A stretch of DNA of 64,000 nucleotides from Planctomycetota bacterium. Lineage in GTDB: Bacteria; Planctomycetota; PLA2; JAEUHO01. Position numbers and translations under genes: made by a program. Of this stretch, positions 1 to 64,000 are shown piece by piece. The stretch spans positions 1 to 64,000 of the forward strand of contig CBDCWP010000030.1 of NCBI GenBank assembly GCA_965223505.1. The letters run 5' to 3'. The notes under the pieces were generated by a model that saw nothing but the letters and a program-made list of their open reading frames with translations, did not search any database and was not told where the DNA came from. Each line of letters begins with the position of its first letter. The first letter of the stretch is position 1.

Positions 1-1147
1 CATCGCGATCGTGCGCGACGACATGGTGTCGCTGCGCGAGCGCTTCGGCGGCGCCCGACGCACCGCCATCGAGGACGTACAGGGCGACTACACCTCGCTC
101 GACCTGGTCACGCCGGAGAACGTCGTCGTCACCGTCTCGCACGAGGGCTACATCAAGCGCACCGGACTCGACGCGTACCGCAAGCAGCGGCGCGGCGGCA
201 AGGGCATCAAGGGCACGGAGTCCAAGGAAGGCGACTTCGTCGAGCACCTGCTCGTCGCCAACACGCACGACCTCATCCTGTGCTTCACCGATCGGGGCAA
301 GGTCTACAAGGAGCACGTGTTCGGCCTGCCGGAGCTGGGCCGCTACGCCAAGGGCCGCCCGCTCGTCAACTACCTGAACGTGGGCACCGACGAGCGCCCG
401 CATTCGATCCTCCCGATCCGGGATCTCAACGGCGACAAGTCGATCGTCTTCGCGACGCGCAACGGCATCGTCAAGCGCACGCGTCTGCGCGACTTCCAGA
501 ACATCCACAAGGGCGGCATCATCGCGACGCAGCTGCGCGACGACGACATGCTCATCGGCACGGCCCTCGCGTCGGACGACGACGACGTGGTGCTGGTGAC
601 GGCGCAGGGCATGGCAATCCGCTTCCCCGCGACCGACGTTCGCGCAATGGGCCGCCAGGCGACCGGCGTGCGCGGTATCAAGCTGCGCGCAGACGACCGG
701 GTCGTGGGCATGGTCAAGGTCGCCGAGGGCGGCACGATGCTCACCGTCTGCGAGAAGGGCTACGCCAAGCGCACGGCGTTCGAGGACTACCGGCCGCAGA
801 CGCGAGGCGGGCTCGGCTTGCGCAACATCTCGCCGCAGGGCCTCGCGCGCAACGGCCTCGTCGTCGCCGCCCGCGACATCGAGGACGGCGATGAGATCAT
901 CCTCATCACCGAGGGCGGCAAGACGATTCGCATGTCGGTGTCCGAGTCGCAGTTCCGCGTGATGGGGCGCGCCACGGCCGGCGTGAAGGCGATCGAGGTG
1001 CCGGCCGGGGACCGGCTCGTCTCGATGGCGTGGGTCCGTCCCGAAGAAGAGCTCACGGCCGACGACGATGCGAGCGGCGCCTCGGCGGATGGCGACGGCG
1101 GCGCCCCCGAGACCAACGGACAAGACGAGGGTTCCGCGAACGAGTAA
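1..1147 (+). CDS. gyrA: DNA gyrase subunit A, C-terminal part (5' truncated by window)
   Basis: GyrA-box QRRGGKG, beta-pinwheel blades (FTDRGKVY, FATRNGIVKRT, RAMGRQATGVRGI, KGYAKRT), acidic tail; frame is open from the window start. Confidence 0.95.
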   Translation, partial: IAIVRDDMVSLRERFGGARRTAIEDVQGDYTSLDLVTPENVVVTVSHEGYIKRTGLDAYRKQRRGGKGIKGTESKEGDFVEHLLVANTHDLILCFTDRGKVYKEHVFGLPELGRYAKGRPLVNYLNVGTDERPHSILPIRDLNGDKSIVFATRNGIVKRTRLRDFQNIHKGGIIATQLRDDDMLIGTALASDDDDVVLVTAQGMAIRFPATDVRAMGRQATGVRGIKLRADDRVVGMVKVAEGGTMLTVCEKGYAKRTAFEDYRPQTRGGLGLRNISPQGLARNGLVVAARDIEDGDEIILITEGGKTIRMSVSESQFRVMGRATAGVKAIEVPAGDRLVSMAWVRPEEELTADDDASGASADGDGGAPETNGQDEGSANE

Positions 1148-1156
1148 CCTGCGACG

Positions 1157-2815
1157 GTGACGCGGCTCGCTCTCCTCATCGGACTCCTCCTGGTCTGCAC
1201 GCCCGCGTGGGCGGGGGAGACGCGCACCTTCGAAGACGACAATCTCCGGTGGACGCTGCCGGAGGGCTGGTCGTTTCACAAGGTCTCGCGCATGCAGGCC
1301 AACGCGGGCTTCCTGGTCGCGGCAAGCCACGACGACGTCGCGGCCGACCTGTCGTGCGCTCGGTTCGAGGCGCAGGAGGGCGTCACGCTCGACAAGCTCC
1401 TGAAGGACCTGACGGACTGGGGCCGGAGCCGCTTGCGCAACGCGGAAACGTCGAAGTCGACGGCCGCCACGCTGTCCGGGCTCGCGGGCAAGGTCGCCTT
1501 CGTCCAGGGCGAGGTCGCCGACCGAGCCTCCGCGCATTTCCGCTACTACGCCGTGCGACACGAGCACCAGTTCTACGTGCTCGTCATGCAGACCTGGGAC
1601 GGGACCCACCGCACGCAGCAGCGCGCGCTCGACGCGGCACGACGCGGGCTGAGACTGATCGAAGGCGCCGGACCGAGCGAGAAGCCGCTCGCCGGTTTCG
1701 GCGAGCTCGGTCCGGACCCGGAGATCGAGTCCCACCCCGCGGGCGGCCCGGTCTGGTCGGAAACGTCACCGCGCAGGGAGGGCGACACGATCGTCTTCCC
1801 CTCGCACGACCTACGGTGGACCGTACGGGAGACGCCCTTCGCCCTCACGTACGTCACGAACGACGAGCGCAAGACGGGGCAGATCTTCCTCGTCTACGAG
1901 GCCGCGCGCGAGCGACGCGTTCCGAAGGACGACGCGATGAACACCTGCAAGCTGCGCCTGACGATCGAGGACAAGCCCCGGGGCTTCGACGCGGTGAAAC
2001 TCGTCCGCGACGAGGAATGGCAGGACGCGAAGGCGGCCGGCCTCGAGAAGCGACTTCCCAAGGGCGTCTCGTTCAAAGACGGTGTCGCGCTCGGGAACGC
2101 GACCGCGTCGTACGTGCAGATCCGCGGCATGGTCGGCGACGCGCATCGAACGCTCGCCTACTACGTCGTGGCGGTGCGCGACCGGATCTACACGTGGCAT
2201 GCCATGGCGACCGGCGAAGAAGCGGTGTACACCCTGTTTCGCGGCGAGGTGGAGCGTCTGCTCGCCGGTGCGAGGTTCTCCGACACGCGTCCGGGTGTCG
2301 CGGGGCCCTGGCTGGCCGCCGTGTCGCCGCAGACGAAGCCGCGCGGCGCCGACGTCGAGCGCAAGGTCGGGTTCGAGCTCCCGGGAGCCCGGGTCGTCAA
2401 ACCGCCGGGCCTGGGGGTCCTGACGCTCGGTGACGCCGCGACCGCGGCGCTGGCGCTCGAGGGCCGGACCGAGGCGGGGTACGCGTACGTCGAGGTCCGC
2501 GTCGCGGCGGCCGCCGCCCCGGTCGCCGCGCGGCAGTCGCAGGCGCTCGCCAAGGCCCGTGCGAAGGCGTGGACGGACACGTTCGGCGCCTCTGCGGTCG
2601 TCGCCGCGCCGGAGACCGACACCTGGGCCGGCGAGACGTGCCGGACGGCGCACCTGACCGGCATGCGTGACGGCGTTACCTACACGGAACGATCCTGGTG
2701 GATCGGGCATGCAGACCACCTCTATGTCGTTCGCGTACAATACGGAGGCGACGCGGAAACGGCACTCGGTGCGGCCTTTGCTGCGTTTCGCGAGTCCTGG
2801 ACGTTCGAGAACTGA
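1157..2815 (+). CDS. Secreted hypothetical protein, 552 aa, apparently three tandem PsbP/DcrB-like domains
   Basis: Signal peptide ending PAWA; repeated units starting LRWTLPEGW / LRWTVRETP / ARVVKPPG and ending in a helix plus aromatic strand; fold is inferred. Confidence 0.7.
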   Translation: MTRLALLIGLLLVCTPAWAGETRTFEDDNLRWTLPEGWSFHKVSRMQANAGFLVAASHDDVAADLSCARFEAQEGVTLDKLLKDLTDWGRSRLRNAETSKSTAATLSGLAGKVAFVQGEVADRASAHFRYYAVRHEHQFYVLVMQTWDGTHRTQQRALDAARRGLRLIEGAGPSEKPLAGFGELGPDPEIESHPAGGPVWSETSPRREGDTIVFPSHDLRWTVRETPFALTYVTNDERKTGQIFLVYEAARERRVPKDDAMNTCKLRLTIEDKPRGFDAVKLVRDEEWQDAKAAGLEKRLPKGVSFKDGVALGNATASYVQIRGMVGDAHRTLAYYVVAVRDRIYTWHAMATGEEAVYTLFRGEVERLLAGARFSDTRPGVAGPWLAAVSPQTKPRGADVERKVGFELPGARVVKPPGLGVLTLGDAATAALALEGRTEAGYAYVEVRVAAAAAPVAARQSQALAKARAKAWTDTFGASAVVAAPETDTWAGETCRTAHLTGMRDGVTYTERSWWIGHADHLYVVRVQYGGDAETALGAAFAAFRESWTFEN

Positions 2816-2826
2816 GGTCGAAAAGC

Positions 2827-4155
2827 ATGGCTATGCGCACATCCGTTCTGCTGCTGCTCACCGTGTCGTTTTCCATCGCGCTGCTTGGCGGCGACGGCGC
2901 GTCGGAAGCCCGTGAGTGGGAAGACCCGAAGCTGAACTGCTGGCTCGAGGTTCCCGACACGTGGACGTGGATCAAGGACAAGCCGGACTGGGCCAAGACG
3001 GGCATCGTGCGCGCCGCGCGACGCTCCCTGAAGGAGCTCAAGGGCGGGAAGCCCGCCGACGGCGAGGGCGCCTTGCTGTACCTGGCGATCCGCGACGCGC
3101 CCGCGGAGACCTCGCTCAAGGACATCTCGCGCAGCGACGAGGTGAAGGAGTTCCTCACGGGGCGCTTCGACGGGAGTCCGAAGATCAAGTTCGACGACAC
3201 GGGACTGACGCTCAAGGACGACCTGCCCGCCGTCGTGCTGGAGGCGGAAGGGACCGCAATCAACCTCAACGCCAAGAAGCGTCCGTGCCACGGCATCCTC
3301 GTCGTCACGGTCGCAAAGGGGAAGCTGTACCTCCTGCGCCTGTTCGCGTTCCCGACCGAGTTCGACGAAGAGGGCGTCAAGGTCGACATCGACTACACGG
3401 CGTACAGCGGCTTCGACATCCTCAACCCGAAGGAGGACGTCAAGCACAAGCCCGACCCGAGTGCCGCCGGAAACGCGCCGGACGAACCCGACATCGAGCG
3501 CGTCGAGGAGGAGCTCGACTTCGAAGACATCAAGCTGCGCATGGTCAAGCACGCGAAGCTCACGCGGGTGGACCCGCTGCCTTCGGAAGGCGAGGACGTC
3601 GTCGTCAAGTTCGAGGGCTCGGACCAATACGGCTCGTACACCGTGCGCGTGATCGCTATTCCGCTCAACCGGATCATCAACGGCCAGCAGGCGACGCCGC
3701 CGGCGATCAAGCCCGCCGTCACGACCGACTGGTGGAACCAGTTCATCAACGAGCATCCCAAGGGCGCCATCTACTCGTACAAGTGGCCCAAGAAGACCCG
3801 CCACAAGACCTTGCTCACCTTCCCGGAGATCGAGAACGAGAAGAACAAGATCACCGTCGTCAAGGAGGACGGCAAGCGCCCGATCGATCCGAAGTCGTCG
3901 GACATCATGAAGAAGATGAAGTTCGCCCAGAAGGTCAAGAGCAACAAGGTCGGCCCGAAGGTGAAGGTCTCGGAGGCCTACCGCGGCGTCCTGCACGGCA
4001 ACTACCCCGGCCAGGGCCAGCACTACGTGGCGAAGTTCGGCTTCCGCACGGCGTTCCACACGTACCGCGTCTACGTCGGCATCTGGAAGGAAGGCTACAA
4101 GAACTGGGGCGAGGCCATTCGCTCCACGCTGGAGTCGATGGAGTTCTACAAGTAG
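2827..4155 (+). CDS. Secreted Lys-rich hypothetical protein, 442 aa
   Basis: GAGG then ATG 2827; signal peptide (MAMRTSVLLLLTVSFSIALL); strongly biased codon usage; WLEVPDTW start resembles the preceding gene's units. Confidence 0.75.
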   Translation: MAMRTSVLLLLTVSFSIALLGGDGASEAREWEDPKLNCWLEVPDTWTWIKDKPDWAKTGIVRAARRSLKELKGGKPADGEGALLYLAIRDAPAETSLKDISRSDEVKEFLTGRFDGSPKIKFDDTGLTLKDDLPAVVLEAEGTAINLNAKKRPCHGILVVTVAKGKLYLLRLFAFPTEFDEEGVKVDIDYTAYSGFDILNPKEDVKHKPDPSAAGNAPDEPDIERVEEELDFEDIKLRMVKHAKLTRVDPLPSEGEDVVVKFEGSDQYGSYTVRVIAIPLNRIINGQQATPPAIKPAVTTDWWNQFINEHPKGAIYSYKWPKKTRHKTLLTFPEIENEKNKITVVKEDGKRPIDPKSSDIMKKMKFAQKVKSNKVGPKVKVSEAYRGVLHGNYPGQGQHYVAKFGFRTAFHTYRVYVGIWKEGYKNWGEAIRSTLESMEFYK

Positions 4156-4213
4156 CGGAGCCGGCTCCGGGGAGGCGCGCGTTTCCAGCGATCTGATCGC
4201 ACGCCCCGCGAAC

Positions 4214-5488
4214 GTGGGGCATCTCGAGGGGCTGGGCGCCGGGCTCGGCGGACGCATTCGTTCGCGGCCGGAGGACTTCCTGGTCGAGGAGATCCCGTTG
4301 CGCCCGCCGACCGGGCGCGGCGACGTCACGCGCGTTCAGATCGAGAAGCGCGCGACGCCGACGTTCGACGTGCTCCTGTTCTTGAGCAAGGCCGTGAAGG
4401 TGAGCGAACGCCGCATCGGCTACGCGGGGCTGAAGGACGCGCGCGCCGTCGCGCGGCAGTACGTGTCGGTGCCGAAGGTGGCGCCCGAGCGCTTCCACGG
4501 TCTCCGGCACCCCAAGTTCCGCGTGCTCTCGGCGGAGCGCGACGCGAAGGCGCTCAAGATCGGTCACCTGAAGGGCAACCGCTTCACGATTCGCGTCCGC
4601 GACCCGAACCTGGAGCGTGTCGACGCCGCCCGCACGACCCTGGAGCGGCTCGTGTCGCGCGGCATGCCGAACGGCTACGGCACGCAACGCTACGGCGTAA
4701 GGCAGGACGGGCACCTGCTGGGCCGGGCGATGGTGCGCGAGGACTGGGGCGGGTTCATGGACCTGTTGCTCGGCGACCCGGCGCCGTCCGAGATGAACCC
4801 GTCGGTGCGCGAAGCGCGCCGCTGCTACGACGCGGGCGATCTCGAGCAGGCGTACGCGCTGTTTCCGCTCAAGCACCGCTGGGAGAAGCGTGCGCTGAAG
4901 GTGCTGATGCGCGGCGGTTCGCCGCGCGACGCGTTCGAGATCATCGGATCGGGGCCGAAGCGCATCTGGTTGTCGGCGTGGCAGTCGTATCTGTTCAACT
5001 GCATCCTGCACCGGCGGGTGCAGGACGACACGTTCGACCGGCTGGAGCCCGGCGACCTGGGTTGGCTGCACGGCAGCGGCGCGCTGTTTCAGGCGGACGA
5101 ACACGACGCGGACCTGGCCCGCCGGCACCGGGCGTCGCCGACGGGGCCGCTCCTGGGCTACGACCCGCGCGTTCCGACGGGGCGCCCCGGCGAGATCGAG
5201 CGCGAGGTGCTCGAAGCCGAGGGCGCCGACGCCGAAGCGTTCCGCACATCGCATTGCCGGGCGCGGGGCGGCCGCCGTCCGCTGCGCGTGCGGCTGCGCG
5301 AGGCGACGCTGGCCGTCGAAAGCGACGGGTCGGTCGTCGTGCGCTTCGTGCTGCCGCCCGGTGCGTTCGCGACGGTGGTGATGGAGCACTTGATGCTCGA
5401 CGCGCCGGGTCCGGAGGGGCCGGTCCGCGACCGAGTGCTTTCGTATGTACCGAAGCCGGGTGAAGCCGACGGCGCGGCGGCCGGGTAG
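4214..5488 (+). CDS. truD: tRNA pseudouridine(13) synthase TruD
   Basis: PEDFLVEE, GYAGLKDARAVARQ (catalytic Asp), GHLKGNRFTI, PNGYGTQRYG, SAWQSYLFN, FVLPPGAFAT; exact start uncertain. Confidence 0.93.
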   Translation: MGHLEGLGAGLGGRIRSRPEDFLVEEIPLRPPTGRGDVTRVQIEKRATPTFDVLLFLSKAVKVSERRIGYAGLKDARAVARQYVSVPKVAPERFHGLRHPKFRVLSAERDAKALKIGHLKGNRFTIRVRDPNLERVDAARTTLERLVSRGMPNGYGTQRYGVRQDGHLLGRAMVREDWGGFMDLLLGDPAPSEMNPSVREARRCYDAGDLEQAYALFPLKHRWEKRALKVLMRGGSPRDAFEIIGSGPKRIWLSAWQSYLFNCILHRRVQDDTFDRLEPGDLGWLHGSGALFQADEHDADLARRHRASPTGPLLGYDPRVPTGRPGEIEREVLEAEGADAEAFRTSHCRARGGRRPLRVRLREATLAVESDGSVVVRFVLPPGAFATVVMEHLMLDAPGPEGPVRDRVLSYVPKPGEADGAAAG

Positions 5489-5534
5489 CCGACCGGCCGG
5501 AACGCCGTCGCAAGGTGCGGGTACGCTCAGGTCC

Positions 5535-6653
5535 GTGAGAATCATCGCAGTCCTGAACCAGAAGGGCGGTGTGGGCAAGACCACCACCGCGGTCAATCTC
5601 GGTGCCGCGCTGGCCCTGCGCGGCAAGCGCGTCCTGCTCATCGACAGCGACGCCCAGGGCAACCTCACCGACCACCTCGGCATCGACCCGGACGAGACGG
5701 ACGCGACGCTCTACGAGGTCCTGGTCGAAGGGGCGCGCCTCGACGACGCGACGACGGAGACGACGACCGAGCGCCTCTTCGTGGTGCCGGCGCACGAAGA
5801 CCTGGCCGCCGCGGAGACGGAGCTGGCCGCGAAGATCGGACGGGAGCTGCGCCTGCGCAAGGCGGTGCGCGAGATCCCCGCTGATCGGTACGACTGGGTG
5901 CTCATCGACTGTCCGCCCAGCCTCGGGCTGCTGTCGCTGAACGCGATGGCCGCCGCGCACGAGGTGCTCATCACCGTGCAGACCGAGTACTTCGCGCTGC
6001 GCGGGCTCGGACAGCTCGACCGCATCGTGGAGATGGTCAAGGAAGAGGTGAACCCTTCGCTCGAGCTGCTCGGCATCCTTCCCACGCTCGTGAACCCGGT
6101 GACGAACCTCGCGAAGGAGGTCATCGACGAGATTCGCAGGCACTACGGCGACCGCGTGTTCGCGACACGCATCCGCCAGAACATCCGGCTGGCGGAGGCG
6201 CCCAGTCACCAGACGCACATTTTCGCGTACGACGCGAACTCCGCCGGCGCCGAAGACTACACGAAGCTCGCCGACGAGGTCTTGCGTGTGCGCGACGTGA
6301 AGAGCGCCGCGCCGGTCGCGCCGCCGTCACCTGCGATCGAGATCCCACAAGAGAGTGAACCCGGCGAGAGAGAATCCGACGAGACCGAGGCTGAAGCCGA
6401 GATCGAGACGATGACGGAGCGGGAGCCCGTGCCGGAATCGACCGAGGCGCCGGCGGTCGGCGAGACCACCGAAGCGCCGAGCGACGCCGCGATCGACGAA
6501 ACGCCCGAGCCCGAGCCGGTGAACGACGGACTGCCGGAGAGCTTCGACGAGCTGCCGACGGCGCCCCGCATTCGCGAGGCGACCGAGCGCCCTCCGCTGG
6601 TCTTCCCGATCATCCCGGCGCCGAACGGGGAAGACGAATCGCCCGGTGCGTAG
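5535..6653 (+). CDS. parA: ParA/Soj family ATPase with acidic Pro/Glu-rich C-terminal tail
   Basis: Deviant Walker A NQKGGVGKTTT, IDSDAQGN, IDCPPSLG, RLAEAPS; GTG start at 5535. Confidence 0.9.
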   Translation: MRIIAVLNQKGGVGKTTTAVNLGAALALRGKRVLLIDSDAQGNLTDHLGIDPDETDATLYEVLVEGARLDDATTETTTERLFVVPAHEDLAAAETELAAKIGRELRLRKAVREIPADRYDWVLIDCPPSLGLLSLNAMAAAHEVLITVQTEYFALRGLGQLDRIVEMVKEEVNPSLELLGILPTLVNPVTNLAKEVIDEIRRHYGDRVFATRIRQNIRLAEAPSHQTHIFAYDANSAGAEDYTKLADEVLRVRDVKSAAPVAPPSPAIEIPQESEPGERESDETEAEAEIETMTEREPVPESTEAPAVGETTEAPSDAAIDETPEPEPVNDGLPESFDELPTAPRIREATERPPLVFPIIPAPNGEDESPGA

Positions 6654-7383
6654 CGGGCGCGAGGTCTCGTTCGTCTCCGGCGTGCATCGCATCGACGCGC
6701 GCCTGCACGAGCCCGACGGCGAGGTGCGCGGCGGGTTCGTCGTCGCGCACCCCCACCCCGCGCATCGCGGCGACATGGACCATCCCGCCGTCATCGCCGC
6801 CGCCGACCGCGCGGCGGCGCATGGACTCCTCGCCATGCGCTTCGATTTCGGCGGCGTGCGCGGCAGCGAAGGCGACGTCGACGACTTCGAGGCGCACCTC
6901 GAGGACTGGCGTCAGGCGATCAGGGACATGGACCGGCGCACGGGCGGCAAGCCGCTGTGGGCAGGTGGGTTCAGCTACGGCGCGCGCAGCCTGGCGTGGC
7001 TGCTGAACCCGCGGGTGGACCGGCGGCCCGCGCCGCGGGGCGTGCTGCTGCTCGCCCCGGCGACGCGCGTGCCGAGAACGAAGCGGGACTTCGGGAATCT
7101 GTTGTTGGGGCGGCCGATCACCGACGCCGCGAAGGACGAGGAGGTGCTGGCGAACCTGCGCGGGTTGCCGGTGCCGGCGCGCGTGCTCGTCGGTGAGTTC
7201 GACGTCGTGGCGCCGCCCGACGAGCTGCGCGAGAACCTCCCGCCCGGCGCGCACTTGGAGGTCTTGCCGCGGCTGAATCACTTCTTCAGCGAACGGCGCG
7301 GCGCGGGTTCGTTGGCGGAAGACGTGTTCCTGCCGGCGTTGGACGACGCGTTCAGGGCGTTGTTGCCGGATCGAACGCCGTGA
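6646..7383 (+). CDS. Alpha/beta-fold hydrolase
   Basis: HPHP..GDMD, nucleophile elbow GFSYG, GEFD and NHFF as likely Asp/His of the triad; overlaps parA stop. Confidence 0.85.
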   Translation: MRSGREVSFVSGVHRIDARLHEPDGEVRGGFVVAHPHPAHRGDMDHPAVIAAADRAAAHGLLAMRFDFGGVRGSEGDVDDFEAHLEDWRQAIRDMDRRTGGKPLWAGGFSYGARSLAWLLNPRVDRRPAPRGVLLLAPATRVPRTKRDFGNLLLGRPITDAAKDEEVLANLRGLPVPARVLVGEFDVVAPPDELRENLPPGAHLEVLPRLNHFFSERRGAGSLAEDVFLPALDDAFRALLPDRTP

Positions 7384-7388
7384 TTCGC

Positions 7389-7466
7389 GGGCGACCTCGA
7401 GAGTCGCCCCTACGGCCCAGGCGCGAACGAGACAACCGGCTGTAGGGGCGGGGCTTGACCCCGCCC
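7389..7466. repeat. Doublet of GTAG-type REP-like palindromes
   Basis: GGGCGAC-ctcgaga-GTCGCCC-CTAC (7389-7413) and GTAG-GGGCGGGG-cttga-CCCCGCCC (7442-7466) between convergent genes. Confidence 0.8.
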
Positions 7467-7482
7467 GCGAACAACCGGGCGC

Positions 7483-9105
7483 CTACTCCGCGACCGCGGT
7501 CAGCACCTCGTCGAACACCCGCAGGAACTCGTCCACTTCGCGCGTCAGCGTGTCCGCCAACATCAAGATCCGGATCGGCGCCACCTCGCCGCTCCATCCA
7601 CATCCGAGCAGCTTGAGACCCATCTCCCAACCCTTCCGGACGATGCGCGACCGCTCGCGCACCAATACCGCGTTCATCACGCCGATCCCGCGGTGTCCCG
7701 CCACCAGCTTCGGATGGCGCTCCGCCAGCTGATCCAGCCCTTCGCGCAGCCGCACACCCTTGACCACCTCGTTGTCGAAGTAGCTCATCCCGTCGAACAC
7801 CGGGTCGCGGTAGTGCAACAACGTGTCGAGCGTGTGCCACGCGAAGTTGGTGTCGAACACCCGGCCGGCGCCCCACGTGTTGCTGTGCCAGCCCACGTGG
7901 CAGTGCTCCGCCAGATCCGCGCGCGCGATCGTGATCCCGATGACCATGCTCTTCGCCGTGCACACCACGTCGGGCCGAATGCCCAGGTGCTCGGTCATGA
8001 ACAGCTTGCCGGTGCGAGCCACGCTCTGGACCTCGTCGACGACGAGCAAGCCGTCCGTCTCGTCGCACACGGCGCGCACCTTCGCGAAGAATGCCGGATC
8101 GCCGGGCACGTAGCCGCCCTCGCCCTGGAAGGGCTCCGCGACGAAACCCGCGAACAGGTCCTTGGGGATGCGGCCCTGCTCGTAGACCACACGCTTCAGC
8201 TCGCCGGGTGTCGCGAGGATCTCGGTGATGTCGCGCATGTCGACGAGCTCGCGGACCGGGTCGCCCTCCGCGTTGAACGGCACGTGGTGCACGGTGCGCG
8301 GCTTCGGATAGGAGAGCCGGTGCGCCTTCTTGCTCCACGTGAGCGACAGGGCGCCCAGCGTGCGCCCGTGAAACGCGCCTTCGCACGCGACGAGGTGGAA
8401 CGGGTAGTCGTGGTACACGTCGTGTTCCGGCAGGCCCGGATCACGCTCGAAGTGCGCGGCGGTCGGGACGCCCAGCTCGTCCTGGAGCTTTCGAAACACG
8501 TCCATGCCGTGCGCGGTGACGAAGCGCTTGTAGGCCGCCTGGTAGCAGAGCTTGATCGCCGCCTCGACGGACTCGGCGCCGCTGCTGCTGAAGAACGTGC
8601 TGTAGCCGCCTTCGATCGGCCAGCGCGCACCCATCGCCTCGATCCAGATCGCGGCGAGATCCGCCGGCGTCTTGACCTTGCCGTCGGTGTCGCCGACGAG
8701 GTAGTCGTCCGTGACGATCTCGCGGCGCAGCAGCACGCCCTTCTCCATCAGGTCGTCCACCATGCGGCGCAGGTTCGGGTGGTTCTCGTCCAGCACCTTC
8801 TGCGCGACGGCCAGGTACGAGTCGAAGTGGGTGCCGTGGGGCGTGAGCACGAACGGCCCGTGCGTCGGCCAACCGAGATGCAGGACCGGGGCGTCGTCCA
8901 CGAGCGTCGACGGCAGCAACGCGTGCGCCCAGCGCTTGCGCGTGGCGGCCGCCTCCGCGTCTTCGACGGGCGAGGTGATCTCGACCTGGGCCGTGCCGCG
9001 GTTGAGCCGGTGCTCGCCGACGATCACGTCCGGGTAGGCGATGCGCGACGCCTCCGCGAGCAAGTCGTAGTCGGCGGCCGTGCTTCCGTGCTCGGTGAAC
9101 TTCAT
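7483..9105 (-). CDS. Class III PLP-dependent aminotransferase, 540 aa
   Basis: SGAESVEAAIK, AFHGRTLGALS, EPFQGEGG, DEVQS.ARTG, PDVVCTAK (PLP lysine), HSNTWG. Confidence 0.88.
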   Translation of the reverse strand: MKFTEHGSTAADYDLLAEASRIAYPDVIVGEHRLNRGTAQVEITSPVEDAEAAATRKRWAHALLPSTLVDDAPVLHLGWPTHGPFVLTPHGTHFDSYLAVAQKVLDENHPNLRRMVDDLMEKGVLLRREIVTDDYLVGDTDGKVKTPADLAAIWIEAMGARWPIEGGYSTFFSSSGAESVEAAIKLCYQAAYKRFVTAHGMDVFRKLQDELGVPTAAHFERDPGLPEHDVYHDYPFHLVACEGAFHGRTLGALSLTWSKKAHRLSYPKPRTVHHVPFNAEGDPVRELVDMRDITEILATPGELKRVVYEQGRIPKDLFAGFVAEPFQGEGGYVPGDPAFFAKVRAVCDETDGLLVVDEVQSVARTGKLFMTEHLGIRPDVVCTAKSMVIGITIARADLAEHCHVGWHSNTWGAGRVFDTNFAWHTLDTLLHYRDPVFDGMSYFDNEVVKGVRLREGLDQLAERHPKLVAGHRGIGVMNAVLVRERSRIVRKGWEMGLKLLGCGWSGEVAPIRILMLADTLTREVDEFLRVFDEVLTAVAE

Positions 9106-9145
9106 GCGTCCGAAGTAGCACGGAAGAAGGCGCTGTCCACCCGGG

Positions 9146-9559
9146 TCAGCGGCCCCAGGGAGACGGCTGTTCCTCACTGAGTTCGATCGTGGCGGCGCGG
9201 CCCGTCACGATGATCTGGACCCACGACTCGCCCTCGATCTCGACCGTCTCGCGGACCGTGACGGCGCCGCCGTTGAGCACCGCCGAGCACTCGACCTCGC
9301 CGACGCGGGCGTACACGGTGGGCAGATTGACGGTCGGGACGCCCGGCGGAAAGGTGACCGGGCCCTCGACGACCTTCAGCGCGCCCAGGTAGACGAGCGC
9401 GTCGATGGTGCCGCCCTCCGCGGCCATGCCAGGCGCGGTGATCCACACGTGCACCGGGGTCTCGCGGTTCTCGATGCCGTAGTCGTGGGCGCAGGCGCCG
9501 CTCGCGAGGAGCGCGAGCCCCGCGACGGCCACGCAGAGGATGCTTCGCTCGATAGCCAT
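9146..9559 (-). CDS. Small lipoprotein, 137 aa
   Basis: GGAGG upstream of ATG 9559; hydrophobic signal with lipobox-like ASGA-C; beta-rich mature part. Confidence 0.7.
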   Translation of the reverse strand: MAIERSILCVAVAGLALLASGACAHDYGIENRETPVHVWITAPGMAAEGGTIDALVYLGALKVVEGPVTFPPGVPTVNLPTVYARVGEVECSAVLNGGAVTVRETVEIEGESWVQIIVTGRAATIELSEEQPSPWGR

Positions 9560-9674
9560 GTCGTCGGTCGTCGGCCTCCAGCCCGGCGCCATGCTAACAA
9601 CGTGCGGGGCCGCGCACCCGGTTGGCGGGTGTCGGTCGCACACATACACTCCCTCGCGGTCAGGAGTGCCTTTG

Positions 9675-10640
9675 ATGGCGGACGAATCGACGCGGGACGC
9701 GGCCGGCAGCTTTCGCGGCCGTAGCGTTGTTTCCGCCGACGACCTCAGCAAGGGCGACATCGTCACGGTCCTGGACGCGGCCACCGAGTTCGAGCGGTTC
9801 GCCGCGGACGGCGTCTGGACCCCCATCGAGCCGCTGCTTCCGGGCCGCGTACTGGGCGCGCTGTTCTTCGAGCCCTCCACGCGCACGCGGCTCTCGTTCG
9901 AGAGCGCCATGCTGCGGCTCGGGGGCTCGACGCTGGGTTTCGCGGAGCCCAAGAGCTCGTCCTTCAGCAAGGGCGAGACGCTGCGCGACACGATCCAGGT
10001 CGTCTCGGGCTACTGCGACGCCATCGTCCTGCGGCACCCGCAGGAGGGCGCGGCACGCTTGGCCGCCGAAGTGTCCAACATCCCGGTGATCAACGGCGGC
10101 GACGGCAGCAACCAGCATCCGACGCAGACGCTGCTCGACCTCTACACGATTCGCAAGGCCATGGGCCGTCTCGACGATCTCAAGGTCGGCTTCATGGGCG
10201 ACCTGCGCTACGGGCGAACGGTGCACAGTCTCTCCGAGGCGCTGCTGCGGTTCGACGTGCAGCTGAAGTTCATCGGCCCTCCGAGCCTGCGTGTCCCGGA
10301 CGACCTGCGGCGCGAGATCGACGAGGCCGGGCGGCTGGCGGCGGAGGTCGACACGCTCGAAGAGGCGGGCGACCTGGACGTGCTGTACATCACGCGCATC
10401 CAGAAGGAGCGCTTCCCGGACCCGATCGAGTACGACCGCGTCCGCCACGCGTACCGCGTCGATCGCGACGCGCTCCAGCAGTTCGGATCGGATCTGAAGA
10501 TCCTGCATCCGTTGCCGCGGGTGAACGAGGTGGCGCCGGACGTGGACGACCTGCCCGGCGCGCTCTACTTCCAGCAGACGCGCAACGGCGTGATCGTGCG
10601 GATGGCGCTGCTGCATCTCATCCTGGGATCCGACGCATGA
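9675..10640 (+). CDS. pyrB: Aspartate carbamoyltransferase catalytic subunit
   Basis: FFEPSTRTRLSFE, HPTQTLLD, GDLRYGRTVHS, TRIQKER, HPLPR; AGGAG before ATG 9675. Confidence 0.97.
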   Translation: MADESTRDAAGSFRGRSVVSADDLSKGDIVTVLDAATEFERFAADGVWTPIEPLLPGRVLGALFFEPSTRTRLSFESAMLRLGGSTLGFAEPKSSSFSKGETLRDTIQVVSGYCDAIVLRHPQEGAARLAAEVSNIPVINGGDGSNQHPTQTLLDLYTIRKAMGRLDDLKVGFMGDLRYGRTVHSLSEALLRFDVQLKFIGPPSLRVPDDLRREIDEAGRLAAEVDTLEEAGDLDVLYITRIQKERFPDPIEYDRVRHAYRVDRDALQQFGSDLKILHPLPRVNEVAPDVDDLPGALYFQQTRNGVIVRMALLHLILGSDA

Positions 10641-11071
10641 CGGCGCCGCGCGACTTCAAGCTCACCCACGGGACCGTGATCGACCACATGCCGGTGGGGA
10701 CGGCCATCCGCGCATTGGAGCTCTTGGGGCTGCCGCGCGAGGGACCGGTCACGGTGGGCATCAACGTCCCGAGCAAGCGGTCGGGAAACAAGGACATCGT
10801 GCGCATCGAGGGTATGGAGCTGGAGAAGTCGGAGCTGAACCGGCTGGCGTTGCTGGGGCCGGATCTGACGGTGAGCATCGTCAAGGACGGCGAGGTCGCG
10901 GGGAAGACGGAGCTGGAGGTGCCGCAGCGGTTGCTGGGCATCCTGACGTGCTCGAACTCGACGTGCATCACGCACAGCGAGGAGATCCAGACGGTCTTCC
11001 TGCGAATCGGGGACTTCCCGTACCGCTTCAAGTGCGGGTACTGCGAACGCATGCGGTCGGTTGACGGCTAG
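10637..11071 (+). CDS. pyrI: Aspartate carbamoyltransferase regulatory subunit
   Basis: GTVIDH, KDIVRIEG, Zn ligands CSNSTCIT and CGYCE; ATGA overlap with pyrB. Confidence 0.95.
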   Translation: MTAPRDFKLTHGTVIDHMPVGTAIRALELLGLPREGPVTVGINVPSKRSGNKDIVRIEGMELEKSELNRLALLGPDLTVSIVKDGEVAGKTELEVPQRLLGILTCSNSTCITHSEEIQTVFLRIGDFPYRFKCGYCERMRSVDG

Positions 11072-11102
11072 CGTTCACCGCCTCGCGGTCCGGGGTGTCG
11101 TG

Positions 11103-11126
11103 CACGATCACGTTCACGTGCACGTG
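11103..11126. repeat. Short tandem hexamer repeat (CACGNN)x4
   Basis: cacgat cacgtt cacgtg cacgtg immediately before the REP doublet. Confidence 0.65.
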
Positions 11127-11136
11127 ACGATTCCCG

Positions 11137-11213
11137 GTAGGGGCAGCCCTTGTGGCTGCCCAACCCGGGACGCCAGGACACGCCCAATTGGGCGACCACG
11201 AGGTCGCCCCTAC
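11137..11213. repeat. Inverted doublet of GTAG-type REP-like palindromes (BIME/REPIN-like)
   Basis: GTAG-GGGCAGCC-cttgt-GGCTGCCC (11137-11161) and GGGCGACC-acga-GGTCGCCC-CTAC (11190-11213). Confidence 0.85.
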
Positions 11214-14200
11214 AAACGCGCGCCCTTCCGGTACGCCCCCACGCCCAGCACGACGAACGCGCCGAGGATCAACACCAGGACCGCGATCCGGCCCGGCACC
11301 GAGATCGACGCGTCGCTCGCCTCGATCGTGATCGGCGCGCCGGCGCGGACGCTGCGGAAGTAGTACACCTTGCCGATCTTCGGCAACGGCACGTCCACGC
11401 CCATGAGGCCGACCTTGCCCTTCACGTCGTCCGCGGTCGTGCTGTGCCCGGCACCGCCACCGCCCGCGGCGGTCACATCCCAAGCGGAGTGCATCTCGCG
11501 GGATCCTCCGTCACCGCCGCCGGCAACACCCTCTCCACCTCCGCCGCCGATGTCGACCGGGTCATACGCGATGCCGCGATCCGGCATGCCCATGGCCGTC
11601 AGACCCAAGTTCGCGAGGGGGTTGCCGCGCACCGTCGGCCCGCCCTCGAGCAAGCCCGCGAACGAGCTGTTGTACGTCGACGTGTAGTCGAGCAGCTGGT
11701 CCGCCAGCTGCTGATGCTTGACGTTCTCGCCTTCGGCGCCGAACAGCATCTGTCCCTGGCCGAGCGCCGGCCGCCCTTCCTGCGCCACCTTCAGCCGCTC
11801 CACGAGCTGCGCGTTCGAGTCCAATGAGCGCGTCATGGCCGCCAGGGCAGTCGTCGCCCGCGACAGCCGGTCTTCTTCGCGCTGCGCATCGGGCGCCGTG
11901 CCGCGCTGTCGCGCAAGCGCCTGGCCGGCGCCGAGCTGGCCGTTGCGGGCCTGCTCTTCCGCGAGACGGCGATTGAGCTCCTTGAAGTTGGCCGCGTCGT
12001 ACCCCGCGGCATGTCGCTTCGCCGCCCGGATCTCGACGGCCTTCGTCTTGCCCACGTCGCCCTTCTGCTGCAGCTGCTTCGACTCCTGGTCCACACGAAT
12101 CGACTGCTCCAGCTTGCGGGCTTCGGCCTGATAGCGCGTCTTGAGCTCGCTCTCGATCTCGTTCTTGAGCGACAGGATGTCCTTGTTCGCCTTGCCCTTC
12201 TCGGGCGCGGCGTCGTTGAAGCGCCAGGCCCCGGCGTTCTTCGAGCCTTCGAACACGTTCTCCAGCGACCCGCCGGGCTCCGGCAGGTCGTTCGACACTT
12301 CGTCGAGCTGGATGAGGTTCGCGGCGTTCCCCCCGAACTCCTCTTGCAGCGGATTCACGCGCGACACGTCCGTGTTCGCGGAGATGAAGTCGACCGCGCA
12401 CCGGTTCTGCTCCTTGGCCCACTCCTGCTTGAGTTGGGCGATGTCGCGACCGAGTGTGATCGCCTCCTTGCCGTCGCCGGCCATCGCGTTCAGACGCTCC
12501 GCCTCCTGCAGCAGTACGTTCGCGTTCGTGCACGAGAAAAAGCGCTGCTCGAGCGTGCCCTTCTGTGCCACCTCGAGGAGCTTGCGCGTCTCGCGCAGCG
12601 CCACCTCGGCGAGGTCGGCGGCGACGTCGGCCTGCGCGGTGCGGCTCATCGTCGTGTCGAACTCGTACTCGTAGCCTTCCGGGACGTAGAGACGCACGAC
12701 CGTGCGGTCCACCTCGACCTGCTCTTCGACCTCGGGCAGCAGGATCTCCAGCGAGTCCCCTTCGTCGAGGTCGGCGCCGGCGCGCACGCGATACGTCACC
12801 GAGACCTGGTAGCCCGTCCCGCCCAGCGGAACCTTCGGCACGGGAATCAGGACGGTTCCGCCCGCGCCCGCCAGCGGCTTGATCGCCTTCCCCGCGGCCG
12901 TCCCGCCGTACAGGCGCGCGCCCTCCGGCAGTTTCAAGCGCAGGAACTGTCGTGAGCGGTTGAAGATGCGGTAGCTGACACGCATGCGCGCGTAGCCGTC
13001 GAGCCCGAGCACGACATCGGCAACCGACGCGAGGACGACGGCGGCCGCCTGTTCCTCGATCGAGAGACGCTCCGCCGTCACGCTCAGCACGTACGGCTTG
13101 CGCCCGACGAACTGATCCACGACGGCCTCCTGGCTGAGGCCGCGCGGGACGAACGGCAGGTCCGCCCACTCGGCCTTCTCCAGATCGCCCGCGAGCGGAC
13201 GCCGTACGACGCGTCCGTCGAGGAACGTCCGAACGAGCGAGAACCAGCGCGTCTCCCCCACCTGCTCGGGCTGCACGACACGTACCGCGCGGTCGGCCGC
13301 CCAGACCTGCGACACGGTGACCTCGATCAGGCCGTTGTGCCGCGACTGCAGCACGATGTCGTAGAGCGTGCCGGCCACGTCCTGGCCGTCGGCGCCGCGG
13401 CGCGTCACGACCTCCTCGCTGATCTCGCGCAGATCGCGAACGCGAATGACGTTGTTGACCTCGTGTCCCCCGTCCGGCAGGAAGAGCCGCAGCCGGTCGG
13501 TGGATCCGCGCGTGACGCGGAAGAGCACGAGGTGCTCGATGCGGTGCTCCTCGTCGCCGGGCGCGATCATCGAGACGACGACCGCCTCGCGCTCGAGGTC
13601 CGGCGTGCGCAGCACGACCGGCAGCGCGCCCGTCAGCGAGCGCTCCCAGGTGAACACGTGCGCGGCAGTGGCGCCGTCGACGTGCGGCGCGGCGCCGTTG
13701 TTGCGGCGAAGCGCCACCGACTTGAGGCCGGGCAGGGCGCCCGGTGACGGCTCGACGTCCGGCAGCGTGTAGAGCGTGAGCACGCCGCGGTCGCGCTGCG
13801 CGCCCACGAGCGACCAGCGCGGCACCGCGATCCCGTCGCGACGGCCGCCGAGGCGACGCTCCAGGAACACACGCACGGCGAGATCGCCGGCGCGCATATC
13901 GGTGTAGCGCACGAACAGGCGACGCTCGTCGCCTTCGCCCTGCAGCCACCATGTCGCCATGCCGCGGCTCTCGACGTCGCGCACCTCGTCGTCGCCGGGC
14001 AAGGCGAACTCGAGATGACCGATCTGGGTGCGATCCACGTGGACCGCGCCGTCCATGCGCGTGCGCACGCGGTCGTCGCCGAAGACGACCGCCAGCGTGG
14101 AGCTCAGCTCCATGCGCGGCTCGACGCGGCGAATCTGCAACGACAGGGACGCCGGACGCGCCGCGAAGGTCCACGCACCGACGACACGGCCGAGGCGGTC

Positions 14201-17200
14201 CGGGCCCGTCGACTGCTGATCGCGCGGACGGCCGGTGCGATGTACGCCGTTCTCGGCTTCGATGTCCACACGCGCCGTCGGCTCGGCGTTCACGACGACG
14301 ATGCCCCGCTCCCCGGTGGCGCCGGTGAGCATGGGGCCGACCAGCGTCTCGGTCCGCTCCGCCGCTTCGGACGCGCGGAACGTGCGTACGACCAGCGGGA
14401 CCGCACCCGTCGCGGGCTGCTGGAACACGAGCCGCAGCCGGTTCGGGTCGGCGACCGTCGTCTCCCAACGCACGACGTTGCGGCCTTTGGCCTCCAGCAC
14501 CCGGACGTCGTCGGGCATGCGCAGGTCCACGAACGGGGCCTTTCCTTGCAGCACGTGGACGATCATCCGCGTCACCGTCTCGGTGCCGTCGTTGCGCAGG
14601 CTGTGGACCGTGCGCGACTCGGCGCGGGTCACGACCGACGTCGGCAGCTCGTCCGCGCGGGGGTCGCGCAGGAAGACGTTCACGCGGCTCGCGCGGCCGA
14701 GATAGGCACGCGCGACGTAGCCCGTGTCGTCGTCCGCCTCGCCGAGCGTGGCGATGCGCCCGGCGCCCGACACCGACAGGTCGCCCTCGAAGTCGGCGTC
14801 GAGCACGTCGAGCGTGGCGCCGCCGAAGGACGGTACCTGGAAGCTGAACGCGCGGCCGTTCGGCTGGCGGGCCACGGGGACGCGGCACGCGAGCTCGAGG
14901 GTGTGGTCGCCCTGCGCTTCGAGGGGGACGAGATACAGGCCGTTCTCGAGCAGCAGCCGCACGGGCTCGCCGTCCAGCGACGCGGACGTGATCGCGAACC
15001 CGCCGAGCAGCATTCGCGCCACCTTCAGTCCTTCACCGCGCTTGGCGAAGCGCATGACGACGGTGCCCGTGGCCATCTGCTCGTCGACGGTGAAGCGGTA
15101 GCGCGCGTCGACCAGCGTGATGTAGCGACCGAGCGCGACGACGTCGGGGTCCTTCTCCGGATGCGCGGCCTTGTGCAGGCGCAGGTACGCCTCGAGCGGC
15201 AGGAAGACGCGGTCTTGGTCGTCGATCTCGCCGGGCTTGGCGGGGTCGTACGGAATGTAGACCTTGTCGGGGCCCTTGGCGTTCGGCACCGGCGGGCGCG
15301 GCTCGTCGGCGGAGACACTCGACGCCGTCGCCGTCAGCAGCGCGACACAGAGCATCGCCGCCGCGGGCGCCTTCACGCGCGTCATCCACGTGGCGATGGC
15401 GCGCAACGCGTAGAACGCGAACAGCGCCGTCGCGGCGTCGGCGAGCGCGCACACCAGCGTCGAGCCGCTCGAACCGAACATGAGCTGCACGGCGACGGCA
15501 AGCGCGATCGCCGCGGTCAGGAACAACGCCTTGCGCGCGCGGCTGCCCATCCCGAAGGCGATGCCCCCCGCGATGAACAGCAACACGAGCGCGGCGTAGC
15601 CGTGATTCGTCGAGGAGCGCTCCTCGAGCTCGATCGTCATCGTCCCGCCGGTGCCCATGCGCTGCGCGACCACCGTGTTGGGCGACAGCAAGACGGGAAC
15701 GTCGAGCGACAGCAGGCCCTTGCGCCGCGCGCCGGGGCTCTTCGGGCGGCCGGGCTGGGCGCCGAAGGGTGAGATGTCGCCTTCGCCGGACGGCCGTCCG
15801 CCCGCGCCCGCGCCCGCACGCATGGGGGCGCGCGGGTTCGGCAACGGCCCCTGGTTCGCCGCCGCCGCTTCGTCGCCGGGCGCCGGGTCGCCGGCGATCG
15901 GGGGACCGCCGCCGCCGTCTTCCCCGGCCGCCGCCGGGAAGTCCTCGCTCGGCATGTCCGACAAGCCCGGACTCGACTCGGGCTCCGGCGGCGCCACCGT
16001 GTTCGCCGGCGTCGTGGCGTCATCCATCTCCGGATGCGACTTCTTGCCGCCGATCACGCCGCGGATCTTGTCGCCGTCTTCGCCGGCCACGCGGCCCGAA
16101 CTTCGACGTCGAATGTCCTGGTAGCCGTCGCTTTCGGCACCCGATCCGGCGTGCGGGGCCTTCATGTGAGTCCGGGCTTGAATGAGCGCGGCGTCTTCCA
16201 TGATCACCGCCTCGACGTCGTAGTCGGCTCGAAACGATGCGCTCGGCGCCGACCACGTGTCAGGCTTGAAGACGCCCAGCAGGCTCGCCACCCACGGCGC
16301 GCGCGCGGGCGGCGCCTCGAGCGCGTGCTCGGTGAAATTGCCGCGCACGCCCTCGATCCGGAAGTTCGGCTCGAGCGCGACCTGCATGGACGTGTGCAGC
16401 ACCTCGAGGTTCGGAAACGTCGGCCCCGGCACGTCCACGCTTCCGGAGATGGCCTCGCCGAGGTTCGTCTCGTACGTGAGCGACGCCAAGGTGCGCGCGT
16501 TCTTGCTGCGCGCCGTCGGGATCGGGATCATGAGCGTGCCGTCGCCGCGGGTCAGCGGCTTCACGGGCTTGCCGTCGACGACGGCGCCGATGAGATCGCT
16601 TTGCGGCGGCAGCCGCACGTCGAGGAACTGACGGTCGACGTTGAACAAGACGACGTTGGCGCGTGTACGCAGCACGCCCTCGGTCGCCACGGCGGTGTGC
16701 AGCTCCACGCTCGTCGCGATCGCGTTGAGCACCGCTGCGCCGTCGTGCTTGGCGACGGACAGTGACAGCCCGTCGGCGCCGTCGGCCAGACGCAGCACCT
16801 CGAGCACCTGGAGCGGGTCGAGCGCGGCCTCCGCGGGAAGATCGGTCACGTCGAGCGTGCGCAGTCCCGGCCCCTCGGTGTTCGCGCGCACCTCGAGCCC
16901 GTCGGCGCGACGCACCACGAGCATGCGCTCCGAGCGCTCGAGCGGAACGCGCACGCCGACGGGGTGGTCGGCCGCGATCGTCCAGTCGTCCTCGGTCTGG
17001 TCCTCGTAGTACAGGACGCGCATCGTGTGCCGCCCGATCACGCGCTGCTTGAGGTCGACCTGCCAGCGCGTGTAGCCGGCCGGGACGTCGGCGGGCGCGC
17101 GATCGCCGGAGAGCGGATGGCTGGCCCGCAGCAGCGGCGTGACGAACTGGACGTCGTCCTGGGTCCACGCCGGCACGTCGACCAGGAGGCTGCGCACGCC

Positions 17201-19042
17201 GGCGCGCCGGATCTGGTGCACGACGACCGCTTCGGCCTGCAGCCGGCGGGGCGTCGGCACGAGCGCGGTCACGACATCGGCCTCGAGCACGGGCGTGTGC
17301 CGCTTGACGTCGAGCGTCAACGCGGGCGACGCACCGTCGAGTCGGTAGCCGTACAGCAGACCCGCCGCCGAAATGCCGCGCGCGGTCAGCTCGCCCGCAC
17401 CGACCGAGACGAGGTCGGCGTGCCCCTTCTCGACGACCTGGAACGCGGCGTCCGCGCCGATGGCGACCAGGCCCTCTTCCCGACCCGCGCCGGACGACGG
17501 CACGGGCAGCGAGACGGCGATGCTCGCGTCCTCGGGCACCCAGTCGGCGCGCGCCTGTTCGAACGTCGCCGCCAATGCGATCTCGCGCCCCGCGGGGACG
17601 CCGTTCGCGAGGCGGATCTCGAGCGTACCGTCGGCGCGCAGATCGTGGGCGAACCCGTCCTTGCGACCGTCGATCGTCAGGTCGCGAAGCTCGTAGCCCG
17701 TCGGGTACTTCGCGCTGAGCGAGAACACGGTGCCTTCCATGACACGATAGGTGGTGGTCGCGAGCAGCGTCTTCGCGGCTTCCGCGAGGTTGAGGTAGTA
17801 GGTGCTGACCGCGTCGAGGCGCAACGCGCCCGGCTCGAGGTTGAGCGCGAGCCGCGCGTCGGCGCCGGACAGCGCGTACCGGAAGATCGTCCCGTCGCGT
17901 TCGTCCTTCCGCGGCGCGACACGATGACCGCCTTCCACGACGACGTCGCGCGCGTTCACGTCCGGCGACACGCGCAGCGCGACCTGCGCGCGGTGCCGAA
18001 CGGCGTCCTGCACCGTCACGCGCGGGATCTCGATGCCCGGTCCGGCGGCGTAGCGCCGTTCGCCTCGAAGCTTCAGCTCGAGCCGGCCCAAGCGCGGCTT
18101 GTCCAGATCGACGACGACGCGCTGCCGGTCGTCACTGCGCCGGAAGCCCGTCACGCTGTTGCCGCCGAGGTCGTGGACGTTGAAGTCCTCGGGCACGCGC
18201 AACGTGAGCGCGTCGACCGCCGTGCGGAACACGTCCACCTGCACGATGACGTCGGCGTGGAGGATGCCGTCCTTCGGGCCGAACACCCCGTGGGTCTGCG
18301 TATCGAGGATCGGCGGACCGTCCACACCCTTGGCCGCGGGCGCGAACGCGAGGCGCAGCCGTCCTTGGCGGCCCGGGCGAACGCGCACGACCTTCGGGCG
18401 GCTGCCTTCGGTCTGCACGGTCACCGGCGGCCCTTCGCCGGCGATGAACCCTTCGACGCCGGGCGGGAAGGTGACCGCCAACGCCATGGCCGAAGCCGGC
18501 GGCACGACGACGTCCAGGAAGCGGCCCTCGCCCTTGCGCGCGTACGTCGCGCTCGCCGTGACCGTGACGTCGCGCGATCCGGGACCGTCGAAGCGAATCC
18601 GCGGACGGCCCTTGAACTCCTCGTAGCGACCGCCCGAGGCGCCCTCGCGGCCGGCGATCTCGATGGACTCGAGCGCGATGCCCCGCAGCGGGAATCCGAC
18701 GGAGCGCGGGCCGTCGGCCAACACGGTGGCGGCGTAGCGAAGCGAGAGGCGCGCGGCCTTCTCGGCGGTGAGGTCCATCGAACCTTCCGCCGAAACGAGG
18801 GCGCCGTCCACGGGCGGCTCGGCCGCGAGCCTCTTCGCGCGCGCTTGCGCGGCGTCGAGCAGGCGCCGGTACTCGGCGTAGTTGAGCACGACGCCCTTGC
18901 GATCGGCCTTGAGCAGGACGTCGAGCTCCCCCACCGGAACGTGGACGAGCTCGGACGGCTCGTTCTCCTCGTCGGCGAACGTCGGCGCGCCAAAGGCCGC
19001 GACGGCCGCGCACGCGAGCCATGCGAAGCGGCGGGCGATCAC
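11210..19042 (-). CDS. Giant membrane-anchored hypothetical protein, 2610 aa, two homologous modules
   Basis: GTG 19042 after GGAGG, overlapping the upstream stop (GTGA); signal peptide ..APTFA-DE; central bundle of hydrophobic helices; C-terminal TM; internal duplication of motifs. Confidence 0.85.
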   Translation of the reverse strand: MIARRFAWLACAAVAAFGAPTFADEENEPSELVHVPVGELDVLLKADRKGVVLNYAEYRRLLDAAQARAKRLAAEPPVDGALVSAEGSMDLTAEKAARLSLRYAATVLADGPRSVGFPLRGIALESIEIAGREGASGGRYEEFKGRPRIRFDGPGSRDVTVTASATYARKGEGRFLDVVVPPASAMALAVTFPPGVEGFIAGEGPPVTVQTEGSRPKVVRVRPGRQGRLRLAFAPAAKGVDGPPILDTQTHGVFGPKDGILHADVIVQVDVFRTAVDALTLRVPEDFNVHDLGGNSVTGFRRSDDRQRVVVDLDKPRLGRLELKLRGERRYAAGPGIEIPRVTVQDAVRHRAQVALRVSPDVNARDVVVEGGHRVAPRKDERDGTIFRYALSGADARLALNLEPGALRLDAVSTYYLNLAEAAKTLLATTTYRVMEGTVFSLSAKYPTGYELRDLTIDGRKDGFAHDLRADGTLEIRLANGVPAGREIALAATFEQARADWVPEDASIAVSLPVPSSGAGREEGLVAIGADAAFQVVEKGHADLVSVGAGELTARGISAAGLLYGYRLDGASPALTLDVKRHTPVLEADVVTALVPTPRRLQAEAVVVHQIRRAGVRSLLVDVPAWTQDDVQFVTPLLRASHPLSGDRAPADVPAGYTRWQVDLKQRVIGRHTMRVLYYEDQTEDDWTIAADHPVGVRVPLERSERMLVVRRADGLEVRANTEGPGLRTLDVTDLPAEAALDPLQVLEVLRLADGADGLSLSVAKHDGAAVLNAIATSVELHTAVATEGVLRTRANVVLFNVDRQFLDVRLPPQSDLIGAVVDGKPVKPLTRGDGTLMIPIPTARSKNARTLASLTYETNLGEAISGSVDVPGPTFPNLEVLHTSMQVALEPNFRIEGVRGNFTEHALEAPPARAPWVASLLGVFKPDTWSAPSASFRADYDVEAVIMEDAALIQARTHMKAPHAGSGAESDGYQDIRRRSSGRVAGEDGDKIRGVIGGKKSHPEMDDATTPANTVAPPEPESSPGLSDMPSEDFPAAAGEDGGGGPPIAGDPAPGDEAAAANQGPLPNPRAPMRAGAGAGGRPSGEGDISPFGAQPGRPKSPGARRKGLLSLDVPVLLSPNTVVAQRMGTGGTMTIELEERSSTNHGYAALVLLFIAGGIAFGMGSRARKALFLTAAIALAVAVQLMFGSSGSTLVCALADAATALFAFYALRAIATWMTRVKAPAAAMLCVALLTATASSVSADEPRPPVPNAKGPDKVYIPYDPAKPGEIDDQDRVFLPLEAYLRLHKAAHPEKDPDVVALGRYITLVDARYRFTVDEQMATGTVVMRFAKRGEGLKVARMLLGGFAITSASLDGEPVRLLLENGLYLVPLEAQGDHTLELACRVPVARQPNGRAFSFQVPSFGGATLDVLDADFEGDLSVSGAGRIATLGEADDDTGYVARAYLGRASRVNVFLRDPRADELPTSVVTRAESRTVHSLRNDGTETVTRMIVHVLQGKAPFVDLRMPDDVRVLEAKGRNVVRWETTVADPNRLRLVFQQPATGAVPLVVRTFRASEAAERTETLVGPMLTGATGERGIVVVNAEPTARVDIEAENGVHRTGRPRDQQSTGPDRLGRVVGAWTFAARPASLSLQIRRVEPRMELSSTLAVVFGDDRVRTRMDGAVHVDRTQIGHLEFALPGDDEVRDVESRGMATWWLQGEGDERRLFVRYTDMRAGDLAVRVFLERRLGGRRDGIAVPRWSLVGAQRDRGVLTLYTLPDVEPSPGALPGLKSVALRRNNGAAPHVDGATAAHVFTWERSLTGALPVVLRTPDLEREAVVVSMIAPGDEEHRIEHLVLFRVTRGSTDRLRLFLPDGGHEVNNVIRVRDLREISEEVVTRRGADGQDVAGTLYDIVLQSRHNGLIEVTVSQVWAADRAVRVVQPEQVGETRWFSLVRTFLDGRVVRRPLAGDLEKAEWADLPFVPRGLSQEAVVDQFVGRKPYVLSVTAERLSIEEQAAAVVLASVADVVLGLDGYARMRVSYRIFNRSRQFLRLKLPEGARLYGGTAAGKAIKPLAGAGGTVLIPVPKVPLGGTGYQVSVTYRVRAGADLDEGDSLEILLPEVEEQVEVDRTVVRLYVPEGYEYEFDTTMSRTAQADVAADLAEVALRETRKLLEVAQKGTLEQRFFSCTNANVLLQEAERLNAMAGDGKEAITLGRDIAQLKQEWAKEQNRCAVDFISANTDVSRVNPLQEEFGGNAANLIQLDEVSNDLPEPGGSLENVFEGSKNAGAWRFNDAAPEKGKANKDILSLKNEIESELKTRYQAEARKLEQSIRVDQESKQLQQKGDVGKTKAVEIRAAKRHAAGYDAANFKELNRRLAEEQARNGQLGAGQALARQRGTAPDAQREEDRLSRATTALAAMTRSLDSNAQLVERLKVAQEGRPALGQGQMLFGAEGENVKHQQLADQLLDYTSTYNSSFAGLLEGGPTVRGNPLANLGLTAMGMPDRGIAYDPVDIGGGGGEGVAGGGDGGSREMHSAWDVTAAGGGGAGHSTTADDVKGKVGLMGVDVPLPKIGKVYYFRSVRAGAPITIEASDASISVPGRIAVLVLILGAFVVLGVGAYRKGARL

Positions 19043-22000
19043 GCGGCACCTCCTTCGGGCGCCGGCGTCGCGTCGGGCGGCAGTCCGCCGTCGGGCGGCG
19101 TGTCCTGTGCGTCCGGTGTGCTGGGAGGCGCAGCGTCCTTCGCGGCGGCGCGCGCGGCGCGCTGCGCGGTGCGGCGCTTGTGCCACCAGAGCGCGGCATG
19201 AATCACCGCCGCGAGGATGACCGCATAGAGCATGGTGCTCAGCACCTGCGCCGTGCCGGGGCCGGCGGGAATCAGCAGCGCCAACAGCACCAACACGATC
19301 GCGATGAACGCGTAGCCCGGCGTGAAGCCGAACTTGGCGCCGGACTTCGCCAGCAGCCACGCGCCGACGAACGCGATGATGCACCACATGAACTTCCAGA
19401 ACGCGAAGAACGTCGGCGACGCGCCGGTGATCTCGACCGTGCCGGTCCCTACGCGACCGTGGAACAGGAACTCGCGCCCGTCGTGACGCGTCTGGAACGG
19501 GCTCTGGTAGCCGTGCATGAGCCGGTTCAAGTCCGTGCGCTTCCCGGCAGGCCGGGTCGCGAACGCGCCGGACATCGTCGCGAGCAGGTCGCCCGCCCAC
19601 GAGCGCGGCGCGTCGATGCGCGCGACGCTGCCGGCGAACGACGTGTACTCGCGGTCGATCGGCACGAAGACGCGCCAGGTGAGGATGTCGGACTTCGCGG
19701 CCATCGGCTCGGGGGACGCGATGGTCAGCGTCTCGAACATCGCGCCGCTGCGCTCGACCTCGTGGTCGAAGACCAGCTCGACGAGGAACGCCTCGTCCTT
19801 CCCGCGCCCGGTGTCGAGCCGGATCAGCACCGTGCCGTTCTCGCCCCGGCGCGGCGTCTCCGCCGTTCCGGCCACGCGTACGGCCCGCAGCTTGGCGTCG
19901 CGCGGTAGCGAGAGCTCCAGGAACTGCACGTTGTTGTTGCGCACGGTGAGGTAGGCGTCGGTGGTGGCGCGGCCCTCGATCGGCACCACGGTGTCGAGGT
20001 GCATGTGCGAGACGACGAGCGCGGCGACCTCCTCGTAGTCGTGCTTGGTCACGCGCACGCCGAGGCGGTACTCGGGGTCGTAGGAGCGGAACGCGAGGAA
20101 CGTCTGCGGGTCGCGCAGGTGCGCCGGCAGCTCGCGCGCGTCGATCTCCTCGATCTTGTCGACGACGTCGGGGTCGGGATCGACCCGCAGCAGCGCCTCG
20201 CGCTGGATCGCCGCGAAGAAGACGGTGTTCGGCAGCGGCTCGGAGCCGACGTCGAGCGGTACGAACGACGGCAGCGCGACGGCGCGCGTCGCGCCGCTCT
20301 CGAGCGTGTCTTCCGGCAGGTCGTCGATCACCAGCGGGACGACGATCGTCCCCGTGCGCGGCGCCGGCAGCTTGACCGTCCAGATGCCGCGCGGCGTCCA
20401 GTCGTCGGGCGCGCCCTCGGGGCGGTCCTCTTCGACGGGATCGAGCAGCTGCATGCCGGTCGTGCCGAGATGCACGCGCTCACCGAGCGAGAGCGGCGCC
20501 GCGAACCGGAACGTGTCGACGCCGCGGAACGAGACGGTGTAGGTGATCGTCGCGCCGAGCTTCGTGCGGTCGGGCTCGAGCCGCGCGGTCGTCGCAACCG
20601 AGGCGGTGATCGTCGGGTCCTTGCGCTCGAGGCCGAGCGTGAGCGCGAGCGCGCCTTCGCGATGCTCGAACCGATAGACGAGCGGCAGCGGCCCTTCGCC
20701 CGTCGGCTGCAGCGGGGGCGGCTCGACGGCCGCCGCGGCGGCGCTGTCCAACGGCGTCAGCCCTTCCTTCTTGATCTCGCGCCGGTCGAGCGAGGACTCG
20801 ATGTGCACGGCGACGTAGCCGCGCACGTGCGTCGCGCCGCGCAGCACGGGCAGCGGAATCTCCTGGTCGAGCCCCTTGCCCTCTTCTTCCGGAACGGCGA
20901 TTCGCATGCGGCCGTCGATCGTGATCGTCGTGGCGCCGAGCAGCCGGTCGCGGAACGTGACGCGCAGCGTGCCGTCGACCTGCGCGTAGTCGTCGAGATC
21001 GACACCGTGCACCTTTAGATTGGTGATCTCGAGCCCGGCGGGCAGATCGAAGTCGACGCCGAAGATGCCGGCCCGTTCGACGCGCACGTTGGCGATCGTT
21101 CGCACTTCCAGCGACTCGGGACGAATGCCGACCCGGTTGCCGACCTGCGCGGTGATGCGCGGCTCGAGCGCGTCGACCTGCATGGTCATCTCGCCCGGTC
21201 GCGCGGGGAAGCGGTACGAGAACGCGCGGCCCGCAAGCTTGGCTTGCAGGTCCTTGGGCATTTCCTGCATGTCCACCTGGATGAGACCGGGCGTCGCGCG
21301 CGGCTCGACCTTCACCCCTTCGGCGGCCTGTACGCGCAGGAACCCGCTCTCGCGCTCCATGCCGTCGAGCGCCGCCAGGGGCGCGGTGATCGTGACCGGC
21401 GTCGGCGGCAGCGGCCGCTCCAGACCGATCTCGACCGTGTACTTCTCCTTCGCGGCCTCGCGCAGCTCGACCGTGATCTTGTCGTTGGCGGGGCTGCGCA
21501 CCCACGTGCGAATGCCGTCGCCCTGCACGTAGAGCACCACCGCGTCGTCGGGGACGACGACGTCGAACGTCGCAAGCGGCGCGCGGAGAATCGACAGGTC
21601 GGCGCGGAACGTGGTCCGCACGACGCCGCGGTCCACGCGCACCATGACGCGCTCGCTCGCGAAGACGAGGGGATCGATGGTGGGTCCGTCGTCGGGCTTG
21701 CGCCGCCACTCGAGCTTGACGTTGCTCACCGGACCGAGAAATGCGAGCAGCTCCGTCTTGCCGGTCGCGGTCACGCGTGTCGAAGACGCAAGGCGCGGCG
21801 TGATGGACACCTCGGTGTCGCCGCCGGGCACCTCGACCGAGAGGCGCGCGAGCGGCACGGGCGGCAAGGAGAACTCGGCCGCGTGCGTGTCGCCCTTCGC
21901 GGGCGCGCCGGCGCGCAGCACGAGGTCGACCGTGCGTCGCCCGGGATTCTCGAGCAGGAGGTCGTAGCCCTCTTTCGTGGGCACGAGCAACGCGGGCTCG

Positions 22001-22503
22001 CCGTCGATGGTCGCGGCTTCGACGCCGATGCCCCGGAAGTTCAGCGGGACGCGCTGCCACCCCTTGGCCAGCACCTCGACGTCGACCTCGGCCTCGAATC
22101 GAATCATCTCGCCCGTCGCGACGCCGGTGTACTTCGCCGAGCGCACCGCGGCGGCGACCGGCGGCGTGCTGTTGTCGGGCACGACGCGGTACGCGCGGTC
22201 CCAGAGCTTGCGGAACTGGTCGTACGGCAGGAAGACGCCCTCGCCTTCCTTCTCGAAGACGTCCTTGAGGTCCTTGAAGGGCACGTAGAGCTTGTGGACC
22301 TTCGGCTTGCCGTCGCCCTCGGTTCCGGACTCGCCTTCGTCGCCCTCGTCCCCCTTGGGCTCTTCCGGCGCCGGCGCGGGCTCGTCGCCCTTTTCGTCTT
22401 CGTCGGCGAACGCGCTTGGAGCGAAGCCTGTCGTCGAGGAGATCGCGAATGCCGACAGACACAGCAGGGCGGCCACGACGCCGCACCAGTACGAGGTACG
22501 CAT
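19039..22503 (-). CDS. Large membrane-anchored hypothetical protein, 1154 aa, homologous to both modules of the downstream gene
   Basis: ATG 22503 after GGAG; signal peptide ..PSAFA-DE; three C-terminal TM helices; shared motifs YVP..GVFLPY and N...QFL...LP. Confidence 0.85.
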   Translation of the reverse strand: MRTSYWCGVVAALLCLSAFAISSTTGFAPSAFADEDEKGDEPAPAPEEPKGDEGDEGESGTEGDGKPKVHKLYVPFKDLKDVFEKEGEGVFLPYDQFRKLWDRAYRVVPDNSTPPVAAAVRSAKYTGVATGEMIRFEAEVDVEVLAKGWQRVPLNFRGIGVEAATIDGEPALLVPTKEGYDLLLENPGRRTVDLVLRAGAPAKGDTHAAEFSLPPVPLARLSVEVPGGDTEVSITPRLASSTRVTATGKTELLAFLGPVSNVKLEWRRKPDDGPTIDPLVFASERVMVRVDRGVVRTTFRADLSILRAPLATFDVVVPDDAVVLYVQGDGIRTWVRSPANDKITVELREAAKEKYTVEIGLERPLPPTPVTITAPLAALDGMERESGFLRVQAAEGVKVEPRATPGLIQVDMQEMPKDLQAKLAGRAFSYRFPARPGEMTMQVDALEPRITAQVGNRVGIRPESLEVRTIANVRVERAGIFGVDFDLPAGLEITNLKVHGVDLDDYAQVDGTLRVTFRDRLLGATTITIDGRMRIAVPEEEGKGLDQEIPLPVLRGATHVRGYVAVHIESSLDRREIKKEGLTPLDSAAAAAVEPPPLQPTGEGPLPLVYRFEHREGALALTLGLERKDPTITASVATTARLEPDRTKLGATITYTVSFRGVDTFRFAAPLSLGERVHLGTTGMQLLDPVEEDRPEGAPDDWTPRGIWTVKLPAPRTGTIVVPLVIDDLPEDTLESGATRAVALPSFVPLDVGSEPLPNTVFFAAIQREALLRVDPDPDVVDKIEEIDARELPAHLRDPQTFLAFRSYDPEYRLGVRVTKHDYEEVAALVVSHMHLDTVVPIEGRATTDAYLTVRNNNVQFLELSLPRDAKLRAVRVAGTAETPRRGENGTVLIRLDTGRGKDEAFLVELVFDHEVERSGAMFETLTIASPEPMAAKSDILTWRVFVPIDREYTSFAGSVARIDAPRSWAGDLLATMSGAFATRPAGKRTDLNRLMHGYQSPFQTRHDGREFLFHGRVGTGTVEITGASPTFFAFWKFMWCIIAFVGAWLLAKSGAKFGFTPGYAFIAIVLVLLALLIPAGPGTAQVLSTMLYAVILAAVIHAALWWHKRRTAQRAARAAAKDAAPPSTPDAQDTPPDGGLPPDATPAPEGGAA

Positions 22504-22581
22504 GAGATGCACTCCCGGGGGACCTACAATCAGACCCAACCAGTCCGAAGAGGTTCAACGGTGAGAGTAGGAGTGTGCTGC

Positions 22582-23673
22582 GTGGCAAATCGCAAAAGCT
22601 GTGCAAAGGGGACCGGCGGACGCCGGTTTGCTCGGATCTGCACGCTTTTGCTCCCGCTTTGCGTCGGCGTTCTCGGCGGCGGCTTCCACGACGTCGAAGC
22701 GGGTCCGCGAGAAGCGCGCGAGGCGATCATCAGCGCGCTCGAGCACCTCACCACCGAGGCCCGCAAGCGCCGAGATCGCCTCGCGGCGCAGTGCCTCGCG
22801 GAGATCAACTCGCTCGTCTCGGGAACGCCGCACGCGGACCTCGACGCGATCCGGCGCGAGCTGCGTAGCGGGTTCGACCCCGAGCGAGCGGACTCGCGGT
22901 GGCTCGATCCGGGTCTGAAGCCCGTGGTGGAGAACGCGCGCGTGCTCGCGGCCGGCGAGAGCGCGATGGACCGCTCCGACGGCGGCATGGCCGTGTCCAT
23001 CGCCGAGACGCTGTCGGCCGTGCGGCGTCTGAACCAGGTTCGCTCGGCGTGCGGATTGAAGCCCGTACGCTTCGACGCGAAGCGTTCCGCCAAACGCGTG
23101 CTGCAAGCGCGCCGCCGGGATCCCGCGTGCCGCAAGGCGAGGCTCGATCGACACGTCGCGCTCCTGCTGCGAGACGTCTCGGCGCGCGCGGCGCTGCTCG
23201 ATCCCGACGACAAGGGCGTCGCGATGGGCGTGTGGGAGCACGAGGACGACGTCGTGAGCTGCATCGCCATGAGCGGCAACAAGGTCGTGATTCCGGCCGA
23301 GCCGCGTACCGTGCTCTTCCCCTGGCGCGGCGCGACGAACGTGCCGCGCACGTGTCCCGCGGACGACGCGCTCAAGCAGGCGCTCGCGCCCGACGCCACG
23401 GCGGCGGGCCCCTGGATCACGTTGCTGTCGTATCGCGCCGGCGAGAAGCTCGCGGTCACCAGCGCGGTGCTGCGGATCCCGCCCGGTGAGGTCGTGCCGG
23501 TGCGGCACTTCGTCGAGAGCGCGGCCGGTCATGGCCTGCCGCGCACGACGGACGCCGTTCTGCTGCTCCCGCTTGCGAAGCTCGAACCCGGCGTCGAGTA
23601 CGAGGTCGTGATCGAGGGCGCGTCGGGCGCGGCGCCGTTCGCGACCACGTGGACGTTCACGACCGGCCCGTGA
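22582..23673 (+). CDS. Hypothetical protein with a degenerate CAP/SCP-like domain and C-terminal beta-sandwich
   Basis: AGGAG then GTG 22582; hydrophobic N-terminal segment; LNQVRSACGLKPVRFD, ALLDP...VAMG, FPWRGATNVP, TWTFTT. Confidence 0.6.
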   Translation: MANRKSCAKGTGGRRFARICTLLLPLCVGVLGGGFHDVEAGPREAREAIISALEHLTTEARKRRDRLAAQCLAEINSLVSGTPHADLDAIRRELRSGFDPERADSRWLDPGLKPVVENARVLAAGESAMDRSDGGMAVSIAETLSAVRRLNQVRSACGLKPVRFDAKRSAKRVLQARRRDPACRKARLDRHVALLLRDVSARAALLDPDDKGVAMGVWEHEDDVVSCIAMSGNKVVIPAEPRTVLFPWRGATNVPRTCPADDALKQALAPDATAAGPWITLLSYRAGEKLAVTSAVLRIPPGEVVPVRHFVESAAGHGLPRTTDAVLLLPLAKLEPGVEYEVVIEGASGAAPFATTWTFTTGP

Positions 23674-23707
23674 CCCCGCTCCCGCGTCCGTTGGTACGGT
23701 GATCGAC

Positions 23708-25645
23708 ATGGGAAGGCGTTGGTCGATCATCGGGCTCGGGGTCCTGCTCGCGCTGGGCCTGTGGGCCTACGTTGCGTGGGACGCGTCGACGAGGGGCTAC
23801 GAAAGCGCGGGCGACGAAGCGGCGGACGAGAGGACGGCCGGCCCTCAGCTTGCCGCGAACGCACGACGCAAGCCCGACGACGACGCGCCGACGGCCCAAA
23901 CGTTCGAGGACACGCCGGTAACCGTGACGCACGACACCGGGGAACGGTTCGGCATCGTGTTCACCGCGACCCGGAAGAAGCAGCGGCACCCGGTCGAGGA
24001 GATGTTCTCGAGCGTTCTCGAGCTCGACCCGCCGCCGCAGGAGGGCTACCCGGTTCGCGTGTACTGGCACGCGCCGGAACCGATCGGGGGCCAGGTGTTG
24101 GAGGGTGTGACGGGCGAGGACGGGACGTGCCGGCTCGCGCCGGTCACCTTCCCGAAGGTTCCGTATCACTTGAGCGGCGCAGTGCGGCTCGCGGTCGAAG
24201 GCGGCGGCGGCGCGTGGTCCGAGATCACGATGTTCCTCGATCCTGCGAGGGTCGTGCGCACGGCCGGCGCCGCCGAAGGCGACCCGCCGACGCGCTGGTT
24301 CCCGATCGGCTGGTCCGACTGGAAGGGCGCCCCGGTGTCCGGACGTGTCGTCGACACGAACGGCGAGCCGGTGCGCGGCTTGCGGGTCGGCGAGAGCCGT
24401 TTCGGGAGCACGGGGACGACGGACGCCGACGGGCGCTTCTCCATGCGCTGTCCCACGGGCGAGGTGACGCTCATGGGCGACGCCAGTGAGTCGTACTTCT
24501 ACTTCCACGGCAGGCCCGCCGAAGACGTCGCGTTCCCGCCGGCGACGCTGGGGACGATCTTCGTACCCGAGGACGGCGTGGAGAACCTCCGCCTGGAGCT
24601 GCCGGAGCGCACGCGCGTCCGCGGGCACGTACGGCTCGCCGACGGCGCGCCGGCGTTTCAAACCAATGTCTCGCTTCGCGCGCCGGATGGAAGGACCACA
24701 CGGACGACGACGGACGACCAAGGACGGTTTCACTTCATCGGACTGAAGCCCGCGCTTCGATACGACGTACTCATCGACGCTCTCGCGGAAGCGAAGGCCA
24801 TGGTGTCCGCCGGGGACGAGGACGTGGAAATCGTGCTCGACCGGCACGTGCTGCACGTCGTGCTGATCGACGCGGCGTCCGAACGCGAAGTCCCCGGCGA
24901 GGTGCGCATCTTCGACGGCAACCGCACGCCCGGAACGAAACTGCAGGTCGTGGGGTGGGCGCGCGGATACGGCGTCGTCGAGCGCCCCTACGTGATGAAG
25001 AAGGAGCCTTTGCTGCAGACGCTGCGACTGACGCTACCCCGCACGGCCCCCGACGGCCTCGTGCGCGTGCGCTGTATCGGCGCCGACGGCGCACCGGTGG
25101 CGCGGCCGCCGCTCGAGGTGATCGTCCCGAAGACGGACTTCGTGCTGCAGCCGCGCTGGCACGCCGAGGACGGCTGGTACGTGACACGCGACCTCGGCCC
25201 CGGCAACGTGACGATCCGGACCGGCGGATCGGACCCGTACGAGCAGATCGTCCTCGGTGCGCCCGGAACGGGGAATGCACGCTTCGTGCTCCACACGGCC
25301 AAGACGGTGACCCTCCCGACGAGCGGCGGACTGGACGTCGAGCTTCGGCCCGACACCGGCGGGGCGATCGGGTTCCGCATCTCGACGCGTGGCAGACGCA
25401 GCTACCTCCGGACGTACCCGGAGCTGACCAACGAAGCCGGCGAGAAGGTCGACTATCAGAACTACCGCTACAGCGGCGGTCGTTGGTTTCCCCACAACCA
25501 CTTCCATGGCGCGAGCGAGACGAGCGCCGTCCCCGCCGGCGTCTACCGGCTACAGCTCACGTTCGAAGGCGAGCAGGTCGATCGCGTCATCCGCATCGAC
25601 AAAGGAAGGGTGACGCCGGTCGAGCTGGACCTGGACGCCGACTGA
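23708..25645 (+). CDS. Membrane-anchored carboxypeptidase-regulatory-like (beta-sandwich repeat) protein
   Basis: N-terminal TM; repeats VSGRVVDTNGEPV..TTDADGRF, VRGHVRLADGAP..TTDDQGRFHF. Confidence 0.8.
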   Translation: MGRRWSIIGLGVLLALGLWAYVAWDASTRGYESAGDEAADERTAGPQLAANARRKPDDDAPTAQTFEDTPVTVTHDTGERFGIVFTATRKKQRHPVEEMFSSVLELDPPPQEGYPVRVYWHAPEPIGGQVLEGVTGEDGTCRLAPVTFPKVPYHLSGAVRLAVEGGGGAWSEITMFLDPARVVRTAGAAEGDPPTRWFPIGWSDWKGAPVSGRVVDTNGEPVRGLRVGESRFGSTGTTDADGRFSMRCPTGEVTLMGDASESYFYFHGRPAEDVAFPPATLGTIFVPEDGVENLRLELPERTRVRGHVRLADGAPAFQTNVSLRAPDGRTTRTTTDDQGRFHFIGLKPALRYDVLIDALAEAKAMVSAGDEDVEIVLDRHVLHVVLIDAASEREVPGEVRIFDGNRTPGTKLQVVGWARGYGVVERPYVMKKEPLLQTLRLTLPRTAPDGLVRVRCIGADGAPVARPPLEVIVPKTDFVLQPRWHAEDGWYVTRDLGPGNVTIRTGGSDPYEQIVLGAPGTGNARFVLHTAKTVTLPTSGGLDVELRPDTGGAIGFRISTRGRRSYLRTYPELTNEAGEKVDYQNYRYSGGRWFPHNHFHGASETSAVPAGVYRLQLTFEGEQVDRVIRIDKGRVTPVELDLDAD

Positions 25646-27753
25646 TGCGCGCGCGCACGCTCGCCCTCGTCCCGCTCCTGGCCGTCGGCGCGCTGTTGTG
25701 GCTCTGGCAACCGTGGGTGAGCGAGGTCGAAGGCGAGAACTCGAACGTCGGGGACGTCGAGGAAGAACGCCGCGCGCAGCTGGCCGGCGCGGGATCGAAG
25801 CACGACGGCGAGGACGGCGATGCGGCGTCCGTAGTGAGCGACGATGGCGAGGAAGCGCGAACGCTGCCGCTGCAGGTCCCCTACCAGGGGCGCATCGGCC
25901 TCACTTGCAAAGCCGTCTACCAGGACCGCGACGATGTCGAGCGGCCCGCGTCGGCGGTCGAGTTCCGGGTCGGGCTCTGGTTTCCGAACGAGGAAAAGGA
26001 GACTCTCCACGCGGCGACGACCGACGAGAAGGGCATTGCGCGGATCGGCCCCTTCGACCTGCCGCGGCTACCGCGCCACGCCGCGTCCGAGACGTTTCTG
26101 ATCTGCTGGGCGGGAGGCGGCGCCTGGTCCGAAACGGAGCTCTGGCTCGACGAGGAGTGGCTCAACGAGGACGTACTGAAGAAGGGCTCGGAGGACCTCG
26201 ATGTCGCGCCGGCCGTCTTCGACGACAACGGCGTCGCGTGGCTGCCGGTTCACACCTGGCACACGCGGCGCGTACTCGTGACGGGGCGCGTCGTTACCGA
26301 ACAAGGCGAGCCGTACCCTTTTCCCACGATCGACGTACTCGGACACGGCGATCTGGAAGGCGATGTGGACGCCTGGCAAGCGGACGGGTCGTTCACAGTC
26401 GCGCTGAGCGGCAGCGGCGAGGTGACGCTGCGCGTTCGCCACGGGGGGCTCGACCGCCGGTTCTTCGACCGGACGATCTACGTCCCCGAGACGGGGCTCG
26501 ACGACGTGGAGATCGAGGTGCCGGCACCGCTCTCGATCGAAGGCACCGTGGCGTTGCCGGACGGCACCCCGTTGATCGAAACCGCCCTCATCCTGACGCG
26601 CGCGCAGGACGACCTGCTGGAGCTCGCCCCGAAGGTCCAAACGAACAAGCTCGACGAAAACGAGACGTGGGTGCGCGCGCTGTCGAGGGGCGGCACGTTC
26701 AGCTTTCGCGGATTGAAGACCGGTTCCGGCTACGCGATCTGGTGGTTCGACGATGCGGGGACGCCGCACCGGCTTCCGCAGGAGTATCACGCCGGAGACC
26801 GTGACGTTCGCATCGTCATCGACCGTCACCGCTTCACCGTGCATCTGATCGATGCCCGCACCGGAGCGCGGATTCAAGGAGAGGAGCTCTACGTAAGGCC
26901 CGCCGACGGCGCCGACCTTCGCGGCGCGTTGGGAAACGCGGCGCACCTGCGCATGGAGGGGTACGACGACTCGTACTGGATCGCGAACCCGGGGACGAAG
27001 TTCCGCATCACGGCTTTCGCGCGCGGCTATGTGCCGGTGGACGTGACGCACACGATCCGCAAGGCGTCCGGCACCGAGGTCGTGCATGTCCCGATGGAAC
27101 CCACGACCGGACGTACGGTGCTGCGCGTTCAGGTGCTCGACCCCGCGGGCCGCGAGCTGCCCGACGTGACGCCCGACATTTCGGAACGGATCGGCGACGT
27201 CGTGCGCGAAGCCATCGTCCAGCTCGCGCGAAACGACGGTGCGTGGGAGACACGCGAGCTCGCGCCCGGAACGGTGGTCATCGAACCATACGGCGACTTC
27301 GGAAACCCGTCCTCGCCGCGAGCGCGTTTCGCGCTGCGCACGAGCGTCGAGGTCGAGCTGCCGAAACGCGGAACGAAGGAGGTTGCGCTACAGCTGCGCG
27401 AGGGCGGCGCGATTCGTCTCAATCTGGGCTTCCCGAGCGGCAACCTTCCGGCGAACCGGTTTCGGTTCCTGCTCGTCGGCGCCGATGACGAGGTCACGTT
27501 CGTTCGCTTCATGCAACACCATGCGTCGAACGACCACTGGACCGTCACGAACCGCGCCGGGACCGACCTGGAGTCCCACGCCGTCGAGCCCGGCCGCTAT
27601 ACGTTCCGCGTCGTGGGCGACACGGTGCCGGCATGGACGGGCGGGGAGTTCACGCCGAAGCCGTCACCGTGGCAGACCCTCGAGACACCGGTGACGATCG
27701 TCGCGGGCAAGGTCACGACCGTCGATCTGACGCTGGTCCGCCGGAACGATTAG
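25645..27753 (+). CDS. Paralogous carboxypeptidase-regulatory-like repeat protein
   Basis: TGATG overlap; N-terminal TM; VTGRVVTEQGEP, IEGTVALPDGTP; shares GGGAWSE motif with the upstream gene. Confidence 0.8.
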   Translation: MRARTLALVPLLAVGALLWLWQPWVSEVEGENSNVGDVEEERRAQLAGAGSKHDGEDGDAASVVSDDGEEARTLPLQVPYQGRIGLTCKAVYQDRDDVERPASAVEFRVGLWFPNEEKETLHAATTDEKGIARIGPFDLPRLPRHAASETFLICWAGGGAWSETELWLDEEWLNEDVLKKGSEDLDVAPAVFDDNGVAWLPVHTWHTRRVLVTGRVVTEQGEPYPFPTIDVLGHGDLEGDVDAWQADGSFTVALSGSGEVTLRVRHGGLDRRFFDRTIYVPETGLDDVEIEVPAPLSIEGTVALPDGTPLIETALILTRAQDDLLELAPKVQTNKLDENETWVRALSRGGTFSFRGLKTGSGYAIWWFDDAGTPHRLPQEYHAGDRDVRIVIDRHRFTVHLIDARTGARIQGEELYVRPADGADLRGALGNAAHLRMEGYDDSYWIANPGTKFRITAFARGYVPVDVTHTIRKASGTEVVHVPMEPTTGRTVLRVQVLDPAGRELPDVTPDISERIGDVVREAIVQLARNDGAWETRELAPGTVVIEPYGDFGNPSSPRARFALRTSVEVELPKRGTKEVALQLREGGAIRLNLGFPSGNLPANRFRFLLVGADDEVTFVRFMQHHASNDHWTVTNRAGTDLESHAVEPGRYTFRVVGDTVPAWTGGEFTPKPSPWQTLETPVTIVAGKVTTVDLTLVRRND

Positions 27754-27808
27754 CACGCAGCGAGCCCGGTGCTCGTCGCGCCGAGCGTATCGCCTGCGCA
27801 GTCGGGGG

Positions 27809-28648
27809 TCAGGCGCCGTGCTTCTTCAGCAGCAGCTTGTTCTCCTCGATCCAGGCCTTGAGCTCTTCGGCCTTCTTCATCTCGACACCGGTGATCTGCT
27901 TCACGGTGTTCATCATGGCCTCGAACGCCTTCGGCCTGGCCTTCTTCGCACGTGACCCGTACTTGGCCTTCCACTTGGCCTTCGCCGCGTTGGCGTCGCG
28001 GTTGCCGGCGGCGCCGGTGTCGACCTTCACGGTCCCGCCCGACCAGCTCAGGCCGTCGGGATAGAAGTGGAACCACTCGAGGATGATCTTCAGCGAGCGG
28101 TACTCCATGTGCTCGCCGCACAGCTTGATCGTCACGATCGCGACGTCGTCGTGGTTGTGATCGATGAAGTCCTTGACCTGATCCCAGGACTTCTTGAAGG
28201 CGAGCTTGCCGACCGCCTCGATGGCGCAAACGAGCACGGCCGCCTCGAGGTCGATCTCCGCGGCTTCCTCGGGCGTGCTCGGCGTCTTGTTGCCGTAGTT
28301 CTTGAAGTTCTTCAGCCCCTGCAGGAGCGTCTTGGTCGCCGCGCTCGCCTCCGAGAGCTGGTTGCCGAGCCCCTGCGCCGCCATGGCCTTGAGCTCGACG
28401 TTCTGCTCGTTCAGGTAGATCTTGCGCAGCTGGGACTGGACCTTCTTGTGGCGGTGCATGCCGAGCCACTTGAGGATGCGAAGACGCTTGTCCATGTCGT
28501 CTTCGGCGTAGTCCTTCTTGAAGCGCGCCAGCGCCTCCTTGACCGTCTTGTCGTCGTGCGGCTTGGGCTTGTCCTTCTTCGCGATCGCGTCGGGCGCCGC
28601 GGCGAAACAGACGATCAACAACAGGGCAACGGTCACGGTCCAGCGCAT
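27809..28648 (-). CDS. Secreted HEAT-repeat-like helical protein, 279 aa
   Basis: GGAGG RBS; signal peptide ..DAIA; KAMAAQGLG and CAIEAVGKL HEAT-like pairs; VKQITG..W..W/IEEN C-terminus. Confidence 0.7.
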   Translation of the reverse strand: MRWTVTVALLLIVCFAAAPDAIAKKDKPKPHDDKTVKEALARFKKDYAEDDMDKRLRILKWLGMHRHKKVQSQLRKIYLNEQNVELKAMAAQGLGNQLSEASAATKTLLQGLKNFKNYGNKTPSTPEEAAEIDLEAAVLVCAIEAVGKLAFKKSWDQVKDFIDHNHDDVAIVTIKLCGEHMEYRSLKIILEWFHFYPDGLSWSGGTVKVDTGAAGNRDANAAKAKWKAKYGSRAKKARPKAFEAMMNTVKQITGVEMKKAEELKAWIEENKLLLKKHGA

Positions 28649-28778
28649 GCGGGCCTCCGCGTCGGGAGCTACGATGAATCCTTCAGGATAGATGCGGTCT
28701 GCACCGCTCTCAAGCCGGACCGCCCAGGGGTTGTGCCCCTGGCTGATCGCTCCGGCTTCTGCGCCGAATCGGCGGTGC

Positions 28779-29882
28779 CTACGACGCGCGCCGGCGGGGC
28801 TCTTCGGGCCGCATCAACGCGTCGACCACGCGACGGAACCAGGACCTGCGCTCGTCGGCGCGGACGCGCCCCGGGCACGGCACCGTGTCGAGCAGCGCCC
28901 GCACGATCTTGTCCGCGCCGACGTCGTCCGCCTCGGCCGCGTACGAGAGCACCAGACGGTGCCGGAAGATGGCGGGCGCCAGCGCCTGCATGTCCTCGAA
29001 GTCGGGCTGGCTGCGCCCGCGCAAGCAAGCGCGCGCCTTCGCCCCGTTGACCAACGCCTGCGCGGCGCGTGGTCCCACGCCCCACTCGAGATACTCACGC
29101 ACGACGTCGGGCGCGGTCTCGCTGCCGGGACGCGATGCCTGCGCCAGCGCGACGGCGTAGTGGACGAGCTCGCGTCGCACCTCGGTGCGATAGACCGCGT
29201 CGGCGATCTCGAGGAACTCCTCGCGCGTGACGATCGGTTCGAGCTTCGTGTCGTCGCCCAACGCCGTCAGCCGGGCGATGCGCTTCTCGTCGTCCCACGA
29301 CGGGTAGTCGAGGTGCACCTTGAACAGGAAACGGTCCATCTGCGCGGCGGGCAACGGATACGTGCCCTCCTGCTCGATGGGGTTCTGCGTCGCGAGAACG
29401 ATGAACGGATCCTCGAGCTCGCGCGACACGCCGAGGCTGGTGACCTGGCGCTCTTCCATCGCCTCCATGAGCGCGGCCTGGGTCTTGGGCGGCGCGCGGT
29501 TGATCTCGTCGGCGAGGACGAGGTTCGCGAAGACCGGTCCTTTGGCGAACTTGAAGAGGCGCTCGCCCGTCGAGTGGTCCTCGAGCAGGTACTCACTGCC
29601 CGTGATGTCGGACGGCATGAGGTCGGGCGTGAACTGGATGCGCGAGAATTTCATGTCGAGCAGCTCGGACACGGTTGACAGGAGCAGGGTCTTGGCGAGA
29701 CCGGGCACGCCCTCGAGCAACGCGTGACTGCGCGTGAGCACCGTGATGAGCACTTGCTCGACGACGTCGTCGAGCCCGACGATCCGGCGGGCCGTCTCCG
29801 CCCGAAGCCTCTCCCCCGTTCGGTACACACGCTCCACGGTGGCGCGTTCGCGGTCGATGGTGTTGGCCGGGGGCGTGCTCAC
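28779..29882 (-). CDS. MoxR family AAA+ ATPase
   Basis: LLEGVPGLAKT, RIQFTPDLMPSDITG, LADEINRAPPKTQAALMEAM, ATQNPIEQEGTYPLP. Confidence 0.95.
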   Translation of the reverse strand: MSTPPANTIDRERATVERVYRTGERLRAETARRIVGLDDVVEQVLITVLTRSHALLEGVPGLAKTLLLSTVSELLDMKFSRIQFTPDLMPSDITGSEYLLEDHSTGERLFKFAKGPVFANLVLADEINRAPPKTQAALMEAMEERQVTSLGVSRELEDPFIVLATQNPIEQEGTYPLPAAQMDRFLFKVHLDYPSWDDEKRIARLTALGDDTKLEPIVTREEFLEIADAVYRTEVRRELVHYAVALAQASRPGSETAPDVVREYLEWGVGPRAAQALVNGAKARACLRGRSQPDFEDMQALAPAIFRHRLVLSYAAEADDVGADKIVRALLDTVPCPGRVRADERRSWFRRVVDALMRPEEPRRRAS

Positions 29883-29940
29883 AGGTGCCGGAGTCTACCC
29901 GCGGCTTCAGGCAGGGTCGGGGATTGTCCGCGAACCACCG

Positions 29941-32718
29941 TCACTCCCCGGGATGAACCCGCCATTCCCCGCGCGACTCGAGCTCCCCCGCCCCGAACGG
30001 CAACCGGCAGCGAACCACGACGCGGATCTCTTCGCCGATCCCCTTGCCGCCCAACGGCAGGGAGAAGGCGAGCGTCACGTCGTCGGCGAGGACGTCCATC
30101 TCGAATGTCGCCTCGCGATCTTCCGCGCTCGCGCGCCTCACGACCCGGATGAACGGCTCCTTCGCGTCCTCGGGCGTGAGGAAGCACGCGAACTCGAGGT
30201 GCGGCGTCGCCAGGCAGAGCCGATCGAACCAGTAGGTCAGCAGATAGGTGCCCGCAGGCAGCATCCCTTTCCGGACCCTGGGCGCGCGTCGAAGACCGCG
30301 CTTCCTGCCGGCGTCCTTCGTCTTGGCCCGCACCCAGACGTCGTCGAGCGGCGCGTCGAAGTGCACGGCCGCCAGGACGATGCGCGGCGCGTCCGTCTCA
30401 CGGCTGCGACTGCGCAGCACCTTCGTCCGTCGCCAGCGCACCGTCTTCGTCCACTGATCGCCATCCTCGGAGAGCAGCGACGTTTTCGGAACCACCACGA
30501 TGCTGCTCGCCCGCCCGAGCACGTACGCGTGATGCTCCTCCGTGGCGCCCGGGCGCACGAAGTCTTCGACGCAGGCGCCCATGTACGCCGCCCGGTCGAA
30601 CCCCTGCGTCTCGACGTACCGCCCCACGACAGCCCGCGTGATCACGCTCTCCAGCTGGTTGCGTCCCGGCTGCTCGTACCAGGCACAGCGAAACCCGCAG
30701 AGGCCGAAGCGATTGCCCGGATACGGCCGCGCCACCGGTCCGCTGCCGAGGAAGTTGCGCGCCGCACAACGCAAGACGACCGCGTCCTGGGTGCCCGCGT
30801 GTCCGCCGCGAATCACCTTGATCGTGCCGTCGCGATAGGCGTCCCAGCGCGTCGCGCCTTCGAAGCCGGGGTACGCGTCGAACCAGGACGACGTCCACTC
30901 GGCGACGTTGCCGAGCATCTGCTCGCAACCGCACCACGACTTGCCCTCCGGCAACGCGTCGACCCGCAACGGAATCGGGAGATACGTCTCGGGGTCGACC
31001 GTGTACCCGTTCCAGTTCACGATCTTCTTGCGTTCGGCGTCGTCGTTCGGAAGCGCGTCGCCCCACGGGAAGATGCGGCCGTCCGGACCGCGCGCCGCGT
31101 ACTCCCACTCCTGCTCCGTCGGAACGTGCTTGCCCGCCCACTGCGCGAAGCGCTCGGCGTCGAGATACGACACGCCGCGAACCGGATGGCGCCGTCGATC
31201 GTCGCGCGGCTCGATCCCCGGCCACGACGGCGGCGGACGCCGGTCGTAGAAGTGCAGCGTCAATCCGCGCGGCAACGGCTCGAACCGGAACGCCTTCGCG
31301 GTCGCATCCTCGTCGATCGACCCGTCCGCGCGCTTGACGACGAGCTTCTGCGTTCGCTCCCCGAACGCCTTCCAGATCGCGGCGCGATTCGCCTCGTACA
31401 GCTGCCGCCACGGCCGCGCATCCGGCGACTCGCGTTCCTTCGCCGAGAGCTTCAAGAGCTCGCCCGCGACCTCGTTGAGGTTGGCGAAGCTGCCCTTCGA
31501 CGTGTCGTAGGTCGTTGCATGCGCGTCGCGCAGGAAGCGCAGATACTGCTGGTTCGTCACCTCGTAGCGGTCCATGAAGAACGCGCCGACCCGGACGCGA
31601 TGCCGCGGCGCCTCGTAGCGGAACGCGGCAGCCTGGGTGGCGTCGCGTCCTTCGAGCAGCTGTACCAACCGCTTCGCGTCCGTTCCGATGACGGCGTCGC
31701 CCTCCTTCACGTACACCATCCCGCCCGGGCAGCGGTCCGACGTCGACGGGGCATCCCTCCTCGCCGGCGTCGGCGCGGGGACGGGTTCCGCGGGCGCGTG
31801 GCGCGGCGGCGCGCGCCTGGGTTGCGCCACCGGGGGCGGCGGCGCAGGCGCCTCGGACGGCTGCGGCTCGCTCGGCTGCGATTCGCTCGGTTCGCTCTCA
31901 CGAACGATCACGACGGGTGTCTCCGGCGCGACGGGCTCGGACTTGGGCGGCGAATCGGGAACGGGCGCTTCCTGAGGCTTCGCGCCGATCGTCGTCGGTT
32001 CTTCGCCGGCGATCACGGCGGCCCGCGGTTGCGGCGCGGCATCGCGCCGGCCGTGACGGTCGACCGCCCAGGCCACGCCGAGGACGACGGCCGTCAGCGC
32101 GGCCGCGGCGCCGAGGGTCTTCACTCCGCCCGCGACGAGCTCGCCGGCCGGGACGGGCATGCGCTCGCCCGTCAGAATCGGAACGAGCGCCGCCAGCCAC
32201 GCACGTCGCTGTCCGTAGCGGCGGTCCATCTCCGCGCGCAGTCGCTCGAGCCCGCGGCGCGTCTGCGTTCGTACGGTCTCGACGCGCGCGCCGGTCCGCC
32301 GCGCGACCTCACGCGGCGGGAGATCGTCGTAGAACCGCAACAGGAGCACGCTGCGATACGGCTCCTCCATCGCGAGCAGCGCGCCGACGACGCGCTGTCG
32401 AAGCTCCTCGCGTTGCAGCACGTCGGACGGATCGCGCCCGTGCGGCGCGTTCGCGACGAGCGCTCGCTTGCCCTCGACGCGCCGCCGGTCGGCGGCCTTG
32501 CGCGCGTAGCGCTTCCGCGCGAGGTTGCGGGCGACGGTCGCGAGCCAGGCGCGAGGTGAGCGCAGATCGCCGCGCGCCGGGTCGAGCGCCCGGATCCAGG
32601 TTTCCTGGACGACGTCGTCGACCTCGTTCGGATCGGGAAGCAACGCCGCTGCGACCCTGCGAACGAAGCCGTCGTGTTTGAGCAGCGCGTCGATGCGCTG
32701 CGCGGCTGCTGCGGGCAT
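29941..32718 (-). CDS. ECF sigma-70 factor fused through a TM and Pro-rich linker to an FGE/SUMF1-like domain, 925 aa
   Basis: Sigma2 DDVVQETW..AWLATVARN, sigma4 LLLRFYDDLPPREVA..TVRTQTRRGLERLR; TM AAAALTAVVLGVAW; FMDRYEVTN, PTEQEWEYAARG, MLGNVAEW, GFRC; alternative ATG 32727. Confidence 0.9.
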   Translation of the reverse strand: MPAAAAQRIDALLKHDGFVRRVAAALLPDPNEVDDVVQETWIRALDPARGDLRSPRAWLATVARNLARKRYARKAADRRRVEGKRALVANAPHGRDPSDVLQREELRQRVVGALLAMEEPYRSVLLLRFYDDLPPREVARRTGARVETVRTQTRRGLERLRAEMDRRYGQRRAWLAALVPILTGERMPVPAGELVAGGVKTLGAAAALTAVVLGVAWAVDRHGRRDAAPQPRAAVIAGEEPTTIGAKPQEAPVPDSPPKSEPVAPETPVVIVRESEPSESQPSEPQPSEAPAPPPPVAQPRRAPPRHAPAEPVPAPTPARRDAPSTSDRCPGGMVYVKEGDAVIGTDAKRLVQLLEGRDATQAAAFRYEAPRHRVRVGAFFMDRYEVTNQQYLRFLRDAHATTYDTSKGSFANLNEVAGELLKLSAKERESPDARPWRQLYEANRAAIWKAFGERTQKLVVKRADGSIDEDATAKAFRFEPLPRGLTLHFYDRRPPPSWPGIEPRDDRRRHPVRGVSYLDAERFAQWAGKHVPTEQEWEYAARGPDGRIFPWGDALPNDDAERKKIVNWNGYTVDPETYLPIPLRVDALPEGKSWCGCEQMLGNVAEWTSSWFDAYPGFEGATRWDAYRDGTIKVIRGGHAGTQDAVVLRCAARNFLGSGPVARPYPGNRFGLCGFRCAWYEQPGRNQLESVITRAVVGRYVETQGFDRAAYMGACVEDFVRPGATEEHHAYVLGRASSIVVVPKTSLLSEDGDQWTKTVRWRRTKVLRSRSRETDAPRIVLAAVHFDAPLDDVWVRAKTKDAGRKRGLRRAPRVRKGMLPAGTYLLTYWFDRLCLATPHLEFACFLTPEDAKEPFIRVVRRASAEDREATFEMDVLADDVTLAFSLPLGGKGIGEEIRVVVRCRLPFGAGELESRGEWRVHPGE

Positions 32719-32856
32719 GGGTTCCATGGTAGAGGGACCCTGCAACCGTGCTTTTCGGTTCAGTTGAAAGGGAGGGCCTCCTTTACCGTTCAGGTGAGTT
32801 GGACGATCATCGGGATTCGGGCTCGCGGCGGAGGCGGGTCGCAGAGGAGGTACGGA

Positions 32857-34083
32857 ATGAGAACCGCCACGCTTGCATGCTGCGTCCTGGCCGCGCTTTG
32901 TGTACTGCTGGGAGGCGCGCGAACGCCGCCGGCGCACGCGGACGACGCCGCGCTCGAGGCGGCGTCGGAGTGGCTCGCCTCCGTCGGTCAGACGCGCAGC
33001 GGCAAGCCTTGGCCGGTGGAGGACCTGCCCAAGCTCACGCGGATCTTCTTCGGCATGAGGGACGCCGAGAAGGTCACCGACGACGGGCTGAAGCACCTCG
33101 CCGCGCTTCCGAAGCTGTCGGAGCTCGGCATCGGGTCGGCGAAGGTGACGGACGCCGGCATGGCACGAATCGGGAAGATCGAGACGCTCACGAAGCTCGT
33201 CGTTCCGCGTGGCGTGGGCGACGCAGGCATCGCGCATCTGGTCGGTCTGCCGAAGCTGCGCTCGCTCGACGTCGGGAGCACTGCGATCACGGACGCGGCG
33301 CTCGCGTCGGTGGCGAAGATGCCGGCGTTGGAAGACCTGCGCGTCGTGGCGACCAAGGTCACCGATGCCGGCTTGGCGCATCTGCCGGCGGCGCCCAAGC
33401 TGCGCGTGCTGTGGCTGCAGAACGTGAAGGGCCTCACGGACGCGGGCATGGAACCGGTCGGCCGCGTCGCGGCGCTTGAGTTCCTCGACCTCACGCACTC
33501 GAAGATCGACGCGGGCGTGAAGCATCTCACCGGCCTGAAGAAGCTGCGCTACATCAACCTGCACGCGAACGGGACGACGGACGCAGGCGGTGTCCACCTC
33601 GGTGAGATCGAGTCCCTGGAAGAGATGACGCTCTCCGACACGAACGTCGGCGATGCCACGATGGCGTCGCTTGCGAAGCTCCCGAACCTGATCGGCATCG
33701 TCGCCTCGAAGTCGCAGGTCACCGACGCGGGCCTCGCCGCGCTCGGCAAGGCCCCCACGCTCAAGACGCTGAACGTGAACGACACACAGGTCGGAGACGC
33801 GGGCGTCTCGCATCTCGCGGCGCTGCCGGTGCTTCGGAGTCTCTCACTCAACGGCACCAAGCTCACGAACGCGGGCCTCGCACACGTCGCGAAGATGAAG
33901 TCGCTGGAGCAGCTCTACGTCAACAAGACCGGCGTGACGAACGAGGGCGTGATGGTGCTGGCCCCGCTTCCGAAGCTGCGGATCGTGTCGCTGCGCGACA
34001 CCGAGGTCGACAAGGCCGGCGGCGAGGCGCTGAAGAACGCGCTGACGCACAAGCGCCCGAAGGTCTGGACCAACAAACCGTAG
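32857..34083 (+). CDS. Secreted leucine-rich repeat protein, 408 aa
   Basis: GAGGAGG RBS; signal peptide ..PAHA; about 13 repeats of about 24 aa, LxxLxLxxTxVTDAGLxHL. Confidence 0.9.
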   Translation: MRTATLACCVLAALCVLLGGARTPPAHADDAALEAASEWLASVGQTRSGKPWPVEDLPKLTRIFFGMRDAEKVTDDGLKHLAALPKLSELGIGSAKVTDAGMARIGKIETLTKLVVPRGVGDAGIAHLVGLPKLRSLDVGSTAITDAALASVAKMPALEDLRVVATKVTDAGLAHLPAAPKLRVLWLQNVKGLTDAGMEPVGRVAALEFLDLTHSKIDAGVKHLTGLKKLRYINLHANGTTDAGGVHLGEIESLEEMTLSDTNVGDATMASLAKLPNLIGIVASKSQVTDAGLAALGKAPTLKTLNVNDTQVGDAGVSHLAALPVLRSLSLNGTKLTNAGLAHVAKMKSLEQLYVNKTGVTNEGVMVLAPLPKLRIVSLRDTEVDKAGGEALKNALTHKRPKVWTNKP

Positions 34084-34092
34084 TCCGCGACG

Positions 34093-35166
34093 TCACGACG
34101 AGCGCGCCGAGATCTCCGGTGCGGGTGCGCCCTCGAGCTCGGCCAGCGCAGCATGCGCGACGTGTTCGGGCTCGAGCTGCTCCATGCACGGATGGCCGAT
34201 CGGGCACGTCGTGAGGTGGCAGCCGAGGCAGGGCAGCGACTCGTTGCGCACGACGTGCGCTGTGCTGTGCTCGCTCCAGCGCGGATCCGTCGGCCCCATC
34301 CAGACGACCGTCGGGGTTCCCAGCGCCTCCGCGAGGTGCCGCGGTCCGGCGTCGGTCGTCAACAGGACGTCGCTACGCGCGAGCAACGCCTTGAGCTCGC
34401 CGATGTCGGCCACGCGGCTGTGCGTGGAGATGCAGTCCCCGATGCGCTCGGCGAGCTCCACCGCGAGCGCTTCCTCGCCGGGACCGCACAGGATGAGCGG
34501 CATGGCGTCGTGCGCGGCGCGAACGCGAGCGACGACGTCGACGATGTGTTTCACGGGATAACACTTCGTGTCGCCGAACGCGGCGCCGGCGTTCACGGCC
34601 AACAACGAGCGTGCGGCGAGACCCTCGAGCCGCGCGGCGGCGCGCTCTTCGTCGAACGCCGTCGTGCGGATCTCGATGCCCTGCCCGTCGTCCACCGCGC
34701 CGAACGGCGCCGCGAGGTCGAGGTACTGTTTCGTCATCGAGCGCGGTAGCAGCTCGTCCTTCTCCCCTCGCGGCAAACGGACCTTGCGCGTCAGCAACAT
34801 GCCGCCTCCGCGCAGATCGCTCCCGACGCGAACCGGGATGCGCGCGAGCACCGTCGCAAGCCGCGCCGACCAGCTGTTGGGCAGCAACAACACGGCGTCG
34901 GCCCGGATCGCGCGCAGGAGTCGTCCCGCCCGAAGCGGCGCGCGCCAGCCGCGCGCGAGACGTCCCGCGATCGGCATGACGCCGTCGCGGTACGGCAGCC
35001 CCTCGAGCGCGGCCTGCGCGGCAGGGCTGCCGGCCCAGGTGATGCGCGACGACGGCAACGCGCTTCGAAGCGCGCGCAACGCGGGCGTGGCCATCACGGC
35101 GTCGCCGAGCGGATTCGGCAGCCGAACGACCAGGTGCTTCGGCGCGTCGAGCACACCCTCGCTCAT
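34093..35166 (-). CDS. waaF: GT9 lipopolysaccharide heptosyltransferase (WaaF-like)
   Basis: RLPNPLGDAVMATP, LLPNSW, NAGAAFGDTKCYP, TTDAGPRHLA, GPTDP. Confidence 0.85.
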   Translation of the reverse strand: MSEGVLDAPKHLVVRLPNPLGDAVMATPALRALRSALPSSRITWAGSPAAQAALEGLPYRDGVMPIAGRLARGWRAPLRAGRLLRAIRADAVLLLPNSWSARLATVLARIPVRVGSDLRGGGMLLTRKVRLPRGEKDELLPRSMTKQYLDLAAPFGAVDDGQGIEIRTTAFDEERAAARLEGLAARSLLAVNAGAAFGDTKCYPVKHIVDVVARVRAAHDAMPLILCGPGEEALAVELAERIGDCISTHSRVADIGELKALLARSDVLLTTDAGPRHLAEALGTPTVVWMGPTDPRWSEHSTAHVVRNESLPCLGCHLTTCPIGHPCMEQLEPEHVAHAALAELEGAPAPEISARSS

Positions 35167-36182
35167 GCGTTCCTCACCGCGTCGAGCGCCTGCGCCACGA
35201 CGTTCACGAGCCGCGGCCCCCACGCCTCGACGGACCAATGCGAGCGGGCATCTTCCCAGGCCCGCAAGCCCATGGCACGGCGGTCCTCGGGGCGATCGAG
35301 CAGGCGCTGCAGGCCGTCGAGGAACGACGCGCCGCCGGGCGCGCCCGTCGAGAGGTAGCCCGTCTCGCCGTTTCGGACCTGATCGACCTGCACGCCCACG
35401 GCCGAGGCGACCACCGGACGGCCGACCGACATGATCTGCAGCACCCGTAGGCCGCACTTGCCGCGCGCCCACGGATCGTCCGAGAGCGGCGCCAGGCCGA
35501 TGTGCGCCCCCAGCAGCGCGTCCCGCCAGGCGTCGAGCCGCCACGGCACGTGCTCGACGACGATCCCGGTGGGCATCGAAGGGGCGACGTCGCTGATGAC
35601 GCGCAGCCGAAAGCGCCGGCCTGCCGTCACCAGCGCCGAGAAGACGGCGGCGCGATCCTGCAGGTACGGGACCGTCGCGCGCGACCCGATCCAGCCGAGG
35701 ACCGGCTCGCCGTCGGGCTCGGGCGGCGGCGGCTCCGCAGGCACCTCGACGACGGTCGGAACGACGCGGGCGTCGGCGCCGAGATCGCGCACGAGCTCGC
35801 GCAGGTACGCGTTGCCGGCAATGACGAGATCGGCGGCGGCGACGACGAACGCGAAGCGCCGCGCACGGGTCCGCGAGCGCGTCGCGCCACGGCTGCTGTC
35901 GCGGTACGGAAGCGCGTCGTCGAAGTCGAAGATCAGTCGCCGCGCCGCGGCGCGCATCTTGCGCACGGTGTAGAGCGACATGAGGCGCGACGAGACGACG
36001 ACCGCGTCCGCGCGGGCCGCTCGCTGAAGCGCCTCCCGACGGCCGGCGAACCCCTTCGGCCACGGCACGACCTCGAGCTCGATCCCGGCGTCACGCAGGT
36101 GCGTGTCGAACATGCGCCACCGATGCCGCACGACGGGACCGTCCGGATCCGACGAGATCACGACCAGGGTTCGCGTAGCCAC
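35163..36182 (-). CDS. Glycosyltransferase family 4
   Basis: FDFDDA, VIAGNAYL, VPTVV, GWIGS, RGKCGLR.LQ.M..G.PVVASAVG; GTG start 36182. Confidence 0.85.
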   Translation of the reverse strand: MATRTLVVISSDPDGPVVRHRWRMFDTHLRDAGIELEVVPWPKGFAGRREALQRAARADAVVVSSRLMSLYTVRKMRAAARRLIFDFDDALPYRDSSRGATRSRTRARRFAFVVAAADLVIAGNAYLRELVRDLGADARVVPTVVEVPAEPPPPEPDGEPVLGWIGSRATVPYLQDRAAVFSALVTAGRRFRLRVISDVAPSMPTGIVVEHVPWRLDAWRDALLGAHIGLAPLSDDPWARGKCGLRVLQIMSVGRPVVASAVGVQVDQVRNGETGYLSTGAPGGASFLDGLQRLLDRPEDRRAMGLRAWEDARSHWSVEAWGPRLVNVVAQALDAVRNA

Positions 36183-36204
36183 GCCGAGAGCGTACACGCG
36201 CCGG

Positions 36205-37365
36205 CTACGACCGAGCGCGACGGAGTTGCGCCGTCCGTTCGCGGCAGACATCCAGCACACGGTCCAGGCGCGTGACCTCCTGGTTCTTGAGCGCGAGGTA
36301 GCGCGCATCGTCCGCGGTCGTCGCGCGCAGGTCGTCGTCGGCGAGCACGCGCAGTGCAACCGCCAGCGCTTCCGGATTCCCCGGCTCCTCGATCACGATG
36401 CCGCCGCGCTGTCCCATCACGTCGCGCACGCCGTTGATCGGCGTCGTGACGACGGGCGTGCCCATGGAGAGCGCTTCCAGACACACCAGCGAACACGGGT
36501 CGTACCACGTCGGGTGAACCAGCACGTCCGCCGCCGCGTACAGCGGACGCGGGTCGGCGGCATCTTCGACGATCGAGAGCCGGTCATCGACGCCCAGCTG
36601 CTTCGCGCGTTGCCGCAGCCGCCGGGACGGACGCGCCCCGGCGACGATCAGCCGGAACGAGGGCTCGAGCCCCGCGACCTCGGGCCGGGTCAACGCCTCG
36701 AGCGCCGTCTCGAGTCCTTTGAGCGCGAGATTGCGTGCGATGAGGAGGCCGACGTAGGCACCGTCCAGTCCCAGCTTCGCGCGTGCGTCGCGACCGGCCC
36801 GCGCGAACGGCTCGGGATCGAAGTGATCGGTGTCGACGCCGTTGATCACCGCGACGACGCGGTGGGCGCACGCCGGATACGCGCGTTGCATGCGTCTTGC
36901 CAGACTCTGCGACACGGCGATCACGACGGGCCCCCGCTCGTCTCCCAACAAGGCCCGCTCGGCCTTCAAGAAGAACTCGTGTTTGCGACTGAACGTGCGC
37001 GCGATCGTCTTGAGCACACCGGCGCCGCCGCGCGCGGCGTCCTTGGCGTCACGCGCTTCCTGCACCAGTCCGCCGTGCGGCAGGTAGACGTCGCAATCCG
37101 ACGCGTGCCGAAAGGCGAGGACGACGTCGCATCCGGCGGCACGCAACGCGCGCGCGCCGTCGCCGGCGAACGCCTCGTCGCACTCCGGCCGCGGGCCGCC
37201 CGCCCGCACCTCGATGTGCGCGGCGCCCTCCGGCGGGGCGCCCCGCATCGACGCGAGCACCACGTCGTCGCCCTGCGCGAGCGCGCGCTTCATCAGCGCG
37301 TCCGTGTGCCGCTCCGCGCCGCCGTAGGGCGGCGTGAAGTCGTCCAACAAGACGCCGAGCTTCAT
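36205..37365 (-). CDS. Glycosyltransferase family 4 (WaaG-like LPS core)
   Basis: YGGAER, NGVD, LKGL, HPTWYDPCSLVCLEA..G.PVVTT. Confidence 0.88.
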   Translation of the reverse strand: MKLGVLLDDFTPPYGGAERHTDALMKRALAQGDDVVLASMRGAPPEGAAHIEVRAGGPRPECDEAFAGDGARALRAAGCDVVLAFRHASDCDVYLPHGGLVQEARDAKDAARGGAGVLKTIARTFSRKHEFFLKAERALLGDERGPVVIAVSQSLARRMQRAYPACAHRVVAVINGVDTDHFDPEPFARAGRDARAKLGLDGAYVGLLIARNLALKGLETALEALTRPEVAGLEPSFRLIVAGARPSRRLRQRAKQLGVDDRLSIVEDAADPRPLYAAADVLVHPTWYDPCSLVCLEALSMGTPVVTTPINGVRDVMGQRGGIVIEEPGNPEALAVALRVLADDDLRATTADDARYLALKNQEVTRLDRVLDVCRERTAQLRRARS

Positions 37366-38144
37366 GACACGCCGCCCGGCCGCGCGGCGTCACCGACGGG
37401 GGTGCGTGGTACATGCCGCTTGACGCGTCGCACCTTGCGCTGAACGCGGCGGACCAGGCCGGGCACGACACCGCGGCGCGGAAGCTTGTGCGCGCGCAAG
37501 TAGCGGATCAGGAACCGCGTCTGTTCGCTGTCCGAGACCGTGCCCTCGGGAATGGACGACGCGAGCGCGCCCAGGTCCTTCACGACCCAGCGGCCCAAGG
37601 CGCGGCGGTGCCGCGCCAGCCGCTCGAGATCGATGAGCGCGCACGTGTCGGACCGGTCTGGATCGACGTAGACGTGATTGAGATAGAGATCGCGATGGTG
37701 CAGCCCGGCGTTGTGAAGCGACGCGGTGGCGCGGGCCAGCGCGCGAAGCACGTGGCGCCGCTGCCGATCGTCGAGCCGGCCCTCGCGCAGCAGGTCGTCG
37801 AGCGGGCGCGCGGGCGCGAGATCGAACGTGCCGGTCACGGCGCCGAGCGTTGGATCGTGTCCCTGGAACGCGAGTCGCGCCGTCGGCACGCCCGCCTGTT
37901 CGCAGCGCCGAAGCGCGTGCGCTTCGCGCGGCAGCCCGTCGCGCAGGTTGCGGCCGCGGATCGACTTCGTCCGCTTCACGAAGATCCGGCGCGCGCCGAC
38001 CGAGAGCACGTGATTCGAACGATCCGGCAGGTCGCGCACCGCCTCGGCGCGCTCGATCACGTCGCCGACCGACGCGATCCCCTCGGCGTCGAGCGCGGCG
38101 AGCGCTTCGCTCGGTCCGTCGAGGCGGCCCGCGGCGGCGCTCAT
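37362..38144 (-). CDS. Lipopolysaccharide kinase, WaaP/Kdo/InaA family
   Basis: IFVKR, HRDLYLNH, LIDLER, KDLGAL; ATGA overlaps on both sides. Confidence 0.85.
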   Translation of the reverse strand: MSAAAGRLDGPSEALAALDAEGIASVGDVIERAEAVRDLPDRSNHVLSVGARRIFVKRTKSIRGRNLRDGLPREAHALRRCEQAGVPTARLAFQGHDPTLGAVTGTFDLAPARPLDDLLREGRLDDRQRRHVLRALARATASLHNAGLHHRDLYLNHVYVDPDRSDTCALIDLERLARHRRALGRWVVKDLGALASSIPEGTVSDSEQTRFLIRYLRAHKLPRRGVVPGLVRRVQRKVRRVKRHVPRTPVGDAARPGGVS

Positions 38145-39424
38145 CTCACCTCCGCTTGGCCGGCGATCTCGCGAAACGTGCTGCGGTCCTTGATGCGCTC
38201 GATCCGTCGGTCGATCGCGTCGATCCACGGCCGCGCGGCGGCGAGCGTGCCGCCCAGATAGCCGCGCAGCATGGCCATGCGAAAGCGCAACGGGACGATC
38301 GGACGCAAGGACAGCGCCAGCGCGGCCAGCCCGACGGCCGCGTCGCGTCGTCGCAGCCTGCGTCCCGCGCGCGAAACGCGCATGAGGTCGATGAACGCGA
38401 GCGAGAGACGGCCGGCCGCGAGCGGACCGCACACGTACAGGTGCCAGGCCTGCAGGTCCGGGTGCAAGAAGCGCGCGGTGTGCAGCGCGCGAATCGTCGC
38501 GCCGATGCCTTCGGCGACCGCGACGCGCTCGGCCGGGCGCCATGCGTCGTGACGCTCGCGCAGGTAGCGGTCGAGCGGAACCCCTTCGACGGCCCGCGTG
38601 ATCAGGACGCCGGCGTGAAAGCCGTCTTTGCGTCCCTCCATGCACAACCACGGCTCCGGCGCGCGAAACCCCGCCGCACGCAGCGCGAGGTGGTTCTGGA
38701 ACTCGAGCACGGGACTGCGCTTGCGCTCGTATGGCTTGGTCACCTTGAGATAGGCCGGCGTGCCCGAGATGAAGATCTGGCGCACCCAGCGGCGCTCCGT
38801 GCCTTCCACCAACGAACCGGCGTCGGACTTGACGCACTGCGCCAGATCGAGCCAGCCCCCGGCGCGCAAGGGCTCGCGCGCGGCGCGCAACACGAACCCC
38901 TTGACGTCGGGATCCTCCAGCGCCGCCACACGGTCGGACGGCGTGGTACGACGGGAGGCGCGTACCACGAGATCGGAAGACGAATGCTCCTTCTCGTCGC
39001 CGACGAACGCGACGTGAACGCCGATGCGCTCGGCGGTCTTGCGCTCGGGCAACGTCTCGAGCCGGTAGTCGCGGCCCTTCGCGTAGACGTCGGGACGCAC
39101 GACGTCGAGCAGCACGTCCGCGGTGCGCTCGGCAAACGAGGTTACGTGATCGACGCACTGGAGCGCGGCGACGGTCTCGATGCGTTCGTCGAGTGGAATC
39201 AACGGTCGCCCCGGCCCCTTGGCGCGCTGTAGCGACGCGTCGTCGTTGAGCGCGACGACGAGCACGTCGCCGAGCGACTTCGCGGCCTCGAGCGCGCGAA
39301 TGTGTCCGACGTGCAGCAGGTCGAAGCCGCCGTTGGTCAGCACGACGCGCCGCCCCGCCGCGCGATGTTCGTCGAGGCAGGCAACGAGGGCGTCGCGGTC
39401 GAGGATCTTGGTGGCGACGGTCAC
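38141..39424 (-). CDS. Fusion of HldC/RfaE2-like nucleotidyltransferase and LPS kinase-like domain, 427 aa
   Basis: N-term TNGGFDLLHVGH, ALNDDAS..KG.GRP, KGRDY; C-term YLK, EFQN, HPDLQAWH, FIDLMR. Confidence 0.85.
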   Translation of the reverse strand: MTVATKILDRDALVACLDEHRAAGRRVVLTNGGFDLLHVGHIRALEAAKSLGDVLVVALNDDASLQRAKGPGRPLIPLDERIETVAALQCVDHVTSFAERTADVLLDVVRPDVYAKGRDYRLETLPERKTAERIGVHVAFVGDEKEHSSSDLVVRASRRTTPSDRVAALEDPDVKGFVLRAAREPLRAGGWLDLAQCVKSDAGSLVEGTERRWVRQIFISGTPAYLKVTKPYERKRSPVLEFQNHLALRAAGFRAPEPWLCMEGRKDGFHAGVLITRAVEGVPLDRYLRERHDAWRPAERVAVAEGIGATIRALHTARFLHPDLQAWHLYVCGPLAAGRLSLAFIDLMRVSRAGRRLRRRDAAVGLAALALSLRPIVPLRFRMAMLRGYLGGTLAAARPWIDAIDRRIERIKDRSTFREIAGQAEVR

Positions 39425-40041
39425 GGCGCCAACGCCTCGCCGGGCGCCGACGGCAGCGGCAGCCCTTCTTCACGCAGGATCCAGATGACGGCCTCGCGCA
39501 TGTCGCGCGCGACGAAGTTCGCGTCGTACGGACCCTTGACGGGCAGGGGCCACTTGTCACGCCCGCCGGCCAGCAGGACCGCGCGTGTACCGGCGCGGCG
39601 GCCTGCGACCACGTCGCGCTCGCCGTCGCCGATCGAGATCGAGCGCGACAGGTCGATGTCGTGTTCGCTCGCGGCCCGCATCCACATCCCGGGGTTGGGC
39701 TTGCGGTCGTCGTGCTCCGCGTCGTAGGGAGCGACGGTGCCGTCCGGGTGGTACGGGCAGTAATAGGACGCCAGCAGGTCGATGCCGTGCTCCGCGAGCA
39801 TGCCGTCGAGTCGCGCGGCGACGGACTCGTACGCGTCGACCGTGTACTTGCCGCGAGCGATGCCCGATTGGTTCGTGACGACGACCAGCGCGAACCCGGC
39901 GCTCTGCAAGGCACGCAGGCCGTCGGCGACGCCGGGCAGGAGCCGCACGCCGTCCGGGTTGGAGAGGTATCCGGGATCGTGGATCAGCGTCCCGTCGCGG
40001 TCGAGGAAGACGGCACGGACAGTGGGTTGCGCCGCGGGCAT
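39421..40041 (-). CDS. gmhB: D-glycero-D-manno-heptose 1,7-bisphosphate phosphatase
   Basis: FLDRDGTL, VTNQSGIARG, YYCPYHP, RKPNPGM, IGD...D. Confidence 0.92.
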   Translation of the reverse strand: MPAAQPTVRAVFLDRDGTLIHDPGYLSNPDGVRLLPGVADGLRALQSAGFALVVVTNQSGIARGKYTVDAYESVAARLDGMLAEHGIDLLASYYCPYHPDGTVAPYDAEHDDRKPNPGMWMRAASEHDIDLSRSISIGDGERDVVAGRRAGTRAVLLAGGRDKWPLPVKGPYDANFVARDMREAVIWILREEGLPLPSAPGEALAP

Positions 40042-40049
40042 GGGCCCGG

Positions 40050-40083
40050 ATTGTACGATCTGCGATGCGACCCCGCGTATCCT
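40050..40083. promoter_or_regulatory. Back-to-back -10 boxes of a compact bidirectional promoter
   Basis: TACAAT on minus (40050-40055), 8 nt before gmhB ATG; TATCCT on plus (40078-40083), 6 nt before ATG 40090; no SD on either side. Confidence 0.65.
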
Positions 40084-40089
40084 CTCAGC

Positions 40090-41307
40090 ATGCGGATGGC
40101 ATCTCGCAGCTGGATCGTCCTGCTCGCCGCCCTCCTGGCGTGGACCGCCCCCGCCGCGGCCGACGACGAGAAGAAGCCCAAGGACGACAAGCCGTTCCAG
40201 GTCGACAACGACCCCTATCCCGCCGACTTCCGCAAGCGGGTCGACGCCGCCGTCGACAGCGGGGTCGAGTACCTCATGGCGAAACAGACGTCGAACGGGC
40301 ACTGGCCGGCCGACGGCGAACTGACCCGGTACCGCCAGGGCGTCACCGCGCTGAACACGCTCGCGGCGCTCGTCGGCGGCGTGAAGGGAGACGATCCGCG
40401 CATCGACGCCGCGTTCGACGCGATGCGGCCGATGAAGCTGACGAAGACGTACGACGTCGGCGTGCTGCTGATGGCGCTGCACGCGCGCTACTCGGTGTTG
40501 CAGGAGCTCGAAGCGCTGCGCATCGACAAGTACGGCAAGCGCGAGTTCAAGGATCCGTGCAAGAAGAAGATGTCGAAGGAGGACAAGGAGCTGATGCAGA
40601 AGTGCGTCGACTTCCTCGTGAAGCATCAGCACGGCGGGCATTGGCGCTACCCGGAGGACGGGCTGGACCTCTCGAACACGCAGTACGCGTTGCTCGGACT
40701 CTGGGCCGCGAGCCGCTGCGGCTTCAAGATCCCGAAGAACGTCTGGTTCGACTCATTGAAGTGGCTGCTCTCGATCCAGGAGCGCACGGGACGGTCGGTG
40801 AAGCTCTACGTCAACCAGGTGCGGGGCCGCTATCGCGTCGCGTGGACGGAGAAGGCGCGCGCGCGCGGCTTTCGGTACCGCCCCGAGAACCCAGTGACGG
40901 GTTCGATGACGACGGCCGGCATCGCCGGGTTGGCGATCTGCCAGGAAGAGCTGTGGGACTCGCGCAAGTACACGGCCGACATGCGCAAGAACACGCGCCG
41001 CGGCATTCGCGACGGGCTGGCATGGATGCAGGACAACTTCGACGTCACGAAGAACCCGGGCGAGCCGAGCGGAGGCTGGCACTTCTACTACCTCTACGGC
41101 GCAGAGCGCGCGGGCGTGCTGTCGCGCATGCGCTTCTTCGGCAAGTACGACTGGTATTGGGAGGGAGCGAACTACCTGTTGGACGCGCAACGTCATGACG
41201 GCGCGTGGATTCGCGAACATGCGCACCTGGACACGGCTTTCGCCATCCTGTTCCTGAAGCGCTCGACCCGCCGCACCCGCAATCCGGCGATCACGCCGCA
41301 CCACTAG
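40090..41307 (+). CDS. Secreted prenyltransferase/squalene-cyclase-repeat (alpha/alpha barrel) protein
   Basis: Signal peptide ..PAAA; QW-like repeats YLMAKQTSNGHW, FLVKHQHGGHW, YLLDAQRHDGAW; DLSNTQYALLGL; YYLYGAERAG. Confidence 0.8.
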   Translation: MRMASRSWIVLLAALLAWTAPAAADDEKKPKDDKPFQVDNDPYPADFRKRVDAAVDSGVEYLMAKQTSNGHWPADGELTRYRQGVTALNTLAALVGGVKGDDPRIDAAFDAMRPMKLTKTYDVGVLLMALHARYSVLQELEALRIDKYGKREFKDPCKKKMSKEDKELMQKCVDFLVKHQHGGHWRYPEDGLDLSNTQYALLGLWAASRCGFKIPKNVWFDSLKWLLSIQERTGRSVKLYVNQVRGRYRVAWTEKARARGFRYRPENPVTGSMTTAGIAGLAICQEELWDSRKYTADMRKNTRRGIRDGLAWMQDNFDVTKNPGEPSGGWHFYYLYGAERAGVLSRMRFFGKYDWYWEGANYLLDAQRHDGAWIREHAHLDTAFAILFLKRSTRRTRNPAITPHH

Positions 41308-41311
41308 CAGG

Positions 41312-42796
41312 TTGTCGACGGACGTCCTCCACGAGCTCGAGCTACTCCTCAAGGCGCGCACGCGCCTCGTCGCCATCGACTCGTTCGACGAGCGGCACGT
41401 CGAGGGCATCGTGCGGCGCGTCGCGAAGCGCCTGGGCATGCCGTTCTACGAATGGACCGTGACCCAGGGGCTCGTTCCGCCCGGCGGAAGCCCGCTCTAC
41501 GACTCGAAGGAGCCGCTGCGCGCGCTGGCGAACGTGCGCTCCTTGAAGCACGGCGGCGTGTACTTGCTCAAGGACCTGGCGCCGCACCTCGAGGACCCCA
41601 AGGTCGCACGCAAGCTCAAGGACCTGATCGACCGCAAGTCCCCGCAGCCGCGGTCCTTCATCCTCGTCGCGCCGCGCGTCGTGCTGCCCGACCTGCTCGT
41701 GAAGCACGCCGCGCGCATGGATCTCTCGATGCCGTCGGAGAAGGCGCTGGGCGAGATGGTCTGGCGCGTCGTCTCCGAGTTCGGCACGCGCCGGCAGATC
41801 GACGTGCGGTTGGACGACGAAGACTTCCGCTCGCTCACGAACAGCCTGCGCGGCTTGACGCTGGCGGAGGGTGAACGCGCGGTCGGCCGCGCGCTGGCCG
41901 ACGACATGGCGTTGACGCCCGACGACCTGCCCGGCGTGCTCGACGCGAAACGCGAGATCCTCGAAGAGGGCGGCGCGATCGAGTTCGTTCCGAACCACGT
42001 CGACTTCGACGACATCGGAGGCCTCGCGCACCTGAAGGACTGGCTGATCAAGCGTCGTCGCGCGTTGACGCCCGAGGGCAAGGCGTTCGGGCTCGACCCG
42101 CCGAAGGGGGTCGTGCTGCTCGGCGTACAGGGATGCGGCAAGAGCCTCGCGGCGCGCGGCGTCGCGGCGGCGTGGAACCTGCCGCTCCTGCGCATGGAGC
42201 CGGGCCGCATCTACGACAAGTACATCGGGGAGAGCGACAAGCACCTCGAGCAGTCGTTGCGCGCCGCCGAGCACATGGCGCCGTGCGTGTTGTGGGTCGA
42301 CGAGATCGAGAAGGGCTTCGCGTCGTTCGGCAACAGCGAAGCCGACGGTGGACTCTCACGACGCATCTTCGGCCGTCTGCTGGGCTGGCTGCAGGACCGC
42401 AAGCAGCCGGTGTTCGTCGTCGCGACGTGCAACGACGTCGAGAGCCTGCCGCCGGAGCTGATGCGCAAGGGCCGCTTCGACGAGGTCTTCTTCATCGACT
42501 TGCCGAACCCGACGGAGCGCGAAGCCGTGTTCCGAATCCATCTCCGGCAGCGCGGGCGCGATCCGGCGGCGTTCGACCTCGCGCGGCTCGTGGCCGCCAG
42601 CGAGGGTTTCAGCGGCGCCGAGATCGAACAGGCGATCGTCGCGGGGCTGTACACCGCGTTCGCCGACGAGGACGAGCTCGACACCGAGACGCTGCTCGCC
42701 GAGCTCGAAGGCACCCAGCCCCTGTCCGTGACGCGTGCGGAAGACATCGCCGCGCTTCGTAGCTGGGCGGAAGGGCGCACTGTCAGCGCCGGATAG
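41312..42796 (+). CDS. Ycf46-like AAA ATPase
   Basis: Degenerate N-terminal AAA (YLLKDL), DIGGL..LKDWL, Walker A GVQGCGKS, Walker B VLWVDEIEKG, LPPELMRKGRFDE. Confidence 0.9.
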   Translation: MSTDVLHELELLLKARTRLVAIDSFDERHVEGIVRRVAKRLGMPFYEWTVTQGLVPPGGSPLYDSKEPLRALANVRSLKHGGVYLLKDLAPHLEDPKVARKLKDLIDRKSPQPRSFILVAPRVVLPDLLVKHAARMDLSMPSEKALGEMVWRVVSEFGTRRQIDVRLDDEDFRSLTNSLRGLTLAEGERAVGRALADDMALTPDDLPGVLDAKREILEEGGAIEFVPNHVDFDDIGGLAHLKDWLIKRRRALTPEGKAFGLDPPKGVVLLGVQGCGKSLAARGVAAAWNLPLLRMEPGRIYDKYIGESDKHLEQSLRAAEHMAPCVLWVDEIEKGFASFGNSEADGGLSRRIFGRLLGWLQDRKQPVFVVATCNDVESLPPELMRKGRFDEVFFIDLPNPTEREAVFRIHLRQRGRDPAAFDLARLVAASEGFSGAEIEQAIVAGLYTAFADEDELDTETLLAELEGTQPLSVTRAEDIAALRSWAEGRTVSAG

Positions 42797-42842
42797 GCGG
42801 CAGCCCCTCCCCGTGTTCGACGCGAGGCGATACCATGGGGCC

Positions 42843-44312
42843 ATGATGTGCAGACAGTCCGTGCGGTGGGTCGGGTGGATGGCGGTGGCCGCGTGGGCCG
42901 TGCTCGCGAGCGCTCCGGTCGCGAAGGCGGACTGGAAGGACGACGACGCCTACAAGCAGCTCCTCAAGTACGAAGTCAAGACGCTCAAGGGCTTGATGCA
43001 GAGCGCGCTCAAGGAGGACTACCGCCGCCAGGCGTGGTACTTCGCCGACCGCATCCTCGCCGCGGATCCGAACCACACACAGGCGATCGAGGTCGTCGAG
43101 AAGTGGGAGGCCAAGGAGCTCGTCGCCGGCCAGGTGCCCAAGAAGGGTTGGCTGAAGAAGCGCGACCAGGCGCTGCGCAAGCTCGGCGACGACTACTTCC
43201 ATTTCGGAGAGACGCTCGAGGCCGCCGGCATCGACCCGGTCGACTACTACCCGATCAACGTCCGCGCCTCGTCCTACGGCTCGCAGGCCGGACCGCTCGT
43301 CGCCGCCTACAAAGACAACGGCTACATGTGGATGCACACGTGGCTGGAGCGCGAGGTGAAGGAGGTGAGCGCGCTCCTCGGCCCGGACCTCCTCGGCGAG
43401 GTCACGTATCCGCCGGAGTTCGACGACGAGTTCTTGAAGTACCGGGCGCGGTGGCCGGAGGCGAAGGTCGCAACTTGGGGTCGCTGGCGGTTCGTCACCG
43501 ACCTGGAGTACCTCGACGCGCTGCGGTTGGTCGCGCTGGTCGCCGACGCCGAACGCTGGCTCATCAAGAAGACCGGCATGCACGACAAGAAGGGCGACAC
43601 GATCACCGACCTCTTGATCTTCAAGGACCTCGAGACGTACGACAAGATCGGGGTCGATCTGGTGCGCGACGAAGACCGCGAGGACTTCAGCGGGAGCTCG
43701 GGCTGGTATCGGCGGAGCGAGCGCGTCGCGATGGTTCCGGCCAAGCACCGTCACAACGCGTGGGTCGCGACCGACTCCGTCGTGCTGCGGCAGGCCATGC
43801 GCGTGCTGGTGCGCCGCCATCTCGCGGCGGGCCTCGGCGGCTGGGTTCGCGGTCGCGGCTTCTGGGTGATGGATGGGCTGGCGGGCTCGCTGGCGGACAT
43901 CCAGCGCAGCGACGAGAAGAAGAGCGACGGTTTCGTGCTGAACGCGCAGGCTTGCTGGGAGCTCGCGGCGGCGCGATCGTTGCGCGACGGCGGCACGTTG
44001 ATGAGCTGGAACGAGTTCTTCGACCTCAACTACGTGCAGGCCGAGAAGATCGAGAAACAGGATCTGACGATTCACGTCAACGGCGCGGCGCGCGAGGCGC
44101 TGTCGGTCGACGTCGTGAACGCCCAGGCCGTGGCGTTGGCGGCGGGGGTCTGGCTTTCGCATCCGAAGAAGGGCCCGAAGGCGATCGCGGCGCTGATTCA
44201 GGCGGTGGTGAAGCGCGACAGCCTGCCGGACGTCGACAAGACGATGAAGTTCAAGAAGGGCGGCGCCGTCAAGGAGGCCGACCGGGCGATGGACGCCGTC
44301 GTCAAGGAGTAG
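42843..44312 (+). CDS. Secreted hypothetical protein, possibly a degenerate zincin (DUF1570-like)
   Basis: Signal peptide ..VAKA; WVMDGLA, LMSWNEF, NAQAVAL resemble gluzincin-like motifs, but there is no HExxH. Confidence 0.65.
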   Translation: MMCRQSVRWVGWMAVAAWAVLASAPVAKADWKDDDAYKQLLKYEVKTLKGLMQSALKEDYRRQAWYFADRILAADPNHTQAIEVVEKWEAKELVAGQVPKKGWLKKRDQALRKLGDDYFHFGETLEAAGIDPVDYYPINVRASSYGSQAGPLVAAYKDNGYMWMHTWLEREVKEVSALLGPDLLGEVTYPPEFDDEFLKYRARWPEAKVATWGRWRFVTDLEYLDALRLVALVADAERWLIKKTGMHDKKGDTITDLLIFKDLETYDKIGVDLVRDEDREDFSGSSGWYRRSERVAMVPAKHRHNAWVATDSVVLRQAMRVLVRRHLAAGLGGWVRGRGFWVMDGLAGSLADIQRSDEKKSDGFVLNAQACWELAAARSLRDGGTLMSWNEFFDLNYVQAEKIEKQDLTIHVNGAAREALSVDVVNAQAVALAAGVWLSHPKKGPKAIAALIQAVVKRDSLPDVDKTMKFKKGGAVKEADRAMDAVVKE

Positions 44313-44365
44313 CGAGTCGACGACGGGTTCCGACACGCCTCGCAGAGCACCGAAGCCCCTCCGAA

Positions 44366-44501
44366 TTTCGTGCTCGATGCCCTGACTTTGCGCGCTCCGT
44401 GATCGTTGAACCAAGGGTGGCGCACGGTCGTCGCCAAACGGAAGTCGCTCGGAAGAGCGTCACTCGTCCGTCCTCCGGGGCACACGGGCACGAGCACGAA
44501 A
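44366..44501. repeat. Long-range inverted repeat in a 241-bp convergent intergenic region
   Basis: tttcgtgctcg-a-tgccc (44366-44382) pairs with gggca-cgagcacgaaa (44486-44501). Confidence 0.6.
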
Positions 44502-44553
44502 ACGGTGTCGGGCACGACACGCCGGTGAGGTCGAGCGCTCTGTCGGGCTTCCG

Positions 44554-46026
44554 CTAGTCGCCGGAACCCCGAATCTTCTCGACGATCCCCGTCGTGCTGC
44601 GTCCCTCATGCAGATCGACGAGCACGACCTTACCGCCGCGCCCCTCGACGAACTCGCGGCCGACGACGCCCTTGTCCTTCCAGTCGACCCCCTTGACGAG
44701 CACGTCGGGCTCGACCTGCTCGATGACGTTCGCCGGGGTGTCCTCGTCGAACACCACCACGTAGTCGACCATCGAGAGCGCCGCCAACACCTCGATGCGA
44801 TCCTGAACCGGGTTGACCGGCCGCTCTTCGCCCTTGATGCGCCGCACGCTGTCGTCGGCGTTCAGACCCACGACGAGCACGTCGCCCTCGGCCCGCGCGG
44901 CCTTGAGGAAGCGAATGTGACCCGCGTGCAGGATGTCGAAGCACCCGTTCGTGAACACGACACGGCGACGCGCCGCATGATGGCGGGCTACGACCGCGCC
45001 GATCTCCGCGCGATCGACGTGCTTGGTGCCCGCGCCGTCGCCGTCGGTGGCGAGCCGGGCACTGATCTCCTCGCGCGCGACGGGTACGGCCCCCACCCGT
45101 TCGACCGCGAGCCCCGCGGCGACGTTGGCGAGCGCCGACGCCTCGTGCGGCGTCGCGCCGGAGGCGAGCGCGCAGGCCAGGACCGACAGCACCATGTCGC
45201 CGGCGCCGGACACGTCGAACACCTCGCGCGGCGACGTCGGCAGATGCACGCCGTACCCGTCGCTTTGCTTGAGGTACATGCCTTCGCGGTCGAGCGTGAT
45301 CAAGACGAACGACATCCCCAGGTCGTCCAGCAGCTTCGCGGCGGCCGCGTCGGCGTGCTCGAGCGTCTCGACGGCGATGCCGGTGACGCGCTGGGTCTCG
45401 GGACGGTTGGGCGTGATCGCGGTCGCGCCGCGAAAGCGCGCGTAGTCCGGCCGCTTCGAGTCCACCAGGACGGGCGTGCCGTTCTCTTTTGCGGCGGCGA
45501 TCAGCGCGTCGAGCAGCCCGCGCGTCAGGCACCCCTTCACGTAGTCGCTGAGCAGAACGGCGTCGACGTCCGGCAGCAACGAGGTCGCGGTCGCGAGCAG
45601 TGCCGCTTCCGTCGCCTCGGAGATCGGCGCGGTGGTCTCTTCGTCCACACGCAGAACCTGTTGCGCGATGGTGTGGCTGTGCGCCATGTGCCGCGTCTTG
45701 ACGCTCGTTCGCCGACCGGGCTCGGCGATCGCCTTCAGGTCGATGCCGAGGTCGGCGCAGACCTGGGCGACGCGTTCGCCGGACGCGTCGTCGCCGGTGA
45801 CGCCCAGCAGCGTGGCGCGGGCGCCGAGCACCGTGACGCACTGCGCGACGAAGCCTGCGCCGCCCAGACCGGCGCGCGTCGACTCCACGCGCAGGACCGG
45901 GATCGGCGCCTCCGGACTGATGCGCTCGGCCGCACCTGTGAAGTAGCGATCGAGGATCAAGTCGCCGATGACGAGCAGGTTGGGTTGCCCGAGTGTCGAC
46001 AGCACTTCCGGCAGCTCACGGGTCAC
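44554..46026 (-). CDS. hldE: Bifunctional heptose 7-phosphate kinase / heptose 1-phosphate adenylyltransferase
   Basis: IGDLILDRY, RISPEAPIPV, LSDYVKG, TPNRPE, DVSGAGD; FTNGCFDILHAGH, VKGVDW, GRSTT. Confidence 0.96.
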   Translation of the reverse strand: MTRELPEVLSTLGQPNLLVIGDLILDRYFTGAAERISPEAPIPVLRVESTRAGLGGAGFVAQCVTVLGARATLLGVTGDDASGERVAQVCADLGIDLKAIAEPGRRTSVKTRHMAHSHTIAQQVLRVDEETTAPISEATEAALLATATSLLPDVDAVLLSDYVKGCLTRGLLDALIAAAKENGTPVLVDSKRPDYARFRGATAITPNRPETQRVTGIAVETLEHADAAAAKLLDDLGMSFVLITLDREGMYLKQSDGYGVHLPTSPREVFDVSGAGDMVLSVLACALASGATPHEASALANVAAGLAVERVGAVPVAREEISARLATDGDGAGTKHVDRAEIGAVVARHHAARRRVVFTNGCFDILHAGHIRFLKAARAEGDVLVVGLNADDSVRRIKGEERPVNPVQDRIEVLAALSMVDYVVVFDEDTPANVIEQVEPDVLVKGVDWKDKGVVGREFVEGRGGKVVLVDLHEGRSTTGIVEKIRGSGD

Positions 46027-46991
46027 GATGCGAGCTCCTTGGCCGCGGCGAGGATCGCCATGCGCAGGAGCGGCAACGTGTACTCGTGCTGGCCGGCGAT
46101 GTCGAACCCTTCGACGGCCGGGCGCTCGATGACGTTCACACGCGGGCGATAGTGGCGGAGCATGTCGAGATTGCCGGTGGTGATGCGCACACGACGTTCG
46201 GGGTCGACGTTGTGGACGATGGCGACCGCTTTCATGAACACCTCAGGCAGCAAGACGGCGCTGCCGACGTTGACGTACACGCCTTCGTCGAGTCCGTCGA
46301 CGAGCGACGTGAGGCGCAGGAAGTCGGCGTGCGTCGCGGCGCCCAGGTCCGCGCCGTCGCAGGCCGGGTGCATGTGCACGGTGTCGGTGCCGACCGCGAC
46401 GTGAATCGTGAGCGGGATGCCGTGCTGCGCCGCGGCGCAAAGCAAGGAGAGCTGCGGGTGAGCCGGGTCCTTGGCGAGGAGCGCCGCACCCAGGGCGGCG
46501 CCGAATCCGATCTTCGAGGCGGCCGCGGACCGGGCGGCCTCGGCGAGCAGGGCGCCGGTCTCGTCCGCGTTGCCGTAGGTGCCTTCGAACAGCCCGCCGC
46601 CGACGTCTTCGGACGTACTGCCGCACAGCGCGATCTCGGCGTCGTGAATCGCCGAGGCGCCGTTGAAGACGAAGCCGTGAGCGAAGCCGCGGGCGTGCAG
46701 GTCGAGCAGGAGCGGCGCCAACCCGACCTTGATCACGTGTCCGCCCATCCCCCACAGGACTCGCTTGCCGCCGGCCGCGGCCTTGGCGATCGCGGCGGCG
46801 AGACCCTTCAGGCGGCGAACGCCCAGGTAGTCGGGCAGGGCGTCGAGAAAATCGGTCGTGGCGTCGCCGAGCTCCGTCGGCCGGGCGAAGCGCGCGGTCT
46901 CGACGAGATGGTCGCGCCCGCCGAGCGGCTGGGTGCGGAAGCGACTCACGTCGTAGGGCGGAACGGGATCTCGGGGGGCATCGCCTGACAT
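46023..46991 (-). CDS. Conserved hypothetical protein with a deoxyhypusine-synthase-like pattern
   Basis: MGGHVIKVGL, NGASAIHD, SLL.AA...IPLTIHVAVGTD..H, NVGSAVLLPEVF; GTGA overlap with hldE. Confidence 0.8.
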   Translation of the reverse strand: MSGDAPRDPVPPYDVSRFRTQPLGGRDHLVETARFARPTELGDATTDFLDALPDYLGVRRLKGLAAAIAKAAAGGKRVLWGMGGHVIKVGLAPLLLDLHARGFAHGFVFNGASAIHDAEIALCGSTSEDVGGGLFEGTYGNADETGALLAEAARSAAASKIGFGAALGAALLAKDPAHPQLSLLCAAAQHGIPLTIHVAVGTDTVHMHPACDGADLGAATHADFLRLTSLVDGLDEGVYVNVGSAVLLPEVFMKAVAIVHNVDPERRVRITTGNLDMLRHYRPRVNVIERPAVEGFDIAGQHEYTLPLLRMAILAAAKELAS

Positions 46992-47194
46992 TCGGACGGG
47001 GATGGTACCGGGACGGGGCCCGAAGCAGGTCGAGGCGCGCGGGCGGGTACGAACGCCTGTCAGCCCGCCGCGGCGCCGCCGGCAAGGGATGCAGATCCGC
47101 TACGACGGCCCTCTTGCAGGGCCCCCCAAACGAACATCGCGCGGGGACGCGGCGCGGTTACGCGCGAATCGCGAAAGAAACGACGCGGCGCCGG

Positions 47195-48325
47195 CTACGC
47201 GAGGAAGTCGTCGTTGCGCGAGATGCGCAGCTCGGACTCGCCATCACCCTTCTCGCCAGCCGGTTTCTCCGTCTTCGGACCCTCGTCGTCGGTGCCGAAC
47301 AGCGCGTCCAACGCGGCAGCCGCGGGCGGCGGCGCCGCCGGAACGGCACCGGAGCCGTAGTCCACCTGGGGCGGCACGAACTCGTCTTCCGCCGGAACCT
47401 CCGGAACGAGCTCGGGCGTCGGGGGATGGTTGAGGAACGTCTCGGGCTCCTCCGGCTCTTCGGGTTTCAGGGAGAGCCTCGCTCCGGGCGCGGGCTCGGT
47501 GAACGTCGGCAGGCCGTCGAACGCGCGCGTCTCGTTCGTCTGTCCCGTGGAGGTGTCCGTCGCGCTGGCGCCCGGCACGGGGAACGTGTTGCTTCGAAGC
47601 GCTTGGTTTTGTCGCTTCGTGCTCGGCGTGTGCCAACGGCTCCACAGCACGAAGAAGACCAGCAGCACGACGAGGAGGCCGCCGGCAACCGAGCCGACGC
47701 CGATCCACTCGCGCCAGACCGGATCGGGCTCTCGCATCTCGATCGAACCCGCGGCGCGGTCGAACATGCCCCGGTAGTCCTTCGATCCGGACACCGGCGC
47801 GTCCATCGCGAGAATCACGCAGCTGCCCTCGCCGAATGCGAACACGAGCCTCAGCTCCCGCGCCATCCCATTGGACTTCGCGTATCCCAGACGGCCCATG
47901 ATGCCGTGCGCGGTCGGGCTGATCTTGCTGCGGACGAACGTTCCCGGCTCGACGTCCGGCAGCTCGCGCGCCGTCATGCGCATGCCCATCTCGAACGCCT
48001 CGAACATGATGTCGTCGATCGTCTCCAGCCCGCGATCCCCGGGCACCGAATAGCGCAGGATGAACAAGCCGGCTTCCGGGGTGCCTTCGTTCAGCGCGAC
48101 GAACGAACGCTCGTCCGCATCCCCACCGAACGGCAGCCCGGTCCCGGAGACCAACGTGCGCACGCGCTCGCGCTCTCTTCCGAAGAGCGATGCGGGGGCC
48201 GGCTTGAACTCGTCGGGGAGGCGCAGCCCATAGCCGCTTCCGCCGGTCTCACCGGCAACGGCGGTCGGCGCGCACGCGAGGCAGGCCCAAACGACGATGA
48301 GGATGAACAGCGAGCGTGCGGACAC
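47195..48325 (-). CDS. Single-pass membrane protein with a low-complexity cytoplasmic tail
   Basis: Signal peptide, YGLRLPDEF (PsbP-like start), TM GGLLVVLLVFFVLW, Pro/Glu-rich tail. Confidence 0.7.
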   Translation of the reverse strand: MSARSLFILIVVWACLACAPTAVAGETGGSGYGLRLPDEFKPAPASLFGRERERVRTLVSGTGLPFGGDADERSFVALNEGTPEAGLFILRYSVPGDRGLETIDDIMFEAFEMGMRMTARELPDVEPGTFVRSKISPTAHGIMGRLGYAKSNGMARELRLVFAFGEGSCVILAMDAPVSGSKDYRGMFDRAAGSIEMREPDPVWREWIGVGSVAGGLLVVLLVFFVLWSRWHTPSTKRQNQALRSNTFPVPGASATDTSTGQTNETRAFDGLPTFTEPAPGARLSLKPEEPEEPETFLNHPPTPELVPEVPAEDEFVPPQVDYGSGAVPAAPPPAAAALDALFGTDDEGPKTEKPAGEKGDGESELRISRNDDFLA

Positions 48326-48424
48326 GGCAGGACCCCTGGGGCGCGACCTGCCGGGTGCGCAGGTCGCAACACCCCTCCATCGGCCTCGGGGCCGCTCCGG
48401 CGTTAGTCGATTCCGCGTCGATAC

Positions 48425-49387
48425 TTACAGAGCGTCCGGTGCGCCCGCAGCCCCGAGATAGCGGGCGTAGAACGGCTGGTCGGGACCGGGTCCCTCGTCA
48501 GTGGGCCGCGCCTTCCAACGCCGGTGCGACCAGTTGTACTGATCCGGCGCCGCGCGGATCCAGTGTTCGAACGCCTCGTTCACCTCCGAGAGCACGCGGC
48601 GCACGCGCTCCTCGACGGGCAGAGCCGCCGACGGCTCTTCGATGCGGCGTACGTGCACGTCGAAGATCGACCCGCACCGGCGAACGCAGGCGCCGACGTA
48701 CGTCGGCGCGCCCGTTCGCAGCATCACGCGCGCGGGTGTGGCGAAGGTGGACGCCTGACGGCCGAACAGCGGCACGAACACGCCCTTGCGGCCGGCGTTC
48801 TGATCCCCCAGGAACGCCACCCAGTCGCCGTGCTCGAGCGTGCGGATCATCTCGCGCACCGCGCCTCGCTTGCGAATGATCTTGCCCCCGCCGCGGCGGC
48901 GAGCCACGTAGGCGTCGAAGACCGGGTTGTCGAGCGACCGCATCACCGGGCGCAGCGTGCCTTGGCGGGCCTGCACCGACCAAGCCGCGCACTCCCAGTT
49001 GCCCAGGTGGAGCGACACGATCAGCCCACCGCGGCCGGCGTCGGCATCGGCCTGCAGCGCATCCCAGTCGCCGTGGAAGTGGAACTTCCCCCGCGCCGCG
49101 CTGACCGAGCCGAACAGCCGCTCCGCGGCGACGAACTCCATCAGCACGCGGCCCCAGTTGGCGAACGACCCCCGGGCGATCCGGCGCCGATCGCGCTCGG
49201 TCAGCTCGTCGCCGTACGCGATCCGCAGGTTCTCCAGCGCGATCCGACGCCGCCGGCGCGAGACGTAGAAGTAGAGCTCGCCGAGCAGCGCCGCCGTCTC
49301 GCGCGCGAAGCGCGGCGACAGGCAGCGCACGAACACGTCGGTGCCGCGCAACGCCAGGTCGAAAGCCGCGTTTCGGAGCCGTCTCAT
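48425..49387 (-). CDS. lpxL: Lipid A late acyltransferase (LpxL/HtrB family)
   Basis: IALENLRIAY, HLGNWE, LDNP, LGDQNAG..GVFVPLFG, PDQYNWSHRRWK. Confidence 0.88.
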   Translation of the reverse strand: MRRLRNAAFDLALRGTDVFVRCLSPRFARETAALLGELYFYVSRRRRRIALENLRIAYGDELTERDRRRIARGSFANWGRVLMEFVAAERLFGSVSAARGKFHFHGDWDALQADADAGRGGLIVSLHLGNWECAAWSVQARQGTLRPVMRSLDNPVFDAYVARRRGGGKIIRKRGAVREMIRTLEHGDWVAFLGDQNAGRKGVFVPLFGRQASTFATPARVMLRTGAPTYVGACVRRCGSIFDVHVRRIEEPSAALPVEERVRRVLSEVNEAFEHWIRAAPDQYNWSHRRWKARPTDEGPGPDQPFYARYLGAAGAPDAL

Positions 49388-49485
49388 CGCCGCCAGGGTA
49401 CGGCGGAGGCAAACGCGCCGCCGCTTGGGACTACACTGCGCGTGGTGGGGCCGGCCCGGGCGCCCGGGCTCCCGGAGGTGATCCG

Positions 49486-50775
49486 TTGCAGTACGTCGCT
49501 CGCTTGTTGCTCCTGTTGGGCGTGACCCTCGTGGCCCCTCTCGCCGCCGGCGCCGAGGAGGAGCTGTCCCCCGCGGAGCGCAAGAAGCGCATCGCCAAGG
49601 CCAGGAAGGCGATGGAGGCCGACCACCGGGACTTCGTCGCGCGGGTCAACAAGGCGATCGACAGGGGCCACGACTGGCTCAAGGCCCAGCAGAAGTCGGA
49701 CGGCACGTTCCACTTCCACTGGCCCAACCGCGCCCAGAACCTCGGCCGACAGGCCTTCTACCTGTTCACGTTGGCGAAGTGCGGCTCCGGTCCCAAGAGC
49801 AAGGAGATCAAGGCCGGACTGAAGGGCCTCGCGCACTGGGAGGGCCGCGTCGCGCCCAAGGACATGAAGACCTACTCGGTGGCGGCGCTGATCCTGTTCT
49901 ACGACGCGCTCTACAACCCGACGCCCAAGCCGAAGAAGGACACCCGCTACGCGGCGCCCAAGGTCAAGAAGTGCAAGTACCCGAAGCTGATCCGCCAGAA
50001 GCTGGAAGAGCTGGTCAAGTGGCTGGCGGACCACCAGGAGGAACAGGTCTGGCGCTACCCCGGCGGCAACGAAGGCAACCAGGACCTCTCGCACACGCAA
50101 TACGTGTTGCTGGCGCTGCAAGCCGCCGCGCGCTGCGGCATCGAGGCGACGCCGGAGGTCTACAAGAAGGTGCTCCCGTACATCTTCGCCGAGCAGCAAC
50201 AGGACGGCGACGAAGAGCGGCTCTGGATGGAGAACCCGGCGTGGGAGCCGGGCGTCGAGGATCGCTACGGGCGCTTCCTGCCCGGGGCGCGCGTGAAGGC
50301 GCGCGGCTGGGACTACCGTCCGGGCAATTTCGCGGTGACGGGCAGCATGACCACCGCCGGCATCGGCAGCCTGGCGATCATCAAGGAGCGGCTCGACGCG
50401 CTCGGCGCCCTCGACAAGGAAACGACGAAGAAGATCGACGCCTCGATGTTGAGCGGACTGGCGTGGCTCGGGGTCCGCTTCAACGTCGAGAAGAACCCCG
50501 GCCAGGGCGGCTGGCACTACTACTACCTCTACGGCCTGGAGCGCGTCGGCGCGCTCCTCGGCATGAAGTTCATCGGCAAGCACGACTGGTACCGCGAGGG
50601 CGCCGAGTACCTGCTCGCGAAGCAGACCGAGGCCGGCGGCTGGCCGGCAGGCCCGGCGGGCGCGTTCCAGAACTACGAGGACGAGCTCCTGCAGACCTGC
50701 TTCGCCCTGCTGTTCCTCAAGCGCGCGACGGTGCCCCCCGCGACGCCCATCGGACCGGTGGTGACGGGTGACTGA
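49486..50775 (+). CDS. Secreted prenyltransferase-repeat protein, paralog of 40090-41307
   Basis: GGAGGTG then TTG; signal peptide; DLSHTQYVLLAL, VTGSMTTAGI, YYLYGLERVG, DWYREGAEYLL. Confidence 0.8.
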   Translation: MQYVARLLLLLGVTLVAPLAAGAEEELSPAERKKRIAKARKAMEADHRDFVARVNKAIDRGHDWLKAQQKSDGTFHFHWPNRAQNLGRQAFYLFTLAKCGSGPKSKEIKAGLKGLAHWEGRVAPKDMKTYSVAALILFYDALYNPTPKPKKDTRYAAPKVKKCKYPKLIRQKLEELVKWLADHQEEQVWRYPGGNEGNQDLSHTQYVLLALQAAARCGIEATPEVYKKVLPYIFAEQQQDGDEERLWMENPAWEPGVEDRYGRFLPGARVKARGWDYRPGNFAVTGSMTTAGIGSLAIIKERLDALGALDKETTKKIDASMLSGLAWLGVRFNVEKNPGQGGWHYYYLYGLERVGALLGMKFIGKHDWYREGAEYLLAKQTEAGGWPAGPAGAFQNYEDELLQTCFALLFLKRATVPPATPIGPVVTGD

Positions 50776-51070
50776 GCCGGACGACGAGCCGGATCTCGAG
50801 AAGGTGCGGAATTACAAGCGTCCGGTGCTGCCCTTCGAGCGCGGGCCCGACGCCGGCGGCGGAAAGTTCGCCATGGCCTCCGTAGGCATCGAATTCGGCC
50901 TGATCGTGGTCTTGTTCTTCCTTGGCGGGCGTTGGCTCGATGGGAAGTTTGGCACCGACCCGTGGCTGGCGGCGGCCGGAAGTCTTCTGGGCGTCGCACT
51001 CGGGATGTACCGCCTCATTCGCGGCGTGACGCGGCTCCAAGACGGCCCCTCGAAGGGATCCGGGAGCTAG
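50768..51070 (+). CDS. AtpZ/AtpI family protein
   Basis: Two TMs flanking GRWLDGKFGTDPW; first gene of the atp cluster. Confidence 0.85.
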   Translation: MTEPDDEPDLEKVRNYKRPVLPFERGPDAGGGKFAMASVGIEFGLIVVLFFLGGRWLDGKFGTDPWLAAAGSLLGVALGMYRLIRGVTRLQDGPSKGSGS

Positions 51071-51101
51071 CGATCGGGCCTCGCGGGGCGGATGGGGCCC
51101 C

Positions 51102-51599
51102 GTGAAGAAGCACCTCTTGCGCGCGCTGCTCGTGACCGTCGTCGTGGCGGCTGTGCTCGCGTGGCCCGCTTGGGCCTGGGGCGGGCGGACGGGCCTCGTC
51201 GCCATGGCCGTCGCGGGCGGCATCTGCCTGCTGGCCGCGTTCCTCGCCCTGCTGCCGCGGCTGTTCCTGGCGATCGCACCTCCGAACGACGCCAACGCCT
51301 CGAACGCGGTGCTGGCCTCCACCGGAATCCGCCTGCTGATCACGATGCTCGGGGCCCTGATCGTCGTGATGACCCGGCCGTTCGACACCTGGCAATTCAC
51401 GGCCTGGTTGGGCGTGTTTTATTCCGCCCACTTGGTGTTGGAAGTTGTCGTGTCCCTCCGGGACCTGCGGCAAAATCACGCGCGATCGGGCAGCCAGGAC
51501 CCGGAAACGGGCGCTGAAACCTCCGGTCGAGGGCGCTCCCAGTCGGGCGGCGCCGACGAAGCGAACGAAGAAGACGCGCAAGGAGCACACCAAGCATGA
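51102..51599 (+). CDS. ATP synthase subunit I-like four-TM protein
   Basis: Four hydrophobic segments, GIRLL motif, ATGA overlap with atpB. Confidence 0.7.
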   Translation: MKKHLLRALLVTVVVAAVLAWPAWAWGGRTGLVAMAVAGGICLLAAFLALLPRLFLAIAPPNDANASNAVLASTGIRLLITMLGALIVVMTRPFDTWQFTAWLGVFYSAHLVLEVVVSLRDLRQNHARSGSQDPETGAETSGRGRSQSGGADEANEEDAQGAHQA

Positions 51600-52435
51600 C
51601 TCCGCTGCTGCCAGCCGCGATGCCCTCGTTCGCCGGCTGCGTGTTGGCCGCCGGCGACGATCCGCTGGGTCACGTGCTGCCGCACACGTTCTTCACGTTC
51701 GGCGAGTACACCGTCACGAACCACATCGTGATGCTGATCGTGTCCGCGTTGTTGCTGGCGATCTTCGTGCCGATCTTCGCCCGCAAGGACGCGCTGGTCC
51801 CCAAGGGCTTCCGCAACTTCCTCGAAGCGATCCTGATGTTCCTGCGGGAGGAGGTCGCGCGCCCCGCGCTCGGCAGCGCGACGGACAAGTTCATGCCGTT
51901 CCTCTGGACGATGTTCTTCCTCATCCTGACGGCGAACCTGCTCGGCATGATCCCGCTGGGCATGATGGCGGCGCCGATCGACGCGCACCTGCAGCACATC
52001 GGCGGCACCGCGACCGGTAACCTGGCCATCACCGCCGGACTCGCGCTATGCGCCTTCGTGGTGATCCACGGGTCGGGCATGCGCGCGCAGGGCGTGGGCA
52101 AGTATTGGAACAACTTCTTCTTCGGCCACGCCCCCATGGCGCTCGCGCCGCTGATGATCCCGCTCGAGATCATCGGCGCGCTCGTCAAGCCCTTCTCGCT
52201 GGCCGTTCGTCTGTTCGCGAACATGACCGCGGGACACATCGTTCTCGCGATGCTCGTGATCTTCGCCGTGAAGGGCGCCGCAATGGGTGGCGCCGGCTAC
52301 GGCATCACGTTGACCGCGATCCTGGGTGGGGTTGCGATCGGTCTGCTGGAGCTCTTCGTGGCGTTCCTGCAGGCCTACATCTTCACCTTCTTGACGACGC
52401 TTTTCATCGGCGCCGCGATTCACCCGGAGCACTAG
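51596..52435 (+). CDS. atpB: F0F1 ATP synthase subunit a
   Basis: NLLGMIP, TATGN, KPFSLAVRLFANMTAGH, ELFVAFLQAYIF. Confidence 0.97.
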   Translation: MTPLLPAAMPSFAGCVLAAGDDPLGHVLPHTFFTFGEYTVTNHIVMLIVSALLLAIFVPIFARKDALVPKGFRNFLEAILMFLREEVARPALGSATDKFMPFLWTMFFLILTANLLGMIPLGMMAAPIDAHLQHIGGTATGNLAITAGLALCAFVVIHGSGMRAQGVGKYWNNFFFGHAPMALAPLMIPLEIIGALVKPFSLAVRLFANMTAGHIVLAMLVIFAVKGAAMGGAGYGITLTAILGGVAIGLLELFVAFLQAYIFTFLTTLFIGAAIHPEH

Positions 52436-52480
52436 CCCGCGAGCGCAACGCCGAGAACGCCTTTTCTATTCAGGCGCTGA

Positions 52481-52774
<294 letters not shown>

Positions 52775-52800
52775 CGTCGCGAACGACGTTTGGGGGCGAT

Positions 52801-52828
52801 CCGAGCCGCGGTGATCGCCGCGGCTCGG
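52801..52828 (+). promoter_or_regulatory. Strong stem-loop between atpE and atpF
   Basis: ccgagccgcgg-tgatcg-ccgcggctcgg, perfect 11-bp stem, no U-tract. Confidence 0.65.
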
Positions 52829-52869
52829 GCGCACGGCTCGAGTGAATTGAATGCAAGCGGAGTAGCGAA

Positions 52870-53451
52870 ATGCGCCACATGATCTTCAGTGTCGCGGTGC
52901 TCGTGGCCCTGTCGCTGTTCGCCACCCCGGCGTGGGCGGCGGAGGGCGACCTGACGCACGTCGATCCGTGGGCGGTGATCACGTCGATCGCCGTCTTCGT
53001 GCTGTTGCTGGTGGTCCTCGGCAAGTTCGCGTGGAAGCCGATCCTCGACGGGCTGCAGAAACGCGAAGAGACCATCCAACAGGCGCTCGACGAGGCCAAG
53101 GAAGCGAACGAAGAGGCCAAGAAGGTCATCGCCATGTACGAGGCGAAGCTCGACCACGCCAAGGAAGAGGCCGCGGCGATCGCCGAGGAAGCCCGCAAGG
53201 ACGGCGAAGACATCCGCGCTCGCATCCAGGAAGAGGCGCGGGCCGAACGCGAAGCGACGGTCGCCCGCGCGAAGCGCGAGATCGATCAGATGGCCGCGGC
53301 CGCCTGGGAGACGATCGTGAAGGACGCGGCCGCCATCGCCACGTCGACGGCGAGCCAGATCGTTCAGCGCGAGCTCGACCAGGCCGGCCACGCGGACATC
53401 GCGGCCAATGTCGTGAGCCAGTTCACGACGCGTCGGAGCGACGAGGACTGA
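52870..53451 (+). CDS. atpF: F0F1 ATP synthase subunit b
   Basis: TM then KFAWKPILDGLQKREETI and a long charged helix; extra signal-like N-terminus. Confidence 0.95.
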   Translation: MRHMIFSVAVLVALSLFATPAWAAEGDLTHVDPWAVITSIAVFVLLLVVLGKFAWKPILDGLQKREETIQQALDEAKEANEEAKKVIAMYEAKLDHAKEEAAAIAEEARKDGEDIRARIQEEARAEREATVARAKREIDQMAAAAWETIVKDAAAIATSTASQIVQRELDQAGHADIAANVVSQFTTRRSDED

Positions 53452-54018
53452 TGTCGGCAGCGCACGCCAGTCCCGGAGCCGCCGTCTACGCGAAGGCGTT
53501 GGCCGAAGCAGCGGAAGCCGCCGGCGGTCTCGACGAGATGCGCTCCATCGGCGAGGCGCTCGACGCGATCGGCGAAGCGTGGGAGAAGGACAAGGTCTTC
53601 CGCGCGTTCTTCCTGTCCGCCGAGATCGCTTCCACCGACAAGGGCGTGGCGATGGACAAGCTCACGTCGGCCGGCTTCCCCCGGCTCGTCGCGAACTTCC
53701 TGCGGCTGGCCTACCGGCGGGGCCGCCTGGCGCTCCTGCCCGAGATGGCCTACGCGTACCGCGAGCTGCTCGACGAGAAGCTCGGGCGCGTCCCGGTCAC
53801 CATCACGACCGCCGCGTACGTCGACCCCGACCGGTTGGCCACGTGGAAAGAACAGATTCGCGCCGCTGTCAGCGGCGAACCCGTGGTCGAACACGTCGTT
53901 CGGCCCGAGATCATCGCGGGCGCGATCATTCGCGTCGGCGACCGCGTAATGGACGGGAGCGGCCGCCGCCATCTGGCGGAGCTCGAACAGCGGATTGTCC
54001 AAAGAGGAATGCAGACGA

Positions 54019-54035
<17 letters not shown>
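53451..54035 (+). CDS. atpH: F1 ATP synthase subunit delta
   Basis: [39 protein letters not shown] overlap. Confidence 0.93.
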
Positions 54036-55557
<1,522 letters not shown>

Positions 55558-55600
55558 CGCGCAACACCCAACGAGGCCCCTAGGGAAGGAACCGGACTGA

Positions 55601-58329
<2,729 letters not shown>

Positions 58330-59004
58330 CTACGCGAAGCCGACGTCGAGCGATCGCGCTTCGCGGACGAGCTCCAGATACTCGTCGCGCTCGATCTCCT
58401 CACAGCCGAACTGCTCGAGATGATCGGTGAGGAACTGCACGTCGAGCAGAACGAAACCGCGCGCACGCAAGTGCTCGACCAGGTGAACGAACGCGAGCTT
58501 CGACGCGTCACGAACGCGATGGAACATCGACTCGGCCGCGAACCCGCCGCCGAACGCGACGCCGTAGATCCCGCCGATGAGCCGATCGTCCTGGCGGATC
58601 TCGACGGAGTGCGCGTGACCGAGCGCGTGCAGCTCCGTGTAGCACGCCACCATCGCCTCGTGGATCCACGTTCCGTCGGGGCCGGTTCTCGTCGCACGCT
58701 CGCATGACGCCTTCGAAGTCGTGGTCGTGTCGAACCTCGTAGACATGCCGCCGGCGCGTGCGCCGCAGCCGGCGGGAGAACATGCCAGCGCGTCGAGCGG
58801 CAGCACGGCCCGCGGATCCGGCGACCACCAGAGAACCGGCGAACCCTCTTCGTACCAGGGGAATACACCGTGCCGGTACGCGTCGAGAACGAGGTGTGGT
58901 GAGAGTTCCGCACCGACGGCGACGAGGTCTTGGCCGGGCTCCATGTTCACGTCGTCGAACGGGCTGCGGCCTGCCTGCGCTGCTTCGTCCGGCCCTTGTG
59001 TCAC
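58330..59004 (-). CDS. aat: Leucyl/phenylalanyl-tRNA--protein transferase (internal segment out of frame as given)
   Basis: AYRHGVFPW, WWSPDPRAV, GTWI, GHAHSVE, GGIYGV, ESMFH...DASK, DVQFLTDHL; about 35 codons shifted between 58678 and 58786. Confidence 0.92.
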   Translation of the reverse strand: MTQGPDEAAQAGRSPFDDVNMEPGQDLVAVGAELSPHLVLDAYRHGVFPWYEEGSPVLWWSPDPRAVLPLDALACSPAGCGARAGGMSTRFDTTTTSKASCERATRTGPDGTWIHEAMVACYTELHALGHAHSVEIRQDDRLIGGIYGVAFGGGFAAESMFHRVRDASKLAFVHLVEHLRARGFVLLDVQFLTDHLEQFGCEEIERDEYLELVREARSLDVGFA

Positions 59005-59192
59005 AGTTTGGCTCCGCGTTCGACCCTCTCGGTCAGACGAACTGAAAACTACTCTAACGCGGTCGAAACGGACGCCCGCGGCGCCGCTGATCCGAGCTTG
59101 CGGGTGCTTCGCCTGCTACCTACGCTCTTTTGCCGGGCAGAAGGAGTCCACGGGATTCGGGTCCCCGTGCATTCCGGCGTGGGAGAGATCGG

Positions 59193-60182
59193 ATGCGACA
59201 GCATGTTTCGCGGGGCTCGACCATCACGGTCGCGTGCGGGTTCCTCATCGCACTGTCGGCGTGTGCCGGTCAACCGTTGAGCAGTACGGCACGCGCCCCG
59301 TCGGCCTCCCTCGTGAACGCCGGCGGCGCCGGATGGACGACCGCACCGCTCGGGTCGCAAGCCAGCTTCTCGAGCACGACCGCGCCCTCGTTGCAGGCCG
59401 CGCCGCGGCCGCTGAGCACGAGCAACATCAACACGTCGACGCTCGATCGACCGCAAGCAACCGGCGTCGCCGACGCGACCCGTCCCCCGCCCCCCCCGCC
59501 GCTCGACGGCGAAGCGCCGCTGAGCATCGCCGACACCACCGCGCCGTGTCCGCCCGACCCGTGCGCCCCGCCGCCCGCGCCCGACCCGTGCGATCCGTGC
59601 GCGCCGCCGCCGGCGCCCATCGTGACCGGTTGCCAGTTGCCGTGCACCGCGGGTTTGAGCCAGTGGCACATCCGCGCCGTCGGCGGCATCGTCTTTTTCG
59701 AAGGCGACGACCCGGGCGAGGACTGCGGCTATCTCGGCCTCGACGTCGGCCGCACGTTCTGCGGCTGCTGGGGCCTCGACGCGTTCTACCGTTGGAACAG
59801 CGGCACGTTCGACACGTTTCGTCCCAGCCAAGCGCAGCCCGGCCAGGTCGTCTTCGGGAAGGACGGCGGTGACTGGCACCACTTCGGCGTGAAGCTGACG
59901 TACGAAAGCAGCTTCGGCAACAACTCGCGTCTGTACTGGTGGGCCGGCGCGGGACCGGAGTATTTCACGACGAGCGGCTACGACGACGACGACGACGGCT
60001 TCGGCGTCTTCGGCGAGCTGGGCCTCGGCTATTTGGTGAACCAGAACTGGCGCATTCGCGCCGGCGTCAACATTCACGGTGTGGACACGAAGGTGACGCG
60101 CAGGAACCCGACGATCGACGGCGGTAAGCGTCGATTCCTCTGGTTGATTGCGCCGGTGATCGAGGTCGAGGCGAGCTTCTAG
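59193..60182 (+). CDS. Lipoprotein-signal outer-membrane beta-barrel protein with a Cys/Pro-rich linker
   Basis: Lipobox LSA-C; PCPPDPCAPPPAPDPCDPC; amphipathic strands (HFGVKLTY, FGELGLGY); C-terminal Phe (IEVEASF). Confidence 0.75.
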   Translation: MRQHVSRGSTITVACGFLIALSACAGQPLSSTARAPSASLVNAGGAGWTTAPLGSQASFSSTTAPSLQAAPRPLSTSNINTSTLDRPQATGVADATRPPPPPPLDGEAPLSIADTTAPCPPDPCAPPPAPDPCDPCAPPPAPIVTGCQLPCTAGLSQWHIRAVGGIVFFEGDDPGEDCGYLGLDVGRTFCGCWGLDAFYRWNSGTFDTFRPSQAQPGQVVFGKDGGDWHHFGVKLTYESSFGNNSRLYWWAGAGPEYFTTSGYDDDDDGFGVFGELGLGYLVNQNWRIRAGVNIHGVDTKVTRRNPTIDGGKRRFLWLIAPVIEVEASF

Positions 60183-60404
60183 CGGCACCGGCTTCGGCCG
60201 CGACACGGAAGGAGAAACAGCGCACGAATCGAGGCTGCTTCTGCCCCGTTTCGACATGTTCAGAATTCTCGACGCGCGATGAAGCGGATGAACGGCTCGG
60301 CGCCCTTTCAGGGGGCGTTGCCGGAGACCAGAAAACTACGGAAGACAGGTAAAGAAAAGGACTTGGAGCGATTTGCCGGCGAGGGGCCGCCTCCCCCGTC
60401 CCCG

Positions 60405-60421
60405 TTGGCCGGGCATGTGCC
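60405..60421 (+). promoter_or_regulatory. Candidate sigma-54 (-24/-12) promoter
   Basis: TTGGCcgggcatgTGC with GG-N10-GC spacing, about 77 nt before ATG 60498; A-rich tract about 45-60 nt upstream. Confidence 0.4.
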
Positions 60422-60497
60422 ATGCAATGCCCAGGGATGACCCCCAAGTTCAGGTGAGACGGACCGTCGAGGGGCCGCCTCCATCGGGATCACAACC

Positions 60498-62837
60498 ATG
60501 AAGAACCTCAGCATTGGCGTACTGCTACTGGTGATGTGCACGGGCACGTTCACGGGATGCGGTTGCGGCGACTCGTTTACCGACGTCCTGCCGGCATCGG
60601 AGACCGCCTCGTTCCGGATTCGCTCCGCGCAAAAGCCCTGCGAAATCCCCTTCACGCCCGTCGAAGAGAAATGCGAAGTGAAGATCGACGTCTTCTTCGT
60701 GATCGACGACAGCAACTTCATGTACGCGCCGGTCGTCGCCGGCGATCCGCGCACCAAGATGGAAATGACGAAGCGAATCTTCCTCGACATTCGCAAGCGG
60801 CTGCAGACGCAGCTCGACACCGCGGCCCAGAACGGCAACCTCGCGGCGGTGTGCGCCCAGTACGGACTCTCGAATCTGCCCGCCGACGTCGTCGCCAAGC
60901 TCGCCGCCGGCGACGTGCGTTTCGACATCGCGTTCGGCGTGGGCCGCTACGAGGACTACGGCAACTCAACCGTGAATTTCGACCTCAACGGCAACCTCCC
61001 GCCCGCCGCTCAAGCCGGTGTGATCGACGCCAACGCGCGGCCCTTCATCCTCAACATGCCGATCCTGCGCGAGCACTACTTGGAAGCGCACGACGGCGAC
61101 GCGGCCAACCCCAACTTCGACCCGATCTTCGAGTCGGCGCTCGACGTCACGGGCGGCGCGACGCCCGACGCGGTCGGCCCGATCAGCACCGAGAATCGCC
61201 GAGCGTTCGGCGACGGCAGCGTCGGTTTCGCCAGCGCGGCCCAGTTCCGTCAGGACCCGCAGAGCGGGTTCGAGGCGCTCTATCAGGTGGCGACGGGCGC
61301 GGGCTTCGACGGCAACGCCGACGCGGACAACGAGGACAGCGGGCTGCCGTGCGGCAATCTCGCGCAGGGCCTCGCCCCCGCCGTGCTGAACCCCGGCGAG
61401 ACGAACGACGTCCCGTCGGTCGGCTACCAGCCGCTTCCGAACGAGCCCCAGCAGCCGGGCGAGCCGGTGCGTGAGGTCTTCCTCGTCGGCGACGGCAACG
61501 GCAACTTCCCGCAGGGCGGCGCTGACGCCCCCGGCGCTTGCATCACGTCGGGCAACGAGGGCGGTGTCGGCTGGCGCAACGGCTCGGCGCGCTTCGTGCT
61601 CCTGGCGTCCGACGTCGCTGCGATCAGCGCGATCGATCCCGAACCGGCGTTCAACGCGACGCTGAGCGTTCCGAACAACACCCCCCTGCCGTGCGCGCTT
61701 CCGGGCCCGTTCGCAGGCAGCGTCCTCGCCTCGGCGTTCGACGGCACGACCGGTCGCTTCGGCGCGGACGCCGGCAAGGCGGGCATCGTGGCGCCGGCCG
61801 GCGCGGCGACGCCCCAGCAGGCGGTGAACGCGCTCGAGGGCGCATGCATCGAGGCCCTCTTCATCGGAGCGCCGGGCATCCTGCCCGGACCGGTGAAGCC
61901 CAACGCCACGACCACGCCGATCTTCGGCATTCCGGTGCCGTCGAGCCCGAGCTTCCTCCCGTACACGTGGATGAGCGGCGTTTCGAAGCTCACCGGAGTG
62001 CGCAATGTCGTGACGGCCGCCGAAGACGCCGCGAACGCGGGCGACTGGCCGAACGTCTTCGACATGGCGACGGTGATTCCGCACGCGCAGCCGGGCCCCT
62101 CCGACGACATGCTCAACGGCCTCTACGAGCGAGTCGCCGTGCACATGTGCGAGAACCCCGCGGCTGTCGTCTGCCCCATCTCGGACACGCTGCCGCCGAA
62201 CTCGCCGGACATCGAGGTTTGTTTCGAGCTGATCGTGAACGGTTCGACGCCGGGCTTCACGGCGAGCTTCCCCTTCGTCGGCACGCAGCTTCGCGCGACG
62301 GCGCTCGTGCCCACCTACTACCGGGACACGATCACCAACGACGCGTTCCAGGTCATCGGCGGCAACCGGATCGACGTCGGGCAGCCCGGCGCGATCGCAA
62401 GCACCAACGAAGACACCGTGATCGCCTTCTTCGACCCGGCCTCGACGATCACCGAAGCGGTCTTCCAGTACGCGTCCGAGAACATCCCGCCGGACCAGCT
62501 GGCGACGACGTCCTTCACGCTGGAGCGTGTCAGCTACACGCTGCCCGGCGGACTGCCCCAGGAGCACGCGTCGATCCTGGACGAGTGCATGCTCGCGCAG
62601 GACGTGGAGGTCGCGGCCGACATCGACCTGATCGGCAACGCCAACCTCGTCGATCCGGTGGTCGCTACGCCGTCGATCAACATCAACGGCAACCCGGGCG
62701 GCTCTTGCGTCGAGCTCCTCGAGCCGAACTTCACGCCCTACCAGATCGGCAACTGCGATCCGCTCGGCGGTTCGTTCCCGCTCGGCTTGTTCTCGAAGGC
62801 GATCGACTCGTCCTTCAAGCCGGTCGCCGTGCCCTAG
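60498..62837 (+). CDS. Secreted or lipid-anchored vWA (integrin beta I-like) domain protein, 779 aa
   Basis: Signal ending FTG-CGCG; IDVFFVIDDS, AFGVGRYED, DPQSGFEALYQVA, GWRNGSARFVLLASD. Confidence 0.75.
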   Translation: MKNLSIGVLLLVMCTGTFTGCGCGDSFTDVLPASETASFRIRSAQKPCEIPFTPVEEKCEVKIDVFFVIDDSNFMYAPVVAGDPRTKMEMTKRIFLDIRKRLQTQLDTAAQNGNLAAVCAQYGLSNLPADVVAKLAAGDVRFDIAFGVGRYEDYGNSTVNFDLNGNLPPAAQAGVIDANARPFILNMPILREHYLEAHDGDAANPNFDPIFESALDVTGGATPDAVGPISTENRRAFGDGSVGFASAAQFRQDPQSGFEALYQVATGAGFDGNADADNEDSGLPCGNLAQGLAPAVLNPGETNDVPSVGYQPLPNEPQQPGEPVREVFLVGDGNGNFPQGGADAPGACITSGNEGGVGWRNGSARFVLLASDVAAISAIDPEPAFNATLSVPNNTPLPCALPGPFAGSVLASAFDGTTGRFGADAGKAGIVAPAGAATPQQAVNALEGACIEALFIGAPGILPGPVKPNATTTPIFGIPVPSSPSFLPYTWMSGVSKLTGVRNVVTAAEDAANAGDWPNVFDMATVIPHAQPGPSDDMLNGLYERVAVHMCENPAAVVCPISDTLPPNSPDIEVCFELIVNGSTPGFTASFPFVGTQLRATALVPTYYRDTITNDAFQVIGGNRIDVGQPGAIASTNEDTVIAFFDPASTITEAVFQYASENIPPDQLATTSFTLERVSYTLPGGLPQEHASILDECMLAQDVEVAADIDLIGNANLVDPVVATPSININGNPGGSCVELLEPNFTPYQIGNCDPLGGSFPLGLFSKAIDSSFKPVAVP

Positions 62838-62854
62838 GAGGGCCCCAACTCGAT

Positions 62855-62888
62855 CGGCCCGCCGCGGACATCCGCGGCGGGCCGTTTT
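62855..62888 (+). terminator. Intrinsic terminator
   Basis: cggcccgccgcgg-acat-ccgcggcgggccg followed by tttt, about 18 nt after the stop codon. Confidence 0.8.
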
Positions 62889-63043
62889 CAATTGGGTCCG
62901 AGCCCCACCCGATCGACCGGACGGGGCCGCACCGCTGAGGGCTTTCGGAGTTCTCGCAAATCGGGGTTGCGGGGCGCTCAACCAGGGAGATCATGGAACC
63001 GAGCACCAGGGGGGTGCATAACTCGGCGACCGGAGGTGCGTTC

Positions 63044-64000
63044 ATGTCCCCCCTGCGACTCACTCGACTTCGTTTTCTCGTTCTCACCGCGCTCGCGGCG
63101 CTCGCCGTCGGCGCCTGCGGCGGCGGCGGAGGAGGCGGCGGCGGCGGTGGCGGCGGCTCTCCGGGCATCCCGACGGGATTCTGGCTGACGCCCCAGCAAG
63201 GCGCGGCCGCCGTCGTCGGCACCCTGCTGAACGTGGTCTACACCGCGGACGACGACACCACCGCGCAGGTGCAGATCATCGCGGACGGCGACCAGAACCT
63301 GGCCACGACCGGCGACCAGGTCGTGCTGTTCGGCCCCGTCAACGATCCGAACGGCGCCAACCAGAACGCGATGCTCGACACCAGCCTGCTGCCCGGCGTG
63401 GGCGCGTACACCCTGTTCCTGGAGCTGGACGACAGCACGAACCCGGTCGTCCAGGTCACCCTGCCGCAGCCGCTGGTCGTATACCGCCCCATGGCCGGCG
63501 TCAGCAGCCCGCGCGCCAACCGCTACGGCGTGGTCGGACAGTTCGTCGTGTTCACACGCGGCGAAGCGGAGGACTCGAACGCGGGGCAGGTGCTGAACAG
63601 CGACGGTGACACCGGCGACGGGGTGATCTCGGTGTTCGACACCCAGTCGGGGATCGTGGTCAACAGCGGGATCTCCGCCGACGTGACGGCGGGCGCGGTC
63701 GCCGGTGAACCGCGCGTGATGGTCGCCCTCTCGGGCTTTCTTGCCTGGCTGACGCGCGAGGCCGACGAAGGCGAGATCAACAACGACGGCGACGGGATTC
63801 CCAACGACACGATGGTCTCGTACTTCGCGCCGTTCGTGCCCAGCACGCCCGTGACCAACGTGTTCGGCGGGGCACGCGCCATCGTGAGCGCCTCCACGAA
63901 CCGGCTCGTCGTCGCGTTGAGCGAAGCGGACGAAGGACCGGCCGGCACCGACCAGAACGGCGACCTCGATCAGGCGGACACGGTCTTCGCCTACATCGAC
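63044..64000 (+). CDS. Lipoprotein with a poly-Gly tether and Dx[DN]xDG-like repeats (3' truncated; missing from the ORF track)
   Basis: GGAGG then ATG 63044; MSPLRLTRLRFLVLTALAALAVGA-C plus 13 Gly; repeats GEAEDS..LNSDGDTGDGV, EADEGEINNDGD, EADEG..DQNGDLDQADTV; frame open to window end. Confidence 0.8.
   Translation, partial: MSPLRLTRLRFLVLTALAALAVGACGGGGGGGGGGGGGSPGIPTGFWLTPQQGAAAVVGTLLNVVYTADDDTTAQVQIIADGDQNLATTGDQVVLFGPVNDPNGANQNAMLDTSLLPGVGAYTLFLELDDSTNPVVQVTLPQPLVVYRPMAGVSSPRANRYGVVGQFVVFTRGEAEDSNAGQVLNSDGDTGDGVISVFDTQSGIVVNSGISADVTAGAVAGEPRVMVALSGFLAWLTREADEGEINNDGDGIPNDTMVSYFAPFVPSTPVTNVFGGARAIVSASTNRLVVALSEADEGPAGTDQNGDLDQADTVFAYID

Follow-up and report, generated by a model that had tools for sequence, protein, structure and literature searches.

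A conserved trio of membrane-anchored beta-sandwich modules in Planctomycetota, a candidate periplasmic scaffold with neighbourhood links to envelope signalling

Introduction

Chains of beta-sandwich domains are a widespread architecture, and a fold this common is uninformative on function. Ost1/ribophorin I (PF04597), a non-catalytic subunit of the eukaryotic oligosaccharyltransferase, contains two such sandwiches, and a sandwich of this kind forms the N-domain of M1 aminopeptidases and LTA4H, and occurs also in TAF2, as the N-domain of M61 peptidases and as the VIT domain of ITIH1. The cytochrome b-c1 precursor FbcH of Bradyrhizobium illustrates a different trait, that of a polyprotein split at an internal signal peptide. 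In PVC bacteria the envelope is unusual, with an enlarged periplasm, an invaginated inner membrane and crateriform pits, and to our knowledge almost no structural proteins of this envelope have been described. Two groups of ECF sigma factors, ECF226 and ECF289, have anti-sigma factors bearing VWA and DUF3520 (YfbK_C) domains, ECF226 being listed in that classification from Acidobacteria, Planctomycetes and Verrucomicrobia (Casas-Pastor et al. 2021, PMC7826278).

The locus compared here with these systems lies in the window, that is, the whole 64,000-nucleotide stretch analysed (contig CBDCWP010000030.1 of the Planctomycetota assembly GCA_965223505.1), and comprises two genes encoding three modules. 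Unlike Ost1/ribophorin I, with which it shares no sequence similarity, the trio is bacterial and periplasmic, has one to four membrane helices and consists of three paralogs in fixed order, each with about five sandwiches arranged otherwise. In contrast to the M1-type domain, the sandwich is repeated in tandem and membrane-anchored in the modules, and a search of both proteins for the M1 catalytic domain gave no Peptidase_M1 match and no HEXXH. As in FbcH, a single chain contains two membrane subunits separated by an internal signal-peptide-like segment, although the proteins are unrelated and cleavage is here a prediction. The arrangement of ECF226 and ECF289, an ECF sigma gene followed by one for a one-pass vWF_A-VWA-YfbK_C anti-sigma factor, stands directly upstream of relatives of the modules, the agreement being one of domain architecture and taxa only; the passages of PMC7826278 that treat these groups do not describe the Pfam-less giants downstream. 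Literature searches, mostly of listings and abstracts, returned no account of the trio. The reading we prefer, with a probability of roughly 0.55, is that the locus encodes the three subunits of a periplasmic scaffold that is anchored in the inner membrane, has no enzymatic activity and is connected with envelope signalling.

Two coupled genes encode three homologous modules

Gene 1 (19039..22503, minus strand, 1154 aa) corresponds to module 1, as seen from its translation, a transmembrane scan, an AlphaFold2 model and its homologs, and gene 2 (11210..19042, minus strand, 2610 aa) encodes modules 2 and 3 in a single translated frame; the translations bear out the coordinates, strand and lengths given in an earlier note on this DNA. 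The GTGA stop/start overlap from which the note had read translational coupling is present at the gene junction (19039..19056, minus strand), where the end of gene 1 additionally provides a Shine-Dalgarno sequence, AAGGAGG, 5 nt ahead of the gene 2 GTG. Scans for sigma-70 promoters and terminators at both operon ends found no site on the operon's strand.

The three colinear modules are homologous, as had been proposed. Modules 1 and 2 share 23% identity over 865 aa (BLASTP E 8e-28), and the comparisons of module 1 with module 3 and of module 2 with module 3 give E values of 2e-17 and 4e-10. Their translations contain the three N-terminal signatures (LYVPFKDL..GVFLPYDQFRKL, VHVPVGEL..GVVLNYAEYRRL and VYIPYD..VFLPLEAYLRL), the RNNNVQFLELSLP/FNVDRQFLDVRLP/FNRSRQFLRLKLP motifs and the KGLLSLDVPV/VGLMGVDVPL pair that the note had picked out. 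The RESGFL/REEGLV/GERGIV motifs are present too, but at one conserved position per module and with no repetition within a module. They are therefore not the mark of the tandem beta-rich unit, which is nonetheless real: an off-diagonal BLASTP match (module 1 residues 279-413 with module 3 residues 433-560, E 1e-5), together with the fold matches below, defines it as a beta-sandwich domain of about 160-200 aa.

Gene 1 encodes, in order, a signal peptide, an acidic linker, an N-terminal motif (22189..22305, minus strand, residues 67-105, delimited by alignment conservation), a body of about five beta-sandwich domains (19417..22161, minus strand, residues 115-1029, from secondary structure and fold matches), a beta-hairpin, three transmembrane helices (19132..19416, minus strand, residues 1030-1124, from a Kyte-Doolittle scan and the AlphaFold2 model) and a K/R-rich cytoplasmic tail. 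Module 2 (15386..19042, minus strand, gene 2 residues 1-1219) contains a signal peptide, the N-motif (about 32-66), a beta-sandwich body to about residue 982, a Gly/Pro/Ala-rich linker (983-1105), a hairpin and three transmembrane helices. Module 3 (11213..15307, minus strand, gene 2 residues 1246-2610) contains the N-motif (1262-1300), a beta-sandwich body to about 2165, a K/E/Q/N-rich helical extension (about 2170-2535), a hairpin and one transmembrane helix.

Fold of module 1

The AlphaFold2 model of module 1 has a mean pLDDT of 85.8 and a pTM of only 0.52, so the relative placement of its domains is uncertain. The approximate limits of the five sandwiches are 115-270, 278-445, 448-626, 630-825 and 826-1029. 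The fold of the module matches the N-domain of M1 aminopeptidase/LTA4H, whose N-terminal beta-sandwich is thus found in module 1, as well as Ost1/ribophorin I, the VIT domain of ITIH1 and the M61 N-domain; the 630-825 domain has no fold match of its own. The Ost1-like match aligns with an r.m.s.d. of 21-22 Å, and therefore single domains match but not their arrangement. The N-terminal motif is the most conserved stretch of the family (best 30-residue window of alignment A3 at 72-101, 3.02 bits; next window 2.27 bits), yet despite this conservation its pLDDT in the model is only 48-66.

Membrane anchors and the internal signal-like segment

Membrane anchors end all three modules, as the note had it, but they are not alike. 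The Kyte-Doolittle scan places three helices at residues 1032-1106 of module 1, three at gene 2 residues 1147-1213 of module 2 with a signal-peptide-like fourth at 1227-1245, and a single helix at 2578-2606 of module 3. A Sec-type signal peptide, the C-terminal anchors and their K/R-rich tails together indicate an inner-membrane-anchored, periplasm-facing topology, in agreement with the proposal made from the DNA letters.

The internal signal-peptide-like segment at the boundary of modules 2 and 3 (15308..15385, minus strand, gene 2 residues 1220-1245) consists of a K/R n-region, a hydrophobic core and SVSA followed by DE. Every one of the 37 fused orthologs aligned has this n-h-c layout. The AxA pattern also occurs at 37 of 37 junctions, against 29.6 expected after shuffling the same windows, and is not discriminating. 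Such a segment joins the fused modules 2 and 3 in 40 of 44 complete loci, and the probable reading of gene 2 is therefore a polyprotein, which may be cleaved at this site. In loci with three separate frames, module 3 occupies its own open frame, which in one of them (L075) opens 18 nt past the close of the module 2 frame.

An ancient triplication in an undescribed family

Database searches give the family no name. In Pfam, gene 2 matches no family at E ≤ 1 and gene 1 has only a sub-threshold TadE match in a transmembrane helix; an NCBIfam scan of both proteins gave no match, and a Pfam scan of 34 homologs found no family in any of the 34. Searches of PDB sequences returned a best E of 0.1 with the family profile, confined to the transmembrane region, and nothing below E 1.9 with the 51-residue N-motif; the ESM Atlas gave unnamed clusters only, and every homolog that carries a name is called 'hypothetical'. 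The earlier impressions that the proteins have no catalytic motif and no characterised homolog are in line with the absence of HEXXH, CxEQ and Pfam domains from them and with the Pfam, NCBIfam and PDB results. Judged by these searches, the trio belongs to no described family. A relation to BatD was considered and rejected, as the genome's BatD-domain ORF, on contig C40, scores an hhalign probability of 0.2 against family profile A3.

The family is large (3505 cluster representatives at E ≤ 0.001) and patchily distributed. Of 121 Planctomycetota genomes sampled, 55 have members, including 35 with a full match of module-1 type; in the Verrucomicrobiota sample it occurs in 11 of the 101 genomes, 3 of which have the trio. 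Several genomes that are 99-100% complete have no member, and with such a distribution the set does not belong to the core requirements of the PVC cell plan. The gene pair is kept together in relatives. Among 44 stretches with at least three modules, the arrangement of gene 1 followed by a fused module 2-3 gene is seen in 40, the other 4 splitting the modules over three separate frames, and the distance from the gene 1 stop to the module 2 start is about 25 nt or less in most of them. Other formats are a two-module gene with no module 1 partner and proteins of only about 550-750 aa, limited to the first two domains (for example P0049).

A tree built from 60 modules of 20 loci places each of positions 1, 2 and 3 in a clade of its own (support 100, 99 and 99). 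The tree needs 2 changes of position label, the minimum possible, against a mean of 28.6 for shuffled labels, and none of the 20 loci shows a swap or loss of position. The inner topologies of the three clades, which include Verrucomicrobiota and Lentisphaerota, are parallel. Since the clades are position-specific, the triplication is, on this phylogeny, older than the split of Planctomycetota, Verrucomicrobiota and Lentisphaerota.

Genomic neighbourhood

No universal neighbour emerged when the upstream ORFs of 37 loci were clustered, and two recurrent associations stand out. A gene for a VWA/YfbK_C anti-sigma factor, with the domain order zf-HC2-vWF_A-VWA-YfbK_C, lies directly upstream of the trio and co-oriented with it in 12 of 80 loci, with an ECF sigma gene confirmed in two (L052 and L065). 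At the two-module-variant loci, which come from two phyla, the pair of ECF sigma and VWA/YfbK_C anti-sigma genes is upstream in 12 of 12, and in 15 of the 121 Planctomycetota genomes a YfbK_C match precedes a family member by less than 1 kb. Within the window no such pair adjoins the trio; the pair examined in this genome is on another contig (C35), and the regions upstream of gene 1 and of the C35 sigma gene share GC-rich 7-mers only, with no convincing promoter word.

The second association concerns a MoxR-type AAA+ ATPase gene (28779..29894, minus strand, Pfam AAA_3 E 1.2e-59), whose membership in the system is putative. In the window it lies on the same strand about 6 kb upstream of gene 1, with opposite-strand genes between, and a HEAT-like gene (27809..28813, minus strand, weak HEAT_2 match) stands between it and the trio and adjoins MoxR in relatives too. 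In 7 of 80 loci, those of close relatives in the window's own family, MoxR immediately precedes the trio in the same orientation. No VWA gene was seen beside MoxR in the window or these relatives.

Competing explanations

The case for a hetero-oligomer is evolutionary: three ancient position-specific clades, a fixed gene order, translational coupling and fusion, all read from sequence, suggest that the three modules assemble physically. They could instead be three envelope proteins independent of one another, for instance spacers in the periplasm, binding proteins or rods resembling adhesins, acting alone or as homo-oligomers and co-expressed only through tandem duplication. The two-module gene and the short two-domain proteins do show that a module can exist outside the trio. 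However, redundant tandem duplicates are not normally retained with such order, coupling and fusion, which are kept in 40 of 44 stretches, nor is independence easily squared with position clades that predate the phyla and never swap; we consider it a serious but unlikely account. That a chaperone-type MoxR-VWA system has the trio as its client or structural partner, with MoxR and a VWA protein assembling or remodelling it, is decidedly unlikely. The nearby MoxR gene and the envelope products with signal peptide, beta-rich body and C-terminal anchor recall the Bat aerotolerance operon, but no DUF58, BatA or BatB genes adjoin the trio, a PF13584 match that would indicate BatD membership is absent from the modules, and MoxR and VWA stand together beside the trio in no locus examined. 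The MoxR adjacency itself is confined to one family and may be inherited synteny, because pyrB, ParA and glycosyltransferase neighbours are conserved there too.

Two further roles were considered. One is that of Ost1/ribophorin-like accessory subunits of a membrane enzyme acting on periplasmic substrates, for instance a glycosyl- or peptide-transfer complex. Against it, the modules match neither Ribophorin_I nor any other Pfam family in sequence, the structural match holds for single domains and not for their arrangement, an enzyme gene is never a conserved neighbour in the 37 clustered loci, and STT3 (PF02516) was not found in the window's genome, which is 92.5% complete, in a search whose control detected PF02516 in 4 archaeal genomes; such a role is very improbable. 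The other, that of alpha-2-macroglobulin-like periplasmic protease traps or peptide-binding guards, would suit long, inner-membrane-anchored beta-sandwich chains, and an A2ML1 structure does appear in the Foldseek list, low at rank 50; the family member P0164, moreover, carries a SQHop_cyclase_C domain. It is nevertheless hardly credible, given that the sandwiches are of M1-N/Ost1 rather than MG type and that the proteins contain no macroglobulin (MG/A2M) Pfam domain, no CxEQ thioester (C[GLA]EQ) and no bait-region-like feature.

A working model and its implications

For the three-subunit periplasmic scaffold that we favour, the following course may be envisaged. A Sec signal peptide would export each subunit, exposing an N-motif some 40 residues long and then about five sandwiches of Ost1/ribophorin-I or M1-aminopeptidase-N-domain type, while the C-terminal helices would hold it in the inner membrane and leave a short basic tail on the cytoplasmic side. 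Translation of gene 1 would be coupled to that of gene 2, and past the three helices of module 2 the chain would form a short cytoplasmic loop before an internal signal peptide, probably cut by signal peptidase I, re-exports module 3. Coupling and fusion would thus yield three polypeptides in equal amounts at one membrane site. The conserved N-motif, which the monomer model leaves unplaced, may be an inter-subunit or partner contact, and the assembly may act as a structural or docking platform of the envelope. An ECF sigma factor and an anti-sigma factor that spans the membrane and has its VWA-YfbK_C domain in the periplasm appear, in many lineages, to be linked to the production or state of this assembly; in the window's own family the link would be to the MoxR ATPase instead.

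A more speculative extension, which we regard as doubtful, is that the modules and the VWA anti-sigma factor form an envelope-surveillance device specific to bacteria of PVC type. A giant lattice of three beta-sandwich subunits would stand on the inner membrane in the enlarged periplasm, with VWA-YfbK_C docking on the VIT-like first sandwich or the N-motif in the manner of a split VIT-VWA pair; if the lattice were lost or distorted, the ECF sigma factor would be freed to rebuild it, and a signal-peptidase-cut module 2-3 polyprotein would fix subunit ratio and position.

The layout of three paralogs dates from before the PVC phyla diverged and has been retained since, and with periplasmic protein amounting to about 400 kDa per set it represents a large investment for the cell, which argues for strong selection for the set. 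The link to ECF sigma and VWA anti-sigma genes offers a candidate target for ECF groups that have so far been without context, and a polyprotein with an internal signal peptide, as is probable here, would be a means of setting subunit ratios that is rare in bacteria. If the modules were true kin of Ost1/ribophorin I and not look-alikes, they would bear on the origin of this eukaryotic and Asgard translocon-associated subunit; the likeness seen here is of fold alone.

Among 19 atypical members, Pfam reports sub-threshold Por_Secre_tail and Ig-like matches, CarboxypepD_reg in P0049 and, in the distant member P0164, an alpha/alpha-toroid-type domain (SQHop_cyclase_C, E 2.5e-11). CarboxypepD_reg is also found in neighbours of the trio in the window and in another genome (G029), which have only that domain in common (E 0.001 over 46 residues).

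Two coupled genes encode three homologous modules

Gene 1 (19039-22503, minus strand) encodes module 1, a protein of 1154 aa, and gene 2 (11210-19042, minus strand) encodes a protein of 2610 aa in which modules 2 and 3 are fused, with the boundary between them at residue 1219/1220. The two genes overlap by GTGA, and an AAGGAGG sequence is located 5 nt ahead of the GTG start codon of gene 2. Among the long frames at this place in the 70% GC window, these two alone display the codon-position GC pattern typical of genes. The motifs cited in the earlier note are all present in their translations, and its proposal of three related modules is borne out by BLASTP, which aligns module 1 with module 2 (23% identity over 865 aa, E 8e-28), module 1 with module 3 (E 2e-17) and module 2 with module 3 (E 4e-10). 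Weaker off-diagonal matches in these comparisons indicate that adjacent domains inside one module are also related. No copies were found elsewhere in the window's genome, all four matches falling in the present locus.

Scans against Pfam and NCBIfam assign neither protein to a family, TadE being matched only below threshold and within a membrane helix, and Pfam scans of homologues taken singly return no family in 34 of 34 cases. A profile built from 102 family members finds no PDB sequence with a score better than E 0.1, a value that stems from the membrane-helix region. Cysteine is nearly absent from the periplasmic parts of the modules. A full-text literature search, conducted mostly at the level of abstracts, found no account of the trio, and homologues named by any source are called 'hypothetical protein'.

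Membrane topology and fold

Hydropathy scans reveal a signal peptide at the N terminus of both gene products. Module 1 ends in three helices, module 2 in three helices and a fourth segment that resembles a signal peptide, and module 3 in a single helix. K and R abound in the tails and in the loop past the module 2 helices, from which it follows that most of each module should lie on the periplasmic side, the chains being held in the inner membrane. The AlphaFold2 model of module 1, computed from a 65-sequence alignment (mean pLDDT 85.8, pTM 0.52), shows an all-beta body (residues 115-1029) and three long helices (residues 1030-1124).

The best-conserved 30-residue window among 65 module-1-type sequences (residues 72-101; 3.02 bits per column, with 2.27 for the runner-up window and domain means of 1.6-2.05) falls within a stretch near the module N terminus, the N-motif (module 1 residues 67-105), which is found in modules 1, 2 and 3. 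This region has the lowest confidence of the module 1 model (pLDDT 48-66). Because it is conserved yet unpacked in the monomer model, we infer that the N-motif is a candidate contact with another chain. In a two-module variant of the family the N-motif is apparently absent, matches beginning at profile position 75-182.

The gene 2 product is a probable polyprotein

Alignment of the module 2-module 3 junction in 37 fused orthologues shows, in 37 of 37, the same three elements in order past the module 2 helices: a K/R-rich stretch nearly devoid of acidic residues, a hydrophobic core of 12-20 residues, and a small-x-small motif after which comes D, E, Q or G (SVSA then DEPRPP in the window). The N-motif of module 3 starts approximately 15-50 residues further on. 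This layout is that of a Sec signal peptide, and the mature module starts of the window resemble each other (AFA-DEDE, TFA-DEEN and VSA-DEPR). A simple cleavage-motif pattern matches all 37 junctions, against 29.6 expected from shuffled sequences, which is no proof of cleavage. At four loci module 3 has an open frame of its own. As judged from sequence, the gene 2 product is thus probably a polyprotein, in which the internal segment would re-export module 3, be cut by signal peptidase I and stay behind as the fourth helix of module 2.

Distribution and ancient three-part layout

Searched exhaustively with HMMER, a set of 1.84 billion cluster representatives yields 3505 at E <= 0.001 and 796 at E <= 1e-30, most of them around 1100 aa or around 2300-2800 aa long. 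The family is matched in 31 of 41 relative genomes (16/24 of the same family and 11/11 of a sister family) and, at E <= 1e-20, in 55 of 121 genomes sampled evenly across Planctomycetota; 35 of these 55 contain a full-length module-1-type match, as counted among the matches listed, and several genomes of this sample that are 99-100% complete lack the family. Of 101 genomes from the phylum to which a Verrucomicrobiae carrier belongs, 11 match, and three of these have the trio. Named carriers include Pirellula, Stieleria bergensis, Thermoguttaceae and Phycisphaerae, as well as Verrucomicrobiae, Chthoniobacteraceae, Lentisphaeria and Victivallales.

Starting from 538 candidate stretches, 297 were confirmed as relatives and the best 80 were taken as loci. 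When the long frames in the window and in these best 80 of 297 relatives are scanned with the family HMM, 76 stretches contain at least one qualifying module, and 44 of them contain three or more. The layout of gene 1 followed by a fused module 2-3 gene occurs in 40 of the 44, three separate frames in the other four (L044, L075, L093 and L101), and the remaining 32 of the 76 stretches are interrupted by contig ends. A phylogeny was computed with FastTree for 60 modules, taken from 20 of the complete loci that were picked for taxonomic spread. In it, positions 1, 2 and 3 form three separate clades (support 100, 99 and 99) with parallel inner branching. Only two label changes are needed on this tree, the minimum possible, whereas shuffled labels require 28.6 on average. 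Long branches and uneven composition were flagged, and the three-clade result is to be read with that caution; the split is nonetheless deep and clean. The three position-specific clades thus imply that the triplication is older than the divergence of Planctomycetota, Verrucomicrobiota and Lentisphaerota from one another, every copy having been retained since.

A complete trio is also present at L077, a record titled uncultured Anaerolineales from a bin labelled Chloroflexota. In each of the three position clades its module groups within the Lentisphaerota/Phycisphaerae clade, pointing to mis-binning of the contig or to a transfer. Some relatives are short, at about 550-750 aa, and match the module over its first two domains alone (profile positions ~8-416), as in three genomes (G078:C37:27028-28290, G107:C79:10055-11317 and G127:C31:9735-10913) and in the protein P0049, which has a CarboxypepD_reg domain in addition.

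Association with an ECF sigma factor and a VWA anti-sigma factor

In 12 of the 80 trio loci (best 80 of 297 relatives), a gene with zf-HC2, vWF_A, VWA and YfbK_C (DUF3520) domains ends right ahead of gene 1, and an ECF sigma gene precedes this anti-sigma gene in both of the two trio loci checked. The link recurs across deep branches. The order sigma, VWA anti-sigma, giant module protein is found for the two-module variant in 12 of 12 loci, taken from Planctomycetota and from the sample of the Verrucomicrobiota phylum (L112-L123; ORF of ~2100-2400 aa, for example L113:6467-16701 and L112:4494-17085). By sequence clustering, the sigma-like ORFs of all 12 loci fall together, as do the anti-sigma ORFs of 11; L112 was added via Pfam, which confirmed the domains of six ORFs of either kind, drawn from seven of the loci. 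The cultured Stieleria bergensis has both the trio, at L074, and the variant operon, at L112. Among the 121 Planctomycetota genomes, 15 show a YfbK_C match less than 1 kb upstream of a family member and co-oriented with it, a module-1-type gene in five and the two-module variant in ten.

For the ECF226 and ECF289 groups, Casas-Pastor et al. 2021 (PMC7826278) describe anti-sigma factors of matching architecture; the similarity lies in anti-sigma domain architecture, and these groups are set beside the present sigma factors by description only. That the giants have no Pfam domain would explain why Pfam-based context analysis missed them. The window's genome encodes one such pair on another contig (C35, L126:9593-12696, minus strand). 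There the ECF sigma gene comes first and the vWF_A-VWA-YfbK_C gene second (YfbK_C E 1.1e-60), and no giant of the family lies downstream of the two. This pair could act in trans on the trio; no promoter words common to both were found. A second YfbK_C match lies on contig C28.

A proposed three-subunit scaffold and its alternatives

The best-supported reading of these sequences is that the trio forms a scaffold of three non-enzymatic subunits at the inner membrane, on its periplasmic side, tied to the ECF/VWA envelope-signalling pair in many lineages and to MoxR in that of the window. Translational coupling and the polyprotein would fix the subunit ratio. The modules could instead be independent proteins; the main argument that the copies are non-redundant and most likely cooperate is the ancient triplication with each copy kept. 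A trio that is the client of a MoxR-VWA system is another rival. In close relatives, MoxR and a HEAT-like gene immediately precede gene 1. A co-oriented upstream MoxR gene occurs in 7 of the 80 loci (best 80 of 297 relatives), all of the window's own family, and this adjacency may be inherited synteny because pyrB, ParA and glycosyltransferase neighbours are likewise conserved there. Clustering of upstream ORFs from 37 loci revealed no universal neighbour.

In the ER lumen, membrane-anchored beta-sandwich chains such as Ost1, PIG-T and NOMO act as platforms or spacers and have no catalytic role. The likeness of the modules to them is an analogy and not evidence. A further rival makes the modules Ost1-like accessories of an enzyme. 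As for the rival of a macroglobulin-like trap, the thioester motif CxEQ is absent from both proteins, as are HEXXH and a lipobox.

Neighbouring genes and the module 3 extension

The operon in the window stands by itself, with pyrB and pyrI downstream and convergent. Upstream of gene 1, a divergent lipoprotein-like gene (~22546-23673, plus strand; no Pfam match) starts ~40-100 nt away and encodes ~375 aa with a hydrophobic N terminus (LLLPLCVG); its codon-position GC pattern is that of a genuine gene, unlike that of the overlapping minus-strand ORFs. One or two genes for CarboxypepD_reg-domain proteins follow (23699-27753, plus strand). Past these, on the operon's strand, lie the HEAT-like gene, the MoxR AAA+ gene and, directly upstream of MoxR, a frame (29941-33843, minus strand) with ECF sigma regions 2 and 4 at residues 390-537 and an FGE-sulfatase domain at 708-1054; this frame may represent two genes or encode a sigma-fused protein. 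The opposite-strand block (22546-27753) that separates gene 1 from the HEAT-like gene is missing in the close relatives L040 and L042 and looks like an insertion in the window's lineage.

Module 3 contains an extension (gene 2 residues 2170-2535; 11438-12535, minus strand) with 4.9, 6.0 and 6.6% K, N and Q, compared with 1.5, 1.6 and 3.0% in the module body, an enrichment that is odd for a 70% GC genome. In the Atlas it matches unnamed clusters only, chiefly from Verrucomicrobiota (score 0.90). The two-module member P0164 (2828 aa) has an extra alpha/alpha-toroid domain of SQHop_cyclase_C type (E 2.5e-11, near residues 2340-2437), at a position that corresponds approximately to this K/E/Q/N-rich helical extension.
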